A stretch of DNA of 64,000 nucleotides from an uncultured virus (IMG/VR IMGVR_UViG_3300005613_000039) (lineage: Duplodnaviria > Heunggongvirae > Uroviricota > Caudoviricetes): the IMG/VR virus record IMGVR_UViG_3300005613_000039, one strand, 5' to 3'. Shown in pieces: positions 1 to 64,000 of this stretch (position 1 is the first letter of the stretch; the number at the start of each line of letters is the position of its first letter). The notes under the pieces were generated by a model. It had not been told where the DNA came from and made no database searches. It saw nothing but the letters and a program-made list of their open reading frames with translations. The translations under genes and the position numbers were made by a program.

Positions 1-89
1 AATTATTTGATGAAGCATTTCAAAAATTTACAGGTTCATTTTTGGGTGAATTTGAGTGGTTAGAACTTTTACCTGAAGATGACGCATAG
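1..89 (+). CDS. 3' end of an upstream gene (truncated by window)
   Basis: Open frame from position 3 (LFDEAFQKFTGSFLGEFEWLELLPEDDA) to TAG at 87-89. Confidence 0.55.
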   Translation, partial: LFDEAFQKFTGSFLGEFEWLELLPEDDA

Positions 90-97
90 AGGAAATT

Positions 98-793
98 ATG
101 AATAGAGATAATCGAGGTCAATTTATTAAAGGTCACATACCTCATAATAAAGGAACAGCTAAAAAGAGTTATTGTATAGATTGTGGAAAACCTTTAAGTA
201 GACCCGATGCAAAACGATGCAAACCTTGTGATACGAAATTTCGTTGGAGTTTTAAAGAGTATAAAGAAAAAGTAAGCAAAAAAATGAGCGAAGGTCGAAA
301 GGGCATGAAATTTACTGAACAACATATAAATAATATGCATACTTTTGAAAAAGGACATATCCCATATAATAAAGGAAAACATATTCAATCTAATACTGGA
401 AGAACACATTTTAAAAAAGGTTGTAAAATTAATTTAGGAAGAAGCAGACCAGATATGAAAGGTAAAAATAATCATAATTATGGCAAATGCTTTAAACCTT
501 TTTGGGGTAAATATAAAAATATCAATATGCGTTCAGGGTGGGAAATAGGATATGCTAACTTTTTAGATTTATCAGGAATTAAATGGGAATATGAACCAAA
601 GACGTTTGATTTAGGTTATACAACTTACACTCCAGATTTTTATCTTCCAGAGTTTAACTTATGGATAGAAATTAAAGGCTGTTTTACGAAAGAAGCCAAA
701 CAGAAAATAAAAAAATTTTTAAAAACATATAAAGAATTAAATTTTAAGATTTTAATGGAAAATGATTTAAAAAAATTAGGAGCAATAATATAA
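98..793 (+). CDS. NUMOD3/Zn-finger + PD-(D/E)XK (endonuclease I-like) putative homing endonuclease
   Basis: IPHNKG/IPYNKG repeats, CIDCGK..KRCKPC, and C-terminal WEYEPKTF..YTPDFYL..WIEIKG nuclease motif. Confidence 0.75.
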   Translation: MNRDNRGQFIKGHIPHNKGTAKKSYCIDCGKPLSRPDAKRCKPCDTKFRWSFKEYKEKVSKKMSEGRKGMKFTEQHINNMHTFEKGHIPYNKGKHIQSNTGRTHFKKGCKINLGRSRPDMKGKNNHNYGKCFKPFWGKYKNINMRSGWEIGYANFLDLSGIKWEYEPKTFDLGYTTYTPDFYLPEFNLWIEIKGCFTKEAKQKIKKFLKTYKELNFKILMENDLKKLGAII

Positions 794-3195
794 TGGCAAA
801 TTTTAGTATAGATTATAATAATGCCTCTGAATATCAATTTGATGACTCAAAAATCGAAGTATCTGAAGGTTTAGCTAAATTAAAATTACAAAATTCTTTA
901 CAATCATTTATTGAAGATTTTGCTAATGATACAGATTTTACTTATGACTCTGATTTAGCTGAATTTGTTGGTGGAAAACTTCAACAAAAAGATAAAAGAC
1001 CTAGTGATGCTACATTTTATGCTTCGTATAATGATTTTATAGATGGTAATTGGGGTAACGGAAGTTTAATTGGAACAGCATCTGGTGGAGCTACTGTTAG
1101 TGCTGGTCGGCTTGACTTAACAGGCGAAACCATTAAATATGTTGACTATGATGCAGACCTAAACGCCGATAGCCAGCAAACAGGGTGTATTCGTTTTAAA
1201 CTAACGCCGAATTATTCAGGTGCACCAGCTTCTATTAAAAACTTTATTACAATTACAAAACAACATGAATTTGGTGAAAATGGAATAAAAATATTTCAAT
1301 CTTCAACACTATTATTTATTCAGATAGCTAATTCAGTTGGCGGAACTATTGTATCAACGGCAGATTCATGGACTCCTGTTTCAGGTGTAACTTATGAAAT
1401 TGAATTAAATTGGGATGTTACCACAGGTGCTACAAGATTGTTTATAAATGGAAATCAATTAGGAACTACACAGACAGGAACAGGAACTAGAGATAGTAAT
1501 ATAGGATTATTACGCATTGGAGCTGATGGGTTGGCAACATTAAAATCAGATTTTTATATAGAGGATTTGGTAGTTTTTTCAACAGTTCAACACACATCAA
1601 ATTATACGCCCGATTGGTCAAATATAAAAGAATATGATTATTTAGCTTCAACAGTAACTCTTCCAGAAATGGAACATACTCAGGCCGGAGATTTAACAAC
1701 ATTTGATTCTTTTACTACTACAGAATCTGGAAGTCCAAGATACACAGTTCAATTAGATAGAAGCGGAAATTATCTCTATTGGAACGGCAGCACTTGGGCA
1801 ACTTCTGACGGCACATATAATCAAGCGAACGATTCGACCACCTTTAATGCTAACGTGAGCAGTTTAAATGTTAATGGCGATACATATATACAATTTAAAA
1901 TTAATTTCGATAATTCTAATTCTCAAAGCGATGTAGATAACTTAGTGGCAAGTCTTTATATGGATACGGGATATCCTACCGACAAGCCAACTATTTATAA
2001 AACTACAGGAAGCTCAATTGCTAATATTGAAGAGTGGGCGACTTTCACGGAAACTCTTGGTTCAAATAATGCAGGTTCAATAACTTATCAATTATCTGAA
2101 GATGGTTCAACTTGGAAATATTGGAATGGAAGCATTTGGACAAGTGCAGGAGCATCGGACTATAATACAGCCGCTCAAATTAATGCAAATATTAATGATT
2201 TTCCAGCGGTTGCAGATGCAATATATGTTAAAGCATTTTTATCATCTAGTGGCGATCAAAAGGTGGAACTAGATTTAACTGAGATTGGATATGCTGTTAA
2301 TACAGAGCCAATAGTATATGCAGGAACAAATAAAAATGTTGTATACAATGTTGCTATGAGTCCCTTTTCAGATGCAACTTTTTCAGATGCCGAAACTAAT
2401 ATTGTGAAGGCCGAATGGAAAGAAGATGGTGGAAGTTACGCAGAGATTCCTCAAGGAGATTATGACACTTTACTAGAAGCAGTACAGGCTTTTGAATATA
2501 CTCCAACACATTCTGGCAATAAAACATTATACTTAAAAATTACAGATGATTATGATGCCTATACAGAAGATAGCATGATTGTAAATGTTAATCAAGTGAA
2601 CGTAACAATCAATATCAAGGATGCCTCTGATAATCATTTACCAAATGTTACATGGGACGCCGGGGACAGTTCAGAATCATCTACACAAAGTAGCCCGTTT
2701 ACTTTTGATTATGATATTGGAACATGGACAGCAACTATCAGTAAAAATCACTTTGATTCAGAGTCTGATTCAAATACTATAACTATATCAACTACGGAGT
2801 TAAATTTTACTATGAGTCGAGAAACACGAATAGACGAATTAATTGTCAACATAGATGCTCCGAATCGCTTTGTATTGGGAGACACTTTTACATTAGACGG
2901 AAAAATAGATACCAATTTAACTAGCTATAAAATTCGATGTCAAGTTTCAGATAAAGATGGAAACGAAATTCAATTAGCAACTTCTAATAGTGGCGGTTCT
3001 GATTCTCAAATCGAAATTTTTAATGCCGCAAACGGCGAATTTATTATAACTTGTGCTAAAGATTTAACAGATGATTTTAAAAATGATATTACAATCGAAA
3101 TAGAGATAGAAAATTCGAGTGGACAAGTAAGAACGATTTTTAGAGAAGATTTCTATTTTGAAGATGAAGACTTAACATGGACAGAACCTTCTTGA
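793..3195 (+). CDS. Virion structural protein with LamG/ConA-like domain and repeated YWNG modules
   Basis: Acidic Thr/Ser-rich beta-protein; TRLFINGNQLG..LRIG..IEDLVVF LamG-like motif; two YWNGxxW modules; lies in morphogenesis block. Confidence 0.7.
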   Translation: MANFSIDYNNASEYQFDDSKIEVSEGLAKLKLQNSLQSFIEDFANDTDFTYDSDLAEFVGGKLQQKDKRPSDATFYASYNDFIDGNWGNGSLIGTASGGATVSAGRLDLTGETIKYVDYDADLNADSQQTGCIRFKLTPNYSGAPASIKNFITITKQHEFGENGIKIFQSSTLLFIQIANSVGGTIVSTADSWTPVSGVTYEIELNWDVTTGATRLFINGNQLGTTQTGTGTRDSNIGLLRIGADGLATLKSDFYIEDLVVFSTVQHTSNYTPDWSNIKEYDYLASTVTLPEMEHTQAGDLTTFDSFTTTESGSPRYTVQLDRSGNYLYWNGSTWATSDGTYNQANDSTTFNANVSSLNVNGDTYIQFKINFDNSNSQSDVDNLVASLYMDTGYPTDKPTIYKTTGSSIANIEEWATFTETLGSNNAGSITYQLSEDGSTWKYWNGSIWTSAGASDYNTAAQINANINDFPAVADAIYVKAFLSSSGDQKVELDLTEIGYAVNTEPIVYAGTNKNVVYNVAMSPFSDATFSDAETNIVKAEWKEDGGSYAEIPQGDYDTLLEAVQAFEYTPTHSGNKTLYLKITDDYDAYTEDSMIVNVNQVNVTINIKDASDNHLPNVTWDAGDSSESSTQSSPFTFDYDIGTWTATISKNHFDSESDSNTITISTTELNFTMSRETRIDELIVNIDAPNRFVLGDTFTLDGKIDTNLTSYKIRCQVSDKDGNEIQLATSNSGGSDSQIEIFNAANGEFIITCAKDLTDDFKNDITIEIEIENSSGQVRTIFREDFYFEDEDLTWTEPS

Positions 3196-3254
3196 TAAGC
3201 ATTTTATCGCTTATTATTTTGTTAATTTTATTTTATAGGTATAAGGATAAATAA
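3192..3254 (+). CDS. Putative 20-aa single-pass membrane micropeptide
   Basis: TTG start overlaps the upstream TGA (TTGA), TAA overlaps the next ATG (TAATG); MISILSLIILLILFYRYKDK. Confidence 0.35.
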   Translation: MISILSLIILLILFYRYKDK

Positions 3255-3658
3255 TGAATCGCAACATTCATAAAAGAATAAAAGATACTGTTTTTAAAGA
3301 TTATAATGAAACAGTATGGGTTTATTTAAAAAGCTCGAATAGTAAAAGTTCGAGCTATGATCCTTATCGAAATACTGGATATACAAAGACTAATCAATCC
3401 CCAGAACCTATAAAAGCTTATGTTAGACAAATTCGAGGTAATAGTTTAATTGCTAGAGAAGTAGGTTTAACACAGTCTGGTGCAATCGAAATTGTTGTTA
3501 AGTCATCGGATGCTAATATTTTTCGATATTGTGAAAAAGTTAAATATAATGATTCAGAATATACACCTTTTAATAAAGCTTTAGGTGATCGTATTCAAAT
3601 TTTTAATAGTCCCTTTGATTTTGCGAGAATCGTTTTATTTCGTAGAGGCAATAATTAA
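3254..3658 (+). CDS. Putative head-closure / head-tail adaptor protein
   Basis: Size (134 aa) and position as first of three overlapping neck-type genes before the major tail protein. Confidence 0.5.
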   Translation: MNRNIHKRIKDTVFKDYNETVWVYLKSSNSKSSSYDPYRNTGYTKTNQSPEPIKAYVRQIRGNSLIAREVGLTQSGAIEIVVKSSDANIFRYCEKVKYNDSEYTPFNKALGDRIQIFNSPFDFARIVLFRRGNN

Positions 3659-4125
3659 TGGCCAGATTAAAAGTAATTATTAGAGATAAAGTTGGTAAAG
3701 ATTTTCGCACAGAAGAAATTCGTCGAATTAAATCGATGGGGAAAAAAGATACTAAAAGATTGGCTAAAGAATGCGAAAAAATCATTCAAGAAACAATCAT
3801 GAGAAAAACCGAAAGACCAACTGGACATTTAGCTTCTTTAATGAAAGCTGGACCAATTGTCAATGGTTGGGGTGTTGGAGATATTGAAACTTTAGATAAA
3901 TTGGCGCCTTATTGGAATCATATCGACAAGGGTAGTCAGGGAATCGGAGCTAATTGGCAACATTATCTTCCTAAAGGCTATTGGGATGGCAATTTTAGGT
4001 GGGTCACAAGTGAAGATGGTTATTCTGGAATTATGCCAGAAAGACCAATTTTAGCAGTTAATTATATCGCAAGCACTTTAGCTCGAATGCAAACAAGAGA
4101 ACGAAAAATTTTAAATAGGACGTAA
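3658..4125 (+). CDS. Putative tail completion/neck protein (HK97 gp10-like)
   Basis: Basic; RPTGHLASL, APYWNHIDKG, final P..YI motif pattern; synteny. Confidence 0.55.
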   Translation: MARLKVIIRDKVGKDFRTEEIRRIKSMGKKDTKRLAKECEKIIQETIMRKTERPTGHLASLMKAGPIVNGWGVGDIETLDKLAPYWNHIDKGSQGIGANWQHYLPKGYWDGNFRWVTSEDGYSGIMPERPILAVNYIASTLARMQTRERKILNRT

Positions 4126-4613
4126 TGATGACTTGGAGACTCTATCGTAATATAGAAAATTCACTTAAAGATTTCTTAGATATAGAAATATCTAATGATT
4201 CATTAACTGCTGAAGATGGCAGTTCTATTGTGGTTAGAGTTGGACGAAAAGAAGATGATAACTGGACTCTTCCCTGCATTTCTTTGTATGTCGAATCAGA
4301 AACTTTAGAAAGATTTGAAATTGGTTCTAATAAGAGAGATGATCGACAATTAATTATTATTGATATATATGCAACAAACGAGGGCGAGCGACTAGATTTA
4401 GCAAAGTGGTTAATCGATACAATCAATGATGGCTGGAGATATTATACATATTCGTATAATTCTAGCAATCCCGAATCACCTACAAAAGTGGCTGGTGGAT
4501 GGACAAGTGTTGATTTTTTAGAAAACACTAGAGTAACTCTAGGTCAAAATATAGATATATGGGATGCACATCGACAGCGTATCTCAATTAATGTATGGAT
4601 TTCTGAGAATTAA
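4125..4613 (+). CDS. Putative tail terminator protein
   Basis: LPCISL..IIIDIYA..ERLDLA pattern; directly upstream of major tail gene. Confidence 0.55.
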   Translation: MMTWRLYRNIENSLKDFLDIEISNDSLTAEDGSSIVVRVGRKEDDNWTLPCISLYVESETLERFEIGSNKRDDRQLIIIDIYATNEGERLDLAKWLIDTINDGWRYYTYSYNSSNPESPTKVAGGWTSVDFLENTRVTLGQNIDIWDAHRQRISINVWISEN

Positions 4614-4623
4614 GGATATTAAA

Positions 4624-4836
4624 ATGTTTAAAGTAGTATATAGTATTTTTAAAGACTTTGGATTAGATGCCGTTCAATTATGTATTATTTGTTTCTTTGG
4701 ATGGAAAATTGTTTCTAATCATTTGCATCATATTCAAGAGTCATTAGATAAACTTTTCAAGAAAACTGAAGATTTGGAAAAGGAAGTTATTGATCAAGGT
4801 AATCGAGTTTCGAAAATTGAAGGAAAATTAGATTAA
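4624..4836 (+). CDS. Small membrane protein with coiled coil (holin/hemolysin XhlA-like)
   Basis: AAGGA SD before ATG 4624; one hydrophobic helix then coiled coil ending RVSKIEGKLD. Confidence 0.4.
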   Translation: MFKVVYSIFKDFGLDAVQLCIICFFGWKIVSNHLHHIQESLDKLFKKTEDLEKEVIDQGNRVSKIEGKLD

Positions 4837-4863
4837 GTATTTATAATCAAAGGAGAATAAATT

Positions 4864-6105
4864 ATGGCAACCGAAATACGGCATTCAAGTGCATTCAAAC
4901 CTATTTCAGTGGCAGAACGAGCGACAGTTGCGAAGGATAATTGGGATAGAGTTCAAAATTTTTCCGTAGCGGTAAATCAACCGCAAGAGTTCTTGTATGA
5001 ATTGGGCCGTTTAGATAAAATGGCTACAGATAAAGATAAGTTAGAAGCTTCTGTATCTATAACTCAATACGAATATGGAACTATGGATTCTTTTTTACAA
5101 TTAGCTGGACTTTCAGCTTTGCCATCGGGCGGATTAGAATTAAATGATTTCGACGATGCCAGAACTGACTTTATCTCGCCTGGTAAAACTGAATACGCGG
5201 GAACACTCGAACAAACTCTATGGATTGAAAGATTATCTTTAGATTCGTTGGGCGTTAGTATTAACGCTGATGAAAGAATTGAAAGAAGCTTTGAATTAAG
5301 TGGAAATTATTGTAAAATCGCCAGAGAAGGCAACAAATCTGTAATTTTTGTATCAGATACCGCCTCATCAGGAACTTCTGGAAATTATGTTATCGATGTG
5401 TCTGATCCAGCTCCTGTAGAAGACCCAAATAATGCGGGTGTATATATTTTGAAAGTATATCGAATTCGCTCAGGTGTCGCCACAGAATTAGATTTGACAA
5501 CTGACTATACCTATAATAATACATCTAAAGAAATTACTATCATATCAGGTTTGGCCGCAGATAATTATAGAGTTTGGTATACAGCCGCTTCTTACGGAAG
5601 TGCTGGTGACCCTCAAGTATTAAATGACGCCGACGATTATTATCTTCCCGCAGATAATGTTACAGTTACTATAGATGATGGCACTCACAGTGCAGTAGAG
5701 TTAGATAAACTAACTACTTTATCAATAGATGCTACGTTTAATCGTACCGGCGAAGGTGCTATCGGAACGAGTGAGAATGTATTTAACGATGTTGAAAGTT
5801 ACGAAGTTACAGCATCTTTAGGTGGATATGTAAAGAATTATCCTATTCAAGAAGCCTTAATGCTTCAAGCTGGACAATCTTGGGGTATTATTGATTATAC
5901 AGCGATGGACGAAGTTGCAGTTGTTGTTAAGATTTATCAAGAAAGTGCTAAATCCACATTTTTAATTGGATATAAGATTACTGGTTTAGAATTAGCAGAT
6001 GACTCTCCTGCTGATTATACAGCTAATGAATTTGGCGATAGTACTATTAACTTGACTTCAGACAACTTAGTTATTTCAACAACCGAAGGTGATTTAGCAG
6101 TTTAA
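4864..6105 (+). CDS. Major tail (tube) protein
   Basis: Strong AAGGAG SD; acidic 413 aa; position between terminator and chaperone/tape measure genes. Confidence 0.65.
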   Translation: MATEIRHSSAFKPISVAERATVAKDNWDRVQNFSVAVNQPQEFLYELGRLDKMATDKDKLEASVSITQYEYGTMDSFLQLAGLSALPSGGLELNDFDDARTDFISPGKTEYAGTLEQTLWIERLSLDSLGVSINADERIERSFELSGNYCKIAREGNKSVIFVSDTASSGTSGNYVIDVSDPAPVEDPNNAGVYILKVYRIRSGVATELDLTTDYTYNNTSKEITIISGLAADNYRVWYTAASYGSAGDPQVLNDADDYYLPADNVTVTIDDGTHSAVELDKLTTLSIDATFNRTGEGAIGTSENVFNDVESYEVTASLGGYVKNYPIQEALMLQAGQSWGIIDYTAMDEVAVVVKIYQESAKSTFLIGYKITGLELADDSPADYTANEFGDSTINLTSDNLVISTTEGDLAV

Positions 6106-6144
6106 TTAATAAAATAATCAATTTTATTGTTTATTATAAATAAA

Positions 6145-6168
6145 GGGAGCAGATTTATTTCTGCTCCC
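6145..6168. terminator. Hairpin after major tail gene
   Basis: GGGAGCAGA-6 nt-TCTGCTCCC perfect 9-bp stem; no clear U-tract on + strand. Confidence 0.5.
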
Positions 6169-6179
6169 ATGTAAATCAA

Positions 6180-6452
6180 ATGGTGAGGTTTATAATGTAT
6201 AATATCGAAAATAAGGTCTTAGCAAAGATTTTGAAAAAAAGATTTAAATCTTTAGTAGGCGTGTCGTGCGAACGTTTTGAAAAATTTCTCAAAGATAAAA
6301 ATGTGACTATATCATCTGAAGAAGTTGAAGATTATCTTTTTAATTTCAAAAAAGATGCGTATAACACAATGAGAAACATTGATGACCAAATTTTTGCATT
6401 TAGTCAAGGTACAAAAATTAATATTAAATTAGATAAACCTGTCTCTAAATAA
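6180..6452 (+). CDS. Hypothetical protein
   Basis: ORF track; GAGG SD before second Met. Confidence 0.6.
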   Translation: MVRFIMYNIENKVLAKILKKRFKSLVGVSCERFEKFLKDKNVTISSEEVEDYLFNFKKDAYNTMRNIDDQIFAFSQGTKINIKLDKPVSK

Positions 6453-6466
6453 GAGAGAGGTTTTTT
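6435..6466 (+). terminator. Putative intrinsic terminator
   Basis: CCT-G-TCTCT / AGAGA-G-AGG stem followed by T6, spanning the stop of the 90-aa ORF. Confidence 0.5.
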
Positions 6467-6474
6467 ATATTCAA

Positions 6475-7113
6475 GTGAGGTCAGGTATGGAAGAACAAAC
6501 TTTAAACGAAGTATTAAAAGAGTTACAAGAGAATACTAAAAATCCAGAATTAATTAAAGATAATAAGTTTTATTTTAAATATAAAGAGATTTGGCATCGA
6601 GTCAAAATGCCTAATCAAAAAGAATTGACAGAAGCCGATCGATGTCGAAATCAGACTCGAATTCAATTACTTCAAAGAGGTAAAAAAGAGGGTTTTTTAC
6701 TTAAAAAAGATTTGATCACTTTATTAAAAGAAAATGATATTGATATTGCTAAGATGGATGAAGAAATATCAAAGTTGAAAAAAGAATTTGTACAGATCCA
6801 TTTGACTGCATCTAAAAAGAAGGATCACGAAGTTGAAATTCTAAAAAAATTAGAAGAACAGGCATCTGTGTTTGAGAAAAAGATTCGAAAAATTCAGGAC
6901 GAAAGAGCCGAACACTTATCTCCTGCAATCGAATACCAAGCAGAAGACGCTTGGTATAAGTCATTAGTTGCTTCATGTACTGAAAAGCAGATTGACAGTA
7001 AAGAAGACAAGTGGAAGAAAGCTTGGAAAGATTTTGAAGATTTTACACAAGATGATTCTAGTTTAACTTATTTAGCCGAAGCTCATTTAGCTACTTTAAT
7101 TCAAAATGGTTAA
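6475..7113 (+). CDS. Putative tail assembly chaperone
   Basis: Helical/coiled-coil protein between major tail and tape measure genes; probable start ATG 6488. Confidence 0.5.
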   Translation: MRSGMEEQTLNEVLKELQENTKNPELIKDNKFYFKYKEIWHRVKMPNQKELTEADRCRNQTRIQLLQRGKKEGFLLKKDLITLLKENDIDIAKMDEEISKLKKEFVQIHLTASKKKDHEVEILKKLEEQASVFEKKIRKIQDERAEHLSPAIEYQAEDAWYKSLVASCTEKQIDSKEDKWKKAWKDFEDFTQDDSSLTYLAEAHLATLIQNG

Positions 7114-7501
7114 TATAGATAAATCTTTAAGAAAATTAGCTCGTTCAAGCTATTGGCAAAATCTGTATAGAGCGTCTCAAAAATGCTCTAATATTTCTCT
7201 ATTTTCTAATTTTAGCGATTATAGTGGAATTCAAGTCAAGTTTTTATATTGGCTTCAAACATATCAAATGTTATACGATGAATTATCGACATTTGAAGAT
7301 GAGCGTTTAACTGAGAATGTTATCGAAAATGATTTTCGTGCAGATGCATATTTAATTCATCGAAATAAAAAACATGAATTTTTATGGAAAAAATATCGAG
7401 AAGATGAATCGAATTCAAGACGTAAAGCTAATCATAAGAAAAAATTCAAGCATCCAGGAAAAGAAAGTATCATTAAAGTAGATTTAAGAAGGGAAAAATA
7501 A
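7106..7501 (+). CDS. Putative second tail assembly chaperone
   Basis: Overlaps previous gene and abuts tape measure gene. Confidence 0.45.
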   Translation: MVNIDKSLRKLARSSYWQNLYRASQKCSNISLFSNFSDYSGIQVKFLYWLQTYQMLYDELSTFEDERLTENVIENDFRADAYLIHRNKKHEFLWKKYREDESNSRRKANHKKKFKHPGKESIIKVDLRREK

Positions 7502-7502
7502 A

Positions 7503-10010
7503 ATGGCAGATAGTACCAGTAGAAAAATTATTCAGTATGTTGCTGATATGCGAGACGTTTACAGCAAATTAAAGCAATTGAATATAGCTAATCAAAAAGC
7601 GGCGAAATCTCTAGGTACGAATTTTACCAAGAATTTAAAAACCGTTGGCAATGGCTATAGCAAAATCGCAAAAACTGATACGAGTAAATTGACTACAGGT
7701 ATAGATCAATTAAAAAATACTACCAGTTCTTGGTCTCAAGTATTGAGAGGCGCCGACGGGCAATTAGTTAAATTTACCGAGACCACAAAAATCAATGCCA
7801 AAGGCACTGCCAGAACAACTCGAAGTTTTCAAGATTTAAATCAAAATACTGTTTCTCTGGGGCAAAATTTTGCTCGTTTGGCCAAAAGAGCCGCATTAAC
7901 AATTCCTATTTGGCTATTATTAAGAGGAGCAGTAACTGGTGTTGTATCTACTTTTAAAAATGGTATTAAAGATATTGCAGAATTTGATAGAAGATTACAA
8001 AAGGCACGTAGAAATTTACAAGGAACGCCTCAAAAAATCGAGGCTAATTTTAAAAGATTAAGAGACGAGGTTACAGCATTATCATTAAAAAGTGGTAAAT
8101 CTGTAGAAGAAATCACTGATGCCTTTCAAAAATTTGCAACTGTTGGTTTAGATTTTGAAACTTCTATAACTGGAGCTACTGAAGCTACGAAACTGGCCGT
8201 TACACTTTTTGGCGATACAAAAGAGAATGCTAATTCTTTAGCTAGAGCTTTTCGTGTATTATCTGATAACATAGATGATGGAAGAACCAAGTCAGAACAA
8301 TTAAGAGAAGTAACTGCTCTATTGGCTGAATTATGGAAAGATCAAGCTTTCAAAATTGATGAATTGGCCGGTGCATTAGAACGATTTGCTCCTGTAGCTA
8401 GTATTGCTAATTTTACAATGACAGATACAATTAAAGTATTGGCCGCCCTTCAAACTGCTGGTATTAGAGGAACAAGAGCGGGTCGCCTGTTATCAACTGC
8501 CACATTACAGCTAAATAAAAATTTTGATAAATTACAAACTACTTTAGGTTTAAATATAAATCCACAATTAACTAATACTTTCGAACGTCTACAGATTGTG
8601 GTTAAAGAAATTTCTAAGTTACAAAAAATTGACGAGTTGAAAGCTACGCAAGCATTACAAGAATTATTTGGAGGGGTGAGAGGCGCTCAAGTCCCAGCCG
8701 CTTTAGCCACTGAATGGGAAAATTTTGTAAAAGTTTTAAGTCAAACAGGAGACATTCAACAATTTAATAAAGAATTTCAAGATATGACTCAAACGACCGG
8801 AGTCTTAACTAAAAGAATCCAAAATGCTAATAAAGAAATTGGAAAGGCTCTTGTTACTGGAATTGTTGGAGGTGAGGACTTTAATGATGCTTTATTAAAG
8901 ATTGCAACTACCTTAGAAGACCTAGCTACAAAGGCAGAAAATGCTGGTATAGTTTTACGAAATGCTTTTTCTGTTGATGCTTTAGGAATTAGAGGATTAA
9001 GAGGAGCGATAACTGACATTATTGGTAAAGAAATTGATGAAGCGAGTCAAGAAAGTGTTGATAAATTAGCCGACTTATCTCGAAGAATTGTTAGAGGATT
9101 AAAAGGTGAATTAGAAAAAGCTGATTTATCTAAATTAATTGCTGAATTAACGGAAATACAAATTAAAGATATAAAAATCGGTTTGGATAAAGCGACAATT
9201 CAAAGAGATATTGCTATTTTTAGGCAACAATTAAACGAATTAGCTCAGACAAGCGACGACACAACTATTCAAAAGAAGCGACAAACCTCTTTAAATCAGA
9301 TCGAAAAAATAAATAAAGCTATTATTAACGACAATATCGAACAATTAAAGGCTCAAGGCGCATTAACGTCTCAGATTATCGAAAGGCGTAATAGATTAGA
9401 AGATTTATTTGGGGTTAATCGAGATTTAGAAACAAGTTTAGATAGACAACTAGAAAAAGAAAGAGCTTTAAGAGAAGAAAAACGATTACAGGCTGAATTA
9501 GGTAATGAATCTCTGAAATTATTCAGAATTGCACGAGAACAGGGCATTGATATAGCTCAACAGATTGGCGATGTTCTGGCCGGAGATGTTGACTTTTCTA
9601 CTTTTATTCGACGAGGCACTGAGGCCGCTGATATATTTAAAAAAGAATTTGCAGATTTATTCGAACAGCAACAAGCCAAGGCCTTCTTTAGAGGTGAAAC
9701 TGTTCCAGGTCTTACCGGATTAAGAGGCGGAACAAGAGTGGCGATTCAAGAAGAAGCTCTCAGAACGCCGGCTTTAACTGGACGATTACAAGCACGTTTG
9801 GCACAACGCAGAGCTATTTCTCAACAAATTCAAAATGTTAATCAAGTCACTGCACCCGTTCAAGTCACTGCTAATATAGATGTTTCCAAATTAGATGAAG
9901 TCAGTAATAAAGTTATAACACAAATTACTAAGGAATTACCAACAGTTGGCAGTTTAATTAATGATGCACTAAGAAGAGCATTACTTGGCAAACAAACGCC
10001 AACTTTATAA
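7503..10010 (+). CDS. Tail tape measure protein (TP901-family-like)
   Basis: Long helical protein; SVEEITDAFQKFATVG, ALQTAGIRGTRAGRLL, LQELFG motifs typical of TMP core domain. Confidence 0.85.
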   Translation: MADSTSRKIIQYVADMRDVYSKLKQLNIANQKAAKSLGTNFTKNLKTVGNGYSKIAKTDTSKLTTGIDQLKNTTSSWSQVLRGADGQLVKFTETTKINAKGTARTTRSFQDLNQNTVSLGQNFARLAKRAALTIPIWLLLRGAVTGVVSTFKNGIKDIAEFDRRLQKARRNLQGTPQKIEANFKRLRDEVTALSLKSGKSVEEITDAFQKFATVGLDFETSITGATEATKLAVTLFGDTKENANSLARAFRVLSDNIDDGRTKSEQLREVTALLAELWKDQAFKIDELAGALERFAPVASIANFTMTDTIKVLAALQTAGIRGTRAGRLLSTATLQLNKNFDKLQTTLGLNINPQLTNTFERLQIVVKEISKLQKIDELKATQALQELFGGVRGAQVPAALATEWENFVKVLSQTGDIQQFNKEFQDMTQTTGVLTKRIQNANKEIGKALVTGIVGGEDFNDALLKIATTLEDLATKAENAGIVLRNAFSVDALGIRGLRGAITDIIGKEIDEASQESVDKLADLSRRIVRGLKGELEKADLSKLIAELTEIQIKDIKIGLDKATIQRDIAIFRQQLNELAQTSDDTTIQKKRQTSLNQIEKINKAIINDNIEQLKAQGALTSQIIERRNRLEDLFGVNRDLETSLDRQLEKERALREEKRLQAELGNESLKLFRIAREQGIDIAQQIGDVLAGDVDFSTFIRRGTEAADIFKKEFADLFEQQQAKAFFRGETVPGLTGLRGGTRVAIQEEALRTPALTGRLQARLAQRRAISQQIQNVNQVTAPVQVTANIDVSKLDEVSNKVITQITKELPTVGSLINDALRRALLGKQTPTL

Positions 10011-10021
10011 GGAGATTTTTT

Positions 10022-10444
10022 ATGCCGTGGTATCCCACATTTAACTTATATGAAGATGACAATGTTACACTTGTTCATGCAATAGTTGATGTTATTCGTA
10101 TTGATGGCTGGAATTATGATGATTCTCCGACTAATTTTATTGAATTAACGAATACTCGAAGCAAAGGGAGTATAATAATTCCTGCGGGAGATGAAGCGTA
10201 TGATATTACTCTTTATGCTCGACTAGGAGCAGATAATTATACAGCTTTAATGAGTGCATTTAATACTTTAAAATCAAATATTGCTAAAAAAACACCATAC
10301 ATTTTAAAATTGGATGTTTCAAATTCTTCTACAAATGATATTAAAGTTATGCGACTACAGCCAATCATTATTGATACAACAAGAGGAAATTTAAATAAAT
10401 TCTTATATTATAGTTTGACATTTCGAGCGAGTTGTTGGTCATAA
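10022..10444 (+). CDS. Putative distal tail protein
   Basis: Directly after TMP; ends YSLTFRA; 140 aa. Confidence 0.5.
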   Translation: MPWYPTFNLYEDDNVTLVHAIVDVIRIDGWNYDDSPTNFIELTNTRSKGSIIIPAGDEAYDITLYARLGADNYTALMSAFNTLKSNIAKKTPYILKLDVSNSSTNDIKVMRLQPIIIDTTRGNLNKFLYYSLTFRASCWS

Positions 10445-11199
10445 TGAATCGTCACAAAAGAGCTAAAAAATTGAAACAGATTTTGACAAAAAGTTTTCTT
10501 AAACAAGAATATCTTGATAAAAAATTATCTTCACATAAAATTGCAAAAAATTTAAAAACATCGCATACAGTTGTTACTAAATATTTGCATAAATATAATA
10601 TTCAGATTCGTACTAAATCTGAAAATTTTAAAAATCGTAAATATTCTAAAGAAACTCTACAACGAATGTCTGATAGTCATAAAGGGTTAGTTCCTTGGAA
10701 TAAAGGAAAAATAAATATTTATTCCAAAAGCACTCTTAATAAAATACGACAGGCAAATATTGCAAGAAATTTGAAAAGAGCGAATCATCCTAATTGGAAA
10801 GGTGGAAAACCTAAATGTATTGATTGTGGAAAAGAAGTCTCAACATACAATACTAAAAGATGCCAAAAATGCTACGTAGAACATAATCGAGCAGAAAATC
10901 ACTATAATTGGCAAAACGGTCTTACTTCTTTAGCTTTACGAATTAGACACTGTGCATTATATAAGAAATGGAGAATGCAGATTTTTAAACGAGACAATTA
11001 TACTTGTCAAAAGTGTAAGAAACGAGGAAACAGATTAGAAGCTGATCATTATCCTAAGACTTTTGCGAGTATATTACACAAAAGAAATATAAAAAGTTTA
11101 AATGATGCAGAAAAATGTCATGAATTCTGGGACCTAAATAACGGTCGAACTTTATGCAAAACATGTCATAAAATTTATGGATTACATAACAGAAATTAA
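10432..11199 (+). CDS. HNH homing endonuclease with HTH and NUMOD3 motifs
   Basis: RDNYTCQKC..LEADH..NNGRTLCKTCH HNH core; VPWNKG; CIDCGK. Confidence 0.85.
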   Translation: MLVIMNRHKRAKKLKQILTKSFLKQEYLDKKLSSHKIAKNLKTSHTVVTKYLHKYNIQIRTKSENFKNRKYSKETLQRMSDSHKGLVPWNKGKINIYSKSTLNKIRQANIARNLKRANHPNWKGGKPKCIDCGKEVSTYNTKRCQKCYVEHNRAENHYNWQNGLTSLALRIRHCALYKKWRMQIFKRDNYTCQKCKKRGNRLEADHYPKTFASILHKRNIKSLNDAEKCHEFWDLNNGRTLCKTCHKIYGLHNRN

Positions 11200-11216
11200 A
11201 TGAAGGAGATTAAGCA

Positions 11217-11843
11217 ATGGCTTTAACAATTTATGCTAATACCGGATCGCAAGATTCCGCATTAGGCTCATTTGGTGTTGAATTTACAGAAATCAACGTC
11301 GACAATGATGAAATTATTTTTAGTGCGGGAAGTGACGTTGTTAAAGATGGCGAACCTATTCCCAGCGACAGTGATTTGAATCAAGCCGGCGTATTTTTAG
11401 ATGGAACTGAACAAATAGTTGATAAATATTTTTTAGCCGACGTAAGCGATGATGAATTGAAAGAGATTCATTTAATGGGCAATCAAAATAAGAGATATGT
11501 ATTAGCTTTTGATTTTGATGCGGCCACAGCCACTGAACCCGTTTTTGAAGCTTGGGATGACTCAGATTTAGATACTGTTACATCGACTACATTAGGATCA
11601 GGAACACCTTCAAGTAGTTTTTATAGAGGAGTCACAACGACAGATGCTTTGCCTGGTGCAGATTGGACAGGGAAAAGATTAGCCGGATCATCCGACAATC
11701 ACTTTTTATATCTGAATAATGAAAATGGCCCATTAACTGGAGCCGCAACATTATATGCCAATCTAAAATTAATATATCCAGCTACATTAACATCTGGAGT
11801 ATCAGATAATATAGTTTTTGTTGTTAAATATGCAACGAATTAA
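11217..11843 (+). CDS. Putative tail/baseplate structural protein
   Basis: AAGGAG SD, acidic beta-rich, in tail block. Confidence 0.5.
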   Translation: MALTIYANTGSQDSALGSFGVEFTEINVDNDEIIFSAGSDVVKDGEPIPSDSDLNQAGVFLDGTEQIVDKYFLADVSDDELKEIHLMGNQNKRYVLAFDFDAATATEPVFEAWDDSDLDTVTSTTLGSGTPSSSFYRGVTTTDALPGADWTGKRLAGSSDNHFLYLNNENGPLTGAATLYANLKLIYPATLTSGVSDNIVFVVKYATN

Positions 11844-11852
11844 GGATATTCG

Positions 11853-12458
11853 ATGACTGAATTTAAAAATTTTAATTATAGTTTACAAGAAGTAAGTGCT
11901 ATTGTTGCCGATTCAGCAAATGGTGAGTTTTTATGGATAGCGTTTAAACAAAATGCTTCTGGAAATTGTAAACTTTACAAAGTCAGTGCTAATAATCCCA
12001 ATCAAATATATTTTTCTATCGACTTGGCTGTTACTGAAATTAAACGTATGAAAATCGATGGCAATTATCTTTATGTTGCTGTTGAAGATGATACATATTT
12101 TGCTTATAGATATTCGTTAAGTAATCCCTTAACCAACAGTACAACTTTTGCTATACCTTCTGGTGTTACTGAAGCTCCAGTAGATATCGGCATTGAAACT
12201 GATTATTTAGATTTTTTAACTCCAGGAACTGCAAGTGGTTCAGTTCCAAAAATTATTAGAATTGCTATTTCTTCTTTTACATTAGATCAAGTTATAAATA
12301 TTGAAGTTAGTGGTGAAGATATTGAAAATGCTTCTGGTATCAGTGTCAGTAGTGGAGATAATATATGGGTGGTTACAAGAACATCACCTTCAAAATTAAT
12401 TCGTGTTTACGAATCATCAGGAAGTATTTTTTTATTTCAAGTACATGAAATTTCTTAA
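11853..12458 (+). CDS. Putative tail protein with about four beta-propeller-like blades
   Basis: Four ~45-aa segments with repeating four-strand pattern (e.g. IDGNYLYVAV, SGDNIWVVT). Confidence 0.45.
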   Translation: MTEFKNFNYSLQEVSAIVADSANGEFLWIAFKQNASGNCKLYKVSANNPNQIYFSIDLAVTEIKRMKIDGNYLYVAVEDDTYFAYRYSLSNPLTNSTTFAIPSGVTEAPVDIGIETDYLDFLTPGTASGSVPKIIRIAISSFTLDQVINIEVSGEDIENASGISVSSGDNIWVVTRTSPSKLIRVYESSGSIFLFQVHEIS

Positions 12459-12469
12459 AGGAGATTAAG

Positions 12470-12943
12470 ATGGATTCAAAATCATTGAAATCAGGATTTA
12501 AATTAATTGGCGAAGTTGAATTGAAGTATATTGAACGTGCAACAGGCAAAGTTTTAGCTATTTATCGAGGACGAAATACGGTCGTAGATACTGGACTTGA
12601 TAGAGTCACGAGATTGATAGGTGGCAATTCATCAACAAATTTTACTCATCTCGCTATTGGTACAGGCACAACTGCTGTTCAGAGTACAGATACCGAACTA
12701 GAGACTGAGGTAGCTCGTCAAGCGGCTACAATTACATATCCAGCTAATGGACAAGTAAAATTTAATAAATTATTTACTTTTGGCTCGGGCGAAAGTTATT
12801 CAATTTCTGAAGTTGGTATTTTTGATAATGCTGTTGCCAGCGGAAGCACAATGCTCAATCGAATGATACAGTCACCGGCAAAAGATGTTGATGCTGATAT
12901 TGATTTAGATGTTTCAATTACAGTTACAGCACAAAGACCATAA
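12470..12943 (+). CDS. Tail-fibre/baseplate attachment protein (tail-collar-like)
   Basis: NTVVDTG..HLAIGTGTTA..DTELETEVAR..ISEVGIF..GSTMLNR motif string common in phage tail fibre N-termini. Confidence 0.7.
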   Translation: MDSKSLKSGFKLIGEVELKYIERATGKVLAIYRGRNTVVDTGLDRVTRLIGGNSSTNFTHLAIGTGTTAVQSTDTELETEVARQAATITYPANGQVKFNKLFTFGSGESYSISEVGIFDNAVASGSTMLNRMIQSPAKDVDADIDLDVSITVTAQRP

Positions 12944-12959
12944 TTCAAGAGGTTAATAA

Positions 12960-15900
12960 ATGGCTTTTCTTTCAGGTTCTTTATATAGGAAAAAATTAAC
13001 ATTTGATCAAGATTTAATTCCATCAAATCAAAATGATTTTCGTGTTTTGGTAACTTTAACGAATTCAAATTTTGATTTTAGTAAATCTTATTCTGATGGT
13101 ACAGATATTCGTTTTACGGCAGATGATGGAACTACTGAATTAAAATTTGATCGAGAATATCATGACGATACAGATGAAGAAGGATATTATTTTGTTCGCA
13201 TTCCCTCTGTTGTCTCTGGATCAGGTAATACGAATGAGTTCTATATATATTATGGAGGGGATGGTTTATCAGATGCGGCTGATCCTGAAAATACATGGAA
13301 AGCTAGTCAGTCAGCGAATCCTGATTATAATGCTGTTTGGCACATGAAAGAATCTCTTAACGGAACTATTGGAGAACTCGAAGATGTATTAAGTCAAGAT
13401 ACTTATGTAGCAGAATCATTAAACACCTCTAATGCTTCAGCAGATTCTGAATATGATGTAAGTTATTCAGCAGATAAAGCTGTTGATGACGACACGAATA
13501 CATTCTGGGCGTCCGATGATTCTGATTCTCCTCACTGGTTAATGTACGATTTTGGCTCTGGAAACTCAAAGGTGATAGCCAAAACTGCCATTACTCCTTG
13601 GGGCGATAGTTATGGATATGGTGTTAAAGATTTCACTGTTCAAGGTTCTAATGATGCTAGTAATTGGGACAATCTTTATTCAGATCAACATGCTGATAAT
13701 GATACAAGAGTTGAATATACATTTACAAACTTAACAGCGTATCGTTATTATCGTTTATATTTTTCGAATACTTGGAGAACTGATTATAGTAAACAAGATG
13801 TTAAAGAGTGGGAATTATTTTCATTGGATCAAGGACTCGATGGTCAAGGAGCAGGTTCTTCGATTCCAGTTCAGGTCGATGGAATTATTTATAAAGGTAA
13901 TCAAGGTCAAGGCTCATCTTCATATGTAACAGTTCCTGATAGCAGTGATTTTTATTTGTCTGGAGACTTTACTATTGAATGGAAAATGAAGTGGATTAGT
14001 AGTGTTAGTAATGGGTCTATTTTAGGACAATCAGAAGGAGGTGGAGCTAACAAGAAATGGTTTATTAATTACGGTTCTTTAGTTGGCGGTCGATTGACAT
14101 TTCTTTTTTATTTAACTGGTACTCAACAAGTACATTTTGTCTGGACACCTTCTGCTGACACTGATTATCACTGTATGCTGACAAGAGAGGGTAATAATTT
14201 TAAATTTTATGTAAACGGTTCGCAAATTGGAGGAACTCAAACAAACTCAAATGCTTTACCAGATTGCGATTCGCCTTTTATAATATTCAGCGAAGGCGAA
14301 AGTTGGCAATGGTTTTCTGGTCTTTTAGATGAAATTCGTTTAATAAATGGAACGTCTAAATCTGAGAATTATGCATCGTTAGCATACGAGTCTGATCGAA
14401 ATAATTTATTAACTTTTGGAAGTGAAGAAGAAGCTCCGATTATCGATAACGAAGACGCTTTTGAATTAACTGAAATACTTGAAATGAAAGTATCTAAAGA
14501 AATTATTGACTTATCGGAATCCTTAGAATTAGATGATAACGCAACATTAAAGCCTTCAGTTGAATTTATTGATTTATCCGAAACTTTAGAACTCGACAAT
14601 GTTAAAACTATTTCACCTGTTAATGAAGTTAATTTGGCTAGTAGAATTATTTCTTTTAATCCTTTAATTATTATCAGCGATACTGACCCAGTAGAATTAG
14701 TGAGAGTTGATGTATCTGATCCGGCAAATCCAAATTGGAGCATTTACACGATCAGCGATTTAAGCGTTAAAAATGCCAAAGATATTTATTATGACGAGAC
14801 CGAAGAAATGATTTATATTGCTTGTGCGGAAGGTCAAATTTTAAAAGTCGATAAAAGCGATTTTGCTACTCGTACTCAGATTGATACTGGAGATACAGAT
14901 GATTTAACGAATATAGATGGTATACATACTTTAGCTAAAATTTTTGCAAGTACTAACAGCACAACCGGCGAAATTATTGCTTTAGACAATAGAACAACAA
15001 GTATCTTAAATACTGATGCTAGAGCTATTATACAAGTGGAAGATATTCTAACTGTGAGAGCGAATGCTGTTATAGGTGCAATTTTAAGCACTGATGCGAG
15101 AGCAATCGCACAAGTGAACACTATTCTTAAAACAGATGCTAGAGCTTATTATGTTCCAGCTGATAAACCTCAGACATACACCGGTATTAATTTAAATCCT
15201 ACAGCACAAACAGATTTTCATGTCTATATCGATGACGTTGAATTAACAGACTCTGATTTGAAAGTGGATTCTATTATAATCGATCACGTTATTGATGATA
15301 ACAGTACTGCGAATTTTGTCTTAACTCGAAGACATGATGATTTAAATACCGATTTTGCAGGTAATTCTGTAGAAATCACCAATCAGAACTCCGTTAAAAT
15401 ATATATTGGAAGTCGTTTAGAATTCAGTGGTAATATTTCTAATTTAGAATGTAACAGTGAAACAGAAACAGTGCAAGTGAACGCTATCGCTGACGAAAAA
15501 ACTTCAAATTCTAAAACTATTGGTGTCCCGTTATCCAGTTTAAACGCAGATGCTCATCTCTATGACGCATTTTTATTAAATCCTGTTATTGATAACCCGA
15601 TTATTGCCAGTGACGACGAAAATCCTGAATACTACAAGGGTATTAGAGTTGATTTAGGTGTTGAGAAAAAAGAAAGTCTAAGACGAATTAGATATATGGG
15701 ATTAACCAGTACATTGGCAGAGAAAATTCAAGACGGAACATTTAAACCGTCACAAAATGATACATATTTTTGGTTTGGTAAGGGAGAGAATGTAACTACA
15801 GGACAAACTCTCGCTACATTAAGATATGTTGGGACAAGTTTCAGTGGATTTAATGGCGATTTATGGGTTTTAACGGGGGCAAGTTATAGAAAACAAAGAG

Positions 15901-16451
15901 AATTTGACAATATCGAGACAGATTTAGGATATTATACTGTTGGGTCGGCACCATATAATGACATCAGTGTTAAAAACGGAAAATATATTCCTAAAGATAA
16001 ATATGAAGACAGAACAGACGGATTATATAGAGTACGAGAAGCCGGATATGATTTTACAAGCTACGCTCAACAAGTCGCCGATATTGAATATGATAAATTA
16101 AAAAATATTAATGGAACTCTATTTCCTAAAACAAGTGCAATAATACAGTTAAGTGTTGATGGATATTTATACTATGATCCTTCTTTATCTACTCGTATTA
16201 ACATAACTAATACAACATCTGCTGACATATACAAGAATAATAATGGTTTTCCTGTTGCAGTCAAGAGTATCAATATTAATTCCGAAACCATGAGAGTAAC
16301 ATTAAAAACAGATAATAATCTATCAGTTGCCGAGTTAGATGCCTTAGACGCTCAGTTACCAGACGAAACAAGTGACGAATTCGTTTTCGAATCTGATGAA
16401 GCGAGATTATTTACTAAATTTGATCCAAATAGTTATAAAACGGTAGAATAA
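12960..16451 (+). CDS. Large tail adhesin/hub protein (DUF2341 + F5/8 type C + LamG + tail-hub region)
   Basis: DGTDIRF..FVRIP..FYIYYG (DUF2341); ASADSEY..AVDDD..WLMYDFG..YRYYRLY (F5/8-like); FYVNG..FSGLLDEIRL (LamG). Confidence 0.8.
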   Translation: MAFLSGSLYRKKLTFDQDLIPSNQNDFRVLVTLTNSNFDFSKSYSDGTDIRFTADDGTTELKFDREYHDDTDEEGYYFVRIPSVVSGSGNTNEFYIYYGGDGLSDAADPENTWKASQSANPDYNAVWHMKESLNGTIGELEDVLSQDTYVAESLNTSNASADSEYDVSYSADKAVDDDTNTFWASDDSDSPHWLMYDFGSGNSKVIAKTAITPWGDSYGYGVKDFTVQGSNDASNWDNLYSDQHADNDTRVEYTFTNLTAYRYYRLYFSNTWRTDYSKQDVKEWELFSLDQGLDGQGAGSSIPVQVDGIIYKGNQGQGSSSYVTVPDSSDFYLSGDFTIEWKMKWISSVSNGSILGQSEGGGANKKWFINYGSLVGGRLTFLFYLTGTQQVHFVWTPSADTDYHCMLTREGNNFKFYVNGSQIGGTQTNSNALPDCDSPFIIFSEGESWQWFSGLLDEIRLINGTSKSENYASLAYESDRNNLLTFGSEEEAPIIDNEDAFELTEILEMKVSKEIIDLSESLELDDNATLKPSVEFIDLSETLELDNVKTISPVNEVNLASRIISFNPLIIISDTDPVELVRVDVSDPANPNWSIYTISDLSVKNAKDIYYDETEEMIYIACAEGQILKVDKSDFATRTQIDTGDTDDLTNIDGIHTLAKIFASTNSTTGEIIALDNRTTSILNTDARAIIQVEDILTVRANAVIGAILSTDARAIAQVNTILKTDARAYYVPADKPQTYTGINLNPTAQTDFHVYIDDVELTDSDLKVDSIIIDHVIDDNSTANFVLTRRHDDLNTDFAGNSVEITNQNSVKIYIGSRLEFSGNISNLECNSETETVQVNAIADEKTSNSKTIGVPLSSLNADAHLYDAFLLNPVIDNPIIASDDENPEYYKGIRVDLGVEKKESLRRIRYMGLTSTLAEKIQDGTFKPSQNDTYFWFGKGENVTTGQTLATLRYVGTSFSGFNGDLWVLTGASYRKQREFDNIETDLGYYTVGSAPYNDISVKNGKYIPKDKYEDRTDGLYRVREAGYDFTSYAQQVADIEYDKLKNINGTLFPKTSAIIQLSVDGYLYYDPSLSTRINITNTTSADIYKNNNGFPVAVKSININSETMRVTLKTDNNLSVAELDALDAQLPDETSDEFVFESDEARLFTKFDPNSYKTVE

Positions 16452-16987
16452 TGTCAAGTTTTGAACAAACAAGAAAAAAAATTAAATGGAATTTTGAAAA
16501 TAGTCAAGCTAATTTTAAAGATGTTAATCGATTAGAAGATTTTCGTCTTAAATTTGACTCATCCAATTTCAATAAAAAATTCACGAAATATACTATTAAA
16601 GAAAATATACAGTTATTTAATTATCTTCATTCTGGAGATTCTGATGACTGGTCTCCTTATTATATCTCTTTTGACTTGCAAAATTTTACTGATGCATTTA
16701 TCAGAGATACAAAAGTTGTTTCTGTTTTAAAATTAGAAGATGGATTTCATTTAGGCGAAAATTATGGGGTTTTTTATACCGATGGCTCGACTAGTTTATT
16801 TCATCAATTCAATTATTGGTTTACAAAGATTGCCGAGAATAACTATAAATTACAGGGATTTTTAGATATTTATACAGTTAAGAAAAATCCTGACGACACA
16901 GGGATATATGTTCCCGTTTATTGGGATTTATATTTATATACTTATAATTTTCATAATTGGCAAACTATTCAAAGAAGTAAAACTTGA
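16451..16987 (+). CDS. Putative tail-associated protein (paralog 1)
   Basis: Overlaps upstream tail gene; N-terminal motif shared with next two ORFs. Confidence 0.55.
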   Translation: MSSFEQTRKKIKWNFENSQANFKDVNRLEDFRLKFDSSNFNKKFTKYTIKENIQLFNYLHSGDSDDWSPYYISFDLQNFTDAFIRDTKVVSVLKLEDGFHLGENYGVFYTDGSTSLFHQFNYWFTKIAENNYKLQGFLDIYTVKKNPDDTGIYVPVYWDLYLYTYNFHNWQTIQRSKT

Positions 16988-16998
16988 AAGGTTAAATC

Positions 16999-18417
16999 AT
17001 GTCTGGTTTTAAAGAATTACGACAAAAGGTTAAAAATACTTTTGAAGATAATAATCTGACAAAGTATTTATTTAGTTTAAGAGAAAATCTTAAAAATAAG
17101 TTATGGGGGCAATCTGAGAATTTTGTTGTTCCTAAAATTATTCATGATAGTGGTTGGTTGAGTAAAAGTACAACCGAAATAGATAGTCAATATGCAACAA
17201 AAGGAGATTTAACTTTTCAATCTTTAGCCTATGATTATACTTTAGAAGATTTAGAAATTTCAGAAGATTTATTTCCATTTATTCAAACTAATGTTATTGC
17301 AAAAGCTCCTCACGATTCAGAAATTTATTCTCTTTTATTAATTGATGGCAATACAAAGAGAGAATATTGTGAAGTTCGTTCGGGAGGTTTAATTTTTTCA
17401 GGTCCCCCACAAAATATTTATTATCGATACAGTAAAGATGATGTATTGAAGTCTGGTATTTATTCATTTTCTCATTATACCGATGTTTATCGTGGAGATA
17501 TCACTTGGACAAATTATGTATCAGACGATGTATACGAAATTAAAAATGCTCAAATCGATAAAATTAATTGGGTCGAAATAACTTCTTCGGAATGCGGTGG
17601 AGGAAATGATACACATATTTTTAATGGGTTGGCCATTCATACGATCTCATCTACTGCTGTAACGGCTACTGGAGACGAGACAATTACTGCCTATGTAACA
17701 AATCCATCCCCTGGCCCAACTTGCTTAGAGCAAAATATTAAAAATACAGGTATTAAATTGACAAAAAATTTTGCAGATTTAGAAGACTATACAATTTATT
17801 ATTCTGACGCAGAATATTATAAAAACGGAGAATTATTACACTCTAACGCTCATGGAAGTGTAGGAACCTACATTAATATAATTAATTCTAAATTATTTAC
17901 ATCTACTGATTTTTATCGTGTTTATTATAGTGACGCTTATCGTTTTACTTTTGGAATTAAAACAACTGGGACTCCAGAGGGCGATTTCACAAGTCGTGAA
18001 TTGGATAATGTACCCGACGAAGATGTTTATTCTAGCATAACTTTTCAAAGAAATCAAGGAACAAATCCACAAATTCTACAAAGCGATACTAAAATGCGTC
18101 AACGAGTTAATAAAAGTGAAGTTTGGTTTTTAAAAGATGAGAATATTCGTAATAATATTAACAAATATTATTTTTCGCTTCATGGTGGGTTTTATTTAAA
18201 GTCTCCCGCAAGAAAAGGAAACAAAATTTTTCCTAGATATGACGATACATATAATATTTCTGGAAGTTCTTATAGTATTACGAAAAATCATGATTTTAAT
18301 GATGAAGTGTTAGAATATGTTTCAGCTTCTCGTGATATTGAATATAAAATACAAATAACTGCTATTCCTCCTTTAAATTATCATTCAATCAAAAATTATA
18401 AAAAGAAGAATTTATAA
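16999..18417 (+). CDS. Putative tail-associated protein (paralog 2, with large central insertion)
   Basis: ORF track; shared N-terminal motif. Confidence 0.55.
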   Translation: MSGFKELRQKVKNTFEDNNLTKYLFSLRENLKNKLWGQSENFVVPKIIHDSGWLSKSTTEIDSQYATKGDLTFQSLAYDYTLEDLEISEDLFPFIQTNVIAKAPHDSEIYSLLLIDGNTKREYCEVRSGGLIFSGPPQNIYYRYSKDDVLKSGIYSFSHYTDVYRGDITWTNYVSDDVYEIKNAQIDKINWVEITSSECGGGNDTHIFNGLAIHTISSTAVTATGDETITAYVTNPSPGPTCLEQNIKNTGIKLTKNFADLEDYTIYYSDAEYYKNGELLHSNAHGSVGTYINIINSKLFTSTDFYRVYYSDAYRFTFGIKTTGTPEGDFTSRELDNVPDEDVYSSITFQRNQGTNPQILQSDTKMRQRVNKSEVWFLKDENIRNNINKYYFSLHGGFYLKSPARKGNKIFPRYDDTYNISGSSYSITKNHDFNDEVLEYVSASRDIEYKIQITAIPPLNYHSIKNYKKKNL

Positions 18418-18998
18418 TGAAATTGCGTTCATTTAATTTCCCTACTTTAAAAAAATTTAAACAAACAAAAAATAAAATTAGAAAAAATTTTCGTGATATT
18501 CAGAATCAAATTCAAAAAAATTTAAATCAATCGAATATTAATAATAAGATTGATTATGAACTGAAAAATATTAATCAATATTATAATCAGATTCATTCAA
18601 AAAAAATATTTGAGACAGAATGGGAATCTCCGCAAACTGTTTTAGAAGATTCGACTAATGGAACTATTAGAGCTATAGAGCATACTATTCGAGTCGAGAT
18701 AACAAAAATACCAGAAGATTATATCTCGAATATTAGATATAAGATATTAACAAGTTTAGGGGAGGGTGATCCAGAATTTAATCCTGGACCAGGATTATTG
18801 GCAATAATTTCGAGGGGATTTATTAAGAATGAAGTTATAAGCATTGAAGATATTGAAGGATTAGATAATATTAAAAAAGTGATTATTGATATACAAATGT
18901 TTTTATCAAATTTTGCTTATAGTAGTGTATATGAGCCTTCAGTTCCAATATACAAATTTAAATTGATTTGTAATTATCCAATCGTACATTTAAATTGA
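18417..18998 (+). CDS. Putative tail-associated protein (paralog 3), C-terminus truncated by 32-bp duplication
   Basis: ORF track; without the duplication the frame continues to TAA 19073-19075. Confidence 0.55.
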   Translation: MKLRSFNFPTLKKFKQTKNKIRKNFRDIQNQIQKNLNQSNINNKIDYELKNINQYYNQIHSKKIFETEWESPQTVLEDSTNGTIRAIEHTIRVEITKIPEDYISNIRYKILTSLGEGDPEFNPGPGLLAIISRGFIKNEVISIEDIEGLDNIKKVIIDIQMFLSNFAYSSVYEPSVPIYKFKLICNYPIVHLN

Positions 18999-19020
18999 TT
19001 TGTAATTATCCAATCGTACA
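18957..19020. repeat. Perfect 32-bp tandem duplication
   Basis: TTTAAATTGATTTGTAATTATCCAATCGTACA at 18957-18988 and 18989-19020. Confidence 0.95.
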
Positions 19021-19071
19021 TTTAAATGAAGATGAGAAATATAGAATTGATAGAGACTCGGAAGATTATCT

Positions 19072-19500
19072 CTAAAGTCGAGTGATCTTTGGTGAATTAG
19101 TAGCTTTACCTTTCTTCCAGCCAGACGTTCTCATAAAAACTTTCCAACCTTTAAATCTATCTTCTTCTATAATTGCTTCGTTCCCGTATTCTTCCCCAAT
19201 ATTTGCCATCCATTTATATACACGTTTTCGTTTCAAATCATAAATAATCTCATAAATTTTATCTTTATATAAGCCCATAAGAATTACAAATTGAATAGAT
19301 TTTTGAATAAAATTTCTTGAAAGTTTTTGTTGTCGAACTATTAGAAAATTATACGCTTCAAATCCTTCCAATCTACATTTAATACCTTTTAACTCGTGTT
19401 CGATAGCATTAATTGATACGTTCGAAGTTTCTAGCCACTTCGATTCAAAATCTTTTTTATTCTCGAAAACACTCTTATCATCAAAATATATTTTATACAT
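19072..19500 (-). CDS. Hypothetical protein
   Basis: ORF track; last gene of the - strand block. Confidence 0.6.
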   Translation of the reverse strand: MYKIYFDDKSVFENKKDFESKWLETSNVSINAIEHELKGIKCRLEGFEAYNFLIVRQQKLSRNFIQKSIQFVILMGLYKDKIYEIIYDLKRKRVYKWMANIGEEYGNEAIIEEDRFKGWKVFMRTSGWKKGKATNSPKITRL

Positions 19501-20254
19501 TTTTTATCCTTTGAATTATCGAATTTCTTATTAAAGATTGAGATATGTTTGAAGGATTTTTTTCTATTATAGAATAAAATTCTGCATGTGTTATCTTAGG
19601 AAATTCAGATATATGTGAATTCTTAGATACATTAAAAATTTTAGCTGATGTATTTATAAATGGTTTAAAATAATTATCACAATTCTTTTTATTATAGGGA
19701 TTTGTAGGATATTCAAAATTCCCGCCTCTTAATTTATTTCTTCCTACTCCTCCATACGCAAGACGTCCTAACCCTTTCTTGTTTAAATTTATTTCATTTT
19801 GATAAAAATGTGTCTCAAAGTTTGGACCCAATCCAGTTGCGTCATAACCAAGTAAATATATTTCTTTAAAATCTAATGCTATTGCAAGACTCAAAGCGAA
19901 TAGACCTACTAATTTTCCCGAATAAAGACCCTTTTTAAGTCCCTGTTTTGTATGATAATCTCTAGTAGCTATAAATAGAAATAAATTTGAACCAAGTTTA
20001 ATCTTTTCTTTTAATTGGGGATCATATTTGCCAATAATTAAACCTAACTTATCTAAATCTTTTTTATTTTCTATATAGAACTGAAAATCTACAAAACATG
20101 CGATTGTGGGTTTAAAATATTGATAACAGTAATTTAATCCAAAAGTACATTCATTTTTTATTCTTTTAAAAACTTCTAAATCTTTTGATTTTGAAATATG
20201 GTCATTATTTCTAATAGAATAACCTGAACCAATTATAATAGCTCTAGTATTCAT
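19493..20254 (-). CDS. DUF115/MptE-like (Maf-type glycosyltransferase-associated) protein
   Basis: AIIIGSGYSI..TFGLN..ACFVD..ALSLAIALDFKEIYLLGYD..THFY motifs. Confidence 0.7.
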   Translation of the reverse strand: MNTRAIIIGSGYSIRNNDHISKSKDLEVFKRIKNECTFGLNYCYQYFKPTIACFVDFQFYIENKKDLDKLGLIIGKYDPQLKEKIKLGSNLFLFIATRDYHTKQGLKKGLYSGKLVGLFALSLAIALDFKEIYLLGYDATGLGPNFETHFYQNEINLNKKGLGRLAYGGVGRNKLRGGNFEYPTNPYNKKNCDNYFKPFINTSAKIFNVSKNSHISEFPKITHAEFYSIIEKNPSNISQSLIRNSIIQRIKNV

Positions 20255-20683
20255 AGAATAGCTTTCTTTTAAATACTTTACTCAATAGATTGACATGATT
20301 TATAAAAATACGATACAAGATATGACTTTTTTATAATCGTCTCTTAGAATCGAAATATGAGCAATTTTTTACTTTATTTTAGATACTGTTTCAATTGTTT
20401 TGTCAATTGAATATGTTTGACAATAAACTTCCCAAACAGTCTCTTTAGATATTGCATAAGTCATACCAATCAAAGCACATATGCGTTTTATTAGAATTTC
20501 GTTCAATATAAAACCTCTATCTTGCTGAAACTTTTAAAAAATCTAAGTAACCTAATAATTTAAGCCCAACAATACCTCTTCTGGGTTTTTTAAAATATAA
20601 TAATTTGTGCGTTTTCTTTTCATAAACTGGTTTTAATCCATTTTTAATTAATCTGGCAATGATAGCATCTCTTTGATATTTAC

Positions 20684-21535
20684 TCATGATTTTTTCCTTT
20701 TGGCTCGTTCAAGATTTTTATATGTAACCCAGCCTGATATATTATATTTCTCTCTTAAATATTTTAATCCTTCTTGAAAATTTATTTGACGAAATTTGGC
20801 ATATTTATTTGATCTATTAGTCATTTTCTCGGCTTTTATATAATCAGTCCACGCTACTTTATAACCGGCACGTTTAAATCTCCAGAAGAAGTCTTCGTGT
20901 TCACCTAATTTTAAATTATTATCCCAAGCAACATCGATTAACTTATATGTTCTTGTGATAAAGAAGTTTCGCACGATATCGCATTTATAAATAGACGCTC
21001 GAGTCCAAGAAGCTAAATCTAATAAATCATTTTTTCTGCTTTTTTCAATAAAATCTAATTCAAACGATTTATTTTCGATCATGTTTAAATTAGCTTCCCA
21101 ATCACAACAGCAATTTTCTAGTTCAAACCCTATTAAATCAAGTCTTTCTTTACACCAAATTTTTAGATTTAAAATTTTTATAATTTCGTTAATTTTTTTA
21201 ATCGATTCATTAAATAAAAAGCTATCACTTCCAATTATCACATATTCACAATTTAATTCATGAGCTTTTTTTACTCCAAAATTTCTACAATATGATAATC
21301 CAGAATCAAAAGGCACATCAAAAATATGAATATGACTTGCTTGCTCTTTTTCAGCATGATATGTAAAAACTTTTTCTTTAGCTCTTTCGCTTTGATCTAC
21401 AATAATTAGTTCAAAACTATCTTGCCAATTATCTAAAAGAGATTGAACGCTCTTAAATAATAATTCGTTTCTCATAAAAGTTGTAATAATTATTCCGATT
21501 TTTTGCATTTTGTTTCTTCTCTTTGAAATAAACAA
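20684..21535 (-). CDS. Glycosyltransferase family 2
   Basis: IGIIITTF.R..LIIVDQS..GLSYCRNFG..WDNNLKLGEHEDFF; probable start at MQKIG. Confidence 0.8.
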   Translation of the reverse strand: MFISKRRNKMQKIGIIITTFMRNELLFKSVQSLLDNWQDSFELIIVDQSERAKEKVFTYHAEKEQASHIHIFDVPFDSGLSYCRNFGVKKAHELNCEYVIIGSDSFLFNESIKKINEIIKILNLKIWCKERLDLIGFELENCCCDWEANLNMIENKSFELDFIEKSRKNDLLDLASWTRASIYKCDIVRNFFITRTYKLIDVAWDNNLKLGEHEDFFWRFKRAGYKVAWTDYIKAEKMTNRSNKYAKFRQINFQEGLKYLREKYNISGWVTYKNLERAKRKKS

Positions 21536-22350
21536 GTATTACACGGATACGATTTTAAATTTCCAGAAGCCATTAATTCTCGAAACGCTTTGGCCTTTTT
21601 GTTGTAGAATATTGTAAATAAATTTTGATTATTATCATTTAGATTACCCAAGATAAATTTTTTATGTTCCTTCCAATCGCTTCTCAAATTACAGCAAGGC
21701 ATAATAATACCATTATAATCAATATAAATTCCCTTCGTAGGAACAAGACAAGGTGCAATTCGATTTGATACTTTATTTAATTTTGAAACTATTCCGCCTC
21801 TATTAACACCATTAACACAGAAATTTCGATAATATATATTAATGTTCATGTTTGCATAATTAGAGTTAACTGCTATTTTTTCCTTATTAGAAGTTCGAGA
21901 AATTTCATCTAATGATAGATTTTGCAATACTTTTATTATGTTTGATTCGATTATTTCATGCAAAGAATTAATTGGCATATAAATTTGAATATTTAAATTT
22001 CTTAATCCTGAATCATATAATTTTTTTATTACATCTTTATCTAAAAAATCTCCATTTGTATTTAAAGATAATAAAGCATTTGGGATTCTAGTACGAGCTT
22101 CTAATAATCTTTTATAAATAATCTTATCTGCTAAAGGTTCATTATATCTACTAAAAGAAATCATTTTATTATAATTAATTTGTTCTAAATTTTTTAAAAT
22201 TTTATTATAAATAAAATTTGACATGTATGTATTACCAGAATGTCTATCGATTACAGAATTCGAACAATGCCAGCATTGTCTATTGCAGTAAGAAAAGACT
22301 TCAATTTCTATTAATTCTACATTTTCTTTTAAATATTTTTTTGCAAACAT
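21490..22350 (-). CDS. Radical SAM/SPASM domain protein
   Basis: CNRQCWHC; NEPL; NTNGDFL; C-terminal C..P..IDYNG.IMPCC..LGNL..CxxC. Confidence 0.9.
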   Translation of the reverse strand: MFAKKYLKENVELIEIEVFSYCNRQCWHCSNSVIDRHSGNTYMSNFIYNKILKNLEQINYNKMISFSRYNEPLADKIIYKRLLEARTRIPNALLSLNTNGDFLDKDVIKKLYDSGLRNLNIQIYMPINSLHEIIESNIIKVLQNLSLDEISRTSNKEKIAVNSNYANMNINIYYRNFCVNGVNRGGIVSKLNKVSNRIAPCLVPTKGIYIDYNGIIMPCCNLRSDWKEHKKFILGNLNDNNQNLFTIFYNKKAKAFRELMASGNLKSYPCNTCLFQREETKCKKSE

Positions 22351-22361
22351 AAAATTCCTTT

Positions 22362-24497
22362 TTATTTTTTATAATTTTTCCAATCTGCACCATATAAATT
22401 CGTCAAATAAGGAAGAACAGGTAATGGTATTTTTATTGAGCTAGAAAAAAGTTTTCCTTCTTTTGTATTTCTACTTGAATAACTAAGATATATTTTACAG
22501 TTTTCTTTATTCCAACTATTTTCATCAAAAACCCAATCTTTTGTTTCTAGCATTTGAGCTATATCATTAACATTTTTGGTTCCTATATGCAATACTGTAG
22601 GGTAAATTACTAATTTTTTATAGCGAACACTATCCAAACAACTCTCATTTAATAAATGAAAATCTATATTTTCATTATTTAAATTTTGAAGAAGATTAGT
22701 AAAAATTATTTCTGATTTTGATGATACGAAACAATTCTTTATTTTTAATTCTTCATTTGTATTAATATTAACTCTACCTTCTGGTGTATAAAATCTTAAT
22801 TTTGTAACATTTTCTAATAAAGATGAACCCCGATTCATCATTTTCATATTACATTCAGTGTAAAATTTAAATCGTAAATAATGAATAAATCTTCTAACTG
22901 ATTTCCAATTTGGTTTTTTCGGATTTAAAATTAAATTTTTGATTTCCATTATATTATTAGCTTTTCGATTAATAGAATCATGTTGATAAAAAGCATTCCC
23001 TGTTATAATTACGGGTTTTTTCCACATCATTGATTGTAATCCAATTCCTGAATTTATAGTTAAAACAACATCTGAATACTTAATACAATCTTTGTAATGA
23101 TAATTATCAACAATTCTAATATTATCACTTTCTAACATTTTTTCAACTTCAACAGGATGATTTTTTACTAAAAATATAACATTATTCATTGTTTTGCTGA
23201 TATGTTCGATAATTTGCTTGAAATTATTCATAGATATTACCCAATCACTCCAAAGTAAAACAACAGTATCATCTTTAACTTGTAAAGGAACAAAAACTTT
23301 AGTAACATCAGAAGAAATATTAAGTTCTTGATTAAATTGCGATTTAGTCACAAAATTATTGTTTTGCTTTTCTAATGTATCTTCATTCGAAATAAAATCA
23401 TTTATATATTTTGTTATTTCTTTTTTTTCTTTTTCATTTAATGAAAAATTCCATCTATTTGAATTATAAGATGCACTGTCATATAAAAATCCATTATAGT
23501 CTAAAAATATTGTATTCGGTAATGCTCCTCTTTCAACATTATAAATGATTCTATTTTTTTCTCTACAATAATTCATTAATTTTTGTTTCCAAGAATGTCT
23601 CGGTAATTTAACATGACTCGCACTATTCCAAATAATTATAGGTTTTTTGGATTCTTTTAATTCTGTTAAATTATTTACAAATTCAATATTTAAATAATCT
23701 TTTAATTTTTTTATATATGGATGAATTCTATCGATTGATATAAATTCTAATGAATTCGGATTTATGATTTCTTCTCTATCAAAATAATTATTTACTAATG
23801 TCAGTTGTTTATTATAACTTGTTTTATAATTTTTTTCTTTCATATCAATTTTCTTATTAAATAGAGAAGAAAAGGCTCCTAACAAAGCATATAGATTTAA
23901 TTTTGTTGGAGCTTTTTTTAATATCTCCCACAATTCATAAGGAACATCTTGATAACCGCCAAATTGTTTTGATCTTTCCATCATATTATAATATCTTTTA
24001 AAAATAGAATTACAATTCCAATAAGGAGAATGTAAACCAACAATTCTAACATCTCTTTTTACAATATAGCCATCTTTTTTCATTCTTTCAGTTTGGTTAC
24101 TTTCACTCGCAATAGTATTTTGAAATGGATAATTTTTCAAAATTTCTGTCTTATTAATACGAACTCCTCTAATAATTTTATTTGAATGAGCATCTATTAA
24201 ATGAAAAATTTGCGTAACTATATCTGAATTTGATTTGATAATAGTATCATACATGATTTCAACAGCATCTTGATTTAAAATCATATCTTCATCTAATTGA
24301 ATAAAATAAGAAGTTTTGCATTTTTCAAACATTAAATTAAACGCTTTTGACATCGGATAAACATCTTCAATTTTTTCTACTTTAAATTTAACTGTTTGTT
24401 CATTTAAAGCTCGTAAACAAGTTTTATAGTTTTCTTGTTTTTCGACTGCAATAACAAAAATGGTCAATTCAGAAGATAAATCTTTTTTAAAATTCAT
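22362..24497 (-). CDS. Multidomain glycosyltransferase: GT2-like + KpsS/capsule-synthesis-like + LicD-like remnant
   Basis: QLDEDM (DxD); ERGALP..VFVPLQVKDD..VKNHP..TINSGIGLQ..KPVI..GNAFY; C-terminal PLPVLPYLTNLYGADW. Confidence 0.75.
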   Translation of the reverse strand: MNFKKDLSSELTIFVIAVEKQENYKTCLRALNEQTVKFKVEKIEDVYPMSKAFNLMFEKCKTSYFIQLDEDMILNQDAVEIMYDTIIKSNSDIVTQIFHLIDAHSNKIIRGVRINKTEILKNYPFQNTIASESNQTERMKKDGYIVKRDVRIVGLHSPYWNCNSIFKRYYNMMERSKQFGGYQDVPYELWEILKKAPTKLNLYALLGAFSSLFNKKIDMKEKNYKTSYNKQLTLVNNYFDREEIINPNSLEFISIDRIHPYIKKLKDYLNIEFVNNLTELKESKKPIIIWNSASHVKLPRHSWKQKLMNYCREKNRIIYNVERGALPNTIFLDYNGFLYDSASYNSNRWNFSLNEKEKKEITKYINDFISNEDTLEKQNNNFVTKSQFNQELNISSDVTKVFVPLQVKDDTVVLLWSDWVISMNNFKQIIEHISKTMNNVIFLVKNHPVEVEKMLESDNIRIVDNYHYKDCIKYSDVVLTINSGIGLQSMMWKKPVIITGNAFYQHDSINRKANNIMEIKNLILNPKKPNWKSVRRFIHYLRFKFYTECNMKMMNRGSSLLENVTKLRFYTPEGRVNINTNEELKIKNCFVSSKSEIIFTNLLQNLNNENIDFHLLNESCLDSVRYKKLVIYPTVLHIGTKNVNDIAQMLETKDWVFDENSWNKENCKIYLSYSSRNTKEGKLFSSSIKIPLPVLPYLTNLYGADWKNYKK

Positions 24498-25161
24498 AAT
24501 ATAATTCCTTTAAATCTTTGTAATATAACTCTTCAATCTTTTTTCTGGATTCTTTATCGTAGTATTCTTGATATTTTCTATGATTACTTTTCATTTTATG
24601 ATAAATTTTGCCTTTATAGTGAATATGATTACAAATTTTTTTAAAATCATTATTAAAATCTTCAAATCGTATTATATAATCTAATTTTTCAATATGTAAA
24701 GCTGTTGTTTGATGAGCTAAATGCAATTCAAAATTTTTTCGCTCATAAAGCAAATCTATAAAATTTTTAAAATTATTTTGATATTCTTTTTTATTATGCT
24801 TATCGATTCCATAATACTTGAGTATCTTATTATATTTGTTTCTCATAATTTTATGAGTATAAAAGGATACGATTCTGTCAAATGGATTTCTGATACAAGT
24901 AAATTTAAAATAATTTTTTGGTATTTCGTCAAAAGATAAGTGTTTGAAAAAATTTAAAGAATAGTGAGCTTCATGTATATCTTTATAATTTTTTGTTATA
25001 AAATTCAATCCATCCGCCTCTGCTAAAATAGTTTTAATAGTCGTACAGGCATTTTTTGGAGAATTGATATACGCTACTTTAAATTTTGGAAGAATTATAA
25101 TTTCTTTTTTCTCTACTGGCGAATGATATTTAATAGAATTCATTTTTAATAATCCCTCCAT
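24487..25161 (-). CDS. Sulfotransferase family 2 protein
   Basis: PKNACTTIK (5'-PSB) and FTCIRNPFDRIVSFY (3'-PB) motifs; IIRFE. Confidence 0.85.
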   Translation of the reverse strand: MEGLLKMNSIKYHSPVEKKEIIILPKFKVAYINSPKNACTTIKTILAEADGLNFITKNYKDIHEAHYSLNFFKHLSFDEIPKNYFKFTCIRNPFDRIVSFYTHKIMRNKYNKILKYYGIDKHNKKEYQNNFKNFIDLLYERKNFELHLAHQTTALHIEKLDYIIRFEDFNNDFKKICNHIHYKGKIYHKMKSNHRKYQEYYDKESRKKIEELYYKDLKELYYEF

Positions 25162-26216
25162 TTTGGTTTATTATTTTGCCGTTTTTTGATATCTCGATTT
25201 GTCATTCCTGTTTGTGAGATATCTCTTCCGTCATAAAATTTTGTTCCAGGAAAAGGCTCGAATTGATACCAACCCTGAACAGATAATTTATTTTTTTCGA
25301 TAAAATTTAAAGTCATTTGTCTATCTTCATCTGTTTCTGTAGGTGTGTGATGCATGAAAGAAGCCTTAACAGGCAATCGTAAGGAACGAGCTATATCAAT
25401 AACTCTTTGATTATCTTCAACAGTCGCTCCTTTATTTAAAACTTTTAAAATTCTATCTGATCCACTTTCTGCTCCAAAACGAATTTGAAAGAATCCCATT
25501 TCTTTCATTTTTTTTGCTATATCGAATGTTAATGCTCTGGCCGCTACAAAACTTCTTAACTTTAATCGCTTATTCCATTCTTTACTCATCCACATTTCAT
25601 AAATATTATAAAATCTACTCTTATGTGCAATAAACAAATCATCATAAATATATAATGTTGTAATATGTGGATATTTTTCTAATAGATATTCAACTTCACT
25701 TATAAAATATTCTGCACTATGAAATCTTACTTTTCCCCAAAAAGCAGAAGAGGCACAAAAATTACAATTATAACAACATCCTCTGGATGTAAAAATTGGA
25801 ATGGTTTCACAACATCGGCCTCGTTCTGGAAATTTTAACGAATCTAAGTTTTTAATATTGCTTAATTGTATTATTTTTTCTTCTGGCTCTTTTTCAAGAA
25901 TATAATTAAGTGCAAATTCTCCTTCTCCTTTAACTATATATTTAAAGGGATATTTTTCAACTTCATCCCAAAGAGTACCCTGTCCTCCAAGAATAATAGG
26001 AATATTTGTATTTTCTAATAATTTAATAGCTTCTTGAATTCCCCAAGCATTTGTTGATAATCCAATATAATCACAGTCAATTAAATCTTTACTGTCTCTT
26101 ACTAATTCGATATCGGCATTGCAATTAGATTTTAAATATCCAATAGCTAAAGGATATTCATTAAATACAGGATCTTCCCATCCACATTGATACATTTTAA
26201 TTTTTTTCATTCCCAC
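25146..26216 (-). CDS. B12-binding (class B) radical SAM protein
   Basis: PLAIGYL, IILGG, GEGE, TSRGCCYNCNFC, YDDLF, GAESGS. Confidence 0.88.
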   Translation of the reverse strand: MGMKKIKMYQCGWEDPVFNEYPLAIGYLKSNCNADIELVRDSKDLIDCDYIGLSTNAWGIQEAIKLLENTNIPIILGGQGTLWDEVEKYPFKYIVKGEGEFALNYILEKEPEEKIIQLSNIKNLDSLKFPERGRCCETIPIFTSRGCCYNCNFCASSAFWGKVRFHSAEYFISEVEYLLEKYPHITTLYIYDDLFIAHKSRFYNIYEMWMSKEWNKRLKLRSFVAARALTFDIAKKMKEMGFFQIRFGAESGSDRILKVLNKGATVEDNQRVIDIARSLRLPVKASFMHHTPTETDEDRQMTLNFIEKNKLSVQGWYQFEPFPGTKFYDGRDISQTGMTNRDIKKRQNNKPKWRDY

Positions 26217-26596
26217 ATACCTTTTTTTAATTCTTCTAAAGTTTTAAATCCCTCTTTTGTAAATAATCCACCTTGAATAAATCGTTCTATATCATCAGAA
26301 TCAATTTTTCCTTCTTTTACAAAAGCAATTTCTAATAAGATCGAATCTTCGTTTGCTATAAATTGATGTGTTAATGGAGGAAAAACATCAAATGCTTCGA
26401 AAGGAACTAATATTTTTATTCCTAAATCTGTTTTTAGCCGAACATTTCCTTTTAAGAGTATAAAACGATTAATTTTACTTTTATGCTTATGAATACTGCA
26501 CGCCGAATTCGCTTTTAATTTAAGTAAATCGATTTCACATAAATCATTTTCTAATACTCTATCTCTTTCGCCCCAAATTTTCAATATTTTACTCAT
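26207..26596 (-). CDS. Cupin-fold protein (sugar isomerase-like)
   Basis: KIWG..CSIHKHKSK.N.F..P..THQF..LLEI. Confidence 0.7.
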   Translation of the reverse strand: MSKILKIWGERDRVLENDLCEIDLLKLKANSACSIHKHKSKINRFILLKGNVRLKTDLGIKILVPFEAFDVFPPLTHQFIANEDSILLEIAFVKEGKIDSDDIERFIQGGLFTKEGFKTLEELKKGMWE

Positions 26597-26655
26597 TTAT
26601 TTATCCTCTTTTATTTTATATATTTGTAGAGCAAATATTATCGTGTCAAAAGCTT

Positions 26656-27468
26656 TTATTTGGTAATTCTTTTTGACACTTTGAACAGATTAAATCTTTT
26701 TTTAATTTCTTCTTGTATCTCATTTTGATGAATTTTTTGGATATTTTCGTTTAAACGATAATAAAATTCACTATATCCAATTTTTGGAAATATTTCAATT
26801 TTACTTTTTAATGAGACATTATAAATTTTTATATTTTTACTGACTGCTTTTTTAAATGGAGCAAACCATTTATTATTTAATTCGTTTATATTATTATAGT
26901 TGTTTGTTCGATATTGATTATTTGTTTTTCTTCCGACTCCACAATAAGTATTCTTGCGCCATAAATATGTACCTTCTAACACATCATAAAAATGTGTATA
27001 TCCGTCAATTTCACAAGCATCATAACCTAACAAATAAATTTCTCTGCATTCTAATTGAATAGCAAGCGACAAACCTGCTAATCCGATTAACTGAAAACAA
27101 TAAAGCTTATTAATATGTTGTTTGTTGTAATCTTCGCTATTCTCCACTAGATAAATATTATCTGGTATTTTTAATCTATTGTTTCGTTGTTCGTTTGCAT
27201 AAAAATCATCAAATCGTCCGATCACCAAATTTAATTTATTTAATTGTTCTTTATGTATATCATAAAATTGATAATCTCCATACATTTGAACTGTCGATTT
27301 GAACCATTTAAAAGAAAAATTTGTTCCAATAGTAAATTCGTCTTTTATAGCTTTCCAAATTGGCAATTTTCTTATTTTAATATGCCATAAATTTTCACGA
27401 ATACTACTTCCGCCACCAATAATTATTGCTCTATTCGGAATCATTTTTGAACGAGTCTTCGTTTGCAT
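26656..27468 (-). CDS. DUF115/MptE-like protein (paralog of 19493-20254)
   Basis: RAIIIGGGSSIR..GLSLAIQL..EIYLLGYDA..THFY; probable start MIPNR. Confidence 0.7.
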   Translation of the reverse strand: MQTKTRSKMIPNRAIIIGGGSSIRENLWHIKIRKLPIWKAIKDEFTIGTNFSFKWFKSTVQMYGDYQFYDIHKEQLNKLNLVIGRFDDFYANEQRNNRLKIPDNIYLVENSEDYNKQHINKLYCFQLIGLAGLSLAIQLECREIYLLGYDACEIDGYTHFYDVLEGTYLWRKNTYCGVGRKTNNQYRTNNYNNINELNNKWFAPFKKAVSKNIKIYNVSLKSKIEIFPKIGYSEFYYRLNENIQKIHQNEIQEEIKKRFNLFKVSKRITK

Positions 27469-27739
27469 TTTTTAAAGCTTTTTTAACTATCGCATATAAT
27501 TGATCGAGATTTGTCAATGCCGATTTGCGTGCCGTTTCTAAATCTGGAACCAAACAAGATTCATGAAAAGGAACAACTTTTTTATCTTTACATAGAAAAA
27601 TATTATAAGTTACATCTGTAGTTTTTGCTTCTTTGGTTATTCTAATTGATCTGACAATTCCTTTTCCGATAGCTGGTAGCCCCTTGTGTTGAGCGACAGC
27701 ATAAACTACATCGTTTACTTGATATCGTGTTTCTATCAT
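27431..27739 (-). CDS. Hypothetical protein (SH3-like N-terminus; paralog of 51486-51926)
   Basis: ETRYQVNDVVY..KGIV pattern. Confidence 0.55.
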   Translation of the reverse strand: MIETRYQVNDVVYAVAQHKGLPAIGKGIVRSIRITKEAKTTDVTYNIFLCKDKKVVPFHESCLVPDLETARKSALTNLDQLYAIVKKALKNANEDSFKNDSE

Positions 27740-28041
27740 TTTTTCTTTCCTTTGTTTTTCTGTTTATCAACTTGCTCTAAAATTTTATCAATATGTTTGG
27801 CGTAATGATCGATCATTTCCTTAGAGAATTTACCACTCTGAGCGATTGTTTTTTCGAATCTTCTGCGTTGATGTCGATTAAGTTGATTTTTCTTCATCTT
27901 TTCCAAATCTTGATAAATGAAATTAATTAAAGCGACTCCACATCGCAAAGTTCTATAATATTTTTCCATTTTCAACATTTGCTTTTTTTGTGCTTTTAAC
28001 TGTTTTCGCTTTGCAATAAATTGTTTAATCTTTTGAATCAT
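27736..28041 (-). CDS. Hypothetical basic protein
   Basis: ORF track; NRHQRR motif; overlapping neighbours. Confidence 0.55.
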   Translation of the reverse strand: MIQKIKQFIAKRKQLKAQKKQMLKMEKYYRTLRCGVALINFIYQDLEKMKKNQLNRHQRRRFEKTIAQSGKFSKEMIDHYAKHIDKILEQVDKQKNKGKKK

Positions 28042-28727
28042 TTGCTCTCCTTTTTTCTAGGTCTGCCTCGTTTTCTTTTTGGTTTTATATCATCAGAAAT
28101 TTTACTTTCTGTCTTAGAAGAATTGCTTTTAATTATGATGGGATTTGAAACACTGTCAACCACTTCTTGTTTATGAGTTATTATAAAAATCTGACGATCT
28201 GTATCTTTTTGTGTTTCTTTTACAAATTCAATAGCCTTTTGAATAGTTTTTTCGTTATCTAGTCTTTTATATGGTTCATCGAAAAAGAGAAAACCTTTAT
28301 TTCTTGAAAGTTCTAACAATACTAATCTTAAAGCTAAAGCTATTATATCTTTGGACCCACCTGCTCGACAATTAAGAATATCGTGAGATTCTTGCATATC
28401 TGGAGTTTTTAATAAAAATCTCATTTTAGGTGTATTGCCATGACGACTGAATTCTAACTCAAATTTGTACTCGTTATTATCATGTATATATTGAAGTGCC
28501 TTTGTAACAACACCTTCAAATATTTCTTTTGTCAATTCAGTAGTCGATTTCTGTACCAAAGTTAAAATTTCTATTGCTTTAGCATTTATAATTTGATTCT
28601 CTTTTAAAGAAGATAGTTTTTCTGTAGATTCATGAAACTGTTCTTCTAATACAGAAACTTTACCCTTTAAAGTTGAAACTTCTTCTTCTAAAGATTTAAT
28701 AGATTTTTCTAAATTATTAAGATTCAT
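28038..28727 (-). CDS. SbcC/Rad50 ATPase C-terminal half with AT-hook tail
   Basis: Coiled coil, AGG signature, FLFFDEP Walker B, IITH H-loop; KRKRGRPRKK tail. Confidence 0.85.
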   Translation of the reverse strand: MNLNNLEKSIKSLEEEVSTLKGKVSVLEEQFHESTEKLSSLKENQIINAKAIEILTLVQKSTTELTKEIFEGVVTKALQYIHDNNEYKFELEFSRHGNTPKMRFLLKTPDMQESHDILNCRAGGSKDIIALALRLVLLELSRNKGFLFFDEPYKRLDNEKTIQKAIEFVKETQKDTDRQIFIITHKQEVVDSVSNPIIIKSNSSKTESKISDDIKPKRKRGRPRKKESK

Positions 28728-28943
28728 ATTCTTCTAGTTTTAATGTTTGATTAAAACGTTTAGTTGAGTACCAATCGATGCCCCAAAGATAAGTACGAAT
28801 TGTAAATGTAGGAAAATTCCAATAAACACCTTTCCAGAATTTACCCCAGGAAATAAAAATTCCTTTATAGCGATTTGATAATAAACTAAGATGTCAATAT
28901 TCTATATTTGTATTATAATATTTTTCTTTCTTGAATTCGTAAA

Positions 28944-29171
28944 TCATTCTAATCTCTTTTCTATTTCAGCAATTTTTTCAGTTAAATCTTTTTCCATTTC
29001 TTCAATCTTATCTTCAAGATTATCTTCCTCGACATTTAACTCTTTTAATTCTGCTAAAAGTTTATTTTTTTCTTCTTTTAGATTTTTCTGCTTTTCTTCT
29101 AATCGAATAAGCTCTTCTTTATTTGATTGTACTTTTTCTTGCAATTTCTGAATTTTCTTTATGTGATTCAT
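28944..29171 (-). CDS. Short coiled-coil protein
   Basis: Heptad E/K/L pattern throughout; in SbcCD cluster. Confidence 0.6.
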   Translation of the reverse strand: MNHIKKIQKLQEKVQSNKEELIRLEEKQKNLKEEKNKLLAELKELNVEEDNLEDKIEEMEKDLTEKIAEIEKRLE

Positions 29172-29491
29172 TTATAATCTCCTTGATAAAAATATGTGAT
29201 CGAAAAACGAATATTATCGCTTTCCCAATCTTCCGAATATTCACTAATTCTGTCAAAATGATTAATCAAAAATTTTTTTATTTTATTTGTTATTTTAATC
29301 AAATCTTTTTTCGATATATCTGTTATACGAGATGAAGAATCTAATTGAAAACAGATATTTTCTTCATAAGTAAATATATTTGGTTGAGTAATCTCAATAG
29401 GAACAATTGTATATTCTACATCGTTGATTTTATATATAGGTAATGTTTCTATTCTTCCTTTTAATATGTCATATATAGAGTGCAATTTCAT
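29168..29491 (-). CDS. Hypothetical protein
   Basis: ORF track; GGAG SD. Confidence 0.5.
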   Translation of the reverse strand: MKLHSIYDILKGRIETLPIYKINDVEYTIVPIEITQPNIFTYEENICFQLDSSSRITDISKKDLIKITNKIKKFLINHFDRISEYSEDWESDNIRFSITYFYQGDYK

Positions 29492-29632
29492 TTATTTTCT
29501 CCATTTTCTGTATTTAAACCAAATAAATCTTTGAGATGATCTAATTCATTTGCTACTTTTTTACAATGAGGACAAATATAATTATTATCTATTACAAAAA
29601 AACACTTTTTACAGTGCGAGCATTTGGCTGTT

Positions 29633-30577
29633 TTATTTGACATTTTCAATTTTCTCCAGAACATAATTGATTACATTTTCTTCAACTTTTTGTTCTTTTC
29701 CTATTTTAACTACCTGTTCAGCAATAGACATACTCTGAAAATTTGCATCTTTTAAACTGTTCAAAAATTCTTTAATATCTTTTTTATTAGCTTTCAACTC
29801 TTCGTATTTTGATAAATCGAAAATCTCATTACTTCTTTTAGCAGATTTTAGTTTAATAACTTCGTAACTTCTTTTGTCCGTATCTAAAAGCAAAACTGAT
29901 GGCTCTATCTTTGCTTCGTCGATATTATCTCTTCCACAGCATCCTATATTCAGAAATGTCGTATTGTTTATTTTTTTCTCGAATGGTTTATGATAGTGAG
30001 CCAGCAGAACGATGTCGGCATTTGTTTCAATGTTTTTACATTGAACATGCGACACTTCATCAAAAAATTTATTCTGCGTAACCAGAGCATGAACTATAGC
30101 TATTTTCCAATAATCTCCATCATCAAATATAATACCATTTTTTTTAATTGTATCTTCAATACCAAATTTATATTCAATCGATTTTATTTCCCATCCATCA
30201 GCTCGCATTTCATCAGGAAAGGGCGGAAAATCATCTATTAAATAATTAAAATATTTGCTTCGTTTTTGTAAATGTGCTAAACCAGTATCTTTTTTATTTT
30301 CAATATGCCCGTATGCCATTGAATGGTTTCCAAAAAGAGAATATAAAGGAATTTTCGTTTTTTCAATTCTGTCGGCAACTGCATCTAAAACTGAATAAGA
30401 TGGCTTTTCACTTTCAAATAGGTCTCCGCCATCAATTATAGCGTCGCATTTATTTTCTTGAGCAAGAGAAATAATTTCGTCTAACTTAGTTAGGCAATCT
30501 TGAAAAAAGTTGCCTAAACGATTAACTGAATTTTTTCCCTTGATATGAAAATCCTGAAAATAAAGAAATTTACTCAT
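29633..30577 (-). CDS. sbcD: SbcD/Mre11-like nuclease
   Basis: DFH, GGDLF, GNHS, VHA, LAHYH, NIGC metallophosphoesterase motifs next to SbcC halves. Confidence 0.85.
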   Translation of the reverse strand: MSKFLYFQDFHIKGKNSVNRLGNFFQDCLTKLDEIISLAQENKCDAIIDGGDLFESEKPSYSVLDAVADRIEKTKIPLYSLFGNHSMAYGHIENKKDTGLAHLQKRSKYFNYLIDDFPPFPDEMRADGWEIKSIEYKFGIEDTIKKNGIIFDDGDYWKIAIVHALVTQNKFFDEVSHVQCKNIETNADIVLLAHYHKPFEKKINNTTFLNIGCCGRDNIDEAKIEPSVLLLDTDKRSYEVIKLKSAKRSNEIFDLSKYEELKANKKDIKEFLNSLKDANFQSMSIAEQVVKIGKEQKVEENVINYVLEKIENVK

Positions 30578-30698
30578 GTTATTATGCCTATTAAAATTAA
30601 GCCTATTATAATTCCAATAATTAAATGAACAATCCCTTCATATTTATCAAATTCACAAGGTAAATCATTATAAGGATAATTACATTTCTTATATTCAC

Positions 30699-30932
30699 TC
30701 ATAAATATTTCTCCTTATCTGGATAATCTCCTCTAACTGGAGGATTATTTAAAAACGAATCAATTACTTCTTGATTTTCTAATTCTCTAATATCTCTTTT
30801 TGGTTGATCTGTTCTAGCAGAATTAAATCCACATAAAATCATACAGGTTAATGAACAAAAGAAATATTCTTCTTCGATTGGCCGGTGACAGCCGAGACAT
30901 TTTCTGGCTATATTCTTTATTAATTTACTCAT
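30699..30932 (-). CDS. Small Zn-binding hypothetical protein
   Basis: CLGC..FCSLTC. Confidence 0.5.
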   Translation of the reverse strand: MSKLIKNIARKCLGCHRPIEEEYFFCSLTCMILCGFNSARTDQPKRDIRELENQEVIDSFLNNPPVRGDYPDKEKYL

Positions 30933-31180
30933 TTTCTATTTTCTCTATATGTATTAACTTCATGGTGCTTCCTTTTTTTTCTTCGAATACCTGCTATAGA
31001 GCCGTCGCACATAAAAATCTCTAAATCTTTTATTCCTAATTCTTTAGACATCTTTCTTTCTATCTTTCCAATTTTAGAATAAAATAAGTCTTCTGCTTTT
31101 CTAGCTTCTCGTATATAAGGTTTTAATTTTTTAATTAATTCTTTATTTTTCATCTTCAATAATCTTAACTTTCTGAGCAA
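30929..31180 (-). CDS. Hypothetical protein
   Basis: ORF track. Confidence 0.45.
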   Translation of the reverse strand: MLRKLRLLKMKNKELIKKLKPYIREARKAEDLFYSKIGKIERKMSKELGIKDLEIFMCDGSIAGIRRKKRKHHEVNTYRENRK

Positions 31181-31275
31181 TTACTTCATCGCTCCAACCA
31201 GTAAAACAAACATGCTTCTTTTCCCAACTGAAATAAGTCGAATATCCACAATGAACTAATCCCAAAATAAGTCCG

Positions 31276-32418
31276 TCAATATATTCTTTTTATCTTTTTT
31301 CTTTCTTTCACCTTTCTTTGGCATAGTGGGCATATTTTTTGTTCTTTCCAAATCTTCTCTAATTCTTCTTGAGATTTATTTAATCTATCTTTTAAAACTT
31401 TTTTATCAATAGTAGTTGTTTGTAATTGTTCTATATTAAGAGATAATTCTTCATTTAATTGCTTCATTTTTTGAAGCGTTTCTGCTTTATTAATAAGTTG
31501 TTTTTCATCAAACTTTACAACTTTTATGTTATTTTTTTGTTTTTTTACTGTTTCTAAATTATTATTAATTGCTTCTAATTCATATGAAAGTTCTTGTATT
31601 TGTTTTAGTTGTTCAGCTTGCTCTTTTAATTCTTTGATCTTTTTATCACTAATTGTTTTAATTTGAGATGTTTTAAAATTTACAAATTCGTTTTGTTCTT
31701 TATTTGCTTTTAATTTCTCGCTTAAATTTTTTAAATGTTCATAAATTTCCATTTCTTCTTTTATTTTTTCATATTGCTCAGTTACCAAACAAAGTTTCTT
31801 TTTCAATTTTTTGTATGATAACGAATATTCACTTAATTGTTCTTCTTGTTTAACTAAATTTTCTTCAGTTTCTTTTATCTCTCTATTAAATCTCAAATTT
31901 TCTCTATTTAATTCCTTAAATGCCTTATCTAAAACTTCGTTTCCTGTAAGTTTATTAAACAGTTTTGCTTTAAATGTATCAGAATAAGTTGAATCTAAAA
32001 GAAAATTTAATTGATCTTGACTGGCAAAATTCAAATTTATATGCTCGTCATCAACATTAATCGTATTTATTCCAAAGACTTCGACAATTTCTTCTGGCGT
32101 ATTTTTGCCAAACGAGTCAAATATTTTATCTTCGCAATTCTCTTTAGAAAGAATATATCTATTTATTGTATTACTTCGAATTCTTTCTACTTGAAAGTCG
32201 TTAACAAGCCAAACTTTTACAGAAGTTTCTTTTGTACCTTCTTTTCTATAATCAGATTCCGAAATATTTGAAAAATTAAATAGCCATTCCATAGCTCTGA
32301 AGACTCCAGATTTACCTGAGTCGGTTAGACCTGTGATGACATTAATATCAGATTTAAAATCTAATTTTAAATCTGCATGTCTCTGAAAATTTTTAATATG
32401 TATTCTTTGAACTTGCAT
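31276..32418 (-). CDS. SbcC/Rad50 ATPase N-terminal half with zinc hook
   Basis: IKNFQRH, Walker A GLTDSGKS, Q-loop ASQ, coiled coil, CPLC. Confidence 0.85.
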   Translation of the reverse strand: MQVQRIHIKNFQRHADLKLDFKSDINVITGLTDSGKSGVFRAMEWLFNFSNISESDYRKEGTKETSVKVWLVNDFQVERIRSNTINRYILSKENCEDKIFDSFGKNTPEEIVEVFGINTINVDDEHINLNFASQDQLNFLLDSTYSDTFKAKLFNKLTGNEVLDKAFKELNRENLRFNREIKETEENLVKQEEQLSEYSLSYKKLKKKLCLVTEQYEKIKEEMEIYEHLKNLSEKLKANKEQNEFVNFKTSQIKTISDKKIKELKEQAEQLKQIQELSYELEAINNNLETVKKQKNNIKVVKFDEKQLINKAETLQKMKQLNEELSLNIEQLQTTTIDKKVLKDRLNKSQEELEKIWKEQKICPLCQRKVKERKKIKRIY

Positions 32419-32419
32419 A

Positions 32420-32629
32420 TTAGTATTGTCTAGTTCTATGATTACGCATTTTAGCTTTCAGTCTTTCAGCTTTTTTTCGTTTTTCACGTTTGACTTCGTT
32501 GGGTTTTTTAAAGTATCGACGTTCTCGAATTGCTCGCAAAAATCCATCTTTATTACAGAGTTTTTTAAATTTTTTCAATCCCTTTACAAATGCTTCATCC
32601 GATTTGTCTCGAATTTTCACTTCAATCAT
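32420..32629 (-). CDS. rpsU: 30S ribosomal protein bS21
   Basis: 69 aa; GLKKFKK..DGFL..IRERRYFKKP..KR.KRKKA pattern; GGAG SD. Confidence 0.88.
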   Translation of the reverse strand: MIEVKIRDKSDEAFVKGLKKFKKLCNKDGFLRAIRERRYFKKPNEVKREKRKKAERLKAKMRNHRTRQY

Positions 32630-32840
32630 AAAAAAAATCTCCTTCCTCTAGCTCGTCAATCAATTTCCACTCGATACATTTTTTTAAAAATCCTAATTTA
32701 ATTGAACTTTCGGTATAACCTATTGCCTTCAAAGCATCAACAATAATATCTAAGTCATCATAAATATTTTCAGATATCGAAGATCGCACCGATACAATTT
32801 TTCGAAAATCATGTAATTCGTTATCAATATAAATTTTCAT
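32622..32840 (-). CDS. Hypothetical protein
   Basis: ORF track; ALKAIGY..SI motif. Confidence 0.5.
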   Translation of the reverse strand: MKIYIDNELHDFRKIVSVRSSISENIYDDLDIIVDALKAIGYTESSIKLGFLKKCIEWKLIDELEEGDFFYD

Positions 32841-33081
32841 TGTTTTTTAAGTCTATCTTTTTCTGTTGTCTGGATTTTTTTCGCTTATCTTTATGAATAA
32901 TCGTTTTGGGATTTCTTGTCCAACGCTTACGTTGTTTCAAATCGGCTGTTGAAAGATAATGAGGTTTACATTTTTTGTGTCGATATAGTTTTTCTCCTAC
33001 AAGATTCTTGCCAATAGCAATATAATCATTCTTTTTAATTGGTTTTTTACAGATATAACAAATTAAATAATTTTCATGCAT
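32824..33081 (-). CDS. Small Zn-finger basic protein
   Basis: CYIC..HKKC. Confidence 0.5.
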   Translation of the reverse strand: MHENYLICYICKKPIKKNDYIAIGKNLVGEKLYRHKKCKPHYLSTADLKQRKRWTRNPKTIIHKDKRKKSRQQKKIDLKNNENLY

Positions 33082-34100
33082 TATTTATTCCCATCGTATA
33101 ACTTGCCATTATAAATGCATCGACCCTGAACGATTCTTTTAATATCTACATCAAAATAACCATTTTTAAAAAAATGTACTACAGCAAATCCATGCGACCA
33201 TTTATTAGGACGATTTTTACCATAAGCAGGCGCTAAATCGCATAAACAACCTAAACAATATCCAACCAATGCAATATCTCTTGCGGGAGATTCTGAACAT
33301 CTGAATCTAGGACTATGCATATCGGCATGTAATACGTTGGTTTGAAACTTGTCAATATGAGATTTTACATAATTTTGATTATGATAAATACCATGAGTGA
33401 AACACAATCTGCCAATTCTTTCGATATGATTAATTTCATCATAAACTTTATAGCCTCTTTCTTCTAATTTCAATTCAACTTTAGGTTCTAAGAGACCTTC
33501 AAGAGCGGGCATTTCTTCAATCAATTGAAAATACCAATCCTCATGATTACCATAGAAAAATCTTTTATCACATTCTTTAGAAAGAATAGAATCAAATTTA
33601 TCTAACAATTTGTTTCCCTCAATATAATCATCTTTCATTCTTTTATTTTCAAGAGTTCTCTTTTTATTTTTAAGCCAATGCGAAATAGGTTCCATATCCA
33701 TGAAGTCGCCCAAAATTATAAAACCTTCTGGATTTATATCTTTAGTAATTGATAATGCTACCTTCATAGCAGAAGTATTTACATAGGGAACATGAGAATC
33801 AGCAATAATCATATAGGATTTAAAGGGTTTTTCTTTTCCTTTATTTCGAGTTGGTTTTGGAATTTTCCAATCGATTGGTTGAATATTCTGTAATTTGTTT
33901 GCAGGCTTTTGAGAAACGGTTTTAGATTGCAGATATTTTCTTGATTTAATTTTCCCTGCTTTTCGTAATTTCTGGCAAGTATATTGAATAGTTCTTAATC
34001 CACGCTGAAAAAGTTTAGCTAAATCAAGATCATCTTTACCATCGTTATATAATTCAATAAATATCTTTTCATCAATATTTATTTTTTTATTTTTTGACAT
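33081..34100 (-). CDS. Calcineurin-like metallophosphoesterase with N-terminal HTH-like region
   Basis: ADSH, LGDF.D, GNHE, THG, ADMHS, GCLC. Confidence 0.8.
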   Translation of the reverse strand: MSKNKKINIDEKIFIELYNDGKDDLDLAKLFQRGLRTIQYTCQKLRKAGKIKSRKYLQSKTVSQKPANKLQNIQPIDWKIPKPTRNKGKEKPFKSYMIIADSHVPYVNTSAMKVALSITKDINPEGFIILGDFMDMEPISHWLKNKKRTLENKRMKDDYIEGNKLLDKFDSILSKECDKRFFYGNHEDWYFQLIEEMPALEGLLEPKVELKLEERGYKVYDEINHIERIGRLCFTHGIYHNQNYVKSHIDKFQTNVLHADMHSPRFRCSESPARDIALVGYCLGCLCDLAPAYGKNRPNKWSHGFAVVHFFKNGYFDVDIKRIVQGRCIYNGKLYDGNK

Positions 34101-34103
34101 AAA

Positions 34104-34490
34104 TTACTCCTTTGATTTCCAATATTTTGATTCTAAAAGTACGTACATTATAACAGTTCCTACGATTCCATAAAAATAAAATTCTAATCCAATTAAAAAT
34201 CCCAAAATAACATTGATTAACAAAGTAGAAGCTGTTGTTAATCCTTCGACATTTTGTTTATATTGCGTTATAACACCATTACCAATAAAAGAAATGCCAG
34301 CAATTGTATAAGCCATCAGTCGAAAAAAATCAAAATGATAAACAGTTGATAATTTCTGAGACAATATAGCCACCAAGCATGCACTTAAACAGACAATTGC
34401 CATAGTACGAGAACCACCGCTTTTCTCGTGTCTTTTTCTCTCTTTTCCAAGAATCCATCCTGTTAAAATTGATAATAAAATTCTAAGCAT
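34104..34490 (-). CDS. MgtC/SapB family membrane protein (membrane domain only)
   Basis: LG.ER..GSRT..GISFIGNGVI..VEGLTTAS. Confidence 0.85.
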   Translation of the reverse strand: MLRILLSILTGWILGKERKRHEKSGGSRTMAIVCLSACLVAILSQKLSTVYHFDFFRLMAYTIAGISFIGNGVITQYKQNVEGLTTASTLLINVILGFLIGLEFYFYGIVGTVIMYVLLESKYWKSKE

Positions 34491-34803
34491 TTAAGTGTTT
34501 TTCTAAATAATTTATTTCATTTTCAGTTCGAGATATTGCTTTGAGATGATTTACCCAAGCATTACAGCTATAAATAATATCTTCTTCTCCAAAAAAGGCC
34601 TTTGCGAATCTATGCGAATAAATAATCTCATCCTTATGTATCCAAAAAACTTTTTGAGCTAATAAATCTAAATTTGCTTCTGAATTATGAACAAGAGACA
34701 AATATTTCATATGCTCTGTGTATCCATTTTTTTCTGCTTGTAAAACTGCTTTATATAGAATTTCTTGATCTTTCATGTTATTTTCCATTGTCATCCGTTG
34801 CAA
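34483..34803 (-). CDS. Hypothetical protein (paralog of 49443-49775)
   Basis: EIL.KA..II.SH.FAKAF.GE..W..HL..YLEK.L. Confidence 0.6.
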   Translation of the reverse strand: MQRMTMENNMKDQEILYKAVLQAEKNGYTEHMKYLSLVHNSEANLDLLAQKVFWIHKDEIIYSHRFAKAFFGEEDIIYSCNAWVNHLKAISRTENEINYLEKHLNA

Positions 34804-34987
34804 ATGCTATTTTTTGTCCATTAGGCTTTTCAGCTATTAAGATATATGCTTTGTTATCATATACTCCCGTTCCGTTACATCTTGAACAAATTTCTTTTTT
34901 AGTTTTATTTCGATATATAATTCCCAGTCCATTACATATATAGCATTTTCTTGATTTTGAAGTTTTTTGAAATTTAACTTTATTCAT
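34778..34987 (-). CDS. DnaJ-type Zn-finger small protein
   Basis: CYICNGLG and CSRCNGTG. Confidence 0.65.
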   Translation of the reverse strand: MNKVKFQKTSKSRKCYICNGLGIIYRNKTKKEICSRCNGTGVYDNKAYILIAEKPNGQKIAFATDDNGK

Positions 34988-34998
34988 TTAAATTCTTT

Positions 34999-35655
34999 TT
35001 ATCTCGTTGTATATGGCTGTTTAATCATATCTAAAAATCTTTTCACATCTGATAATGGTTCAAGAATAGATAATCCTTTATCTGTAAATAAGTTCCATCT
35101 TATCATACCCCAATTAATACCAACTAATTCTCCGTTGACATTAAAAACTCCTCCACCTGAACATCCCGAGATTGTATGATAATCCCCGTATTGCCAATCT
35201 TTACTTTTTCTTTTAATATTACCCCCCGAAACTAATTCTCCTTCGCTTGGATAACCTAAATGATAAACTTTATCTCCTATATTTGTTTGTTTGCGAGCTA
35301 AATCGACTGCAACCTTGTTTTTTATGCGAGGAGCAACAACTATTGCCAAATCATCGTCATTTGAAACGGAAGTATAAGTTGATAATTCATTATCAATATA
35401 AACTTCTTCGAACGTGCCCGTACAGTGTTTTGCGGTTAAAGTGACACTATAATCTTTACTATTTTCGATAAGTACACCAGTACAGATACCAGTTTTATTT
35501 CCTATCGAAAAAATAGCAACTGTTGATTTCTGCATTAAATAAGTCAAAGATGGTGGAACTTCGGGTGTTTCAGACTTCAATACATCATTTTGACTGTATG
35601 AAGATGTGCAAAAAATTGCACAAATAGCTATAAAAATAATTAATATTTTTCTCAT
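34999..35655 (-). CDS. Secreted trypsin-like serine protease
   Basis: Signal peptide; TAKHC, DLA, GCSGG catalytic triad motifs. Confidence 0.85.
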   Translation of the reverse strand: MRKILIIFIAICAIFCTSSYSQNDVLKSETPEVPPSLTYLMQKSTVAIFSIGNKTGICTGVLIENSKDYSVTLTAKHCTGTFEEVYIDNELSTYTSVSNDDDLAIVVAPRIKNKVAVDLARKQTNIGDKVYHLGYPSEGELVSGGNIKRKSKDWQYGDYHTISGCSGGGVFNVNGELVGINWGMIRWNLFTDKGLSILEPLSDVKRFLDMIKQPYTTR

Positions 35656-35840
35656 TTTTTAATTTTTGATATCTTACAATTCAATACATAGTTATATTTC
35701 TCATTGCAAGGAAGAGTAAGAATCAATTTTCCTTTCTTTTTAATAATGCGAGCTTGTTTATAAATAGAATCTATTAACTTCTTTGTAATTCTAAAAGAAG
35801 ATTGATCTAATTTAGAAGATTTAAAAACTTTATAACTCAA
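35652..35840 (-). CDS. Hypothetical protein
   Basis: ORF track; overlapping neighbours. Confidence 0.5.
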   Translation of the reverse strand: MSYKVFKSSKLDQSSFRITKKLIDSIYKQARIIKKKGKLILTLPCNEKYNYVLNCKISKIKK

Positions 35841-36088
35841 TTTTTATCTTTCTCTATGCCAGTAATTATATCTTTTTTATTTCCTGTTGGTCGTTTATAA
35901 ATTTTAACTTTTTTAGGCATATTCTTATAAACTTTTCGTAAAGATTGTCGTATATCAACCAATAATTTCAATTTCGTAATCATTACTTCTTTGACTAATT
36001 CTTCAGATGACGCATCGTTCTTAATTAGAGCTTCAATCACTTTGAACACTTCATCATCAGTAATTCTTTTGTAATTCTCCATTTTCAT
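35837..36088 (-). CDS. Hypothetical protein
   Basis: AAGGAG SD. Confidence 0.55.
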   Translation of the reverse strand: MKMENYKRITDDEVFKVIEALIKNDASSEELVKEVMITKLKLLVDIRQSLRKVYKNMPKKVKIYKRPTGNKKDIITGIEKDKN

Positions 36089-36271
36089 ATTCTCCTTTTT
36101 TATTTATGATAGAATGTAACTTCCCAAGCTCTTATCTGAAATGAATCAACACGCCTAAATTACAAATTTCTAATCTTATCGCATCTGAATGCAAAACTAT
36201 TCCAATCAAACAAAAATCGTCAATTCCCCAAGAATTAAAAAATTGTATTTTCATATTAATCTCCTTTATTA

Positions 36272-36302
36272 AAGTATAACATATCAAATCATGCTTTGTC
36301 GA
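36272..36302 (-). promoter_or_regulatory. Sigma70-type promoter (TCGACA-18-TATACT, extended -10)
   Basis: Minus strand TCGACAAAGCATGATTTGATATGTTATACT followed by AAAGGAG SD and ATG; near-identical to 57154-57184. Confidence 0.65.
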
Positions 36303-39300
36303 GTGTTTGTGAACTTATCGAGTCCAGTTTTTTATTAACTTCCTTTGTTTTCAATGACTTAGAAGATTTCTTTTTATTGAGATTTACTTCAAAATTAGTA
36401 ATTAAAACTTCTTGTGATTGATGTTTTGATTTATCACTATATCCCCCAACCTTGGCATTATACTTTTTACTTAAATAATATAGATTATAATTTTTAGCAA
36501 ATTCTTTCAAAAGAATATTTTCTTTATTCCCCTTTGTTATAATATTTGATAAACACCATTTTGACTTAATAGTAGATAACCAATTTAAGAATTTTTCTTC
36601 TTCTTTGTTATCCCAAGAGCCAGCTGTATAACAATCATTTGATAATAAATAAGGTGGGTCTAAATATAATAATGTATTTTCATTTACTTTTGTTTTATCA
36701 TATGATTGAAATAAAATATTAAATTTTGAAACTTTACTCTCTAAACTCTCTAAACTATGCTTAACACATCTTCTTCCCCAAGTCTGATTAAATTCTCCTT
36801 TTAAATTAAATCTTGCTAAATTGTTAGTACAACTCCCTAATAAAATATGAAACAATGCACTTTTTTCAATTGAACTATTTAAAGAATTAAACTTAGCTCT
36901 TATTTCATTATAATAGTCTTGATCGTCTCTAATTCTTTCAATGTCATAAGACTCAATAATAGCAACTAAGGCTTTATTGTTATTTTTGATATAATACCAT
37001 AAATCAATTAAATGTTTATTTGTATCTGCAATAGTATATGATTTAGCTTCTGTATTTAAACTAAATACAGCACTGCCTGCAAAGGCCTCATAAATACTAT
37101 CACATTTTGACTGTTTAAAAACTTTTTGTAAAATAGATAATAAAGTCTTCTTATTGCCTGGCCACTTAAAAGGATATAATACATTTTTTGGTTTAGGAAA
37201 ATCTTTGATATTTATTATTTTTTCTGATTTGATTTTAAATTCTTTGCTTTGTTTTTTCTGTGACTCAATAGACTTATTTTTCTCTTTTCTTCTTTTTTTA
37301 ACCTCTTTGGCACTATAATGCTTTTTTAATTCCTCAAAATTATCACAATTTTCAAGCAATTTATTACGATACTGACTGCCTAAAATAATTTCATACGATT
37401 CTGCCAAATCTAATAAATCAGTTGACCAATTTAATCCTTTAAAAATAGGCACTAATATATTTAAAATATTTTTTTCAATCATTGCTTTCCAGTCTACATT
37501 ATTCTTTGCAATATGCTCATAATATTTATTTCCTAATGCGATTTTTTCTACGCTTTTACAATAGATAATATAAAATCTATCGCCAATTAATTTATTAAAT
37601 TCAGGAACTAATTTCTTGGCTTCTTCTAAAGGTTTAAGCCACTTTGGAGTTGTTTTATAGTCTTCTATATTTTTATTGATTTTTACAGGTAAAGATATAT
37701 CTCGAATGTCTGAGTTTTTCATTGCCTCAATTTGCTGATCTAGCCACTTTAAAAGCACTTCTTTATCTGTTCCATCTAAAATCATATCATATAGTTTTTC
37801 TTGAAAAGATTTAACCCATTTTCCAGTGTCTCGTCTTTTCATTTGAATACCTTTAGTTTCTATTTTTTGACCTTTTTTGGGTCGTTCTAGTCTTCCTCTA
37901 TAACGACACATGGCTTGGATAAAAATTGAGCTAAAAAATCCCTCATAGTCGAATTGAATATTGATATCAACATTGTTATACTTTTCTAATCCCCATTCAA
38001 TTGCCCACTGATTTAATTTAGATGTAATATCTTCTTGTCCCTGATAAAAGACCGAATCAGTGTCAATATAACGAATTTGATAATTGTGTTTATCGAGTTT
38101 CTTTTCTACATAGTGTAACAAGTCTCTAACAAGAAATGTAATTGTATCTGCAACATCAGCATTATATAATCTAAAGTAGGGCATGCCGAAAACGCCAAAC
38201 GCTGAATTAACTAAGGCTTTTCTTGAATCATAAGCAATTTGTGTTTGTTTGTATTTTGGATGATCTGAATCCATCTGAGTCAATGTATTCTTTAATTCAT
38301 TTTTCATTTTCAACAATCTTGCTGTTAATGTTGGAAGAATTGTATTAGAATCTTGTTTGATATGATATGTTGTTTTAAATTGTTTTGATTCTCTATACAA
38401 TACATCTATTTGAATAGTGTCTTCTTTTGATTGAGAGACATAATTTTCGGGCGATAAACAAAAATCAATAATAGCTTGTGGATAAGCTCCGGAAAGATCA
38501 ACCTTGGCTAAATCTTTATAAAGACCTGTTCCAAACGTGTCACGATAAGCACCTTCTACATCTCCCTTTTCACCTTCACGATTCTTACTAGGAAGCACGA
38601 TGTTTAATTTTTTAGCCTCTTCTAAAGCTAACATGTCAATCAACTTACTATTATTAGATTGCCATTGATAAGCTCTCATTTCGCTAGGAAGGTCTTCCCA
38701 ATCGCATCTTGTTAATAATCGAATTTCATCAAAGTATTCAAATAAATTCAATTTTTCATTTAATTCGACCATTTTTTTAACGTCAAGAATATTCTTCTTT
38801 TTGGCAACTTTGATATCTGTAAAGTCAAAATCGCCTTCAATCTCATAATCTAACTCATCATTAGCAACATTCATTAAGGCGTAAGAATCCTTTTTGTGTA
38901 AAGTGTATTTTGCATAAAGTCCCATCAAGTCAACAATAGAAATCCCTGCTGGCATTTCGAATCCTTTACGCCAATGAGATTGATTAATCGATGAAATCTT
39001 TTTAGGAAAATCATTGATTCTATAATAAAGATAGTGATAGTCAAATGAACTATTCCATGCACAATTATGTGTTAAAATATTATTTCCAATATAAATATGA
39101 TATTTATCTAAAGAAATTTCAATTGTTTTTTGTTTCCCGTTAGGTTTGATGTCTTGAATTTTTTCAAAAATATATTGATTAATAAACGTATTTAAATTTT
39201 GTAATTTGTATTTTTTATATTGAGATAATTTATTGTCTATTAGCAATCTTCGGATTAGTTTTAAAGCGAATTCTCGATTGATTGTTTCTTTAGATTGCCA

Positions 39301-40764
39301 AAATCTATTTTTTTCTTCATAAGTTAATTCTAAATTCCATTTTTTAATTAATTTATATAGATAATTTTTTAATGGAATAACATCCAAGGAACACTTACTA
39401 GAGTAATCAAGCCATTCTTTTTTGTTTTCATGTTGACAAAATAACTCTTTATTATTTTTAGATTGATAAATTGATAACGAATAAAAATCTTTTCTGAGAG
39501 ATTTTCCTAATCTTTTACTAATTTTATTAGGTATTCCCACTCCCCATAAAATATACGAAGTCCAATCTACTAAAGATTTATCTATTGTTCCACATTGCAA
39601 ATGCTTATTAACTAAACATCCATCGCCATCTATAAATCCAGAAATAAATGATAATTGTTCGTTTGGCTGTAATAAATTCAAATATTCTATAAGATTTTTT
39701 TGCATATCTTTTATTTTTGAAATTAAATTTATTACTTCTAAAGATTGAATACTATATAAAATATAACAATTTTTATATTTTTTGATAGTTGATTTAATAT
39801 TTAGATTATTTAAATATTCTTGAGCTTTTAACAAACAATTATAATTACTGTCTTTGATTTCAATTCTTTTATTATTTCCTTTCGTGCCATCGGCTTGATA
39901 ATATCCCAAAAGCCAATGCAATGATGAAAATTCACCAGAACTTTTAATGTAGTTAGTAGGAATTAAAAAGTAATCGTCAATAGTAATTTCTTCGGCCTTT
40001 TTTAAAGTTGTTAAATTGTAATCATTTTGGATAATTAAATTCTGATTTAATACAGGAAATTTATGATTAAACGAAGCAATGATGTTGTTTGTTCGTGTAT
40101 AAAATTTTAAAGTGTCACGAAATGTATTAAATTTATTTGTAATTTTTGCTTCTTGATAATTGTGTTGATTGTTTAACGATAATAAAGTTTCGCCAACTTG
40201 ACAATTCTTTATTTTTTTGAATCCATTCATAGTTTTAACAATTGTTTCTGGGTCTAAACACATAACATCTGGCTTTATATGTTTAATTTCTTGGCAAAAC
40301 TTTTCTAACATCTCCCATTCAGATTCATAATCTTCGATATAAAATGTTTTATACTTCTGAATATAATTATCATACATAGTAATTACAGAAACAGGATATT
40401 TAGCTTGCTGTTCTTCTTTTGGTTGAGGTAATTCTGAAGCTTGAACTTCAATATCAAAGTAGATTATTCGTGTTTTTGATTTTTCGAACGTGGGAATTTT
40501 ATCCAAGATATATCTTTTGGTATAAATAATATCAGCTTCATGAGCTTGAGAACTTTTTTGTTTTCGTACTTCTGAAGGCTTATTACAATAAATTTTTTTT
40601 AGTGCTTGTCCATAAATAGAAACAGCATCTGATTCTTTATCTGATGTTGGCTCGTAATAGTAGGGATAAAAAGATTTATCGTCTCGAACAGATAAACTTC
40701 CATCTTCATTTCGTATAAATAAATAAACATCTTTTTCATTGTTGGCAATATTCTGAATTTTCAT
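36289..40764 (-). CDS. polB: Family B DNA polymerase with intein, fused to C-terminal Dam-type (D12 class) N6-adenine methyltransferase
   Basis: ExoI FDIE, ExoII (spliced) PDVM/CAWNSSFD, DLSGAYP, KALVNSAFG, YIDTDSVF; then PFKWPGNK, EAFAGS, RFNLKGEFN, YLDPPY in one uninterrupted frame. Confidence 0.9.
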   Translation of the reverse strand: MKIQNIANNEKDVYLFIRNEDGSLSVRDDKSFYPYYYEPTSDKESDAVSIYGQALKKIYCNKPSEVRKQKSSQAHEADIIYTKRYILDKIPTFEKSKTRIIYFDIEVQASELPQPKEEQQAKYPVSVITMYDNYIQKYKTFYIEDYESEWEMLEKFCQEIKHIKPDVMCLDPETIVKTMNGFKKIKNCQVGETLLSLNNQHNYQEAKITNKFNTFRDTLKFYTRTNNIIASFNHKFPVLNQNLIIQNDYNLTTLKKAEEITIDDYFLIPTNYIKSSGEFSSLHWLLGYYQADGTKGNNKRIEIKDSNYNCLLKAQEYLNNLNIKSTIKKYKNCYILYSIQSLEVINLISKIKDMQKNLIEYLNLLQPNEQLSFISGFIDGDGCLVNKHLQCGTIDKSLVDWTSYILWGVGIPNKISKRLGKSLRKDFYSLSIYQSKNNKELFCQHENKKEWLDYSSKCSLDVIPLKNYLYKLIKKWNLELTYEEKNRFWQSKETINREFALKLIRRLLIDNKLSQYKKYKLQNLNTFINQYIFEKIQDIKPNGKQKTIEISLDKYHIYIGNNILTHNCAWNSSFDYHYLYYRINDFPKKISSINQSHWRKGFEMPAGISIVDLMGLYAKYTLHKKDSYALMNVANDELDYEIEGDFDFTDIKVAKKKNILDVKKMVELNEKLNLFEYFDEIRLLTRCDWEDLPSEMRAYQWQSNNSKLIDMLALEEAKKLNIVLPSKNREGEKGDVEGAYRDTFGTGLYKDLAKVDLSGAYPQAIIDFCLSPENYVSQSKEDTIQIDVLYRESKQFKTTYHIKQDSNTILPTLTARLLKMKNELKNTLTQMDSDHPKYKQTQIAYDSRKALVNSAFGVFGMPYFRLYNADVADTITFLVRDLLHYVEKKLDKHNYQIRYIDTDSVFYQGQEDITSKLNQWAIEWGLEKYNNVDINIQFDYEGFFSSIFIQAMCRYRGRLERPKKGQKIETKGIQMKRRDTGKWVKSFQEKLYDMILDGTDKEVLLKWLDQQIEAMKNSDIRDISLPVKINKNIEDYKTTPKWLKPLEEAKKLVPEFNKLIGDRFYIIYCKSVEKIALGNKYYEHIAKNNVDWKAMIEKNILNILVPIFKGLNWSTDLLDLAESYEIILGSQYRNKLLENCDNFEELKKHYSAKEVKKRRKEKNKSIESQKKQSKEFKIKSEKIINIKDFPKPKNVLYPFKWPGNKKTLLSILQKVFKQSKCDSIYEAFAGSAVFSLNTEAKSYTIADTNKHLIDLWYYIKNNNKALVAIIESYDIERIRDDQDYYNEIRAKFNSLNSSIEKSALFHILLGSCTNNLARFNLKGEFNQTWGRRCVKHSLESLESKVSKFNILFQSYDKTKVNENTLLYLDPPYLLSNDCYTAGSWDNKEEEKFLNWLSTIKSKWCLSNIITKGNKENILLKEFAKNYNLYYLSKKYNAKVGGYSDKSKHQSQEVLITNFEVNLNKKKSSKSLKTKEVNKKLDSISSQTLDKA
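39064..40260 (-). mobile_element. Intein (399 aa) with LAGLIDADG homing endonuclease in PolB exonuclease domain
   Basis: Starts CLDPET; HKF block B; LLGYYQADG and FISGFIDGDG; ends THN followed by Cys. Confidence 0.92.
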
Positions 40765-41334
40765 TATTTAAACTCGATTCGATCAATTAATTTGTAAAAT
40801 AATTCTCTTGTAGCCTTAATATCTGCCAAACTATTGTGAGCATTTAATAAATCAATACCAAATTTTTGTGAAGCCGTAACTAATTTACAATTTTCAATCT
40901 CAATTGCCTTTTTAAATTGCATTAACTGTAAAATCTGAACAGTATCTATACAGTGATAATCAAACCAACTCCCAAAATATTTATCATTATTCTTTTTCCA
41001 AAATTCACTCAGAAAATCTAAATCAAATCTTACATTATGACCACAGACAGTAAATTTGTCACTTTTATTATAACGATTAATATATTTTGAAAAAATTTTA
41101 ATTAATTTTCTATAAACTTCTTTTGGCATTGAAAATGTTTTAATTTGTTCAAGATTCAATCCATTAATCTCTAATGCTTCTTTTGAAATATTATCATAAT
41201 CAAATGGTTGTGTCTCAAAATAAAACTCTTCTTTAACTTCCCCATCTATTTCAACAATTCCAGCAATAGTTAAGATATCATTTTCTTTAGCGTCTAGCCC
41301 CCGTTGTTTCCACATCAAAATATAAGATTTTCAT
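40764..41334 (-). pseudogene. DnaQ/DEDDh 3'-5' exonuclease with +1 frameshift near 5' end (or sequence error)
   Basis: ATG 41334 gives MKILYFDVETTG; an extra G in the G5 run (41298-41302) separates it from LDAKEND..GHNVRFD..AHNSLADI. Confidence 0.75.
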
Positions 41335-41338
41335 AATT

Positions 41339-41842
41339 CTACCATGCCTTTTCTGAAGAATGATTTAAATCTTCATCATTAACTGAAACTTCCCCAGTAT
41401 AATCTAATTCTTTATTTGCTTTTTCGATTGTTTGTCTTTTTAATAAACTTTGAACTGTCACAACAGCACTTTGAGCTGAATTAACGTAGCGAGTGAAATC
41501 AGAAGCATATCGTCGTAAATCTGAAGCTCTGCTTCTTGCTTTTGCTTTACAGCTATTTTGATCTTGAATTCTCAATTTCTCAATCTTTTCTTCTTCTTCA
41601 ATAATGTAATTATTTTCATATTCTACAAGAAGTGCTTCTAATGCACCACAAACAGCATTTAATTTTGTTTGACATCCATTAAGAATTTGCTGTGCATATT
41701 TTAAATCATATTCTGATAATAAGTCTCCTTCAACAAACTTTTCTGCCCATTCATCAATTTTTGTAAAATATGGCAATGCGTATTTATATAGTTCGTTAAT
41801 TTTTCCATCTTCATATAATTTTTTTACCTCTTTGCTCAACAT
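41339..41842 (-). CDS. Helical hypothetical protein (possible recombination mediator)
   Basis: AAGGAG SD; coiled-coil character; lies between RecA and exonuclease. Confidence 0.5.
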   Translation of the reverse strand: MLSKEVKKLYEDGKINELYKYALPYFTKIDEWAEKFVEGDLLSEYDLKYAQQILNGCQTKLNAVCGALEALLVEYENNYIIEEEEKIEKLRIQDQNSCKAKARSRASDLRRYASDFTRYVNSAQSAVVTVQSLLKRQTIEKANKELDYTGEVSVNDEDLNHSSEKAW

Positions 41843-41984
41843 AGTATCTCCTTATATCTCCATATAAAACCACATGGACTTTTGTATTTTCTTCTACAAC
41901 ACTTTGAAATATTTGTTGTTGTGTTATTATAATAATAAATATCTATCTTTCGTGCTTTTATTTTTACATTTAGTACAGACTTTA

Positions 41985-42179
41985 CTAATCACTAGATTTC
42001 TCCGTTTCGTATTCTTCAGCTTTTGCTAAAATTCCGTCTTTCCATGAATTGGGATGATAGGAAATTGCCAATGCTAATTTTTCGCAAACTTCCAAAAAAT
42101 CGTATATATCTAAATTTTTTGAAACTTTTATAGAAATTTCTGTATCATAATCATCACATTGATAAATTAATTTAGCCAT
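41985..42179 (-). CDS. Hypothetical protein
   Basis: AAGGAG SD; ALAISY..SW similar to 32622-32840. Confidence 0.5.
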   Translation of the reverse strand: MAKLIYQCDDYDTEISIKVSKNLDIYDFLEVCEKLALAISYHPNSWKDGILAKAEEYETEKSSD

Positions 42180-42432
42180 CGATTAATCTCCTTATTAAAG
42201 ATTTTCTTTTATCTATATATTTTAATAATTTAATCGCTTTATTCCAGTTTTCTTCAGAACTTCTATTTTTATCTTTTAAATAGTAACGATAAGCCAATTT
42301 TTCGAGAGTTCTTTGTTTTAATCCAATCATTTTTTCTTTCTAAGATGATGTTGAGAGTCGCACCAAATACATCCATTTTTAGTTATCATTTTTTTATTTG
42401 GTAATTCTTTCTGACAATATTTACAGATTAAT

Positions 42433-43560
42433 TTATTTTTTAACATTTTTTTTTGGTCTTCCTCGTTTTCTTTTTGGAGTTTCTCCAGTACCTCCTTTTG
42501 GAGGGATTATTGTTCCTTCTTGAGTAATTGCTTTTTTTGGAGTATATCCTTCAACTAATAAAGGATGCGGGGAATGTATCATTTGCTTTTCTATTAAATA
42601 TTTTTTAATTTTCTTCTTTTCTTCTTCATTAGCTTCAGAATCAATTTTAATAGACATATCTTCTGATTCTTCTACTGTATCAACAAAGCCTTTTTCATAA
42701 ATAAAAGGAAGATGAACTTCAGAGCCTTCTTTAACCGAATGAGAAGACTTGGTTTTCTCTAGCTTCATTACAACATCAAACCCAATAGCTTCTTTTTTAG
42801 TAGAATATCGAATTTTTCCTTCTGGATCAATTAAATATTCTTTAAATTTTTGCACTGGTGCATCTGAACGCTGACCTCGTCGAACAAACACTCTTGTAAA
42901 TGCCCAGTGTTTTAAAGCTTCGCCACCAGATAAATCAGCGTGAGTATAAAATGAACCAATCCCTGCAATACGAATTTGACCGATCATAATTACACTTGCT
43001 TGAGCATTAAATACATCAGGAGACACTACTCTAAAAAATTTAGATAATGTTCTTGCTAATTCTGCAATTTCTTTTGAAGCGAGTTCTCTTTCTTTTCCTT
43101 TATTCTCTTGTTCATTCTTTGGAGACATAGCCTGAATACTATCTACAACAATCAAATCAATAACTTTTTGTTTACAAAGAGTACGAATAATTTCAAGAGC
43201 TTGTTCTGCATTTGCACATTTTTCAGCCAATACTAATTCTTCTAAATTAACTCCTAGAGATATAGCTCGTTCTTTGTCAAATGTATGCTCCAAGTCAATG
43301 TAACAGCATAATTTTTCTTCTTTTTGAGCATTTGCGATTGCTTGAAGAACTAAAGTAGATTTACCGACCTTTTCTCCACCATAAATCACAGTAAATGTTC
43401 CTCTTTTGGTTCCACCTCCAACGAAATCATCAAATGCTTTTACTCCTGTGGGAATAACTTCTTTTTCCTGAGCCTCATTGCCAAAAGATAAAATTTCTTC
43501 TTTTTGCCCTTTGTTAAATGATTTCATCGTGGATAAAAGTTTTTTTCGTCTTTCATTCAT
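42433..43560 (-). CDS. recA: RecA recombinase with C-terminal AT-hook
   Basis: IPTG..GGEKVGKST, YIDLEH, IVVDS, LAR, GQIR, SGGEALKH. Confidence 0.92.
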   Translation of the reverse strand: MNERRKKLLSTMKSFNKGQKEEILSFGNEAQEKEVIPTGVKAFDDFVGGGTKRGTFTVIYGGEKVGKSTLVLQAIANAQKEEKLCCYIDLEHTFDKERAISLGVNLEELVLAEKCANAEQALEIIRTLCKQKVIDLIVVDSIQAMSPKNEQENKGKERELASKEIAELARTLSKFFRVVSPDVFNAQASVIMIGQIRIAGIGSFYTHADLSGGEALKHWAFTRVFVRRGQRSDAPVQKFKEYLIDPEGKIRYSTKKEAIGFDVVMKLEKTKSSHSVKEGSEVHLPFIYEKGFVDTVEESEDMSIKIDSEANEEEKKKIKKYLIEKQMIHSPHPLLVEGYTPKKAITQEGTIIPPKGGTGETPKRKRGRPKKNVKK

Positions 43561-43914
43561 TTAATTTCTCCTTAACCATCTACGTTCAAAATATATATCT
43601 CTATAATTATTTTTTAATTTCTGAATAGTATCATACAATTTATTATAAGTGATCTCTATTTTATTTTCTTTAGCAAATGTTGAATGATTTTCTTTTTTTA
43701 ATTTATTTAATATATAATCACAAAAAAATCGTTTTCGTATTTTATCTTGCTTTGGATATTCATCGAGATAAAATCTACATTCTTTTTGATATCTCTCGAT
43801 TATCATTTCTTCGGGTAACGGTCTATAAGCACATGTTATTATTTTACTAATTATTTGCATCAAATTTTTGCGATGATCAATAATTGTCCAATTAGGTATC
43901 TTGATTCCCTTCAT
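43561..43914 (-). CDS. Hypothetical protein
   Basis: ORF track. Confidence 0.5.
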   Translation of the reverse strand: MKGIKIPNWTIIDHRKNLMQIISKIITCAYRPLPEEMIIERYQKECRFYLDEYPKQDKIRKRFFCDYILNKLKKENHSTFAKENKIEITYNKLYDTIQKLKNNYRDIYFERRWLRRN

Positions 43915-43926
43915 TTTAAATTTCCT

Positions 43927-44292
43927 TTATTCGTCTTGAACATGATTATAATTTCGAAATATTTCTAATGCTTTGTATAATTCAATAAAATCTTCCCACT
44001 CTAAATGCACTCTTATCTTTTTATCTTTATTTCTTGTTATTAAGATGGGTATATCTTCGGAATGAAGAGGCACTTCTTCTATTATTTTTTGCATATCACT
44101 TTCTTTATAGGCATTTTTTAAACTTTGATTATCTTTACATTCGATTTTGAGACCGCATTTGGTTACAATATCTCCTTTTCTTCCTTTATTCCCACTGCCT
44201 GGACTGCGTTTAGCATGTATGTCTAATTCCTGAATATGCTCTAAAATAAATTCTTCTAATTTTATCCAATCTTTTTTCATAATTAATCCCAT
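43927..44292 (-). CDS. Hjc-like PD-(D/E)XK Holliday junction resolvase
   Basis: LEE..RSPGSG..GDI..IECK. Confidence 0.7.
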   Translation of the reverse strand: MGLIMKKDWIKLEEFILEHIQELDIHAKRSPGSGNKGRKGDIVTKCGLKIECKDNQSLKNAYKESDMQKIIEEVPLHSEDIPILITRNKDKKIRVHLEWEDFIELYKALEIFRNYNHVQDE

Positions 44293-44804
44293 AAATCAAA
44301 AAAGTACTTTTGAAACAACTTCCATCCATTTTTATATCTTTTACATTCTTTCTTGGTCATAACATGATACTTTGAATTTTTTTCTAAATTCTTATATTTA
44401 CTTCTTTTTCTTTCATCACGAACTATAAACCAATCATTCTCATTTATTCTATGAACAATTTCGAAGGTCCACTGAATTTCACCCAAAATTCTTTTCCATT
44501 CTTTAATAGATTTCTTTAAATTAAAAGAATGTTTTTCTCCGACTTTTTTAGGGATATCACAAGGAACTCCATGAACTTGCTCTTTTAATTCTCGAACACT
44601 ATTAGTAATAATATCTGCTAAATAATAATTTAATCCCCAAATATCACAATCAGAATACCCTCTTTTGCCTCTTTGAATAAAATATCTAATATTTCTATAA
44701 GTATCTTTAGGAACATCTGGCAAATTATAAATCAACCAGCGTAACCAATTAACTCTGGGACAAAGAATAAATTTATCCCACCAAGTTTCTTTTTCTTTAA
44801 TCAT
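44283..44804 (-). CDS. Conserved phage hypothetical protein
   Basis: QRGKRGYSD.D.W..GVP..W..IL..G..LF.KYF.DLWD pattern. Confidence 0.6.
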   Translation of the reverse strand: MIKEKETWWDKFILCPRVNWLRWLIYNLPDVPKDTYRNIRYFIQRGKRGYSDCDIWGLNYYLADIITNSVRELKEQVHGVPCDIPKKVGEKHSFNLKKSIKEWKRILGEIQWTFEIVHRINENDWFIVRDERKRSKYKNLEKNSKYHVMTKKECKRYKNGWKLFQKYFFDLWD

Positions 44805-44974
44805 TTAAACTTTCCTCAGATCATTTTCTCTACAAGTTAATATTTCATTTTCACAGTCAATTAAATAATTATACATGTCTTCATGATAGCAGTATGCATA
44901 ATCTAAAACAATACCATGCTTGTTTTTAGAAATAATTATTACTTCGTCGTATTGATTAAAAATTTGTTGTGGTT

Positions 44975-45553
44975 TCATTTTCTCTTTCTCGTTTTCTTTG
45001 TGTATTTGGGTTTAAAATCCATATCTTCTATAATTCCTAATAATCCTAATAACACTCCGTCGGCACAATTATCTTCGTTTATTTCAATATCAATACTTTT
45101 AAGATAGTCTGCGACAGCCTGTTTACTTTTGCCCTTGTATTTTTTTCTATCTAATTTAAAAAGTTTGGCTCTTGCACTTCTGGCTCCAATCGTTTCAAAA
45201 TGGACATCGTTATCGATTGCACAGGCTATAACTAATCCTCCGAATCGTGCTAATTTAATGGTAACATCTGGATTCATTCCTAAAAATACATTTTCGACTA
45301 CACAGCAATTAACTTTTTTATCGATAAATTTTCTAAATTCTTTATACATTTGTTTATATAATTCTTGAACAGTGTTCGCCTCAAATGAAATTAACGCCCA
45401 GTCAATTGTTATATGAGTTTTGGTAGTAGTAATGAAACCTATACCAGTTTTTGTTGCAGTGTCAAAACCAACTGAAACAAAGTTTCTTTTTATTTTTTTA
45501 TTTAATTTAGATTCTAAATCTTTAATTTTAATTTTCATGATTGAACTTTTCAA
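44975..45553 (-). CDS. ruvC: RuvC-like Holliday junction resolvase
   Basis: VGFDTA..TG.G, VVENVF, K..V, DNCADG. Confidence 0.75.
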   Translation of the reverse strand: MKSSIMKIKIKDLESKLNKKIKRNFVSVGFDTATKTGIGFITTTKTHITIDWALISFEANTVQELYKQMYKEFRKFIDKKVNCCVVENVFLGMNPDVTIKLARFGGLVIACAIDNDVHFETIGARSARAKLFKLDRKKYKGKSKQAVADYLKSIDIEINEDNCADGVLLGLLGIIEDMDFKPKYTKKTRKRK

Positions 45554-45622
45554 AATTAATATAGATAGTATTCATTATAGCTAAAAATAAAAGACATGCC
45601 AACAAAAAAGCAATTATAAAAA

Positions 45623-47536
45623 TCATTTTCTAATTTCCAATAATTTCGTATCAGGATTAAATTTTAAAGGTATATCAATAAATTGTTTATTAACTTTAGA
45701 ATCTCTTACTTTAACTGTCTTAAAATAAGGGTTCAGATTATCAGTTGTTCCGTTGGTGGCTGGATAAAGAAACTTGGCTACGAGAGAAGCATACTGTTCA
45801 ACCATGTTCTCAGCATAAAATGTCATATTTTCTTTTTTTAACTGAGCAAAAATAATTGCTAATCCACCCTTTTCAATTAACTGTTCATTAATTTTTTCAT
45901 ACATTACATCTGTTTTAGCGTGTTCGCCGTCAGGAGCCTTCAACCAATCAATAATAGTTATAGCGTTTGGTTTTAAAACGGCTAACGACGGGTCTTTCAT
46001 GACTTTGTAGGCAAAATCACCTTCTTTTAATCCTAAAGTTTGAGCAATTTTAGCGAAACCACCGCCACCTTCTGTTGATAATAAATAAGGGTAATGTCCA
46101 GCATCAATAAGTTTCTTCATTATATTCATGTTGATGTGTGTTTTCCCAAAGCCCGATCTAGCGCCAATCACAATCATGCTTCCTTGATTAAAACATGCAT
46201 AGTCATTGAAGTATGGTATATCAAAAGACAATGGTTTTACTAGACTGATAAAATCTTCTTGCCACTCAATATCTTCAATCAGTCTATATAAATCTTTTTT
46301 GATTTTTACTAATTTTTTATGGTCACAGAGATATTTAACAGCCTGTTCTAAATCTTTTCTATCATAACTCAAACATTCCTTTAGGTCTCGAACATGAGCA
46401 TCTTTGACTATACGCATGTGATTTAAAATCTCTTGACTAATTGTATTGACATCTGCCTGATGATATTTTTCTATGGATTGATACATTGCTCGCATAGATT
46501 TGCTGTCTATAGGGTCGTCAAGAAGATATTTATTAACTATACTCAATGCCTGTTCCATTGTTCTAACTGGCATAATCTTTCTAAACATTCCTCCAACTTG
46601 CGTAAAACGAGAGTTGCAACACCCATCTAGTCCTTTGATGAGTCCTTCTTCACTTGAGTCTCTTTCTGAAATTTCAACTTTCTTTTCTTTTTTTGTCTGC
46701 GATAAGATTAACTCTTTTAAGTCGTCATTCATCTTTTCAATTTTATCACCTGTAATTTTTCTTGTTTTTCCTGCAAATGTAGAAGGCTCAGTCAGAACAT
46801 ACCCACCATCATTTTCAACATCAAAATGAAGTCCTTCATAGTCGAACGAACATTTAGGAATCTCGGATTCATATTCATAAAAAAAGTGAACGCCCTTCCA
46901 GCCAGAATCTTGCATGACAGTATCATTAAAAATATTTAAAGATTTTAATTTATCTAAATTCTCTTGTTTTTTGTTTTTAATTTCTTCTATTTTTTTCGTG
47001 GCTGTACCTTTTTGCCAAATTTCAGATTCTGCTTTTGTGATTAAATCGACATCAATACATGTTGTGTTAGAAATAATTCCTGTTTTGACTCCTAGTCCAC
47101 TTTTATTCTTGAGCCATTGTTGCCACTCTCTAATATCTTTGTGATTCTTCTTTGTCCAGTTTTTTTCTGTCGGTATCTTTTTATCATTTGCTATTGGAAC
47201 TAAATCCCATTTCCAGTCAGCATATTTTTCGAGTAATTTATTTATATGACTGTCAGTTTTTATGTCGAACATTTTAATTAAATGTTTAGCAATGTCTTCG
47301 TCTGGTATATCTTTGTTGCCATCAAACTCTTTTTCTCTACAAACATCGAAGATGTCTCCTATTTTTTGACATTCAGGAGAAAAACAAAAAACATTATATG
47401 TATTTTCTGGAAATATATTAGCGGTTGTTTCTCCACATCGAGGACAACTAAACATCTTACCTTTTTTCTTGAAATCTGGAACTACTTTTTTTAGATAATC
47501 TAAAATATAACTCTGAATATGCTTCTTATTTTTCAT
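45623..47536 (-). CDS. Zn-finger + Prim-Pol + P-loop helicase (primase-helicase)
   Basis: CPRC..CFSPEC; GVKTG..IDVD..HFFY..GGYV..PS; GARSGFGKT; IIDW. Confidence 0.85.
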   Translation of the reverse strand: MKNKKHIQSYILDYLKKVVPDFKKKGKMFSCPRCGETTANIFPENTYNVFCFSPECQKIGDIFDVCREKEFDGNKDIPDEDIAKHLIKMFDIKTDSHINKLLEKYADWKWDLVPIANDKKIPTEKNWTKKNHKDIREWQQWLKNKSGLGVKTGIISNTTCIDVDLITKAESEIWQKGTATKKIEEIKNKKQENLDKLKSLNIFNDTVMQDSGWKGVHFFYEYESEIPKCSFDYEGLHFDVENDGGYVLTEPSTFAGKTRKITGDKIEKMNDDLKELILSQTKKEKKVEISERDSSEEGLIKGLDGCCNSRFTQVGGMFRKIMPVRTMEQALSIVNKYLLDDPIDSKSMRAMYQSIEKYHQADVNTISQEILNHMRIVKDAHVRDLKECLSYDRKDLEQAVKYLCDHKKLVKIKKDLYRLIEDIEWQEDFISLVKPLSFDIPYFNDYACFNQGSMIVIGARSGFGKTHINMNIMKKLIDAGHYPYLLSTEGGGGFAKIAQTLGLKEGDFAYKVMKDPSLAVLKPNAITIIDWLKAPDGEHAKTDVMYEKINEQLIEKGGLAIIFAQLKKENMTFYAENMVEQYASLVAKFLYPATNGTTDNLNPYFKTVKVRDSKVNKQFIDIPLKFNPDTKLLEIRK

Positions 47537-47679
47537 AAAAATCCTTTAATGTTTGAATTAAATTATCATCTTCAACATAATAAAAATCTAATCCATATAA
47601 GTCATAGCAATTTGAAATAAGTTGCATTAATCTTAAATCGGATTTCTTTTGCCAAATTTTTTCTATCTCTTTTAAAATT

Positions 47680-48312
47680 TTATTTATTCGTTTTGGGTCT
47701 CTCACTTAATGTTCCTCTGTTTAACTCGTTAATAATTGTCGGCGATTCCCATTTTTGATTATTTTCTCTTTGCTTTTTCCATCGATAATAAATAGATAAG
47801 ATTTCATCCATTCGAATTGGTCTGAATTTATGAACATCGACACAAACATTAATCATGAGTTTAATTTTCCCGCAATATTTTAATTCTTTAACTTTCCAAA
47901 CATTATGTACATGTCCACATAAAATTAAATCATAATCAATCTTAGCAAAAGTTGGATCGTGAACTAACTGAATTTTCAATCCATTTTGATTTAAAATAAT
48001 CTCGTCTGATTTAGGATTGAATTTATTGGAAGGTCTATCATGATTGCCCTTTATACAAATAAAATTTCCATTTAATTTATCAAATAAATCTTCTGGTTTA
48101 TAAGGTCTACCTTCCCCTCGAAACGCTCTATTTCTACTTGCAAAGAAACCAAAATCTCCTAAAAAATAAACAGTGTCTTCTGCTTTGACTCTTTGATTAT
48201 GTTCACGAATCATTTCTTTATTCATTTCGAACACGTCTTTAAATGGACGATTACAATATTTTATTATGTTTGCATGAAAAAAATGATAATCTGACGAGAA
48301 AAATGTCTGCAT
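47680..48312 (-). CDS. Calcineurin-like phosphoesterase
   Basis: SDYHFFHANII, LGDF, GNHD, CGHVH. Confidence 0.85.
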   Translation of the reverse strand: MQTFFSSDYHFFHANIIKYCNRPFKDVFEMNKEMIREHNQRVKAEDTVYFLGDFGFFASRNRAFRGEGRPYKPEDLFDKLNGNFICIKGNHDRPSNKFNPKSDEIILNQNGLKIQLVHDPTFAKIDYDLILCGHVHNVWKVKELKYCGKIKLMINVCVDVHKFRPIRMDEILSIYYRWKKQRENNQKWESPTIINELNRGTLSERPKTNK

Positions 48313-48313
48313 T

Positions 48314-48670
48314 TTAATTCCTTATATAAATATCAATTGGCTTACTAGCCTTAATTGCTAAATCAATAGAATGTTTTGTGCCTTTTGATTGTCCATCCCA
48401 AAAAGCTATTACTTTATCGGCTTCATTAACAATCAATTTATTTCTAATAAATCCTGCTGATTTTCCATACTTATCCCACTCTGGTTTAAAAATTTCCTTT
48501 TTAAAATTAGCCAAATCAGCTATTTCTTCTGCCCAAGAATCAACTCCTCTTGCCCCGCCTGATACAATAGTTACTTCTTGAGAATGAAAACTCTCAGTTT
48601 CTAAAGATAAAATATATCCGATTAAATCTTTTTCTCTAAATTCTCTACTTCCTACAACTGCAATTTTCAT
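48314..48670 (-). CDS. SLOG family protein (DUF2493/YspA-like)
   Basis: AVVGSR, VSGGARGVD, AG..RN, AFWDGQSKGT. Confidence 0.85.
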   Translation of the reverse strand: MKIAVVGSREFREKDLIGYILSLETESFHSQEVTIVSGGARGVDSWAEEIADLANFKKEIFKPEWDKYGKSAGFIRNKLIVNEADKVIAFWDGQSKGTKHSIDLAIKASKPIDIYIRN

Positions 48671-48672
48671 AA

Positions 48673-49290
48673 TTATTCCTCAAAAGCTAAAATTAAATTA
48701 GCGTATCTTTTTAATTGACATACAACACGAAACTCTTTATCTACAACTTTCTGCCTAAAATTATCATTTTCGTTCTCTTTTCCTCGCATTTTACGAAATT
48801 CTAAAGTTTGTAATGGGCTACCTTCTAAAAATATAGAAAAATTATCATTATAAAATTTTCTTAGATAATTAGCATATAATCCCTCTATAATAAGATAATC
48901 TATGTCTTCCGAATTGATGGCATTATGTTCTATTGTGTCCAAAAATTTATGAGTTCTCTTAAAATGAATTTCTCTTTGATTATTAAAATCTGTATAAATT
49001 CGCTGTAGACTTTCCCAATCAATTTCAGAAGTACCAACAGAATCTAATCCCATTTTTTTACGATTAATCGCTCGAATCGAAGGTACTGTGTGATAATAGT
49101 CGTCTAAAGATACTACAAAACTCGATTTGTTTTTATCAAACAATAATTTTTGAATACAGTAGGCGAGTTCACTTTTTTGTGTACCTGAACCGCCTCCAAT
49201 CAAAATAATTTTCTGATTATTTATTTCTTTAATAACTTTTCTAGCTTTATTATAATCTTTTTCAGATAAAATAATAGGGTCGCCTATCAT
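48673..49290 (-). CDS. Uridine kinase-like P-loop kinase
   Basis: IGGGSGTQKS, SLDDYY, IIEGLYA. Confidence 0.7.
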   Translation of the reverse strand: MIGDPIILSEKDYNKARKVIKEINNQKIILIGGGSGTQKSELAYCIQKLLFDKNKSSFVVSLDDYYHTVPSIRAINRKKMGLDSVGTSEIDWESLQRIYTDFNNQREIHFKRTHKFLDTIEHNAINSEDIDYLIIEGLYANYLRKFYNDNFSIFLEGSPLQTLEFRKMRGKENENDNFRQKVVDKEFRVVCQLKRYANLILAFEE

Positions 49291-49442
49291 GAAAGTTCCT
49301 TTGAATTGAGTTTAATTTAAAACATTTTCCCAGATAAGAAGCAATAGAGTGATAACAAAAACAATGCTTATAACTATTATTAGTCCATTGAGAATTACTA
49401 AACCCAATTCATTTAACCATAGATTCATAAAAATTTCTCCAA

Positions 49443-49775
49443 TTAAGTCTCTAAAAGAAACTTTTCGAGGTATTTTAAAGGTTCTGGTTCAAGAATCATT
49501 TGTTGAAGATGATATTTCCAATCTTTAGGCTTATCATAAATAAGTCTACCAAATTCTGCGTATCCAATAACTTTTTTTTCTCCCCAAAACGCTTTAGCAA
49601 AATCATGAGAGAAAATTATTGGGTAATATTGTTCAGTTTTAAAATAATAATCTATGAGACTTTTATCTTCTGCTCTTTCGCAATTCATTAAAAAATCAAA
49701 AGAATTTTGGTCTATTTCAGTATCTACAATTCTAGATTTAATAATAGCTTTTTGTAATATTTCTTTATCTGTCAT
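49443..49775 (-). CDS. Hypothetical protein (paralog of 34483-34803)
   Basis: IIFSHDFAKAFWG..W.YHLQQM..YLEKFL. Confidence 0.6.
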   Translation of the reverse strand: MTDKEILQKAIIKSRIVDTEIDQNSFDFLMNCERAEDKSLIDYYFKTEQYYPIIFSHDFAKAFWGEKKVIGYAEFGRLIYDKPKDWKYHLQQMILEPEPLKYLEKFLLET

Positions 49776-50845
49776 AATAACTCTTTCAACTTTTTACTTT
49801 GTAAGAAATAAGTTAATAATTTTGATCCACTTAATAAATCGTCCATATGAATAATTTCAGTAGGAGCATGCATTGAACGAAGAGGAATGCCAAACACTAA
49901 TGCCTTGAGTCCATTGCCTTCATTTGAAACAACTAAAGAAGTGTACCCAATATCTCCAGAACATGCTTGTACTTGATAAGAAATCTTTCGTCTCTTCGCA
50001 ATTTCTAAAACAAGATTTAAACAAGTTTCATCTATATCGGTTCCTCGATATAAAGATAACCCTTTACCTAATTCGCATCGACCAACTTCTTTTTCTATTT
50101 CATCGACCAAGCCATAATCTGTCGCGAAAGTTACATCGGCTTCAATAACTAAATCAGGTTTAAATCTATGAACAACTGGAAATAATTTCGAAGTTCCAGT
50201 TTCTTCTTGAGCCGAAAAAACGTAGATAACATTTACTTTTGGTTTAACTCGACTCTTTATTAATTGCTGAATACTTTTTATTAACAAGAAACATCCACTT
50301 TTATCATCAAATCCGTAACCTGTATAATATTTAGAGCTTAATTCTCGAAAGTTGGATTGATATACAACTGGATCGCCAATTTGAATCTTTTTTAAGATGG
50401 CTTCTCGATTTCGAGTACCAATATCCACGTCTGCTTCTGTTGGGTCATAAATATTTTCTTCATCTTCGTTCCAAACAATATGCGAATGTTTTCGATCAAC
50501 TACAGCATTTACAATGCCATTTTTTGTTAGAATATTTAGATGTCGAGCAGAAAGTATGGTACTATCTCCTCCGCCTATGTACTGTAAGCTGATACTTCCC
50601 CACCTATCAACATTATTTACAATAAATCCAATTTCGTCTGAATGAGCATCAATCATTACCGTTTTATCACTGCCAAAATCAAATTTAACAATAACATTAT
50701 TATGCTTGTCTATTTCAATTTTGTCCGAGGAAACAAATTGTGATAAATATGCATAAATAAAATCTGCAATATCTTTTTCGTATCCAGACGGAGAAGGAAT
50801 ATATAATAAATTTTTCAGTAAATCGATGTTTGATAATTGATTCAT
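49772..50845 (-). CDS. M42 family aminopeptidase
   Basis: PSPSGYE, DAHSDEIG, FDDKSG, QEE, DVT, MHAP.E. Confidence 0.9.
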   Translation of the reverse strand: MNQLSNIDLLKNLLYIPSPSGYEKDIADFIYAYLSQFVSSDKIEIDKHNNVIVKFDFGSDKTVMIDAHSDEIGFIVNNVDRWGSISLQYIGGGDSTILSARHLNILTKNGIVNAVVDRKHSHIVWNEDEENIYDPTEADVDIGTRNREAILKKIQIGDPVVYQSNFRELSSKYYTGYGFDDKSGCFLLIKSIQQLIKSRVKPKVNVIYVFSAQEETGTSKLFPVVHRFKPDLVIEADVTFATDYGLVDEIEKEVGRCELGKGLSLYRGTDIDETCLNLVLEIAKRRKISYQVQACSGDIGYTSLVVSNEGNGLKALVFGIPLRSMHAPTEIIHMDDLLSGSKLLTYFLQSKKLKELL

Positions 50846-50854
50846 AATTTGTCC

Positions 50855-51511
50855 TTATAAGTTTTTAGTTATTTCGTAAAAAGTTTTTGTTAAATCTTCA
50901 ATTGCATTCTTTAGTTTGGCCTTTTCTAATTCTTTATTATTTAACAGTGCCACGACAACATCTTTGGCATTCATTGATGCGGTTCTTTTATCTGTCGCCT
51001 CTTCGTCACGATAAGAAGACTTTTTAAATGTTGATTCTTTTGCTTTTTCAACTTTTTTAGCTTCAACTTTAACATCTACAATCTTTCCATTAGCTAAAGA
51101 AGCAGTGATTGTATTTTTTGCAATAACACCCATTGACTTTAAATCTTTTTTCTGCAAGTTATCAGAAAAATTTGTCCATTTCTTATCACCAACAAACTTT
51201 AAACCGTATTGACTAACACAAAAAACTTCTTTTGTGATTGTTTCGTCAACTTCGTCGCTAGATTTTGATTCAGTTTGAGTAGATTCTTTCTTTGTTGTTC
51301 CTTTAACTTTTCTTAAAAAAACAACTTCGTCGTTCTCGATAATGACATTAACTGTATCGTTCTTCATGACTGGATACTTATCAAAGTCGCTCACTTGCAT
51401 AACATTGTCAGCAACTTGAATAGAATCTTCTTCTCCATCAAATTTAATTAATGATTTTTTTGGGATGAACCACGCTACAACTTTTTTAACTGTTTTGTTC
51501 TTTGCCATCAT
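50855..51511 (-). CDS. Hypothetical protein with internal duplication (candidate ssDNA-binding protein)
   Basis: Two related ~55-aa beta-rich segments; near the 5'-3' exonuclease gene. Confidence 0.45.
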   Translation of the reverse strand: MMAKNKTVKKVVAWFIPKKSLIKFDGEEDSIQVADNVMQVSDFDKYPVMKNDTVNVIIENDEVVFLRKVKGTTKKESTQTESKSSDEVDETITKEVFCVSQYGLKFVGDKKWTNFSDNLQKKDLKSMGVIAKNTITASLANGKIVDVKVEAKKVEKAKESTFKKSSYRDEEATDKRTASMNAKDVVVALLNNKELEKAKLKNAIEDLTKTFYEITKNL

Positions 51512-51926
51512 TATTCTCCTTTATTTGTTCCTGATATTCGGCTTCTAAGCCGTCACAATATTCATCGTCAATTTTATTTATACTATTGATAATATCACGA
51601 AAATTGTCATCGAACGCATCTAATTTCATCTGATAACTTTTTTTCATGTCCTCTTTAGCTTTTTCGTAATTAGCAATAATATTCCCTTTAGTAAAAGTTT
51701 GCTTTAACTTTTCAATGACATGTGATTTAGCCTCTTCGATATTCGTATAAATTTTATCCTCATCGATAGTCACGAATTCTGCATAACCATAAGGTCTAAC
51801 TATATATTTGATAATAACATTTTTCTGAGTATAATGCAGAATAATTTCATCTATTACTCCTTTAACAACAAGATTTCTGTGGATAAAGTAAATTACTTGA
51901 TTCATCGAGTATTTTGCTTCGTTCAT
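51486..51926 (-). CDS. Hypothetical protein (paralog of 27431-27739)
   Basis: EAKYSMNQVIY..KGVI. Confidence 0.55.
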   Translation of the reverse strand: MNEAKYSMNQVIYFIHRNLVVKGVIDEIILHYTQKNVIIKYIVRPYGYAEFVTIDEDKIYTNIEEAKSHVIEKLKQTFTKGNIIANYEKAKEDMKKSYQMKLDAFDDNFRDIINSINKIDDEYCDGLEAEYQEQIKENNDGKEQNS

Positions 51927-52789
51927 TTTTTCTCCTTTTTCTTACGATTCTTTCTTTTTTCTAATAAATTTACACAATAATCATATGTGATAACTTTATC
52001 TTTTTCATAAATCTTTAAAAATTTCTTTTTTGCATCTTTAAAGTCGGGAAGATCATCTAAATTCAATTCTTTTTGAGATAAATTATTCAAAATATCTGTT
52101 ATTGCGTTCTCAATTTCAATGGGCAATTCTAAAAGATTAATTATTTTATGTCTTAGCCAAGCATCATTTTCTGTATCATTTTGCTTATCAACAATAATAT
52201 TGTCAGATACATCTCCTAATCTAACTTTATCAGCGATAATTTTTAAAGGTGCATCGACTTTTTCATACATGCCTTTTCCACCTTTACATTTTTTTGTCAT
52301 GTTGAAAATTTTTACATTTGAATAGTAAGCTAGTTGATGCAAATCTTTATCAATGGTAACAATTATAACCTCTTTATCTTTGTAAAATCGACAACATACA
52401 CTGCAAATATCGTCAGCTTCTGAATTCCATTCTCGAACTACATGCCAATTTGTTGATACATTTAGAGCATTATTAACTTCATTTAATTTTGCAAATTGCC
52501 TATCCCAGTTAATTAATTCATGTTTTTCTCTGGCTTCTGCACGTTGAGCTTTGTAATATCCCGCAACCTCTTTTCGCCACGATTTTCCTTCTGTTGCTAA
52601 AATAACAATATCATCTTTATCGACTCCAATTCTTTTTAAAGCACTTAACAGACTGGTAAAGTAGACGTAGTGAGCGGGAGGAACAAATATATCAAAGTTT
52701 GATTCCTTCTTTTTAATTATCTGTCTTTCCCAGTTAAACACGCATGGAAAAAATAAAGTTGAAGTATCTATACAAATCACTTTCGACAT
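51923..52789 (-). CDS. 5'-3' exonuclease / T4 RNase H-like (FEN family)
   Basis: ICID, SWR..YKAQR, EADD, TIDKDLHQL, GDVSDNI; probable start MICID. Confidence 0.88.
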   Translation of the reverse strand: MSKVICIDTSTLFFPCVFNWERQIIKKKESNFDIFVPPAHYVYFTSLLSALKRIGVDKDDIVILATEGKSWRKEVAGYYKAQRAEAREKHELINWDRQFAKLNEVNNALNVSTNWHVVREWNSEADDICSVCCRFYKDKEVIIVTIDKDLHQLAYYSNVKIFNMTKKCKGGKGMYEKVDAPLKIIADKVRLGDVSDNIIVDKQNDTENDAWLRHKIINLLELPIEIENAITDILNNLSQKELNLDDLPDFKDAKKKFLKIYEKDKVITYDYCVNLLEKRKNRKKKEKK

Positions 52790-53004
52790 TTTTTAACTTT
52801 CTTGTATCTTTTTAATAATTTTTTACCTAATTTCATAACTGTATCATGTAAATTATTATCGTTACATTTTTCATAATGACAGTATTCTATTTTAGATTTT
52901 TTATCAATTAAAAATCCGAACATAGCAAGAATCTTGTTGTCAAATAAGATGGGATCAGACTTGTAATAAATAATGTAATTTTTAGTTTCTTCTAATATTC
53001 TCAT
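52777..53004 (-). CDS. Hypothetical protein
   Basis: ORF track. Confidence 0.45.
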   Translation of the reverse strand: MRILEETKNYIIYYKSDPILFDNKILAMFGFLIDKKSKIEYCHYEKCNDNNLHDTVMKLGKKLLKRYKKVKKCRK

Positions 53005-53005
53005 T

Positions 53006-53362
53006 TTATTTCCACTTTATTATACGTTTACGTGTATATGCTTTTTTAAATTTATACATAAAATAACAAAATTTTAAATATGAAATAAAATCTAATATCA
53101 TTCCTTTATTTTCGAATCGAATAATACCCGCATGTATTTCGTGCGTTGAATAATCCTTGGCAAAAAAGGAATGCCAGGAATCGTCGTAAGTCATTTCAGA
53201 AAGATATTTTTGGAAATATTTTTCGAAAATTTTATAATCTGCGTAGCCATAAGCATCGCAGAAAATTTTGACTTGAGAAATATGCATAGACCAGTCTACT
53301 ATTCCTACCAAAAAAAGACAAAGACAAGGACTAATTATACAAGTGATTATTATTGAAATCAT
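53006..53362 (-). CDS. Hypothetical membrane protein
   Basis: AGGAGG SD; hydrophobic N-terminus. Confidence 0.55.
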   Translation of the reverse strand: MISIIITCIISPCLCLFLVGIVDWSMHISQVKIFCDAYGYADYKIFEKYFQKYLSEMTYDDSWHSFFAKDYSTHEIHAGIIRFENKGMILDFISYLKFCYFMYKFKKAYTRKRIIKWK

Positions 53363-53565
53363 AAAAGCCTCCTTTTATTACTTTACCCAAAACTTCCACC
53401 ATTTTCTTTTGTAATATTTACAAGTTCCATCACTTAAACCGCTCGAATCGACCTATTATTTTATTACTAACCAAATTAATTTTAAAATTAACTTCATCTT
53501 TTGATAAATTAAATCTTAAATCTTCTTCTAAATATTTTTTCAACAAATATTTAATTCTTCTTTTT

Positions 53566-53748
53566 TTATTCTTCATCAATAAAATCCTTATATTCAGCTT
53601 TATAAGCTTTTTCTATCCATTCATCTCTATATCTTTCGAAAGTAAGAATATATGTTTCTCCTATTTCTATTTTTTCTTTTGAATAGATACAGTATAAATG
53701 AGAATTTGTATAATTTGTTTTAGTAATTTTACTTTTCATTTTTATCAA
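53566..53748 (-). CDS. Hypothetical protein
   Basis: ORF track; C..E.IE.GE.Y pattern. Confidence 0.45.
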   Translation of the reverse strand: MIKMKSKITKTNYTNSHLYCIYSKEKIEIGETYILTFERYRDEWIEKAYKAEYKDFIDEE

Positions 53749-54226
53749 TTTCCGTATAAGGTTTTAGAGCGTTGGGGTATTTTTCAATGATTTCTTTCGC
53801 TTTTAAATTTAACTCTTGTATCCATCCAGTTTTAACTTTTGGAGGTCTATCATCAATCCAATTTTCATTTAACATACTGTCTCTAAGAACAACTAAAGTG
53901 GCAACAGCTTTTACAATATGATTTACTCCCGAGTCTCTGTCAATGTCTTCGCCCTCCCACCAAGCAGTCAAATGACGAAATAATGCGTCATAGTATACAC
54001 TGGCTCGAACTCCCACAATTCTATAATTATGGCGCCCATATTTTCTGGCACCCTCGAGCATTGCATTTCCTATCTCTGCTATAACTGGGGAAGGAACTGT
54101 AGAAAAAGGAACTTTCTTTGTACCAACTGCATCTTTGGGATTCGAATCTTTTGTTTTATTTTCTAACTTAGGTCTTGATTTTGGTTTAGGTCTTTTTCTT
54201 TTGGGCCCATAAGATTTAAATAACAT
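53729..54226 (-). CDS. dATP/dGTP diphosphohydrolase-domain protein (DUF5664-like)
   Basis: NPKDA.G..K.P..EGA.KYG..N.R..YYDA..RHL.AWWEGEDID.DSG..H..DDRP. Confidence 0.85.
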   Translation of the reverse strand: MLFKSYGPKRKRPKPKSRPKLENKTKDSNPKDAVGTKKVPFSTVPSPVIAEIGNAMLEGARKYGRHNYRIVGVRASVYYDALFRHLTAWWEGEDIDRDSGVNHIVKAVATLVVLRDSMLNENWIDDRPPKVKTGWIQELNLKAKEIIEKYPNALKPYTEIDKNEK

Positions 54227-54441
54227 TAATCCCTCACTTTCTCGTATTCATAATTAGATTTAATATTTCTCATGAAATAACTTCCAATCGAATCGGCAAA
54301 TAATAAAGAAATGATTTCATCTGGCATAACTTCTGAGTATTGATAAATTGCTCCTCTTGTAAATTCGACTTCTAAAATTAATTCTGCTCTATCATATCCA
54401 ATACTTGCAATCGAACTACTTTCAACTTTTATTCTTTTCAT
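54226..54441 (-). CDS. KTSC domain protein
   Basis: VESSSIASIGYD..LEVEF..G..YQY..V..A.SIGSYF..NIK. Confidence 0.9.
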   Translation of the reverse strand: MKRIKVESSSIASIGYDRAELILEVEFTRGAIYQYSEVMPDEIISLLFADSIGSYFMRNIKSNYEYEKVRD

Positions 54442-54674
54442 ATTATTTTCTCTCTTTGATAATCATAAACTGCTTGTGAAATTTTATCGCACATTTTCAT
54501 AAGAGTTTCATAATTTTCTGGTTTATTATTTTGTAAGCCATGTCCGTGACCTGAAGTATATAGATCACACATATTAGCATAAGTAAATGCTTCTGGATGC
54601 GATGGATTTTTATAAAATTCAGATAATTTCTTTAATTTTTTACAATGCCCACATTTTTTCTTTTGTTTATTCAT
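54438..54674 (-). CDS. Hypothetical protein
   Basis: CGHCKK.K.LSEFY. Confidence 0.5.
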   Translation of the reverse strand: MNKQKKKCGHCKKLKKLSEFYKNPSHPEAFTYANMCDLYTSGHGHGLQNNKPENYETLMKMCDKISQAVYDYQREKII

Positions 54675-55350
54675 ATATAGCTCCGGCCAGGCGTCTGTAA
54701 AAAGATTCTAAAACTTTCTTTTCTAGCAATTCATCTACACTGCTCACAATCCAAGAAGCTTGTTCTGTAAAAGGATGACTTTCGTATGCTTCCCTTTTGT
54801 TATCAGGTACAATCAATACAACAGGTTTTTCTTTTTCGTATGCCCAACACAACTCAAAATAAGTACCCATTGATGGTCTATATTCTTCAATCTTATGAAT
54901 TAAATCAATTAATTTTCTCATTAAATCGTCTTTAGAATCCGTTGTGTGTGGTGTATATTTATACATGTCATCTAAAAAGAAATCATCTAAATTAGCAACT
55001 ACAATATCACATTTATTAACCGACATTCTATCACCATGAAAAATAGCATGAGCGGGAATGTGAGACTTCAATCCTTTTTTGTCGATAGTTTTAACTTCTT
55101 TACCATTATAAGGATCAAGAAATGCAATAGGAAATGATAAATAACCATTTTTGATATCGTGCAATCCAAAAGCACTTTTAACTTTAAAAGTTAACTCTTC
55201 CCATTCTCTATAATATTTTCTAATTCTTTTTCTCCACTCTGTTGTCTCTTTTAATTTTTCTCCGCTCATGTAGCCAGCCAAATAGACGTACATTAATGGA
55301 AGATCAACACCTTTTGAATGAGCATATTTAATATCGGGATTAAAATTCAT
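54667..55350 (-). CDS. Nucleoside 2-deoxyribosyltransferase-like protein
   Basis: VYLAG, D..CDIVVANL, SMGTYFEL.WAY..KPVV; start taken at MNFNP. Confidence 0.75.
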   Translation of the reverse strand: MNFNPDIKYAHSKGVDLPLMYVYLAGYMSGEKLKETTEWRKRIRKYYREWEELTFKVKSAFGLHDIKNGYLSFPIAFLDPYNGKEVKTIDKKGLKSHIPAHAIFHGDRMSVNKCDIVVANLDDFFLDDMYKYTPHTTDSKDDLMRKLIDLIHKIEEYRPSMGTYFELCWAYEKEKPVVLIVPDNKREAYESHPFTEQASWIVSSVDELLEKKVLESFYRRLAGAIYE

Positions 55351-55625
55351 TCTACATCTCCATTTTTTAAAATAGCTGACGATTCGTAAGGAGCAATTAA
55401 TCGGCGATATATTTCCAAAACACAACAAACCAATGTACCAACGATTAAAGCGAAAATCCAGTATCGTTTACCATTTTTTCTTATCCATGCCTTAACTAAT
55501 CGATAGTTTAAATAATTAACATGACCAGCGAAATCTTGAGCTGATAAATTAGTATAATGATTTTCTAGTTCTAAACCGCCCGAATCAGTAACTTTTTCTT
55601 TTTGACATTTTTTAAGATATGGCAT
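55347..55625 (-). CDS. Conserved phage hypothetical protein
   Basis: MPYLK..G..NY..E.YRR..APYE..I.KNGDV. Confidence 0.65.
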   Translation of the reverse strand: MPYLKKCQKEKVTDSGGLELENHYTNLSAQDFAGHVNYLNYRLVKAWIRKNGKRYWIFALIVGTLVCCVLEIYRRLIAPYESSAILKNGDVE

Positions 55626-55841
55626 TTATTTCTCCCAGTTTATATGTCCATTATGCTTTTCAGATTGATTTCCTGCGATTTCTTTTATATCTCTAAAAAG
55701 ATGATCAACTAAATCTTCTGTTAATCCACAAGCAAATCGTCTGTTTTCAGGATTATTTTCGTCACGAATAATTTTAATACTTTTTGAAATAAGTTTTAAA
55801 TTATCAATTAATTTTTCGTAATCATATGAAGAAAGAGACAT
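55626..55841 (-). CDS. Hypothetical protein
   Basis: ORF track. Confidence 0.45.
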   Translation of the reverse strand: MSLSSYDYEKLIDNLKLISKSIKIIRDENNPENRRFACGLTEDLVDHLFRDIKEIAGNQSEKHNGHINWEK

Positions 55842-56245
55842 TATTCAACCCACTTCCAAGTATAATCACATTTACAATCAGTATTAATTACTTTTCTATT
55901 ATTAAATCTAAAATAAAGACAACCGTCGCCGTCCCACTCCCATGCACAAACTATTTCATAAGGGTCGAAAATTTTATGCCCATCAAAACTACAATGTCTT
56001 TCTGTTATCTTCAAATGATAAACATGTAAAGTATTTTCAGGACAAATTACTTTTTTAGCTTCATTATAAATTTTACCCGATTTAACTTCTTTTAAGTGTT
56101 TGTTTACTTCAAAAGTGGTATAACATCCTGTATCTTCACAATTACCAATAAAACATAATTCTCTTAAAGCTTCACCAAATTTATTAGAATCTTCTGTTTT
56201 TAATAAATCTACTGTTTTCCAATCACAAGGAATACTTATTTTCAT
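55841..56245 (-). CDS. Hypothetical protein
   Basis: ORF track; WDGDG..NTDCK. Confidence 0.5.
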   Translation of the reverse strand: MKISIPCDWKTVDLLKTEDSNKFGEALRELCFIGNCEDTGCYTTFEVNKHLKEVKSGKIYNEAKKVICPENTLHVYHLKITERHCSFDGHKIFDPYEIVCAWEWDGDGCLYFRFNNRKVINTDCKCDYTWKWVE

Positions 56246-56757
56246 TTTATTTTTTCTTTCTCTTTAACTTTAGCAATATATTGTTTATCTTTTTCGTCTA
56301 ATTCTGCTTCTAATGATTGATTCAAATCTTTATTCTCTTTTCTTGTTTTCTGTATTGCCTTCATTAATCTTTTTCCAACAGTTGAAGCTATACCTGTAGC
56401 TCCTTCTAAAATTCTTCCAACAATAAAACCAATTGCAGAAGGGCAAAAGATGATTAACGCAATAAAAATCCAAAAGGACCAACCAGCAAGATTGTTAATA
56501 AAAGATTTAATTCTTTCGACGATTGTCATGCGTCTTTCTTCTTTATTATACCCTTCCTCATAAAGATAAAACCCCTTTGAGCAATAAGTGATATTTCCTA
56601 GCGAATCAAATTTAGCCTCGCCTTTACAGACATTTTTTGCTTTCGATTTATTAACACTTTGAGGAACTGTGTTTGGAGAATCGAACGTCACACGAGGTAA
56701 AAGACTACATCCTGTTAAAAGAAAGCAACTTAAAAAAATAATAATTAATCTTTTCAT
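56242..56757 (-). CDS. Lipoprotein with an internal transmembrane segment
   Basis: MKRLIIIFLSCFLLTG-C lipobox; WSFWIFIALIIFCPSAIGFIV TM; charged C-tail. Confidence 0.65.
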   Translation of the reverse strand: MKRLIIIFLSCFLLTGCSLLPRVTFDSPNTVPQSVNKSKAKNVCKGEAKFDSLGNITYCSKGFYLYEEGYNKEERRMTIVERIKSFINNLAGWSFWIFIALIIFCPSAIGFIVGRILEGATGIASTVGKRLMKAIQKTRKENKDLNQSLEAELDEKDKQYIAKVKEKEKIK

Positions 56758-56954
56758 CTTTCTCTCTCCCATTTTAAACAATCATAACAGCACTTATAAT
56801 AATTATCTGATGAATTATTTAACATACAAAGTTCTTCGCAATATTTCATTCTTTCTTTTCTTAATTCTTTTTGAGTTTTAACAATTTCTATAGTAGTATA
56901 CATGCAAACTATTATCAGTGCTGATACTAACACATATGGAATTAAATCTTTCAT
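56754..56954 (-). CDS. Small membrane protein with Cys motifs
   Basis: AAGGAG SD; N-terminal TM; CxxxC..CC..C. Confidence 0.5.
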   Translation of the reverse strand: MKDLIPYVLVSALIIVCMYTTIEIVKTQKELRKERMKYCEELCMLNNSSDNYYKCCYDCLKWERER

Positions 56955-57139
56955 TTTATTCTCCTTAAATAATCTTCATGTATCCAAGCGTTAACCTCTA
57001 CAACATGATAAGAATTAACATCATGTAAAGACTGAATTAAATATTTATTGCAATCATTAAAATCTATAACTTCGCCTTTTACTCCTTTATAAAATCCACC
57101 AATTACTTCAACTTCGTCATAGAATTTAAATTTCGTAAT
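56951..57139 (-). CDS. KOW-motif small protein, apparent ATT start (missing from ORF track)
   Basis: GAAAGGA SD, ATT, TKFKFYDEVEVIGGFYKGVKGEVID..; TGA overlaps next ATG. Confidence 0.55.
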   Translation of the reverse strand: MTKFKFYDEVEVIGGFYKGVKGEVIDFNDCNKYLIQSLHDVNSYHVVEVNAWIHEDYLRRIK

Positions 57140-57153
57140 GTTTTCCTTTCTTT

Positions 57154-57184
57154 AAGTATAACATATTAAATTAGTCTTTGTCAA
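57154..57184 (-). promoter_or_regulatory. Sigma70-type promoter (TTGACA-18-TATACT, extended -10)
   Basis: Minus strand TTGACAAAGACTAATTTAATATGTTATACT followed by SD. Confidence 0.7.
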
Positions 57185-57352
57185 TTGTCCAAAAATGATA
57201 AAATTTCAAAAAAATGTAAACAAATGTATATAAAAGCAAAAATATGCAACTAAATGTCAAAAAACATAAGCCTTTAACCACAAATCTTAACATTTGATAA
57301 ATTACTATCAGACAGCTTCTAAAAATATAGCATAATCGTGTCAGAATTGCTC

Positions 57353-57556
57353 TCATGAAGCTTTCCCCTGTTTAATGATAAGCAGATAACCCTTTCCGCC
57401 ACAAAGCGGACACAAGTCAATTGTACGATATTTCTTCTTTACTTTTACTTTAATAGTTCCCGAACCTTGACACATTGAACAAAGAACACGCTTCTTAGAT
57501 GACTTTTTCATAGAACTCCTTTGATTTGACTGGGTAGCATTCTTTTTTCTTTTCAT
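57353..57556 (-). CDS. DnaJ-type Zn-finger small protein
   Basis: CSMCQGSG and CPLCGGKG; AAGGAG before MKKSS. Confidence 0.6.
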   Translation of the reverse strand: MKRKKNATQSNQRSSMKKSSKKRVLCSMCQGSGTIKVKVKKKYRTIDLCPLCGGKGYLLIIKQGKAS

Positions 57557-57589
57557 ACATTTTTTTCTGCATAATTGTATAAAAATTAG

Positions 57590-57630
57590 CGAAAACTTTA
57601 GTTTTCGAAACGAGAAAATCTTTAGATTTT
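57590..57630. repeat. Two related inverted repeats in AT-rich intergenic gap (candidate origin/operator)
   Basis: CGAAAACT-TT-AGTTTTCG (57590-57607) and AAAATCT-TT-AGATTTT (57615-57630). Confidence 0.6.
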
Positions 57631-57715
57631 TGAAGTTTATAAAAAGATGTTTTATTACTATATATGTTTTATTAAATGATATAAATTTTTCACTACGTTA
57701 ATTTTATTTTTTGTA

Positions 57716-58051
57716 CTATCTAGCTCTAAATCTGAAGCCATTTAATTTAAAATAATCATAGGTTCGTAATCTACTATGTTCGTAATATCCTCTTTTCACA
57801 TCGATAAATTGATTTTCGATTAAAATTTGTTTAGCCTTACTCACACAGTTACGACTCATATGACTATCTTCTTCTAAATTTGAAAGACTTCTATAAAACC
57901 ATCCATCTTTATTAGCATGTCTATTGGCTAATTTACATAAAATTGTATAAAGATGTTTCGCAGAAATAGGCATTTTTTTGAATTTAACATCTTCAAAAAC
58001 TTCATGAGGACAAAAAAAGTTATTAATGGTTTGACGATTTTGTATTTTCAT
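57716..58051 (-). CDS. Winged-HTH protein (replication initiator N-terminal-like)
   Basis: FF..P..SAK.LY..L..DGWF.RS..L..MSR..V.KA..L..FI pattern. Confidence 0.7.
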   Translation of the reverse strand: MKIQNRQTINNFFCPHEVFEDVKFKKMPISAKHLYTILCKLANRHANKDGWFYRSLSNLEEDSHMSRNCVSKAKQILIENQFIDVKRGYYEHSRLRTYDYFKLNGFRFRAR

Positions 58052-58054
58052 ATA

Positions 58055-59314
58055 TTATCCTTTCACAACAGCTAATGGTTGTAGCTTAACTACGATATCA
58101 ACTAAATCTTTCTGTTCTTTCATAACTACGTCAATATTTTTATAAGCACTTGAGGCTTCATCTAAATTTGATTTATGTCTAATCGCATGAAGAACTCCCA
58201 TATCATCTAATTTTTTCTTTTCTTCTTCTAAATCTAATATCTCTCTTGCTTTTTTTCTACTCATTTTTCTGCCCGCTCCATGAGAACAAGATTTAAAAGA
58301 TTCTATATTACCCTTTCCTTTAACGATATAAGAAGCTGTGCCCTGAGAGCCTGGAATTATACCTATTTGTCCTTCTTTTGCAGAGGTAGCTCCTTTTCTA
58401 TGAACAACTACATTTTGACCAAAATGATTTTCTAATTGAGCAAAATTATGATGAATATTTATAAAAGAGTTTCTTGTTTCTTGTAATCCTTGAAAGTCAT
58501 TATCAAACCATCCTTGATTAATCATTATTTGAAGAATATTTTTCATCATTAATGTTCTACTTGCACGAGCAAACTCTAAACAATATTGCATTTCTAATAA
58601 ATACCTTTGCCCCTCACTACTATCTAAAGGTAAAAAAGCTAATCCATCTTGACCTTTATATTCAGGAATATTAGAATACCATTTTTTACATAATTCTTGA
58701 GCTAATTTATTATAATGTTTAGCAACTTTATATCCTAAATTTCTGCTTCCTGAATGAATCATTATCCAAATATATCCATCAGATCCTTTTTGAATTTCAA
58801 TAAAATGATTTCCTCCGCCTAAAGTACCTAGCTGTTTTAATGCAGAGTTGTATTCTTGATGTACTATAGGATATTTTTTTTCTAAAATTTCTAAATAATC
58901 GCATGTTCTATTTGTGGGACTACCAATATCAGGCATTAAAAATTCTTCTTGAGCTTTTTTATGATGATTAAATCCAACAGGAACATTACTACGAATTCCT
59001 CCTTTATATTCTTTTGAACCATCTAATAATTTTTTAAGCATGTCAGCAGTAACATTTTCATATTTAATCGAGGTCTTAACTGCACACATTCCACATCCAA
59101 TATCGACACCAACTGCATTAGGAATAACAACTCCCTTAGTAGCTATAACTCCTCCAATAGGCATACCATAGCCTTGATGAGTATCCGGCATTAAACATAC
59201 TTGCTTAAAAATAAAAGGAAGTTTACTTAAATTTCTAGCCTGTTCTATAGCTCCTTCTTCTGGTTCATTACACCAAGATTTAATAGGAACATTCTGTCCT
59301 TTGAATATTTTCAT
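58055..59314 (-). CDS. rtcB: RtcB family RNA ligase
   Basis: PDTHQGYG.PIG, VGVDIGCG, GTLGGGNHF, HSGSR, HHN, HRKGA, SHGAGR. Confidence 0.95.
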   Translation of the reverse strand: MKIFKGQNVPIKSWCNEPEEGAIEQARNLSKLPFIFKQVCLMPDTHQGYGMPIGGVIATKGVVIPNAVGVDIGCGMCAVKTSIKYENVTADMLKKLLDGSKEYKGGIRSNVPVGFNHHKKAQEEFLMPDIGSPTNRTCDYLEILEKKYPIVHQEYNSALKQLGTLGGGNHFIEIQKGSDGYIWIMIHSGSRNLGYKVAKHYNKLAQELCKKWYSNIPEYKGQDGLAFLPLDSSEGQRYLLEMQYCLEFARASRTLMMKNILQIMINQGWFDNDFQGLQETRNSFINIHHNFAQLENHFGQNVVVHRKGATSAKEGQIGIIPGSQGTASYIVKGKGNIESFKSCSHGAGRKMSRKKAREILDLEEEKKKLDDMGVLHAIRHKSNLDEASSAYKNIDVVMKEQKDLVDIVVKLQPLAVVKG

Positions 59315-60129
59315 TATTTTTTCCCCTTTCTGAATTTGAACTTTTTAACTGCAACATCTATAATTTCTTTGGGCTCTAAAGTAAGATATTCTTCAGTCAT
59401 TTTTATATCCCAATGTCCCATCATTTCTTTAACTCTTTTTAAATCAATACCTTGCGATAAACAATGATGACAGAAACCATGTCTACACTGATAAGCATTT
59501 AAATGTCTTTTATATCCAAGCATTTCATTTATTTTTTGAAAAGTATATTTAATATAAATTTCTGAAATATTGAACAATTTTTCACCTTGAGACGATTCGC
59601 ATAATTTTTTGAGTTCTAATTGCAGTTGAGGTACAAGTAAAGTCATTCGATCTTCTTTATCTTTAGTATTTCTTACAATTATCCAATTATTTTTAAAATC
59701 TAAATCTTGTTTTTTTAATTTAATAATTTCATCTGGTCTTAATCCACTACAAAACATTAATCTAACAATCAATTTTCGTTGTTCTGAATCTTTTTCAAAC
59801 AATAAGTCAAAATAAGGAAGTATTTCTTCCTCTAATTCTTTCAAAGTTAAAAATGCTTTTTTCTTTTTCTTTGTGATTTTTTTCTGTTTAGGAAATTCAA
59901 TATCTAATTTTTTAAATCGAGTATAATGCTTTAGAGCAGTCATGTACCCATTAAATGTACTTGTTTTTAATTGATTGTCTACACAGCTTGCCAGAAAATC
60001 ATTAACAGTTTCTTGATTGAATATGGCATATTTTTTAAAAAACATCTTCATTCTATACCAATATTGTACTCTACTCTTATCAGAGTCAAGATTTAATTTT
60101 AAATAATTTTTAAATTCATCTAACTGCAT
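59314..60129 (-). CDS. Tyrosine recombinase (XerC/D-like integrase)
   Basis: GLR..E, TK..DR, (H>Y)QCRH, MMGH..T..Y. Confidence 0.88.
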   Translation of the reverse strand: MQLDEFKNYLKLNLDSDKSRVQYWYRMKMFFKKYAIFNQETVNDFLASCVDNQLKTSTFNGYMTALKHYTRFKKLDIEFPKQKKITKKKKKAFLTLKELEEEILPYFDLLFEKDSEQRKLIVRLMFCSGLRPDEIIKLKKQDLDFKNNWIIVRNTKDKEDRMTLLVPQLQLELKKLCESSQGEKLFNISEIYIKYTFQKINEMLGYKRHLNAYQCRHGFCHHCLSQGIDLKRVKEMMGHWDIKMTEEYLTLEPKEIIDVAVKKFKFRKGKK

Positions 60130-60340
60130 TGTCGTTACCCTTTTTGTTATTAAAGTCTTGCGATACTTCTTCTAATACTAGCATTAATTCGAAAGGATCA
60201 ATCATATTTTCATATTCTCGAATCGTGAATTGATTTCGATTTTTCATTCTCTTTAATGCCTCTTGTAAATAAAGAGATTTCTTACTGAATTTTTTATTTG
60301 GAGTGATTTCAAAATCCCATATTCTTTGTAACTTACTCAT
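60116..60340 (-). CDS. Hypothetical protein
   Basis: GGAG SD; ORF track. Confidence 0.5.
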   Translation of the reverse strand: MSKLQRIWDFEITPNKKFSKKSLYLQEALKRMKNRNQFTIREYENMIDPFELMLVLEEVSQDFNNKKGNDNAVR

Positions 60341-60599
60341 TTATTTTCTCCTGTTGTTTTTTAATAAAATGATATATTACTTTAACGCCATTAGAATAAC
60401 ATTCTTCTCTTTCATCGGCTCTATTATCACACGTATTTATATCAAAAAGAGTACACCAAAGCTTTTCAAGTTCATCAAAAGTCTTATCGCTCACTAAATT
60501 ATCAGCTTTTACATAATAAGCGTAGCACAAAACACTTAACACATAATTTAATGCTTGTTTAAATCCCATTTCTGTACCATAAAATGTTTTTTTAGGCAT
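60333..60599 (-). CDS. Stand-alone LigA domain Ia-like protein
   Basis: YAYYV..LVSD.TFDEL resembles the YY..SD.EYD.L motif of NAD-dependent ligase N-terminus. Confidence 0.6.
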   Translation of the reverse strand: MPKKTFYGTEMGFKQALNYVLSVLCYAYYVKADNLVSDKTFDELEKLWCTLFDINTCDNRADEREECYSNGVKVIYHFIKKQQEKINE

Positions 60600-61620
60600 T
60601 GTTTAAGTCCTTTAATAATTTTTGTCCCTTTTCGGTTATCTTTCTTTTATTACTAATCGTTATTAATTCTTGATTAATAAGAAAAGGCTCCACTTCAAAC
60701 TCATACGTTTTCGATTCTATTCTTAAATATTTTGCCAGAGAACTTTTACTGGCTCCTCCAGATTGATTAATATAATTTAACAATTTGATATCTCTTTTTG
60801 TTAAGCTATTATATACAAGATTGTTATTATCTTTAACTCTATTCCAATCTCTGATATAAATATACTCTCTCAATAAACTTAATCCTATTCTGGGAGTGCC
60901 TCTACAATTTTTGGCAATTTTTAAAAAGATATCGTTATTAATATTTTCATTTTCATATTGTTTTACTAAGAATTGTTGAAAAATTCTGATTAATTCATTA
61001 TATTTATAATTGTCCAATTCGATTTGTAAAGGAAATCTTTGAACTAATGCTGATAAATTTTCTGATAAATTACCTTTATGAGTAGTCGCAAAAAACATAC
61101 TGAAAGGTTTGATTTTCTTTCCAGCTATCTTATATTCTTCTAAAATTGGAAGCAGAAATGTGCCTATTTTGTTTGTAATTCTATGAGCTTCATCTAAAAA
61201 TAGAATTCCACTTTCACATTCAACTATTTTATCAACTAATTGCTGTTCACTCTTAATCTCTCCCGCAGTACAAGTTACAAATTTTTTATCTAACATGTTG
61301 GCTAGAATATTAGCAAACACCGTTTTTCCACAGCCGGCCGGAGCAGATAAGAATGTATTAGGGAAATGATCTTTATATTTTTGACATCCTTCGATATAAC
61401 ATAATGCTCGTTTTTTTGCTTTTTCTTGTCCAATATATTGCTCGAATGATGTAGGTCTAAACGCAGTATTCCCTTCTCCTTCACTTATATTAGAAGTGTC
61501 TAATGCCTCTGGCTTAATAGTAACTTCTAATGGAGAATTTTTTTCTTTTTCTTCATTATAAGGCACACTATTTTCTTCAAGGTCATGACTAAAAGATTTA
61601 ACAAATTCAAATAAGCTCAT
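60592..61620 (-). CDS. ruvB: RuvB-like Holliday junction branch-migration ATPase
   Basis: RP.SFEQYIGQ, PAGCGKT, FLDEAHR, ATT, RF, RGTPR, VEPFLI..R.IT.KG. Confidence 0.88.
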   Translation of the reverse strand: MSLFEFVKSFSHDLEENSVPYNEEKEKNSPLEVTIKPEALDTSNISEGEGNTAFRPTSFEQYIGQEKAKKRALCYIEGCQKYKDHFPNTFLSAPAGCGKTVFANILANMLDKKFVTCTAGEIKSEQQLVDKIVECESGILFLDEAHRITNKIGTFLLPILEEYKIAGKKIKPFSMFFATTHKGNLSENLSALVQRFPLQIELDNYKYNELIRIFQQFLVKQYENENINNDIFLKIAKNCRGTPRIGLSLLREYIYIRDWNRVKDNNNLVYNSLTKRDIKLLNYINQSGGASKSSLAKYLRIESKTYEFEVEPFLINQELITISNKRKITEKGQKLLKDLNNA

Positions 61621-62210
61621 AAGTTATCCTTTACTTTTTCCCAACTTTCAATTTCGCCTTCAATTATTTCAAACAATGGATGCGGTTCAACTTTTAATGT
61701 AAATGAACAAGATTCTATAACATTTTCAACATATTTTTCATAGTCTCTTTTATGTAATTTCTTTTGTAAATGTTTAAATTCATAATTTAATTGTTCTTTA
61801 GTTACAGTCAAAGAACTAAACAATTGTGGAATTTCATATTTAATTAGTTTATTTATATCAAATTTATACCCACGTCTATCTGCTTCTTGCCAAATATAAT
61901 TTAAATATGCATTTATATATAATACTGAATCAGAACTTTTTTTAAATCTTTCTAATTGAGGATGATTATAATAAGGTGTTTTTATTTTTCCTGTTTCTTT
62001 ACACTTCGTACACCAAAATTCCTTTATATATCCTTTTCCTGTTTGTAAATTCGTGCATTTTACTTCGCCCATGAGAGGACTTCCTTTACAATTTGAACAT
62101 TTAGTATATTCCCCTTTTAATAAGACACTTTGGGCTAATAAGCTTTCACGCCATACTGCTAAAAGTCCCATTCTGTCCAGATAGCGGGGCGATAAACTCC
62201 ACAACCTCAT
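61617..62210 (-). CDS. denV: Pyrimidine dimer DNA glycosylase/endonuclease V with Zn-ribbon insertion
   Basis: MRLWSL.P.YLD..GL.A.WRE.LLAQ.VL..Y..HPQLERF..EA..RGY.FD..HPLF..G.IE.WE. Confidence 0.88.
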   Translation of the reverse strand: MRLWSLSPRYLDRMGLLAVWRESLLAQSVLLKGEYTKCSNCKGSPLMGEVKCTNLQTGKGYIKEFWCTKCKETGKIKTPYYNHPQLERFKKSSDSVLYINAYLNYIWQEADRRGYKFDINKLIKYEIPQLFSSLTVTKEQLNYEFKHLQKKLHKRDYEKYVENVIESCSFTLKVEPHPLFEIIEGEIESWEKVKDNL

Positions 62211-62253
62211 AATCTGATCTCCTTTATCTTATAGAAATATTTTTTACAAAAGT

Positions 62254-62454
62254 CTAAATAATATTTTGAGTATGGAAAGCAAACAGCTTTACAAGTGATA
62301 ATTCTCTTGGCTTTGTTATGAAAATATTTAACCTTAATTTCTTTTCTTGTTGTTTTCTTTGTAAAGAGAATTTTTCTACAAAATTAATTATTTTTCTGTG
62401 TATAGCAATCACATTTTTGGGATTAATCCACGCTTTTTTAGATAGTCTTATCAT
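62254..62454 (-). CDS. Hypothetical protein
   Basis: ORF track only. Confidence 0.35.
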   Translation of the reverse strand: MIRLSKKAWINPKNVIAIHRKIINFVEKFSLQRKQQEKKLRLNIFITKPRELSLVKLFAFHTQNII

Positions 62455-62463
62455 GATATCTTC

Positions 62464-62790
62464 TTAGTCGGCTACATTTCTTTTTTCCATTGTTAAATAA
62501 TCATATTCTTTTGCTTTATCTATTTCCCATATAGAAGGATTTAATTCTATTGTATCATGTCTATTTTGTAGCTTACAGTATATTTTAACAGGAATTTCAT
62601 TTTTTAAATAAAATATACCATCTTTTTCATAAATTTCTACACCTTTTTTTGCTTCTAAACAATGATGATTTCCTGTTGTTTCGGAATCAGCTAAAATAAT
62701 TTCACCTTTAGTATTAATTTTTTTAGCGTTTTTTGGAATTTGATCTGTTTCAAAAATTGTTACTTCTCCATGTGAATAATGTTTTTTCAT
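62464..62790 (-). CDS. His-rich beta-barrel hypothetical (partner of DUF6745-like gene)
   Basis: HGEV..LA.SETTGNHH..H..I.L..W..EYD..R.VAD; AAGGAG SD. Confidence 0.65.
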   Translation of the reverse strand: MKKHYSHGEVTIFETDQIPKNAKKINTKGEIILADSETTGNHHCLEAKKGVEIYEKDGIFYLKNEIPVKIYCKLQNRHDTIELNPSIWEIDKAKEYDYLTMEKRNVAD

Positions 62791-62804
62791 TTTTTTCTCC
62801 TTTA

Positions 62805-64000
62805 TTATTTTATGGTTTCAATATTAAAATTTTCTAGTTGTCTATTATTCCATCTAAATTTTAAAGCATCTTTAATAGTTTTACATGATGGGTCAACTCC
62901 TTCCAAGTGAAAAGTTTCTGTTGTTAAATTTTTCATTTTTAAAAATGGAGCATAATTAATTGAAGAAAATAATTTGCTCATATCAATTAAAGTATATTGA
63001 CTTTTTTGCCACCATTCTTCATTAGGATATTTTTTATAAGAATCAATTGTTTTTCCAAAAGATTCCATCCTATCTATACCATATTTTCTAACAAATTCTG
63101 CTTTAATATCTGCATTTTTTTCTTTCTTAAAAAATTCTATATCTAAATTTGATTCTGGAGTTATTGCTAAATATTTAGAAACATTAACTCCATTTAACAT
63201 ATATAATCCATATCCATCTGAATATTTTAAAGCCATATCTCCATTTTTATGCAATTGTTTATTCTCATTTATGTGAATTTCACATGGTTTTTCGCATATA
63301 AAAATTATGTTTTCAAAAGTATAACACCATCCACATGAACAGGCCAAATCATGCCAGATATTAAAGATTTCAAAATTTTTATCGTAAGGCAATAATCCGT
63401 ATTTTTCATAATATTTATAATATCCGATCCAAGATATATCATGTTGACACCATGAATATGTTGATATACATTCAAAATTTAATTTCCTGATGTTGCTCCC
63501 GATGTTTCTCCAGATGTTGCTCCCGATGTTTCTCCAGATGTCGCTCCCGATGTTTCTCCAGATGTTGCTCACGATGTTGTTCACGATGTTTCTCCCAATG
63601 TTTCTCCCGATGTTGTTCACGATGTTTCTCCCAATGTTTCTCCCGATGTTGTTCACGATGTTGCTCTCGATGTTGCTCCCAATGTTTCTCCCGATGTTGT
63701 TCCCGATGTTGTTCCTGATGTTTTTCCAGATGTTGCTCTCGATGTTGCTCTCAATGTTTCTCCCGATGTTGTTCACGATGTTGCTCTCAATGTTTTTCTC
63801 GATGTTGTTCCCGATGTTGTTCCTGATGTTTTCCCCTTTAGTTTGCTTAATAATTTTTTCAATTTCTGGAAATATATTAATTATTATTTGTGCTTGTAAA
63901 GGGCTTTGACAATACCAAAAAGTAGGTTTTTTATATCCCAAAATTTTATAAAATTTAGTCCAAGAGTTTTCAACAACTTCTTTATTAATAGAAGAAGTAT
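62805..64000 (-). CDS. DUF6745-like protein with tetrapeptide repeats (5' end outside window)
   Basis: Frame open to window edge; SCGW..FE..CEKP..LH..AL.YSDG..GV; ERK-like KAEFVRKYG. Confidence 0.75.
   Translation of the reverse strand, partial: TSSINKEVVENSWTKFYKILGYKKPTFWYCQSPLQAQIIINIFPEIEKIIKQTKGENIRNNIGNNIEKNIESNIVNNIGRNIESNIESNIWKNIRNNIGNNIGRNIGSNIESNIVNNIGRNIGRNIVNNIGRNIGRNIVNNIVSNIWRNIGSDIWRNIGSNIWRNIGSNIRKLNFECISTYSWCQHDISWIGYYKYYEKYGLLPYDKNFEIFNIWHDLACSCGWCYTFENIIFICEKPCEIHINENKQLHKNGDMALKYSDGYGLYMLNGVNVSKYLAITPESNLDIEFFKKEKNADIKAEFVRKYGIDRMESFGKTIDSYKKYPNEEWWQKSQYTLIDMSKLFSSINYAPFLKMKNLTTETFHLEGVDPSCKTIKDALKFRWNNRQLENFNIETIK
63486..63833. repeat. 29 x 12-bp tandem repeat encoding xxNI tetrapeptides
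   Basis: Unit like CCCGATGTTTCT on + strand; protein (G/E/V/W/R)(N/S/R/K)NI x29. Confidence 0.95.

Follow-up and report, generated by a model that had tools for sequence, protein, structure and literature searches.

The 64,000-nucleotide stretch of viral DNA analysed here (the window) encodes a replicative family-B DNA polymerase (PolB) that, as read from its sequence, carries a Dam-type methyltransferase (MTase) as an in-frame insertion within its Lys-rich C-terminal tail, with no end-to-end fusion of the two. The fusion is genuine and evolutionarily maintained. We consider it highly probable that it is real and that its MTase is intact, and we lean, by a modest degree, towards the explanation as a whole, namely a real fusion that serves co-replicative anti-restriction.

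A single reading frame encodes polymerase, intein and methyltransferase

The whole open reading frame (ORF; 36289..40764, stop codon counted, minus strand, as are all features below) starts with ATG and specifies 1491 aa that include PolB, an intein, a linker, the Dam-type MTase and a C-terminal tail. ORF and profile analyses confirmed the preliminary description of a polymerase, an intein and a complete Dam-type MTase in one frame, and every motif quoted there is present (DLSGAYP, KALVNSAFG, YIDTDS, KEVKKRRKEKNK, PFKWPGNK, EAFAGS, RFNLKGEFN, DPPY and EVLITNF). The setting of the virus is sediment, and its hosts are microbes.

The PolB N-extein (residues 1-168; 40261..40764), the N-terminal/exonuclease part with its FDIEV motif, was delimited by alignment to the relatives P0003, P0002 and L001; window residues 1-169 are 71-72% identical to residues 1-169 of P0003 and P0002, and the N-extein has 76% nucleotide identity to L001. 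An intein with a LAGLIDADG homing endonuclease follows (residues 169-567, 399 aa; 39064..40260), beginning with CLDPETIV and ending with THN before C568. In Pfam, LAGLIDADG_3 scored 54.7 bits (cut-off 22.5) and Intein_splicing 20.6 bits, which is under its own cut-off; the intein is missing at the same site in L001 and P0003, and the 1092 aa proposed earlier for the spliced protein fit the length of this element. The C-extein (residues 568-1164; 37273..39063), assigned from PF00136, identity to relatives and blastn blocks, comprises the palm, fingers and thumb together with the initial stretch of the Lys-rich tail, ending ..KEVKKRRKEKNKSIE. It contains DLSGAYP, KALVNSAFG and YIDTDS, is 75-86% identical to P0003 and P0002, and matches DNA_pol_B (PF00136) at residues 704-1086 with 98.7 bits (Pfam cut-off 23).

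The linker (residues 1165-1192, QKKQSKEFKIKSEKIINIKDFPKPKNV; 37189..37272) was recognized by a motif shared with other fusions and by its low pLDDT (48-65). It leads into the Dam-type (D12 class) N6-adenine DNA MTase domain (envelope residues 1193-1458; 36391..37188), for which profiles, alignment, fold and tree agree: MethyltransfD12 matches residues 1201-1436 with 108.9 bits (Pfam cut-off 22), and the NCBIfam model TIGR00571 'dam' scores 134.8 bits against a cut-off of 114.85. The catalytic DPPY (residues 1369-1372) occupies 36649..36660, where it had been placed before, and the earlier statement that the linker holds neither stop nor start was borne out, as the stretch from residue 1136 to the start of the MTase domain is free of stops and of in-frame ATG, GTG or TTG codons. 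Past the MTase, a PolB C-terminal tail is kept (residues 1464-1491, KKKSSKSLKTKEVNKKLDSISSQTLDKA; 36292..36375). An A7 run in the tail (GTT AAA AAA AGA; 37293..37299), from which a stop is reached after 6 codons in the -1 frame and after 25 in the +1 frame, is a possible slippage site that might yield a candidate polymerase-only product.

The methyltransferase interrupts the polymerase tail

The in-frame insert of 898 nt (36376..37273) is not found in MTase-less relatives; gene nucleotides 3492-4389 are unmatched in L001, which holds a 112-nt 'EFWVKN..' mini-cassette in their place. We read the MTase as an insertion because the tail on both of its sides matches contiguous tails of relatives: the flanks ..KEKNKSIES (before the insert) and KKKSSKSLKTK..LDKA (after it) match those of P0014, P0003 and P0002. 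In local alignment to these three tails, the score of the post-MTase tail was reached by 0 of 300 shuffles, and the post-insert tail is 95.8% identical to L001 over 48 nt; downstream of the gene, synteny resumes. The fusion proposed in the preliminary description thus holds in being in frame and in having two domains that look intact, but not in its end-to-end layout, since the MTase is followed by some 28 residues that are normal PolB tail.

The reading frame of the insert contains 0 stops, versus 48 and 20 in the other two frames, indicating that in DNA of 25-30% G+C this open frame is far beyond chance. Around the junction, promoters were not enriched (18 sites versus 14.6 +/- 4.1 in shuffled sequence), nor was any terminator-like site found. 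A second contig from JGI, L007, aligns with window positions 41808-37206 (4603 nt, a single mismatch) and extends 68 nt into the insert, confirming the upstream junction, to which its coverage is limited. The identical 1491-aa protein is also recorded from a 53,715-bp ENA contig, shorter than the 64-kb window, which may originate from the window's own sample. The window is an assembly of environmental DNA and L007 stops inside the linker, at window position 37206, which could mark an assembly-graph branch; nevertheless, it is most improbable that two separate genes were joined by chimeric assembly or by an error in sequencing that erased a stop codon, given that both junctions are in frame and lead back into the tail and downstream synteny of the same gene, that the MTase lacks start and stop codons of its own, that L007 crosses the upstream junction and that five other proteins, from several sources and on contigs of up to 99 kb, have the same architecture.

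The fusion recurs on two polymerase backbones

In the 'longer' search, 6 of the 19 long D12 proteins were PolB+D12 fusions (P0001 and P0217-P0221). The check for DNA_pol_B joined to MethyltransfD12 therefore returned five more fusions on two PolB backbones, and the arrangement is not a one-off of this genome. The MTase parts of the other fusions are 50-72% identical to that of the window, and in the MTase tree, which was built by a quick rather than a careful search, five fused MTases formed one clade (SH-aLRT 95) with 64-72% identity to the window domain. The PolB backbone of P0217-P0220 is a different one, giving no BLASTP match to the window PolB; even so, the linker motif EI[ND]I..[FY]PKxKN precedes YPFKWPGNKK in P0001 and P0217-P0220 alike, and the last 15 or so residues of the linker are kept in the fused clade. 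P0217, P0218 and P0219 terminate directly after the MTase, indicating that this backbone can do without the retained end tail.

Tethering appears to be optional, because unfused proteins predominate in both polymerase clades: in the search of the window's clade 53 of the 54 PolB proteins are unfused, and in the other 67 of 71 are without an MTase. Leaving the fusions aside, the closest MTases are free-standing proteins 270-281 aa long (P0055, L088 and P0056, with 55%, 52% and 45% identity), which fall within the same MTase clade as the fused ones. Literature searches, including explicit phrases, found no published description of a PolB-MTase fusion.

Other modification modules share the position

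DNA-modification modules replace one another at the PolB C-terminus or in the next gene; the kinds found are Dam, C5-MTase, Mom and an ABC-ATPase accompanied by a weak GNAT match. PolB+Mom fusions were found in P0008, P0016 and P0017, and a separate Mom gene immediately follows PolB in L070; P0251 joins PolB to a C5-cytosine MTase (C5-MTase); and PolB+ABC-ATPase fusions occur in P0020, P0025, P0026, P0027 and L032, with a weak GNAT match after the ATPase in both fusions that were rescanned (P0026 and P0027). The separate gene after PolB in L001 also gives a weak GNAT match, and an ABC-like gene follows PolB in G001/L008, L009 and L012. The modules unlike these were one FtsX case, which may be a chimera, and one N-terminal uracil-DNA glycosylase (UDG). 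In the parts of a published survey consulted, ABC-ATPase+GNAT modules and phage Mu Mom (PF25680) are predicted to modify DNA bases, and the fusion partners reported for Mom are nuclease domains of the restriction-endonuclease fold, with no polymerase among them (PMC7824862). These modules take the same position in the window's relatives, at the PolB C-terminus or as the next gene (L070, G001), but they transfer acyl or carbamoyl groups to adenine and are absent from the window.

So varied a slot, with very different modules either fused or in the next gene, would also suit a real fusion whose MTase is active but functionally uncoupled, in which case the 3' end of polB or the next gene would be a recombination hot spot for anti-restriction cassettes. 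In-frame landing would then only borrow the early expression of the polymerase, and the enzyme would work as an orphan phage Dam; the methylase may even be freed by proteolysis, or a polymerase-only product may arise through A7 slippage. Small cassettes such as EFWVKN.. have been gained or lost at this point of the tail, modules have passed from one polymerase backbone to the other, clade members are mostly unfused, and the stand-alone P0055, L088 and P0056 lie inside the MTase clade; moreover, the linker is flexible by its pLDDT, the A7 run has its early -1 stop, and a neighbouring gene in the window (34999-35655) encodes a trypsin-like protease. However, the clade of five MTases stayed fused across a change of polymerase backbone with its linker motif conserved, making a neutral fusion hard to credit, and, apart from the FtsX and N-terminal UDG cases, every module that recurs at the slot is a DNA-modifying one, of four kinds in all. 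We consider the absence of coupling possible but rather unlikely.

The methyltransferase domain and GATC content

The window MTase has the conserved residue at each of the 7 columns that are invariant in a 60-sequence alignment, including the G and K of PGNK, the G of FAGS and the D, P and Y of DPPY (D269, P271 and Y272 in alignment A2). In the AlphaFold model the MTase core has a pLDDT >90, and the linker is predicted with low confidence. The best Foldseek matches were T4 Dam (E 6e-20), E. coli Dam (TM 0.86 on target) and DpnM, all three of them GATC-specific D12/alpha-class N6-adenine MTases (PDB 1yf3/1yfj, 2g1p and 2dpm), and the same fold is predicted across them (E 6e-20 to 7.5e-15, TM on target 0.76-0.86). 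T4 Dam matches over its full length (E 1e-19, residues 5-259), and conservation extends to DPPY, an FxGxG-like motif and the N-terminal K, although identity to the three is just 22-28% and the known Dams are free-standing whereas the window MTase is embedded in a polymerase. The equivalents of EcoDam K9, N120, L122 and R124 are conserved, but 3 of the 7 GATC-contact residues are changed (Y119 to T1313, P134 to T1328 and Y138 to R1332), so that GATC specificity is not certain. On these predictions the enzyme looks active and is most probably GATC-specific.

The window contains 85 evenly spread GATC sites, compared with 222 expected under a Markov model and 170 from base composition; at 0.38 of expectation, GATC is still under-represented. 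G001, a complete 91.8-kb relative whose PolB is 86% identical and which lacks a D12 gene, has 2 GATC sites versus 243 expected. Among 51 records with at least 10 expected GATC sites, 36 had at most 2 (in sum, 3 observed versus 1236 expected), showing most of the virus clade to be nearly devoid of GATC, and 15 tolerated GATC; a D12 gene was seen in the available DNA of only 2 of these 15, the other 13 being fragments. L012, a close syntenic relative with an unrelated, separate D12 gene, has a GATC ratio of 0.35, and the close syntenic G001/L008, L010 and L011, with no D12 MTase in their available DNA, have ratios of at most 0.01. GATC is the strongest outlier of all 4-mers between G001 and the window. 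CCGG also differs (ratio 0.05 in G001 versus 1.08 in the window), with no cytosine MTase seen in the window, and some of the GATC difference, or even all of it, could come from differing hosts with differing restriction enzymes. The comparative counts fit what an active GATC methylase would be expected to leave.

That the MTase serves mainly something other than anti-restriction, as a sliding DNA-binding or processivity module or as a source of marks for packaging, late-gene timing or strand discrimination, seems to us improbable. The residual GATC deficit of the window, the T at the equivalent of the intercalating Y119 and the lack of a recognized sliding-clamp gene in the 64 kb are in keeping with such roles; yet the window leaves uncovered some 28 kb of a genome of roughly 92 kb, where a clamp gene may lie, the catalytic and cofactor motifs are all invariant in the clade, which argues for catalysis, Mom and C5-MTase, the alternatives at the slot, are classic anti-restriction modifiers, and the depletion of GATC across the clade suggests that this very site has been under restriction pressure.

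Discussion

The preliminary description had proposed an enzyme that marks nascent DNA at the fork. Its interpretation is supported in part: the fusion is genuine and conserved, both domains look intact and the GATC counts fit an active methylase, but the layout is not end-to-end and the fusion is not confined to this genome. Once the intein is spliced out, the gene would yield a replicative family-B polymerase of about 1092 aa bearing a Dam-type MTase in a flexible Lys-rich tail. Coupling to the fork is suggested by the covalent tether, through which the methylase would be made together with the polymerase, in equal amount, and kept beside the duplex leaving it. Daughter DNA could then be methylated during synthesis, with no unmethylated stage open to a host restriction enzyme that cuts GATC, and anti-restriction would be the purpose.

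The same concept is known from eukaryotic DNMT1, which binds PCNA for replication-coupled maintenance methylation: an MTase at the replisome marks nascent DNA at once, but recruitment to the clamp is non-covalent, and the enzyme is a C5-cytosine MTase of unrelated lineage and purpose. Orphan phage MTases, often encoded in replication modules, presumably share the role of self-methylation against host restriction; they are, however, separate genes, whereas the window domain is translated within the replicative polymerase. Covalent joining of a replicative viral polymerase to a base-acting enzyme, with a proposed coupling of replication and base processing, is described in the available portion of one report for phage A-family polymerases fused to UDG in SPO1-like, N4-like and SP15-like groups, although there the polymerase belongs to family A rather than B, the partner is an N-terminal glycosylase and the fusion serves repair or the handling of lesions instead of epigenetic marking (PMC13697223). 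The same portion mentions giant viruses such as PgV-16T, in which a viral PolB and a second DNA enzyme likewise share one polypeptide, but the partner is a DNA ligase, the hosts are eukaryotic and no base is modified (PMC13697223).

The Dam fusion is one case of a wider pattern of modification modules at the PolB C-terminus or in the next gene, and through it new viral DNA is probably shielded from host restriction while it is being synthesized.

A polymerase gene with an intein

A single ORF of 1491 aa on the minus strand (36289..40764) encodes what is, by its profile matches and motifs, a family-B DNA polymerase. PF00136 was matched at residues 704-1086 (98.7 bits, cut-off 23; Pfam), the window protein matched the DNA polymerase family phrog_262 with an E value of 1.7e-55 (PHROGs), and its translation contains DLSGAYP, KALVNSAFG and YIDTDS, which we take to be polymerase motifs A, B and C. 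Pfam reported no match to the 3'-5' exonuclease profile PF03104 for the window protein, in which an intein splits the N-terminal part; the profile was found in the intein-free relatives P0003, P0007 and P0010-P0013. Residues 1-168 of the window protein are 71-72% identical to P0003 and to P0002, the polymerase of a relative locus (L001) without the methyltransferase insert.

Residues 169-567 (window 39064-40260) are an intein: the segment starts with C169, ends with THN567 followed by C568, and is missing at that site in the orthologues P0003 and L001. It carries a LAGLIDADG_3 domain (54.7 bits, cut-off 22.5; Pfam), and the Intein_splicing match to the window protein was sub-threshold (20.6 bits, cut-off 35.8; Pfam). 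Removal of this segment by splicing would give a mature protein of ~1092 aa, the length proposed in the preliminary description; the polymerase, linker and methyltransferase motifs listed there are likewise all present in the translation, with DPPY (residues 1369-1372) at window 36649-36660. Inteins of the LAGLIDADG_3, LAGLIDADG_2 and Hom_end types occupy differing sites in orthologous polymerases, which argues for repeated independent invasions; besides the window intein, they were located at residues ~569-909 of P0002, at residues ~373-700 of P0014, and in P0218 and P0220.

A methyltransferase within the polymerase tail

The reading frame runs on from the polymerase into the methyltransferase. 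The 898-nt stretch that bears the methyltransferase contains no stop codons in this frame, while the two alternative frames have 48 and 20, and no in-frame ATG, GTG or TTG was found from residue 1136 to the methyltransferase domain, which bears out the earlier claim that the linker has neither a stop codon nor a Met start. Around the junction, promoter-like sites were not in excess over shuffles (18 versus 14.6 +/- 4.1), and a search for terminator-like sites gave none.

Most telling was the sequence on either side of the domain, which points to an insertion in the polymerase tail and not to an appended gene. The tail before the methyltransferase (..KEVKKRRKEKNKSIES) and the tail after it (KKKSSKSLKTKEVNKKLDSISSQTLDKA) correspond to contiguous tails of the related polymerases P0014, P0003 and P0002, and the score of this local alignment was equalled in none of 300 shuffles. 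The 48 nt downstream of the insert are 95.8% identical to L001, compared with 76-79% across the rest of the gene; the insert takes the place of a 112-nt 'EFWVKN..' mini-cassette of L001, and gene order resumes downstream. Together, these observations argue that the fusion is real, and we consider it very improbable that it is an artefact. A separate JGI contig (L007; 4603 nt, 1 mismatch) reaches 68 nt into the insert, and an identical protein is on record from a 53,715-bp ENA contig. The in-frame fusion described earlier therefore stands as a single open frame, with the correction that the methyltransferase is inserted in the tail, not appended to it.

Two other origins of the arrangement were considered and rejected. 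That the methyltransferase is housed in a further intein, or in an intron of group I, was ruled out by the lack of a flanking Hint domain, the continuous frame and the homologous tail on both sides. A fusion created by an alternative genetic code was ruled out as well, since table 11 leaves the frame open and the window yielded no tRNA genes. A mini-domain of ~30 aa (EFWVKNxETxxEYLVTKDAYEASKExLE) is variably present, at one and the same place in the tail, in both PolB backbones discussed below, namely in the tails of P0002, P0005, P0006 and P0218; in the L001 gene it lies at nt 3363-3474.

The inserted domain belongs to the Dam family by profile, motif and predicted fold

PF02086 (D12) was matched at residues 1201-1436 with 108.9 bits (cut-off 22; Pfam), covering positions 1-252 of the 253-position model; TIGR00571 'dam' was matched with 134.8 bits (cut-off 114.85; NCBIfam), and the window protein also matched a DNA methyltransferase family with an E value of 5.2e-45 (PHROGs). 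We take DPPY to be catalytic motif IV and the FxGxG-like sequence to be AdoMet-binding motif I. In an alignment of 60 sequences (A2), D269, P271, Y272 and G130 (of EAFAGS) were invariant and F128 nearly so, and every invariant column was kept in the window domain (G and K of PGNK, G of FAGS, D, P and Y of DPPY, and E of EVLITN). With a nearly full-length PF02086 match, a TIGR00571 score above cut-off and intact catalytic motifs, the domain agrees with its earlier designation as a full D12-class methyltransferase. An AlphaFold model of residues 1101-1491 had a mean pLDDT of 85.2, with values above 90 in the methyltransferase core and of 48-65 in the linkers. The best Foldseek matches were T4 Dam (1yf3, E 6e-20), E. 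coli Dam (2g1p, TM 0.86 on the target) and DpnM (2dpm, E 7.5e-15), and these three were also the best PDB sequence matches. The domain is thus assigned to the Dam/D12 family, with putative activity and target.

The GATC-recognition residues of E. coli Dam, in the hairpin loop and the N-terminus, are given in PMC4417163 as K9, Y119, N120, L122, R124, P134 and Y138; R124 is described there as contacting the guanine first and as discriminating most strongly. Four of the seven equivalents are identical in the window protein (K1200, N1314, L1316 and R1318 for K9, N120, L122 and R124), and three differ (Y119 to T1313, P134 to T1328 and Y138 to R1332). The recognition hairpin loop is invariant in an alignment of eight sequences of the clade (A3). 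With its best matches among the Dam enzymes and with four contacts kept and three replaced, GATC specificity is likely, not proven.

PolB-Dam fusions recur on two polymerase backbones

Among 54 relatives of the window PolB (820-2610 aa), PF02086 was found only in the window's own protein. The closest complete relative genome (G001; 91,833 bp with terminal repeats) encodes a PolB that is 86% identical, and no D12 gene was found across the whole of it. A search for long proteins with the methyltransferase profile returned 19, comprising 13 double methyltransferases (~710 aa) and six polymerase-D12 fusions (Pfam), so that the search for the DNA_pol_B plus MethyltransfD12 architecture proposed in the preliminary description yielded five fusions (P0217-P0221) in addition to the window protein. 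In P0221 the PolB is of the window type (33% identical), and the methyltransferase is 50% identical to that of the window. P0217-P0220 have a different, divergent PolB, for which BLASTP gave no match to the window PolB; these polymerase parts are 49-64% identical to one another, with inteins in two, and the methyltransferase domains are 64-72% identical to the window's. On this second backbone, a D12 domain was present in 3 of the 71 relatives listed. The NCBI annotation of P0217 names a Dam family methyltransferase only. No IMG/VR relatives were found for P0217 or for P0055, one of the nearest stand-alone methyltransferases, and none of 1048 cultured-phage records covered at least 80% of a query of PolB tail plus methyltransferase.

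In a quick IQ-TREE maximum-likelihood search with 49 methyltransferase domains, the six fused domains formed a clade with the stand-alone P0055, L088, P0056 and P0065 (SH-aLRT 100). Five of the fused domains, including that of the window, were monophyletic (SH-aLRT 95); the window domain was nested among the fused domains of the other backbone, and P0221 grouped with stand-alone enzymes. A short linker motif immediately upstream of YPFKWPGNKK is common to the five. A five-member fused clade that spans both backbones and has a common linker motif indicates that linker and methyltransferase stayed fused as a module while switching polymerase backbones. We conclude that the PolB-Dam fusion is real and recurrent.

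Other modules at the PolB C-terminus

In P0008, P0016 and P0017, PolB ends in a fused Mom domain (PF25680, E 1e-37 to 1e-44), and a separate Mom gene lies immediately after PolB in locus L070 (5718-6455). In P0251 (1036 aa), one of the 71 relatives listed for the second, divergent PolB backbone, the polymerase is joined to a C5-cytosine methyltransferase in place of D12 (PF00145 at 736-944, E 5e-44). An ABC-type ATPase is fused to the PolB C-terminus in P0020, P0025, P0026, P0027 and locus L032 (8991-12695). In L001 it is a separate gene next after PolB (9141-10526), in G001/L008, L009 and L012 PolB is likewise followed by an ABC-like gene, and an ABC-ATPase gene after PolB is absent from the window. 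In the three sequences rescanned (P0026, P0027 and the separate L001 gene), a GNAT match below threshold (17.7-19.5 bits, with a cut-off of 23.6) comes after the ATPase, and the ATPase with this weak match may be a further DNA-modification module. Mom and an ABC-ATPase plus GNAT module are known or predicted DNA-base modifiers (PMC7824862, available portion), and this portion makes no mention of a polymerase fusion of either. A distantly related PolB, P0036, bears a UDG-superfamily domain at its N-terminus; in P0033, which may be chimeric or mis-called, a PolB fragment is linked to an FtsX permease.

Genome context

The window is part of the genome of a tailed virus and has ~29% G+C. Its structural genes occupy the plus strand up to ~19 kb, and the minus strand carries the replication genes. 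The end of a DnaQ-like exonuclease gene overlaps the start of polB, and other neighbours encode RecA/UvsX-like, RuvC, RuvB, PrimPol, 5'-3' exonuclease, RtcB and integrase-family proteins. The nearest PolBs of cultured viruses are ~23% identical and come from haloarchaeal tailed viruses. Bin labels of the relatives conflict (Helarchaeota, Thorarchaeota and Promethearchaeota versus Patescibacteria), and the RecA, RuvB and RuvC of the window are bacterial-type.

Several other genes were noted in the window. The replication module includes a gene for a membrane protein of the MgtC family (PF02308, 4e-29; 34104-34490, minus strand). At 58055-60129 (minus strand), the gene for an RtcB RNA ligase (PF01139, 1e-112) lies immediately upstream of one for a tyrosine recombinase of the phage integrase family. 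A dATP/dGTP diphosphohydrolase N-terminal domain (PF18909, 4.6e-26) adjoins a weakly nucleoside 2-deoxyribosyltransferase-like ORF (53729-54226, 54667-55428); no gene resembling PurZ was recognised in the window. An island on the minus strand (19493-27468) encodes glycosyltransferases, a capsule-synthesis-like protein, two radical-SAM proteins (one with SPASM), and sulfotransferase-like and sialyltransferase-like ORFs, and may act in surface or glycan modification.

GATC sites in the window and its relatives

The window contains 85 evenly spread GATC sites, still below the 222 expected under a Markov model or the 170 expected from base composition, and G001 contains 2 in 91,833 bp, where 243 are expected. 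Our survey comprised 82 records (80 JGI loci, G001 and the window), with L007 left out because it is the window's own sequence. At least 10 GATC sites were expected in 51 records, of which 36 had at most 2 (3 observed versus 1236 expected in total) and 15 had more, a record count with some redundancy, as G001 and L008 are apparently the same or nearly the same virus. The near GATC-free records include G001 (L002-L006), L008, L010, L011, L014 and most of L013-L086, and a minority of PolB-clade records have observed-to-expected ratios of 0.2-0.9.

Among syntenic close relatives, the ratio is 0.38 in the window, with its fused D12 domain, and 0.35 in L012, which has a separate, very divergent D12 gene (Pfam 5e-15); it is at most 0.01 in G001/L008, L010 and L011, where no D12 was seen in the sequence examined. 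GATC occurs in every one of the 16 IMG/VR loci that have stand-alone D12 relatives (ratios 0.13-1.07). When all 4-mers were compared between G001 and the window, GATC was the strongest outlier. Three points weigh against linking these counts to the methyltransferase. CCGG also differed, with a ratio of 0.05 in G001 (1 site, ~20 expected) versus 1.08 in the window (23 sites); as the window showed no cytosine methyltransferase, differing hosts could contribute to the GATC pattern as well. In 13 of the 15 GATC-tolerant records, the fragments examined contained no D12 gene, and the window itself is still poor in GATC. Taken together, the counts are moderately strong evidence, not proof, that the PolB clade is under strong GATC-directed restriction and that the window lineage has been relieved of it long enough to regain sites. 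Such re-accumulation would imply that the fused methyltransferase works, a conclusion for which the evidence is likewise moderately strong and short of proof.

Possible mechanism and significance

The window thus encodes one polypeptide with an intact polymerase, an intact Dam-like domain and a flexible basic linker, in a GATC-tolerant genome. Tethering would provide polymerase and methyltransferase in equal stoichiometry with simultaneous early expression, and would keep the methyltransferase close to the duplex exiting the polymerase. Both daughter duplexes could then be methylated before the next replication round yields DNA that is unmethylated on both strands and so open to cleavage. The retained end tail of PolB, which is present after the methyltransferase in the window protein and P0220 and absent in P0217-P0219, may dock to another replisome component.

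The main rival explanation is that the 3' slot of PolB is merely a hot spot for anti-restriction cassettes, with the fusion being incidental. In its favour, the polymerase tail contains an A7 run (window 37293-37299) with four A6 runs nearby, and a -1 shift at the A7 run leads to a stop after 6 codons (KKKREK); a slip at this putative slippage site would yield a polymerase-only product, lacking the methyltransferase.

A broader proposal, which we put forward tentatively and as somewhat unlikely, is that sediment viruses of ~90-100 kb use the PolB C-terminus as a plug-in slot for Dam, C5-methyltransferase, Mom or ABC-ATPase/weak GNAT modules, that the replisome thereby writes anti-restriction marks, that lineages without a module purge the target, that the tether is required, and that Dam may add processivity. 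If this plug-in use of the C-terminus is true, purging by lineages without a suitable module would explain the near absence of GATC, co-replicative modification would outperform a free enzyme, and a sliding Dam domain may add processivity; no clamp gene was recognised within the 64-kb window.

PolB-Dam joins two well-known enzymes in a domain fusion, with a putative coupling of replication and methylation. We found no published description of PolB-methyltransferase, PolB-Mom or PolB-C5-methyltransferase fusions in the open-access papers searched, and the available part of an Asgard-virus preprint mentions PolB, PrimPol and D12 methyltransferases in such viruses and no fusion. A precedent for joining a viral replicative polymerase with an enzyme acting on DNA bases exists in PolA-UDG, and a PolB-ligase fusion is known from a giant virus (PMC13697223, in the portion available). 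PolA-UDG proteins combine an A-family polymerase with UDG, whereas the window protein combines a B-family polymerase with a methyltransferase; it is therefore similar in principle but not a member of that group.

The interchangeable slot modules, together with the GATC-purged relatives, would make these viruses a natural comparative system for site avoidance versus modification, and a natural PolB-Dam enzyme could serve in practice to mark newly synthesised DNA. Viral self-methylation is normally carried out by free enzymes, which must match very fast replication, and a methylase built into the polymerase would solve this timing problem directly, by a covalent link. In eukaryotes, DNMT1 couples methylation to replication via clamp binding; PolB-Dam would be the prokaryotic-virus counterpart of this replication-coupled methylation.
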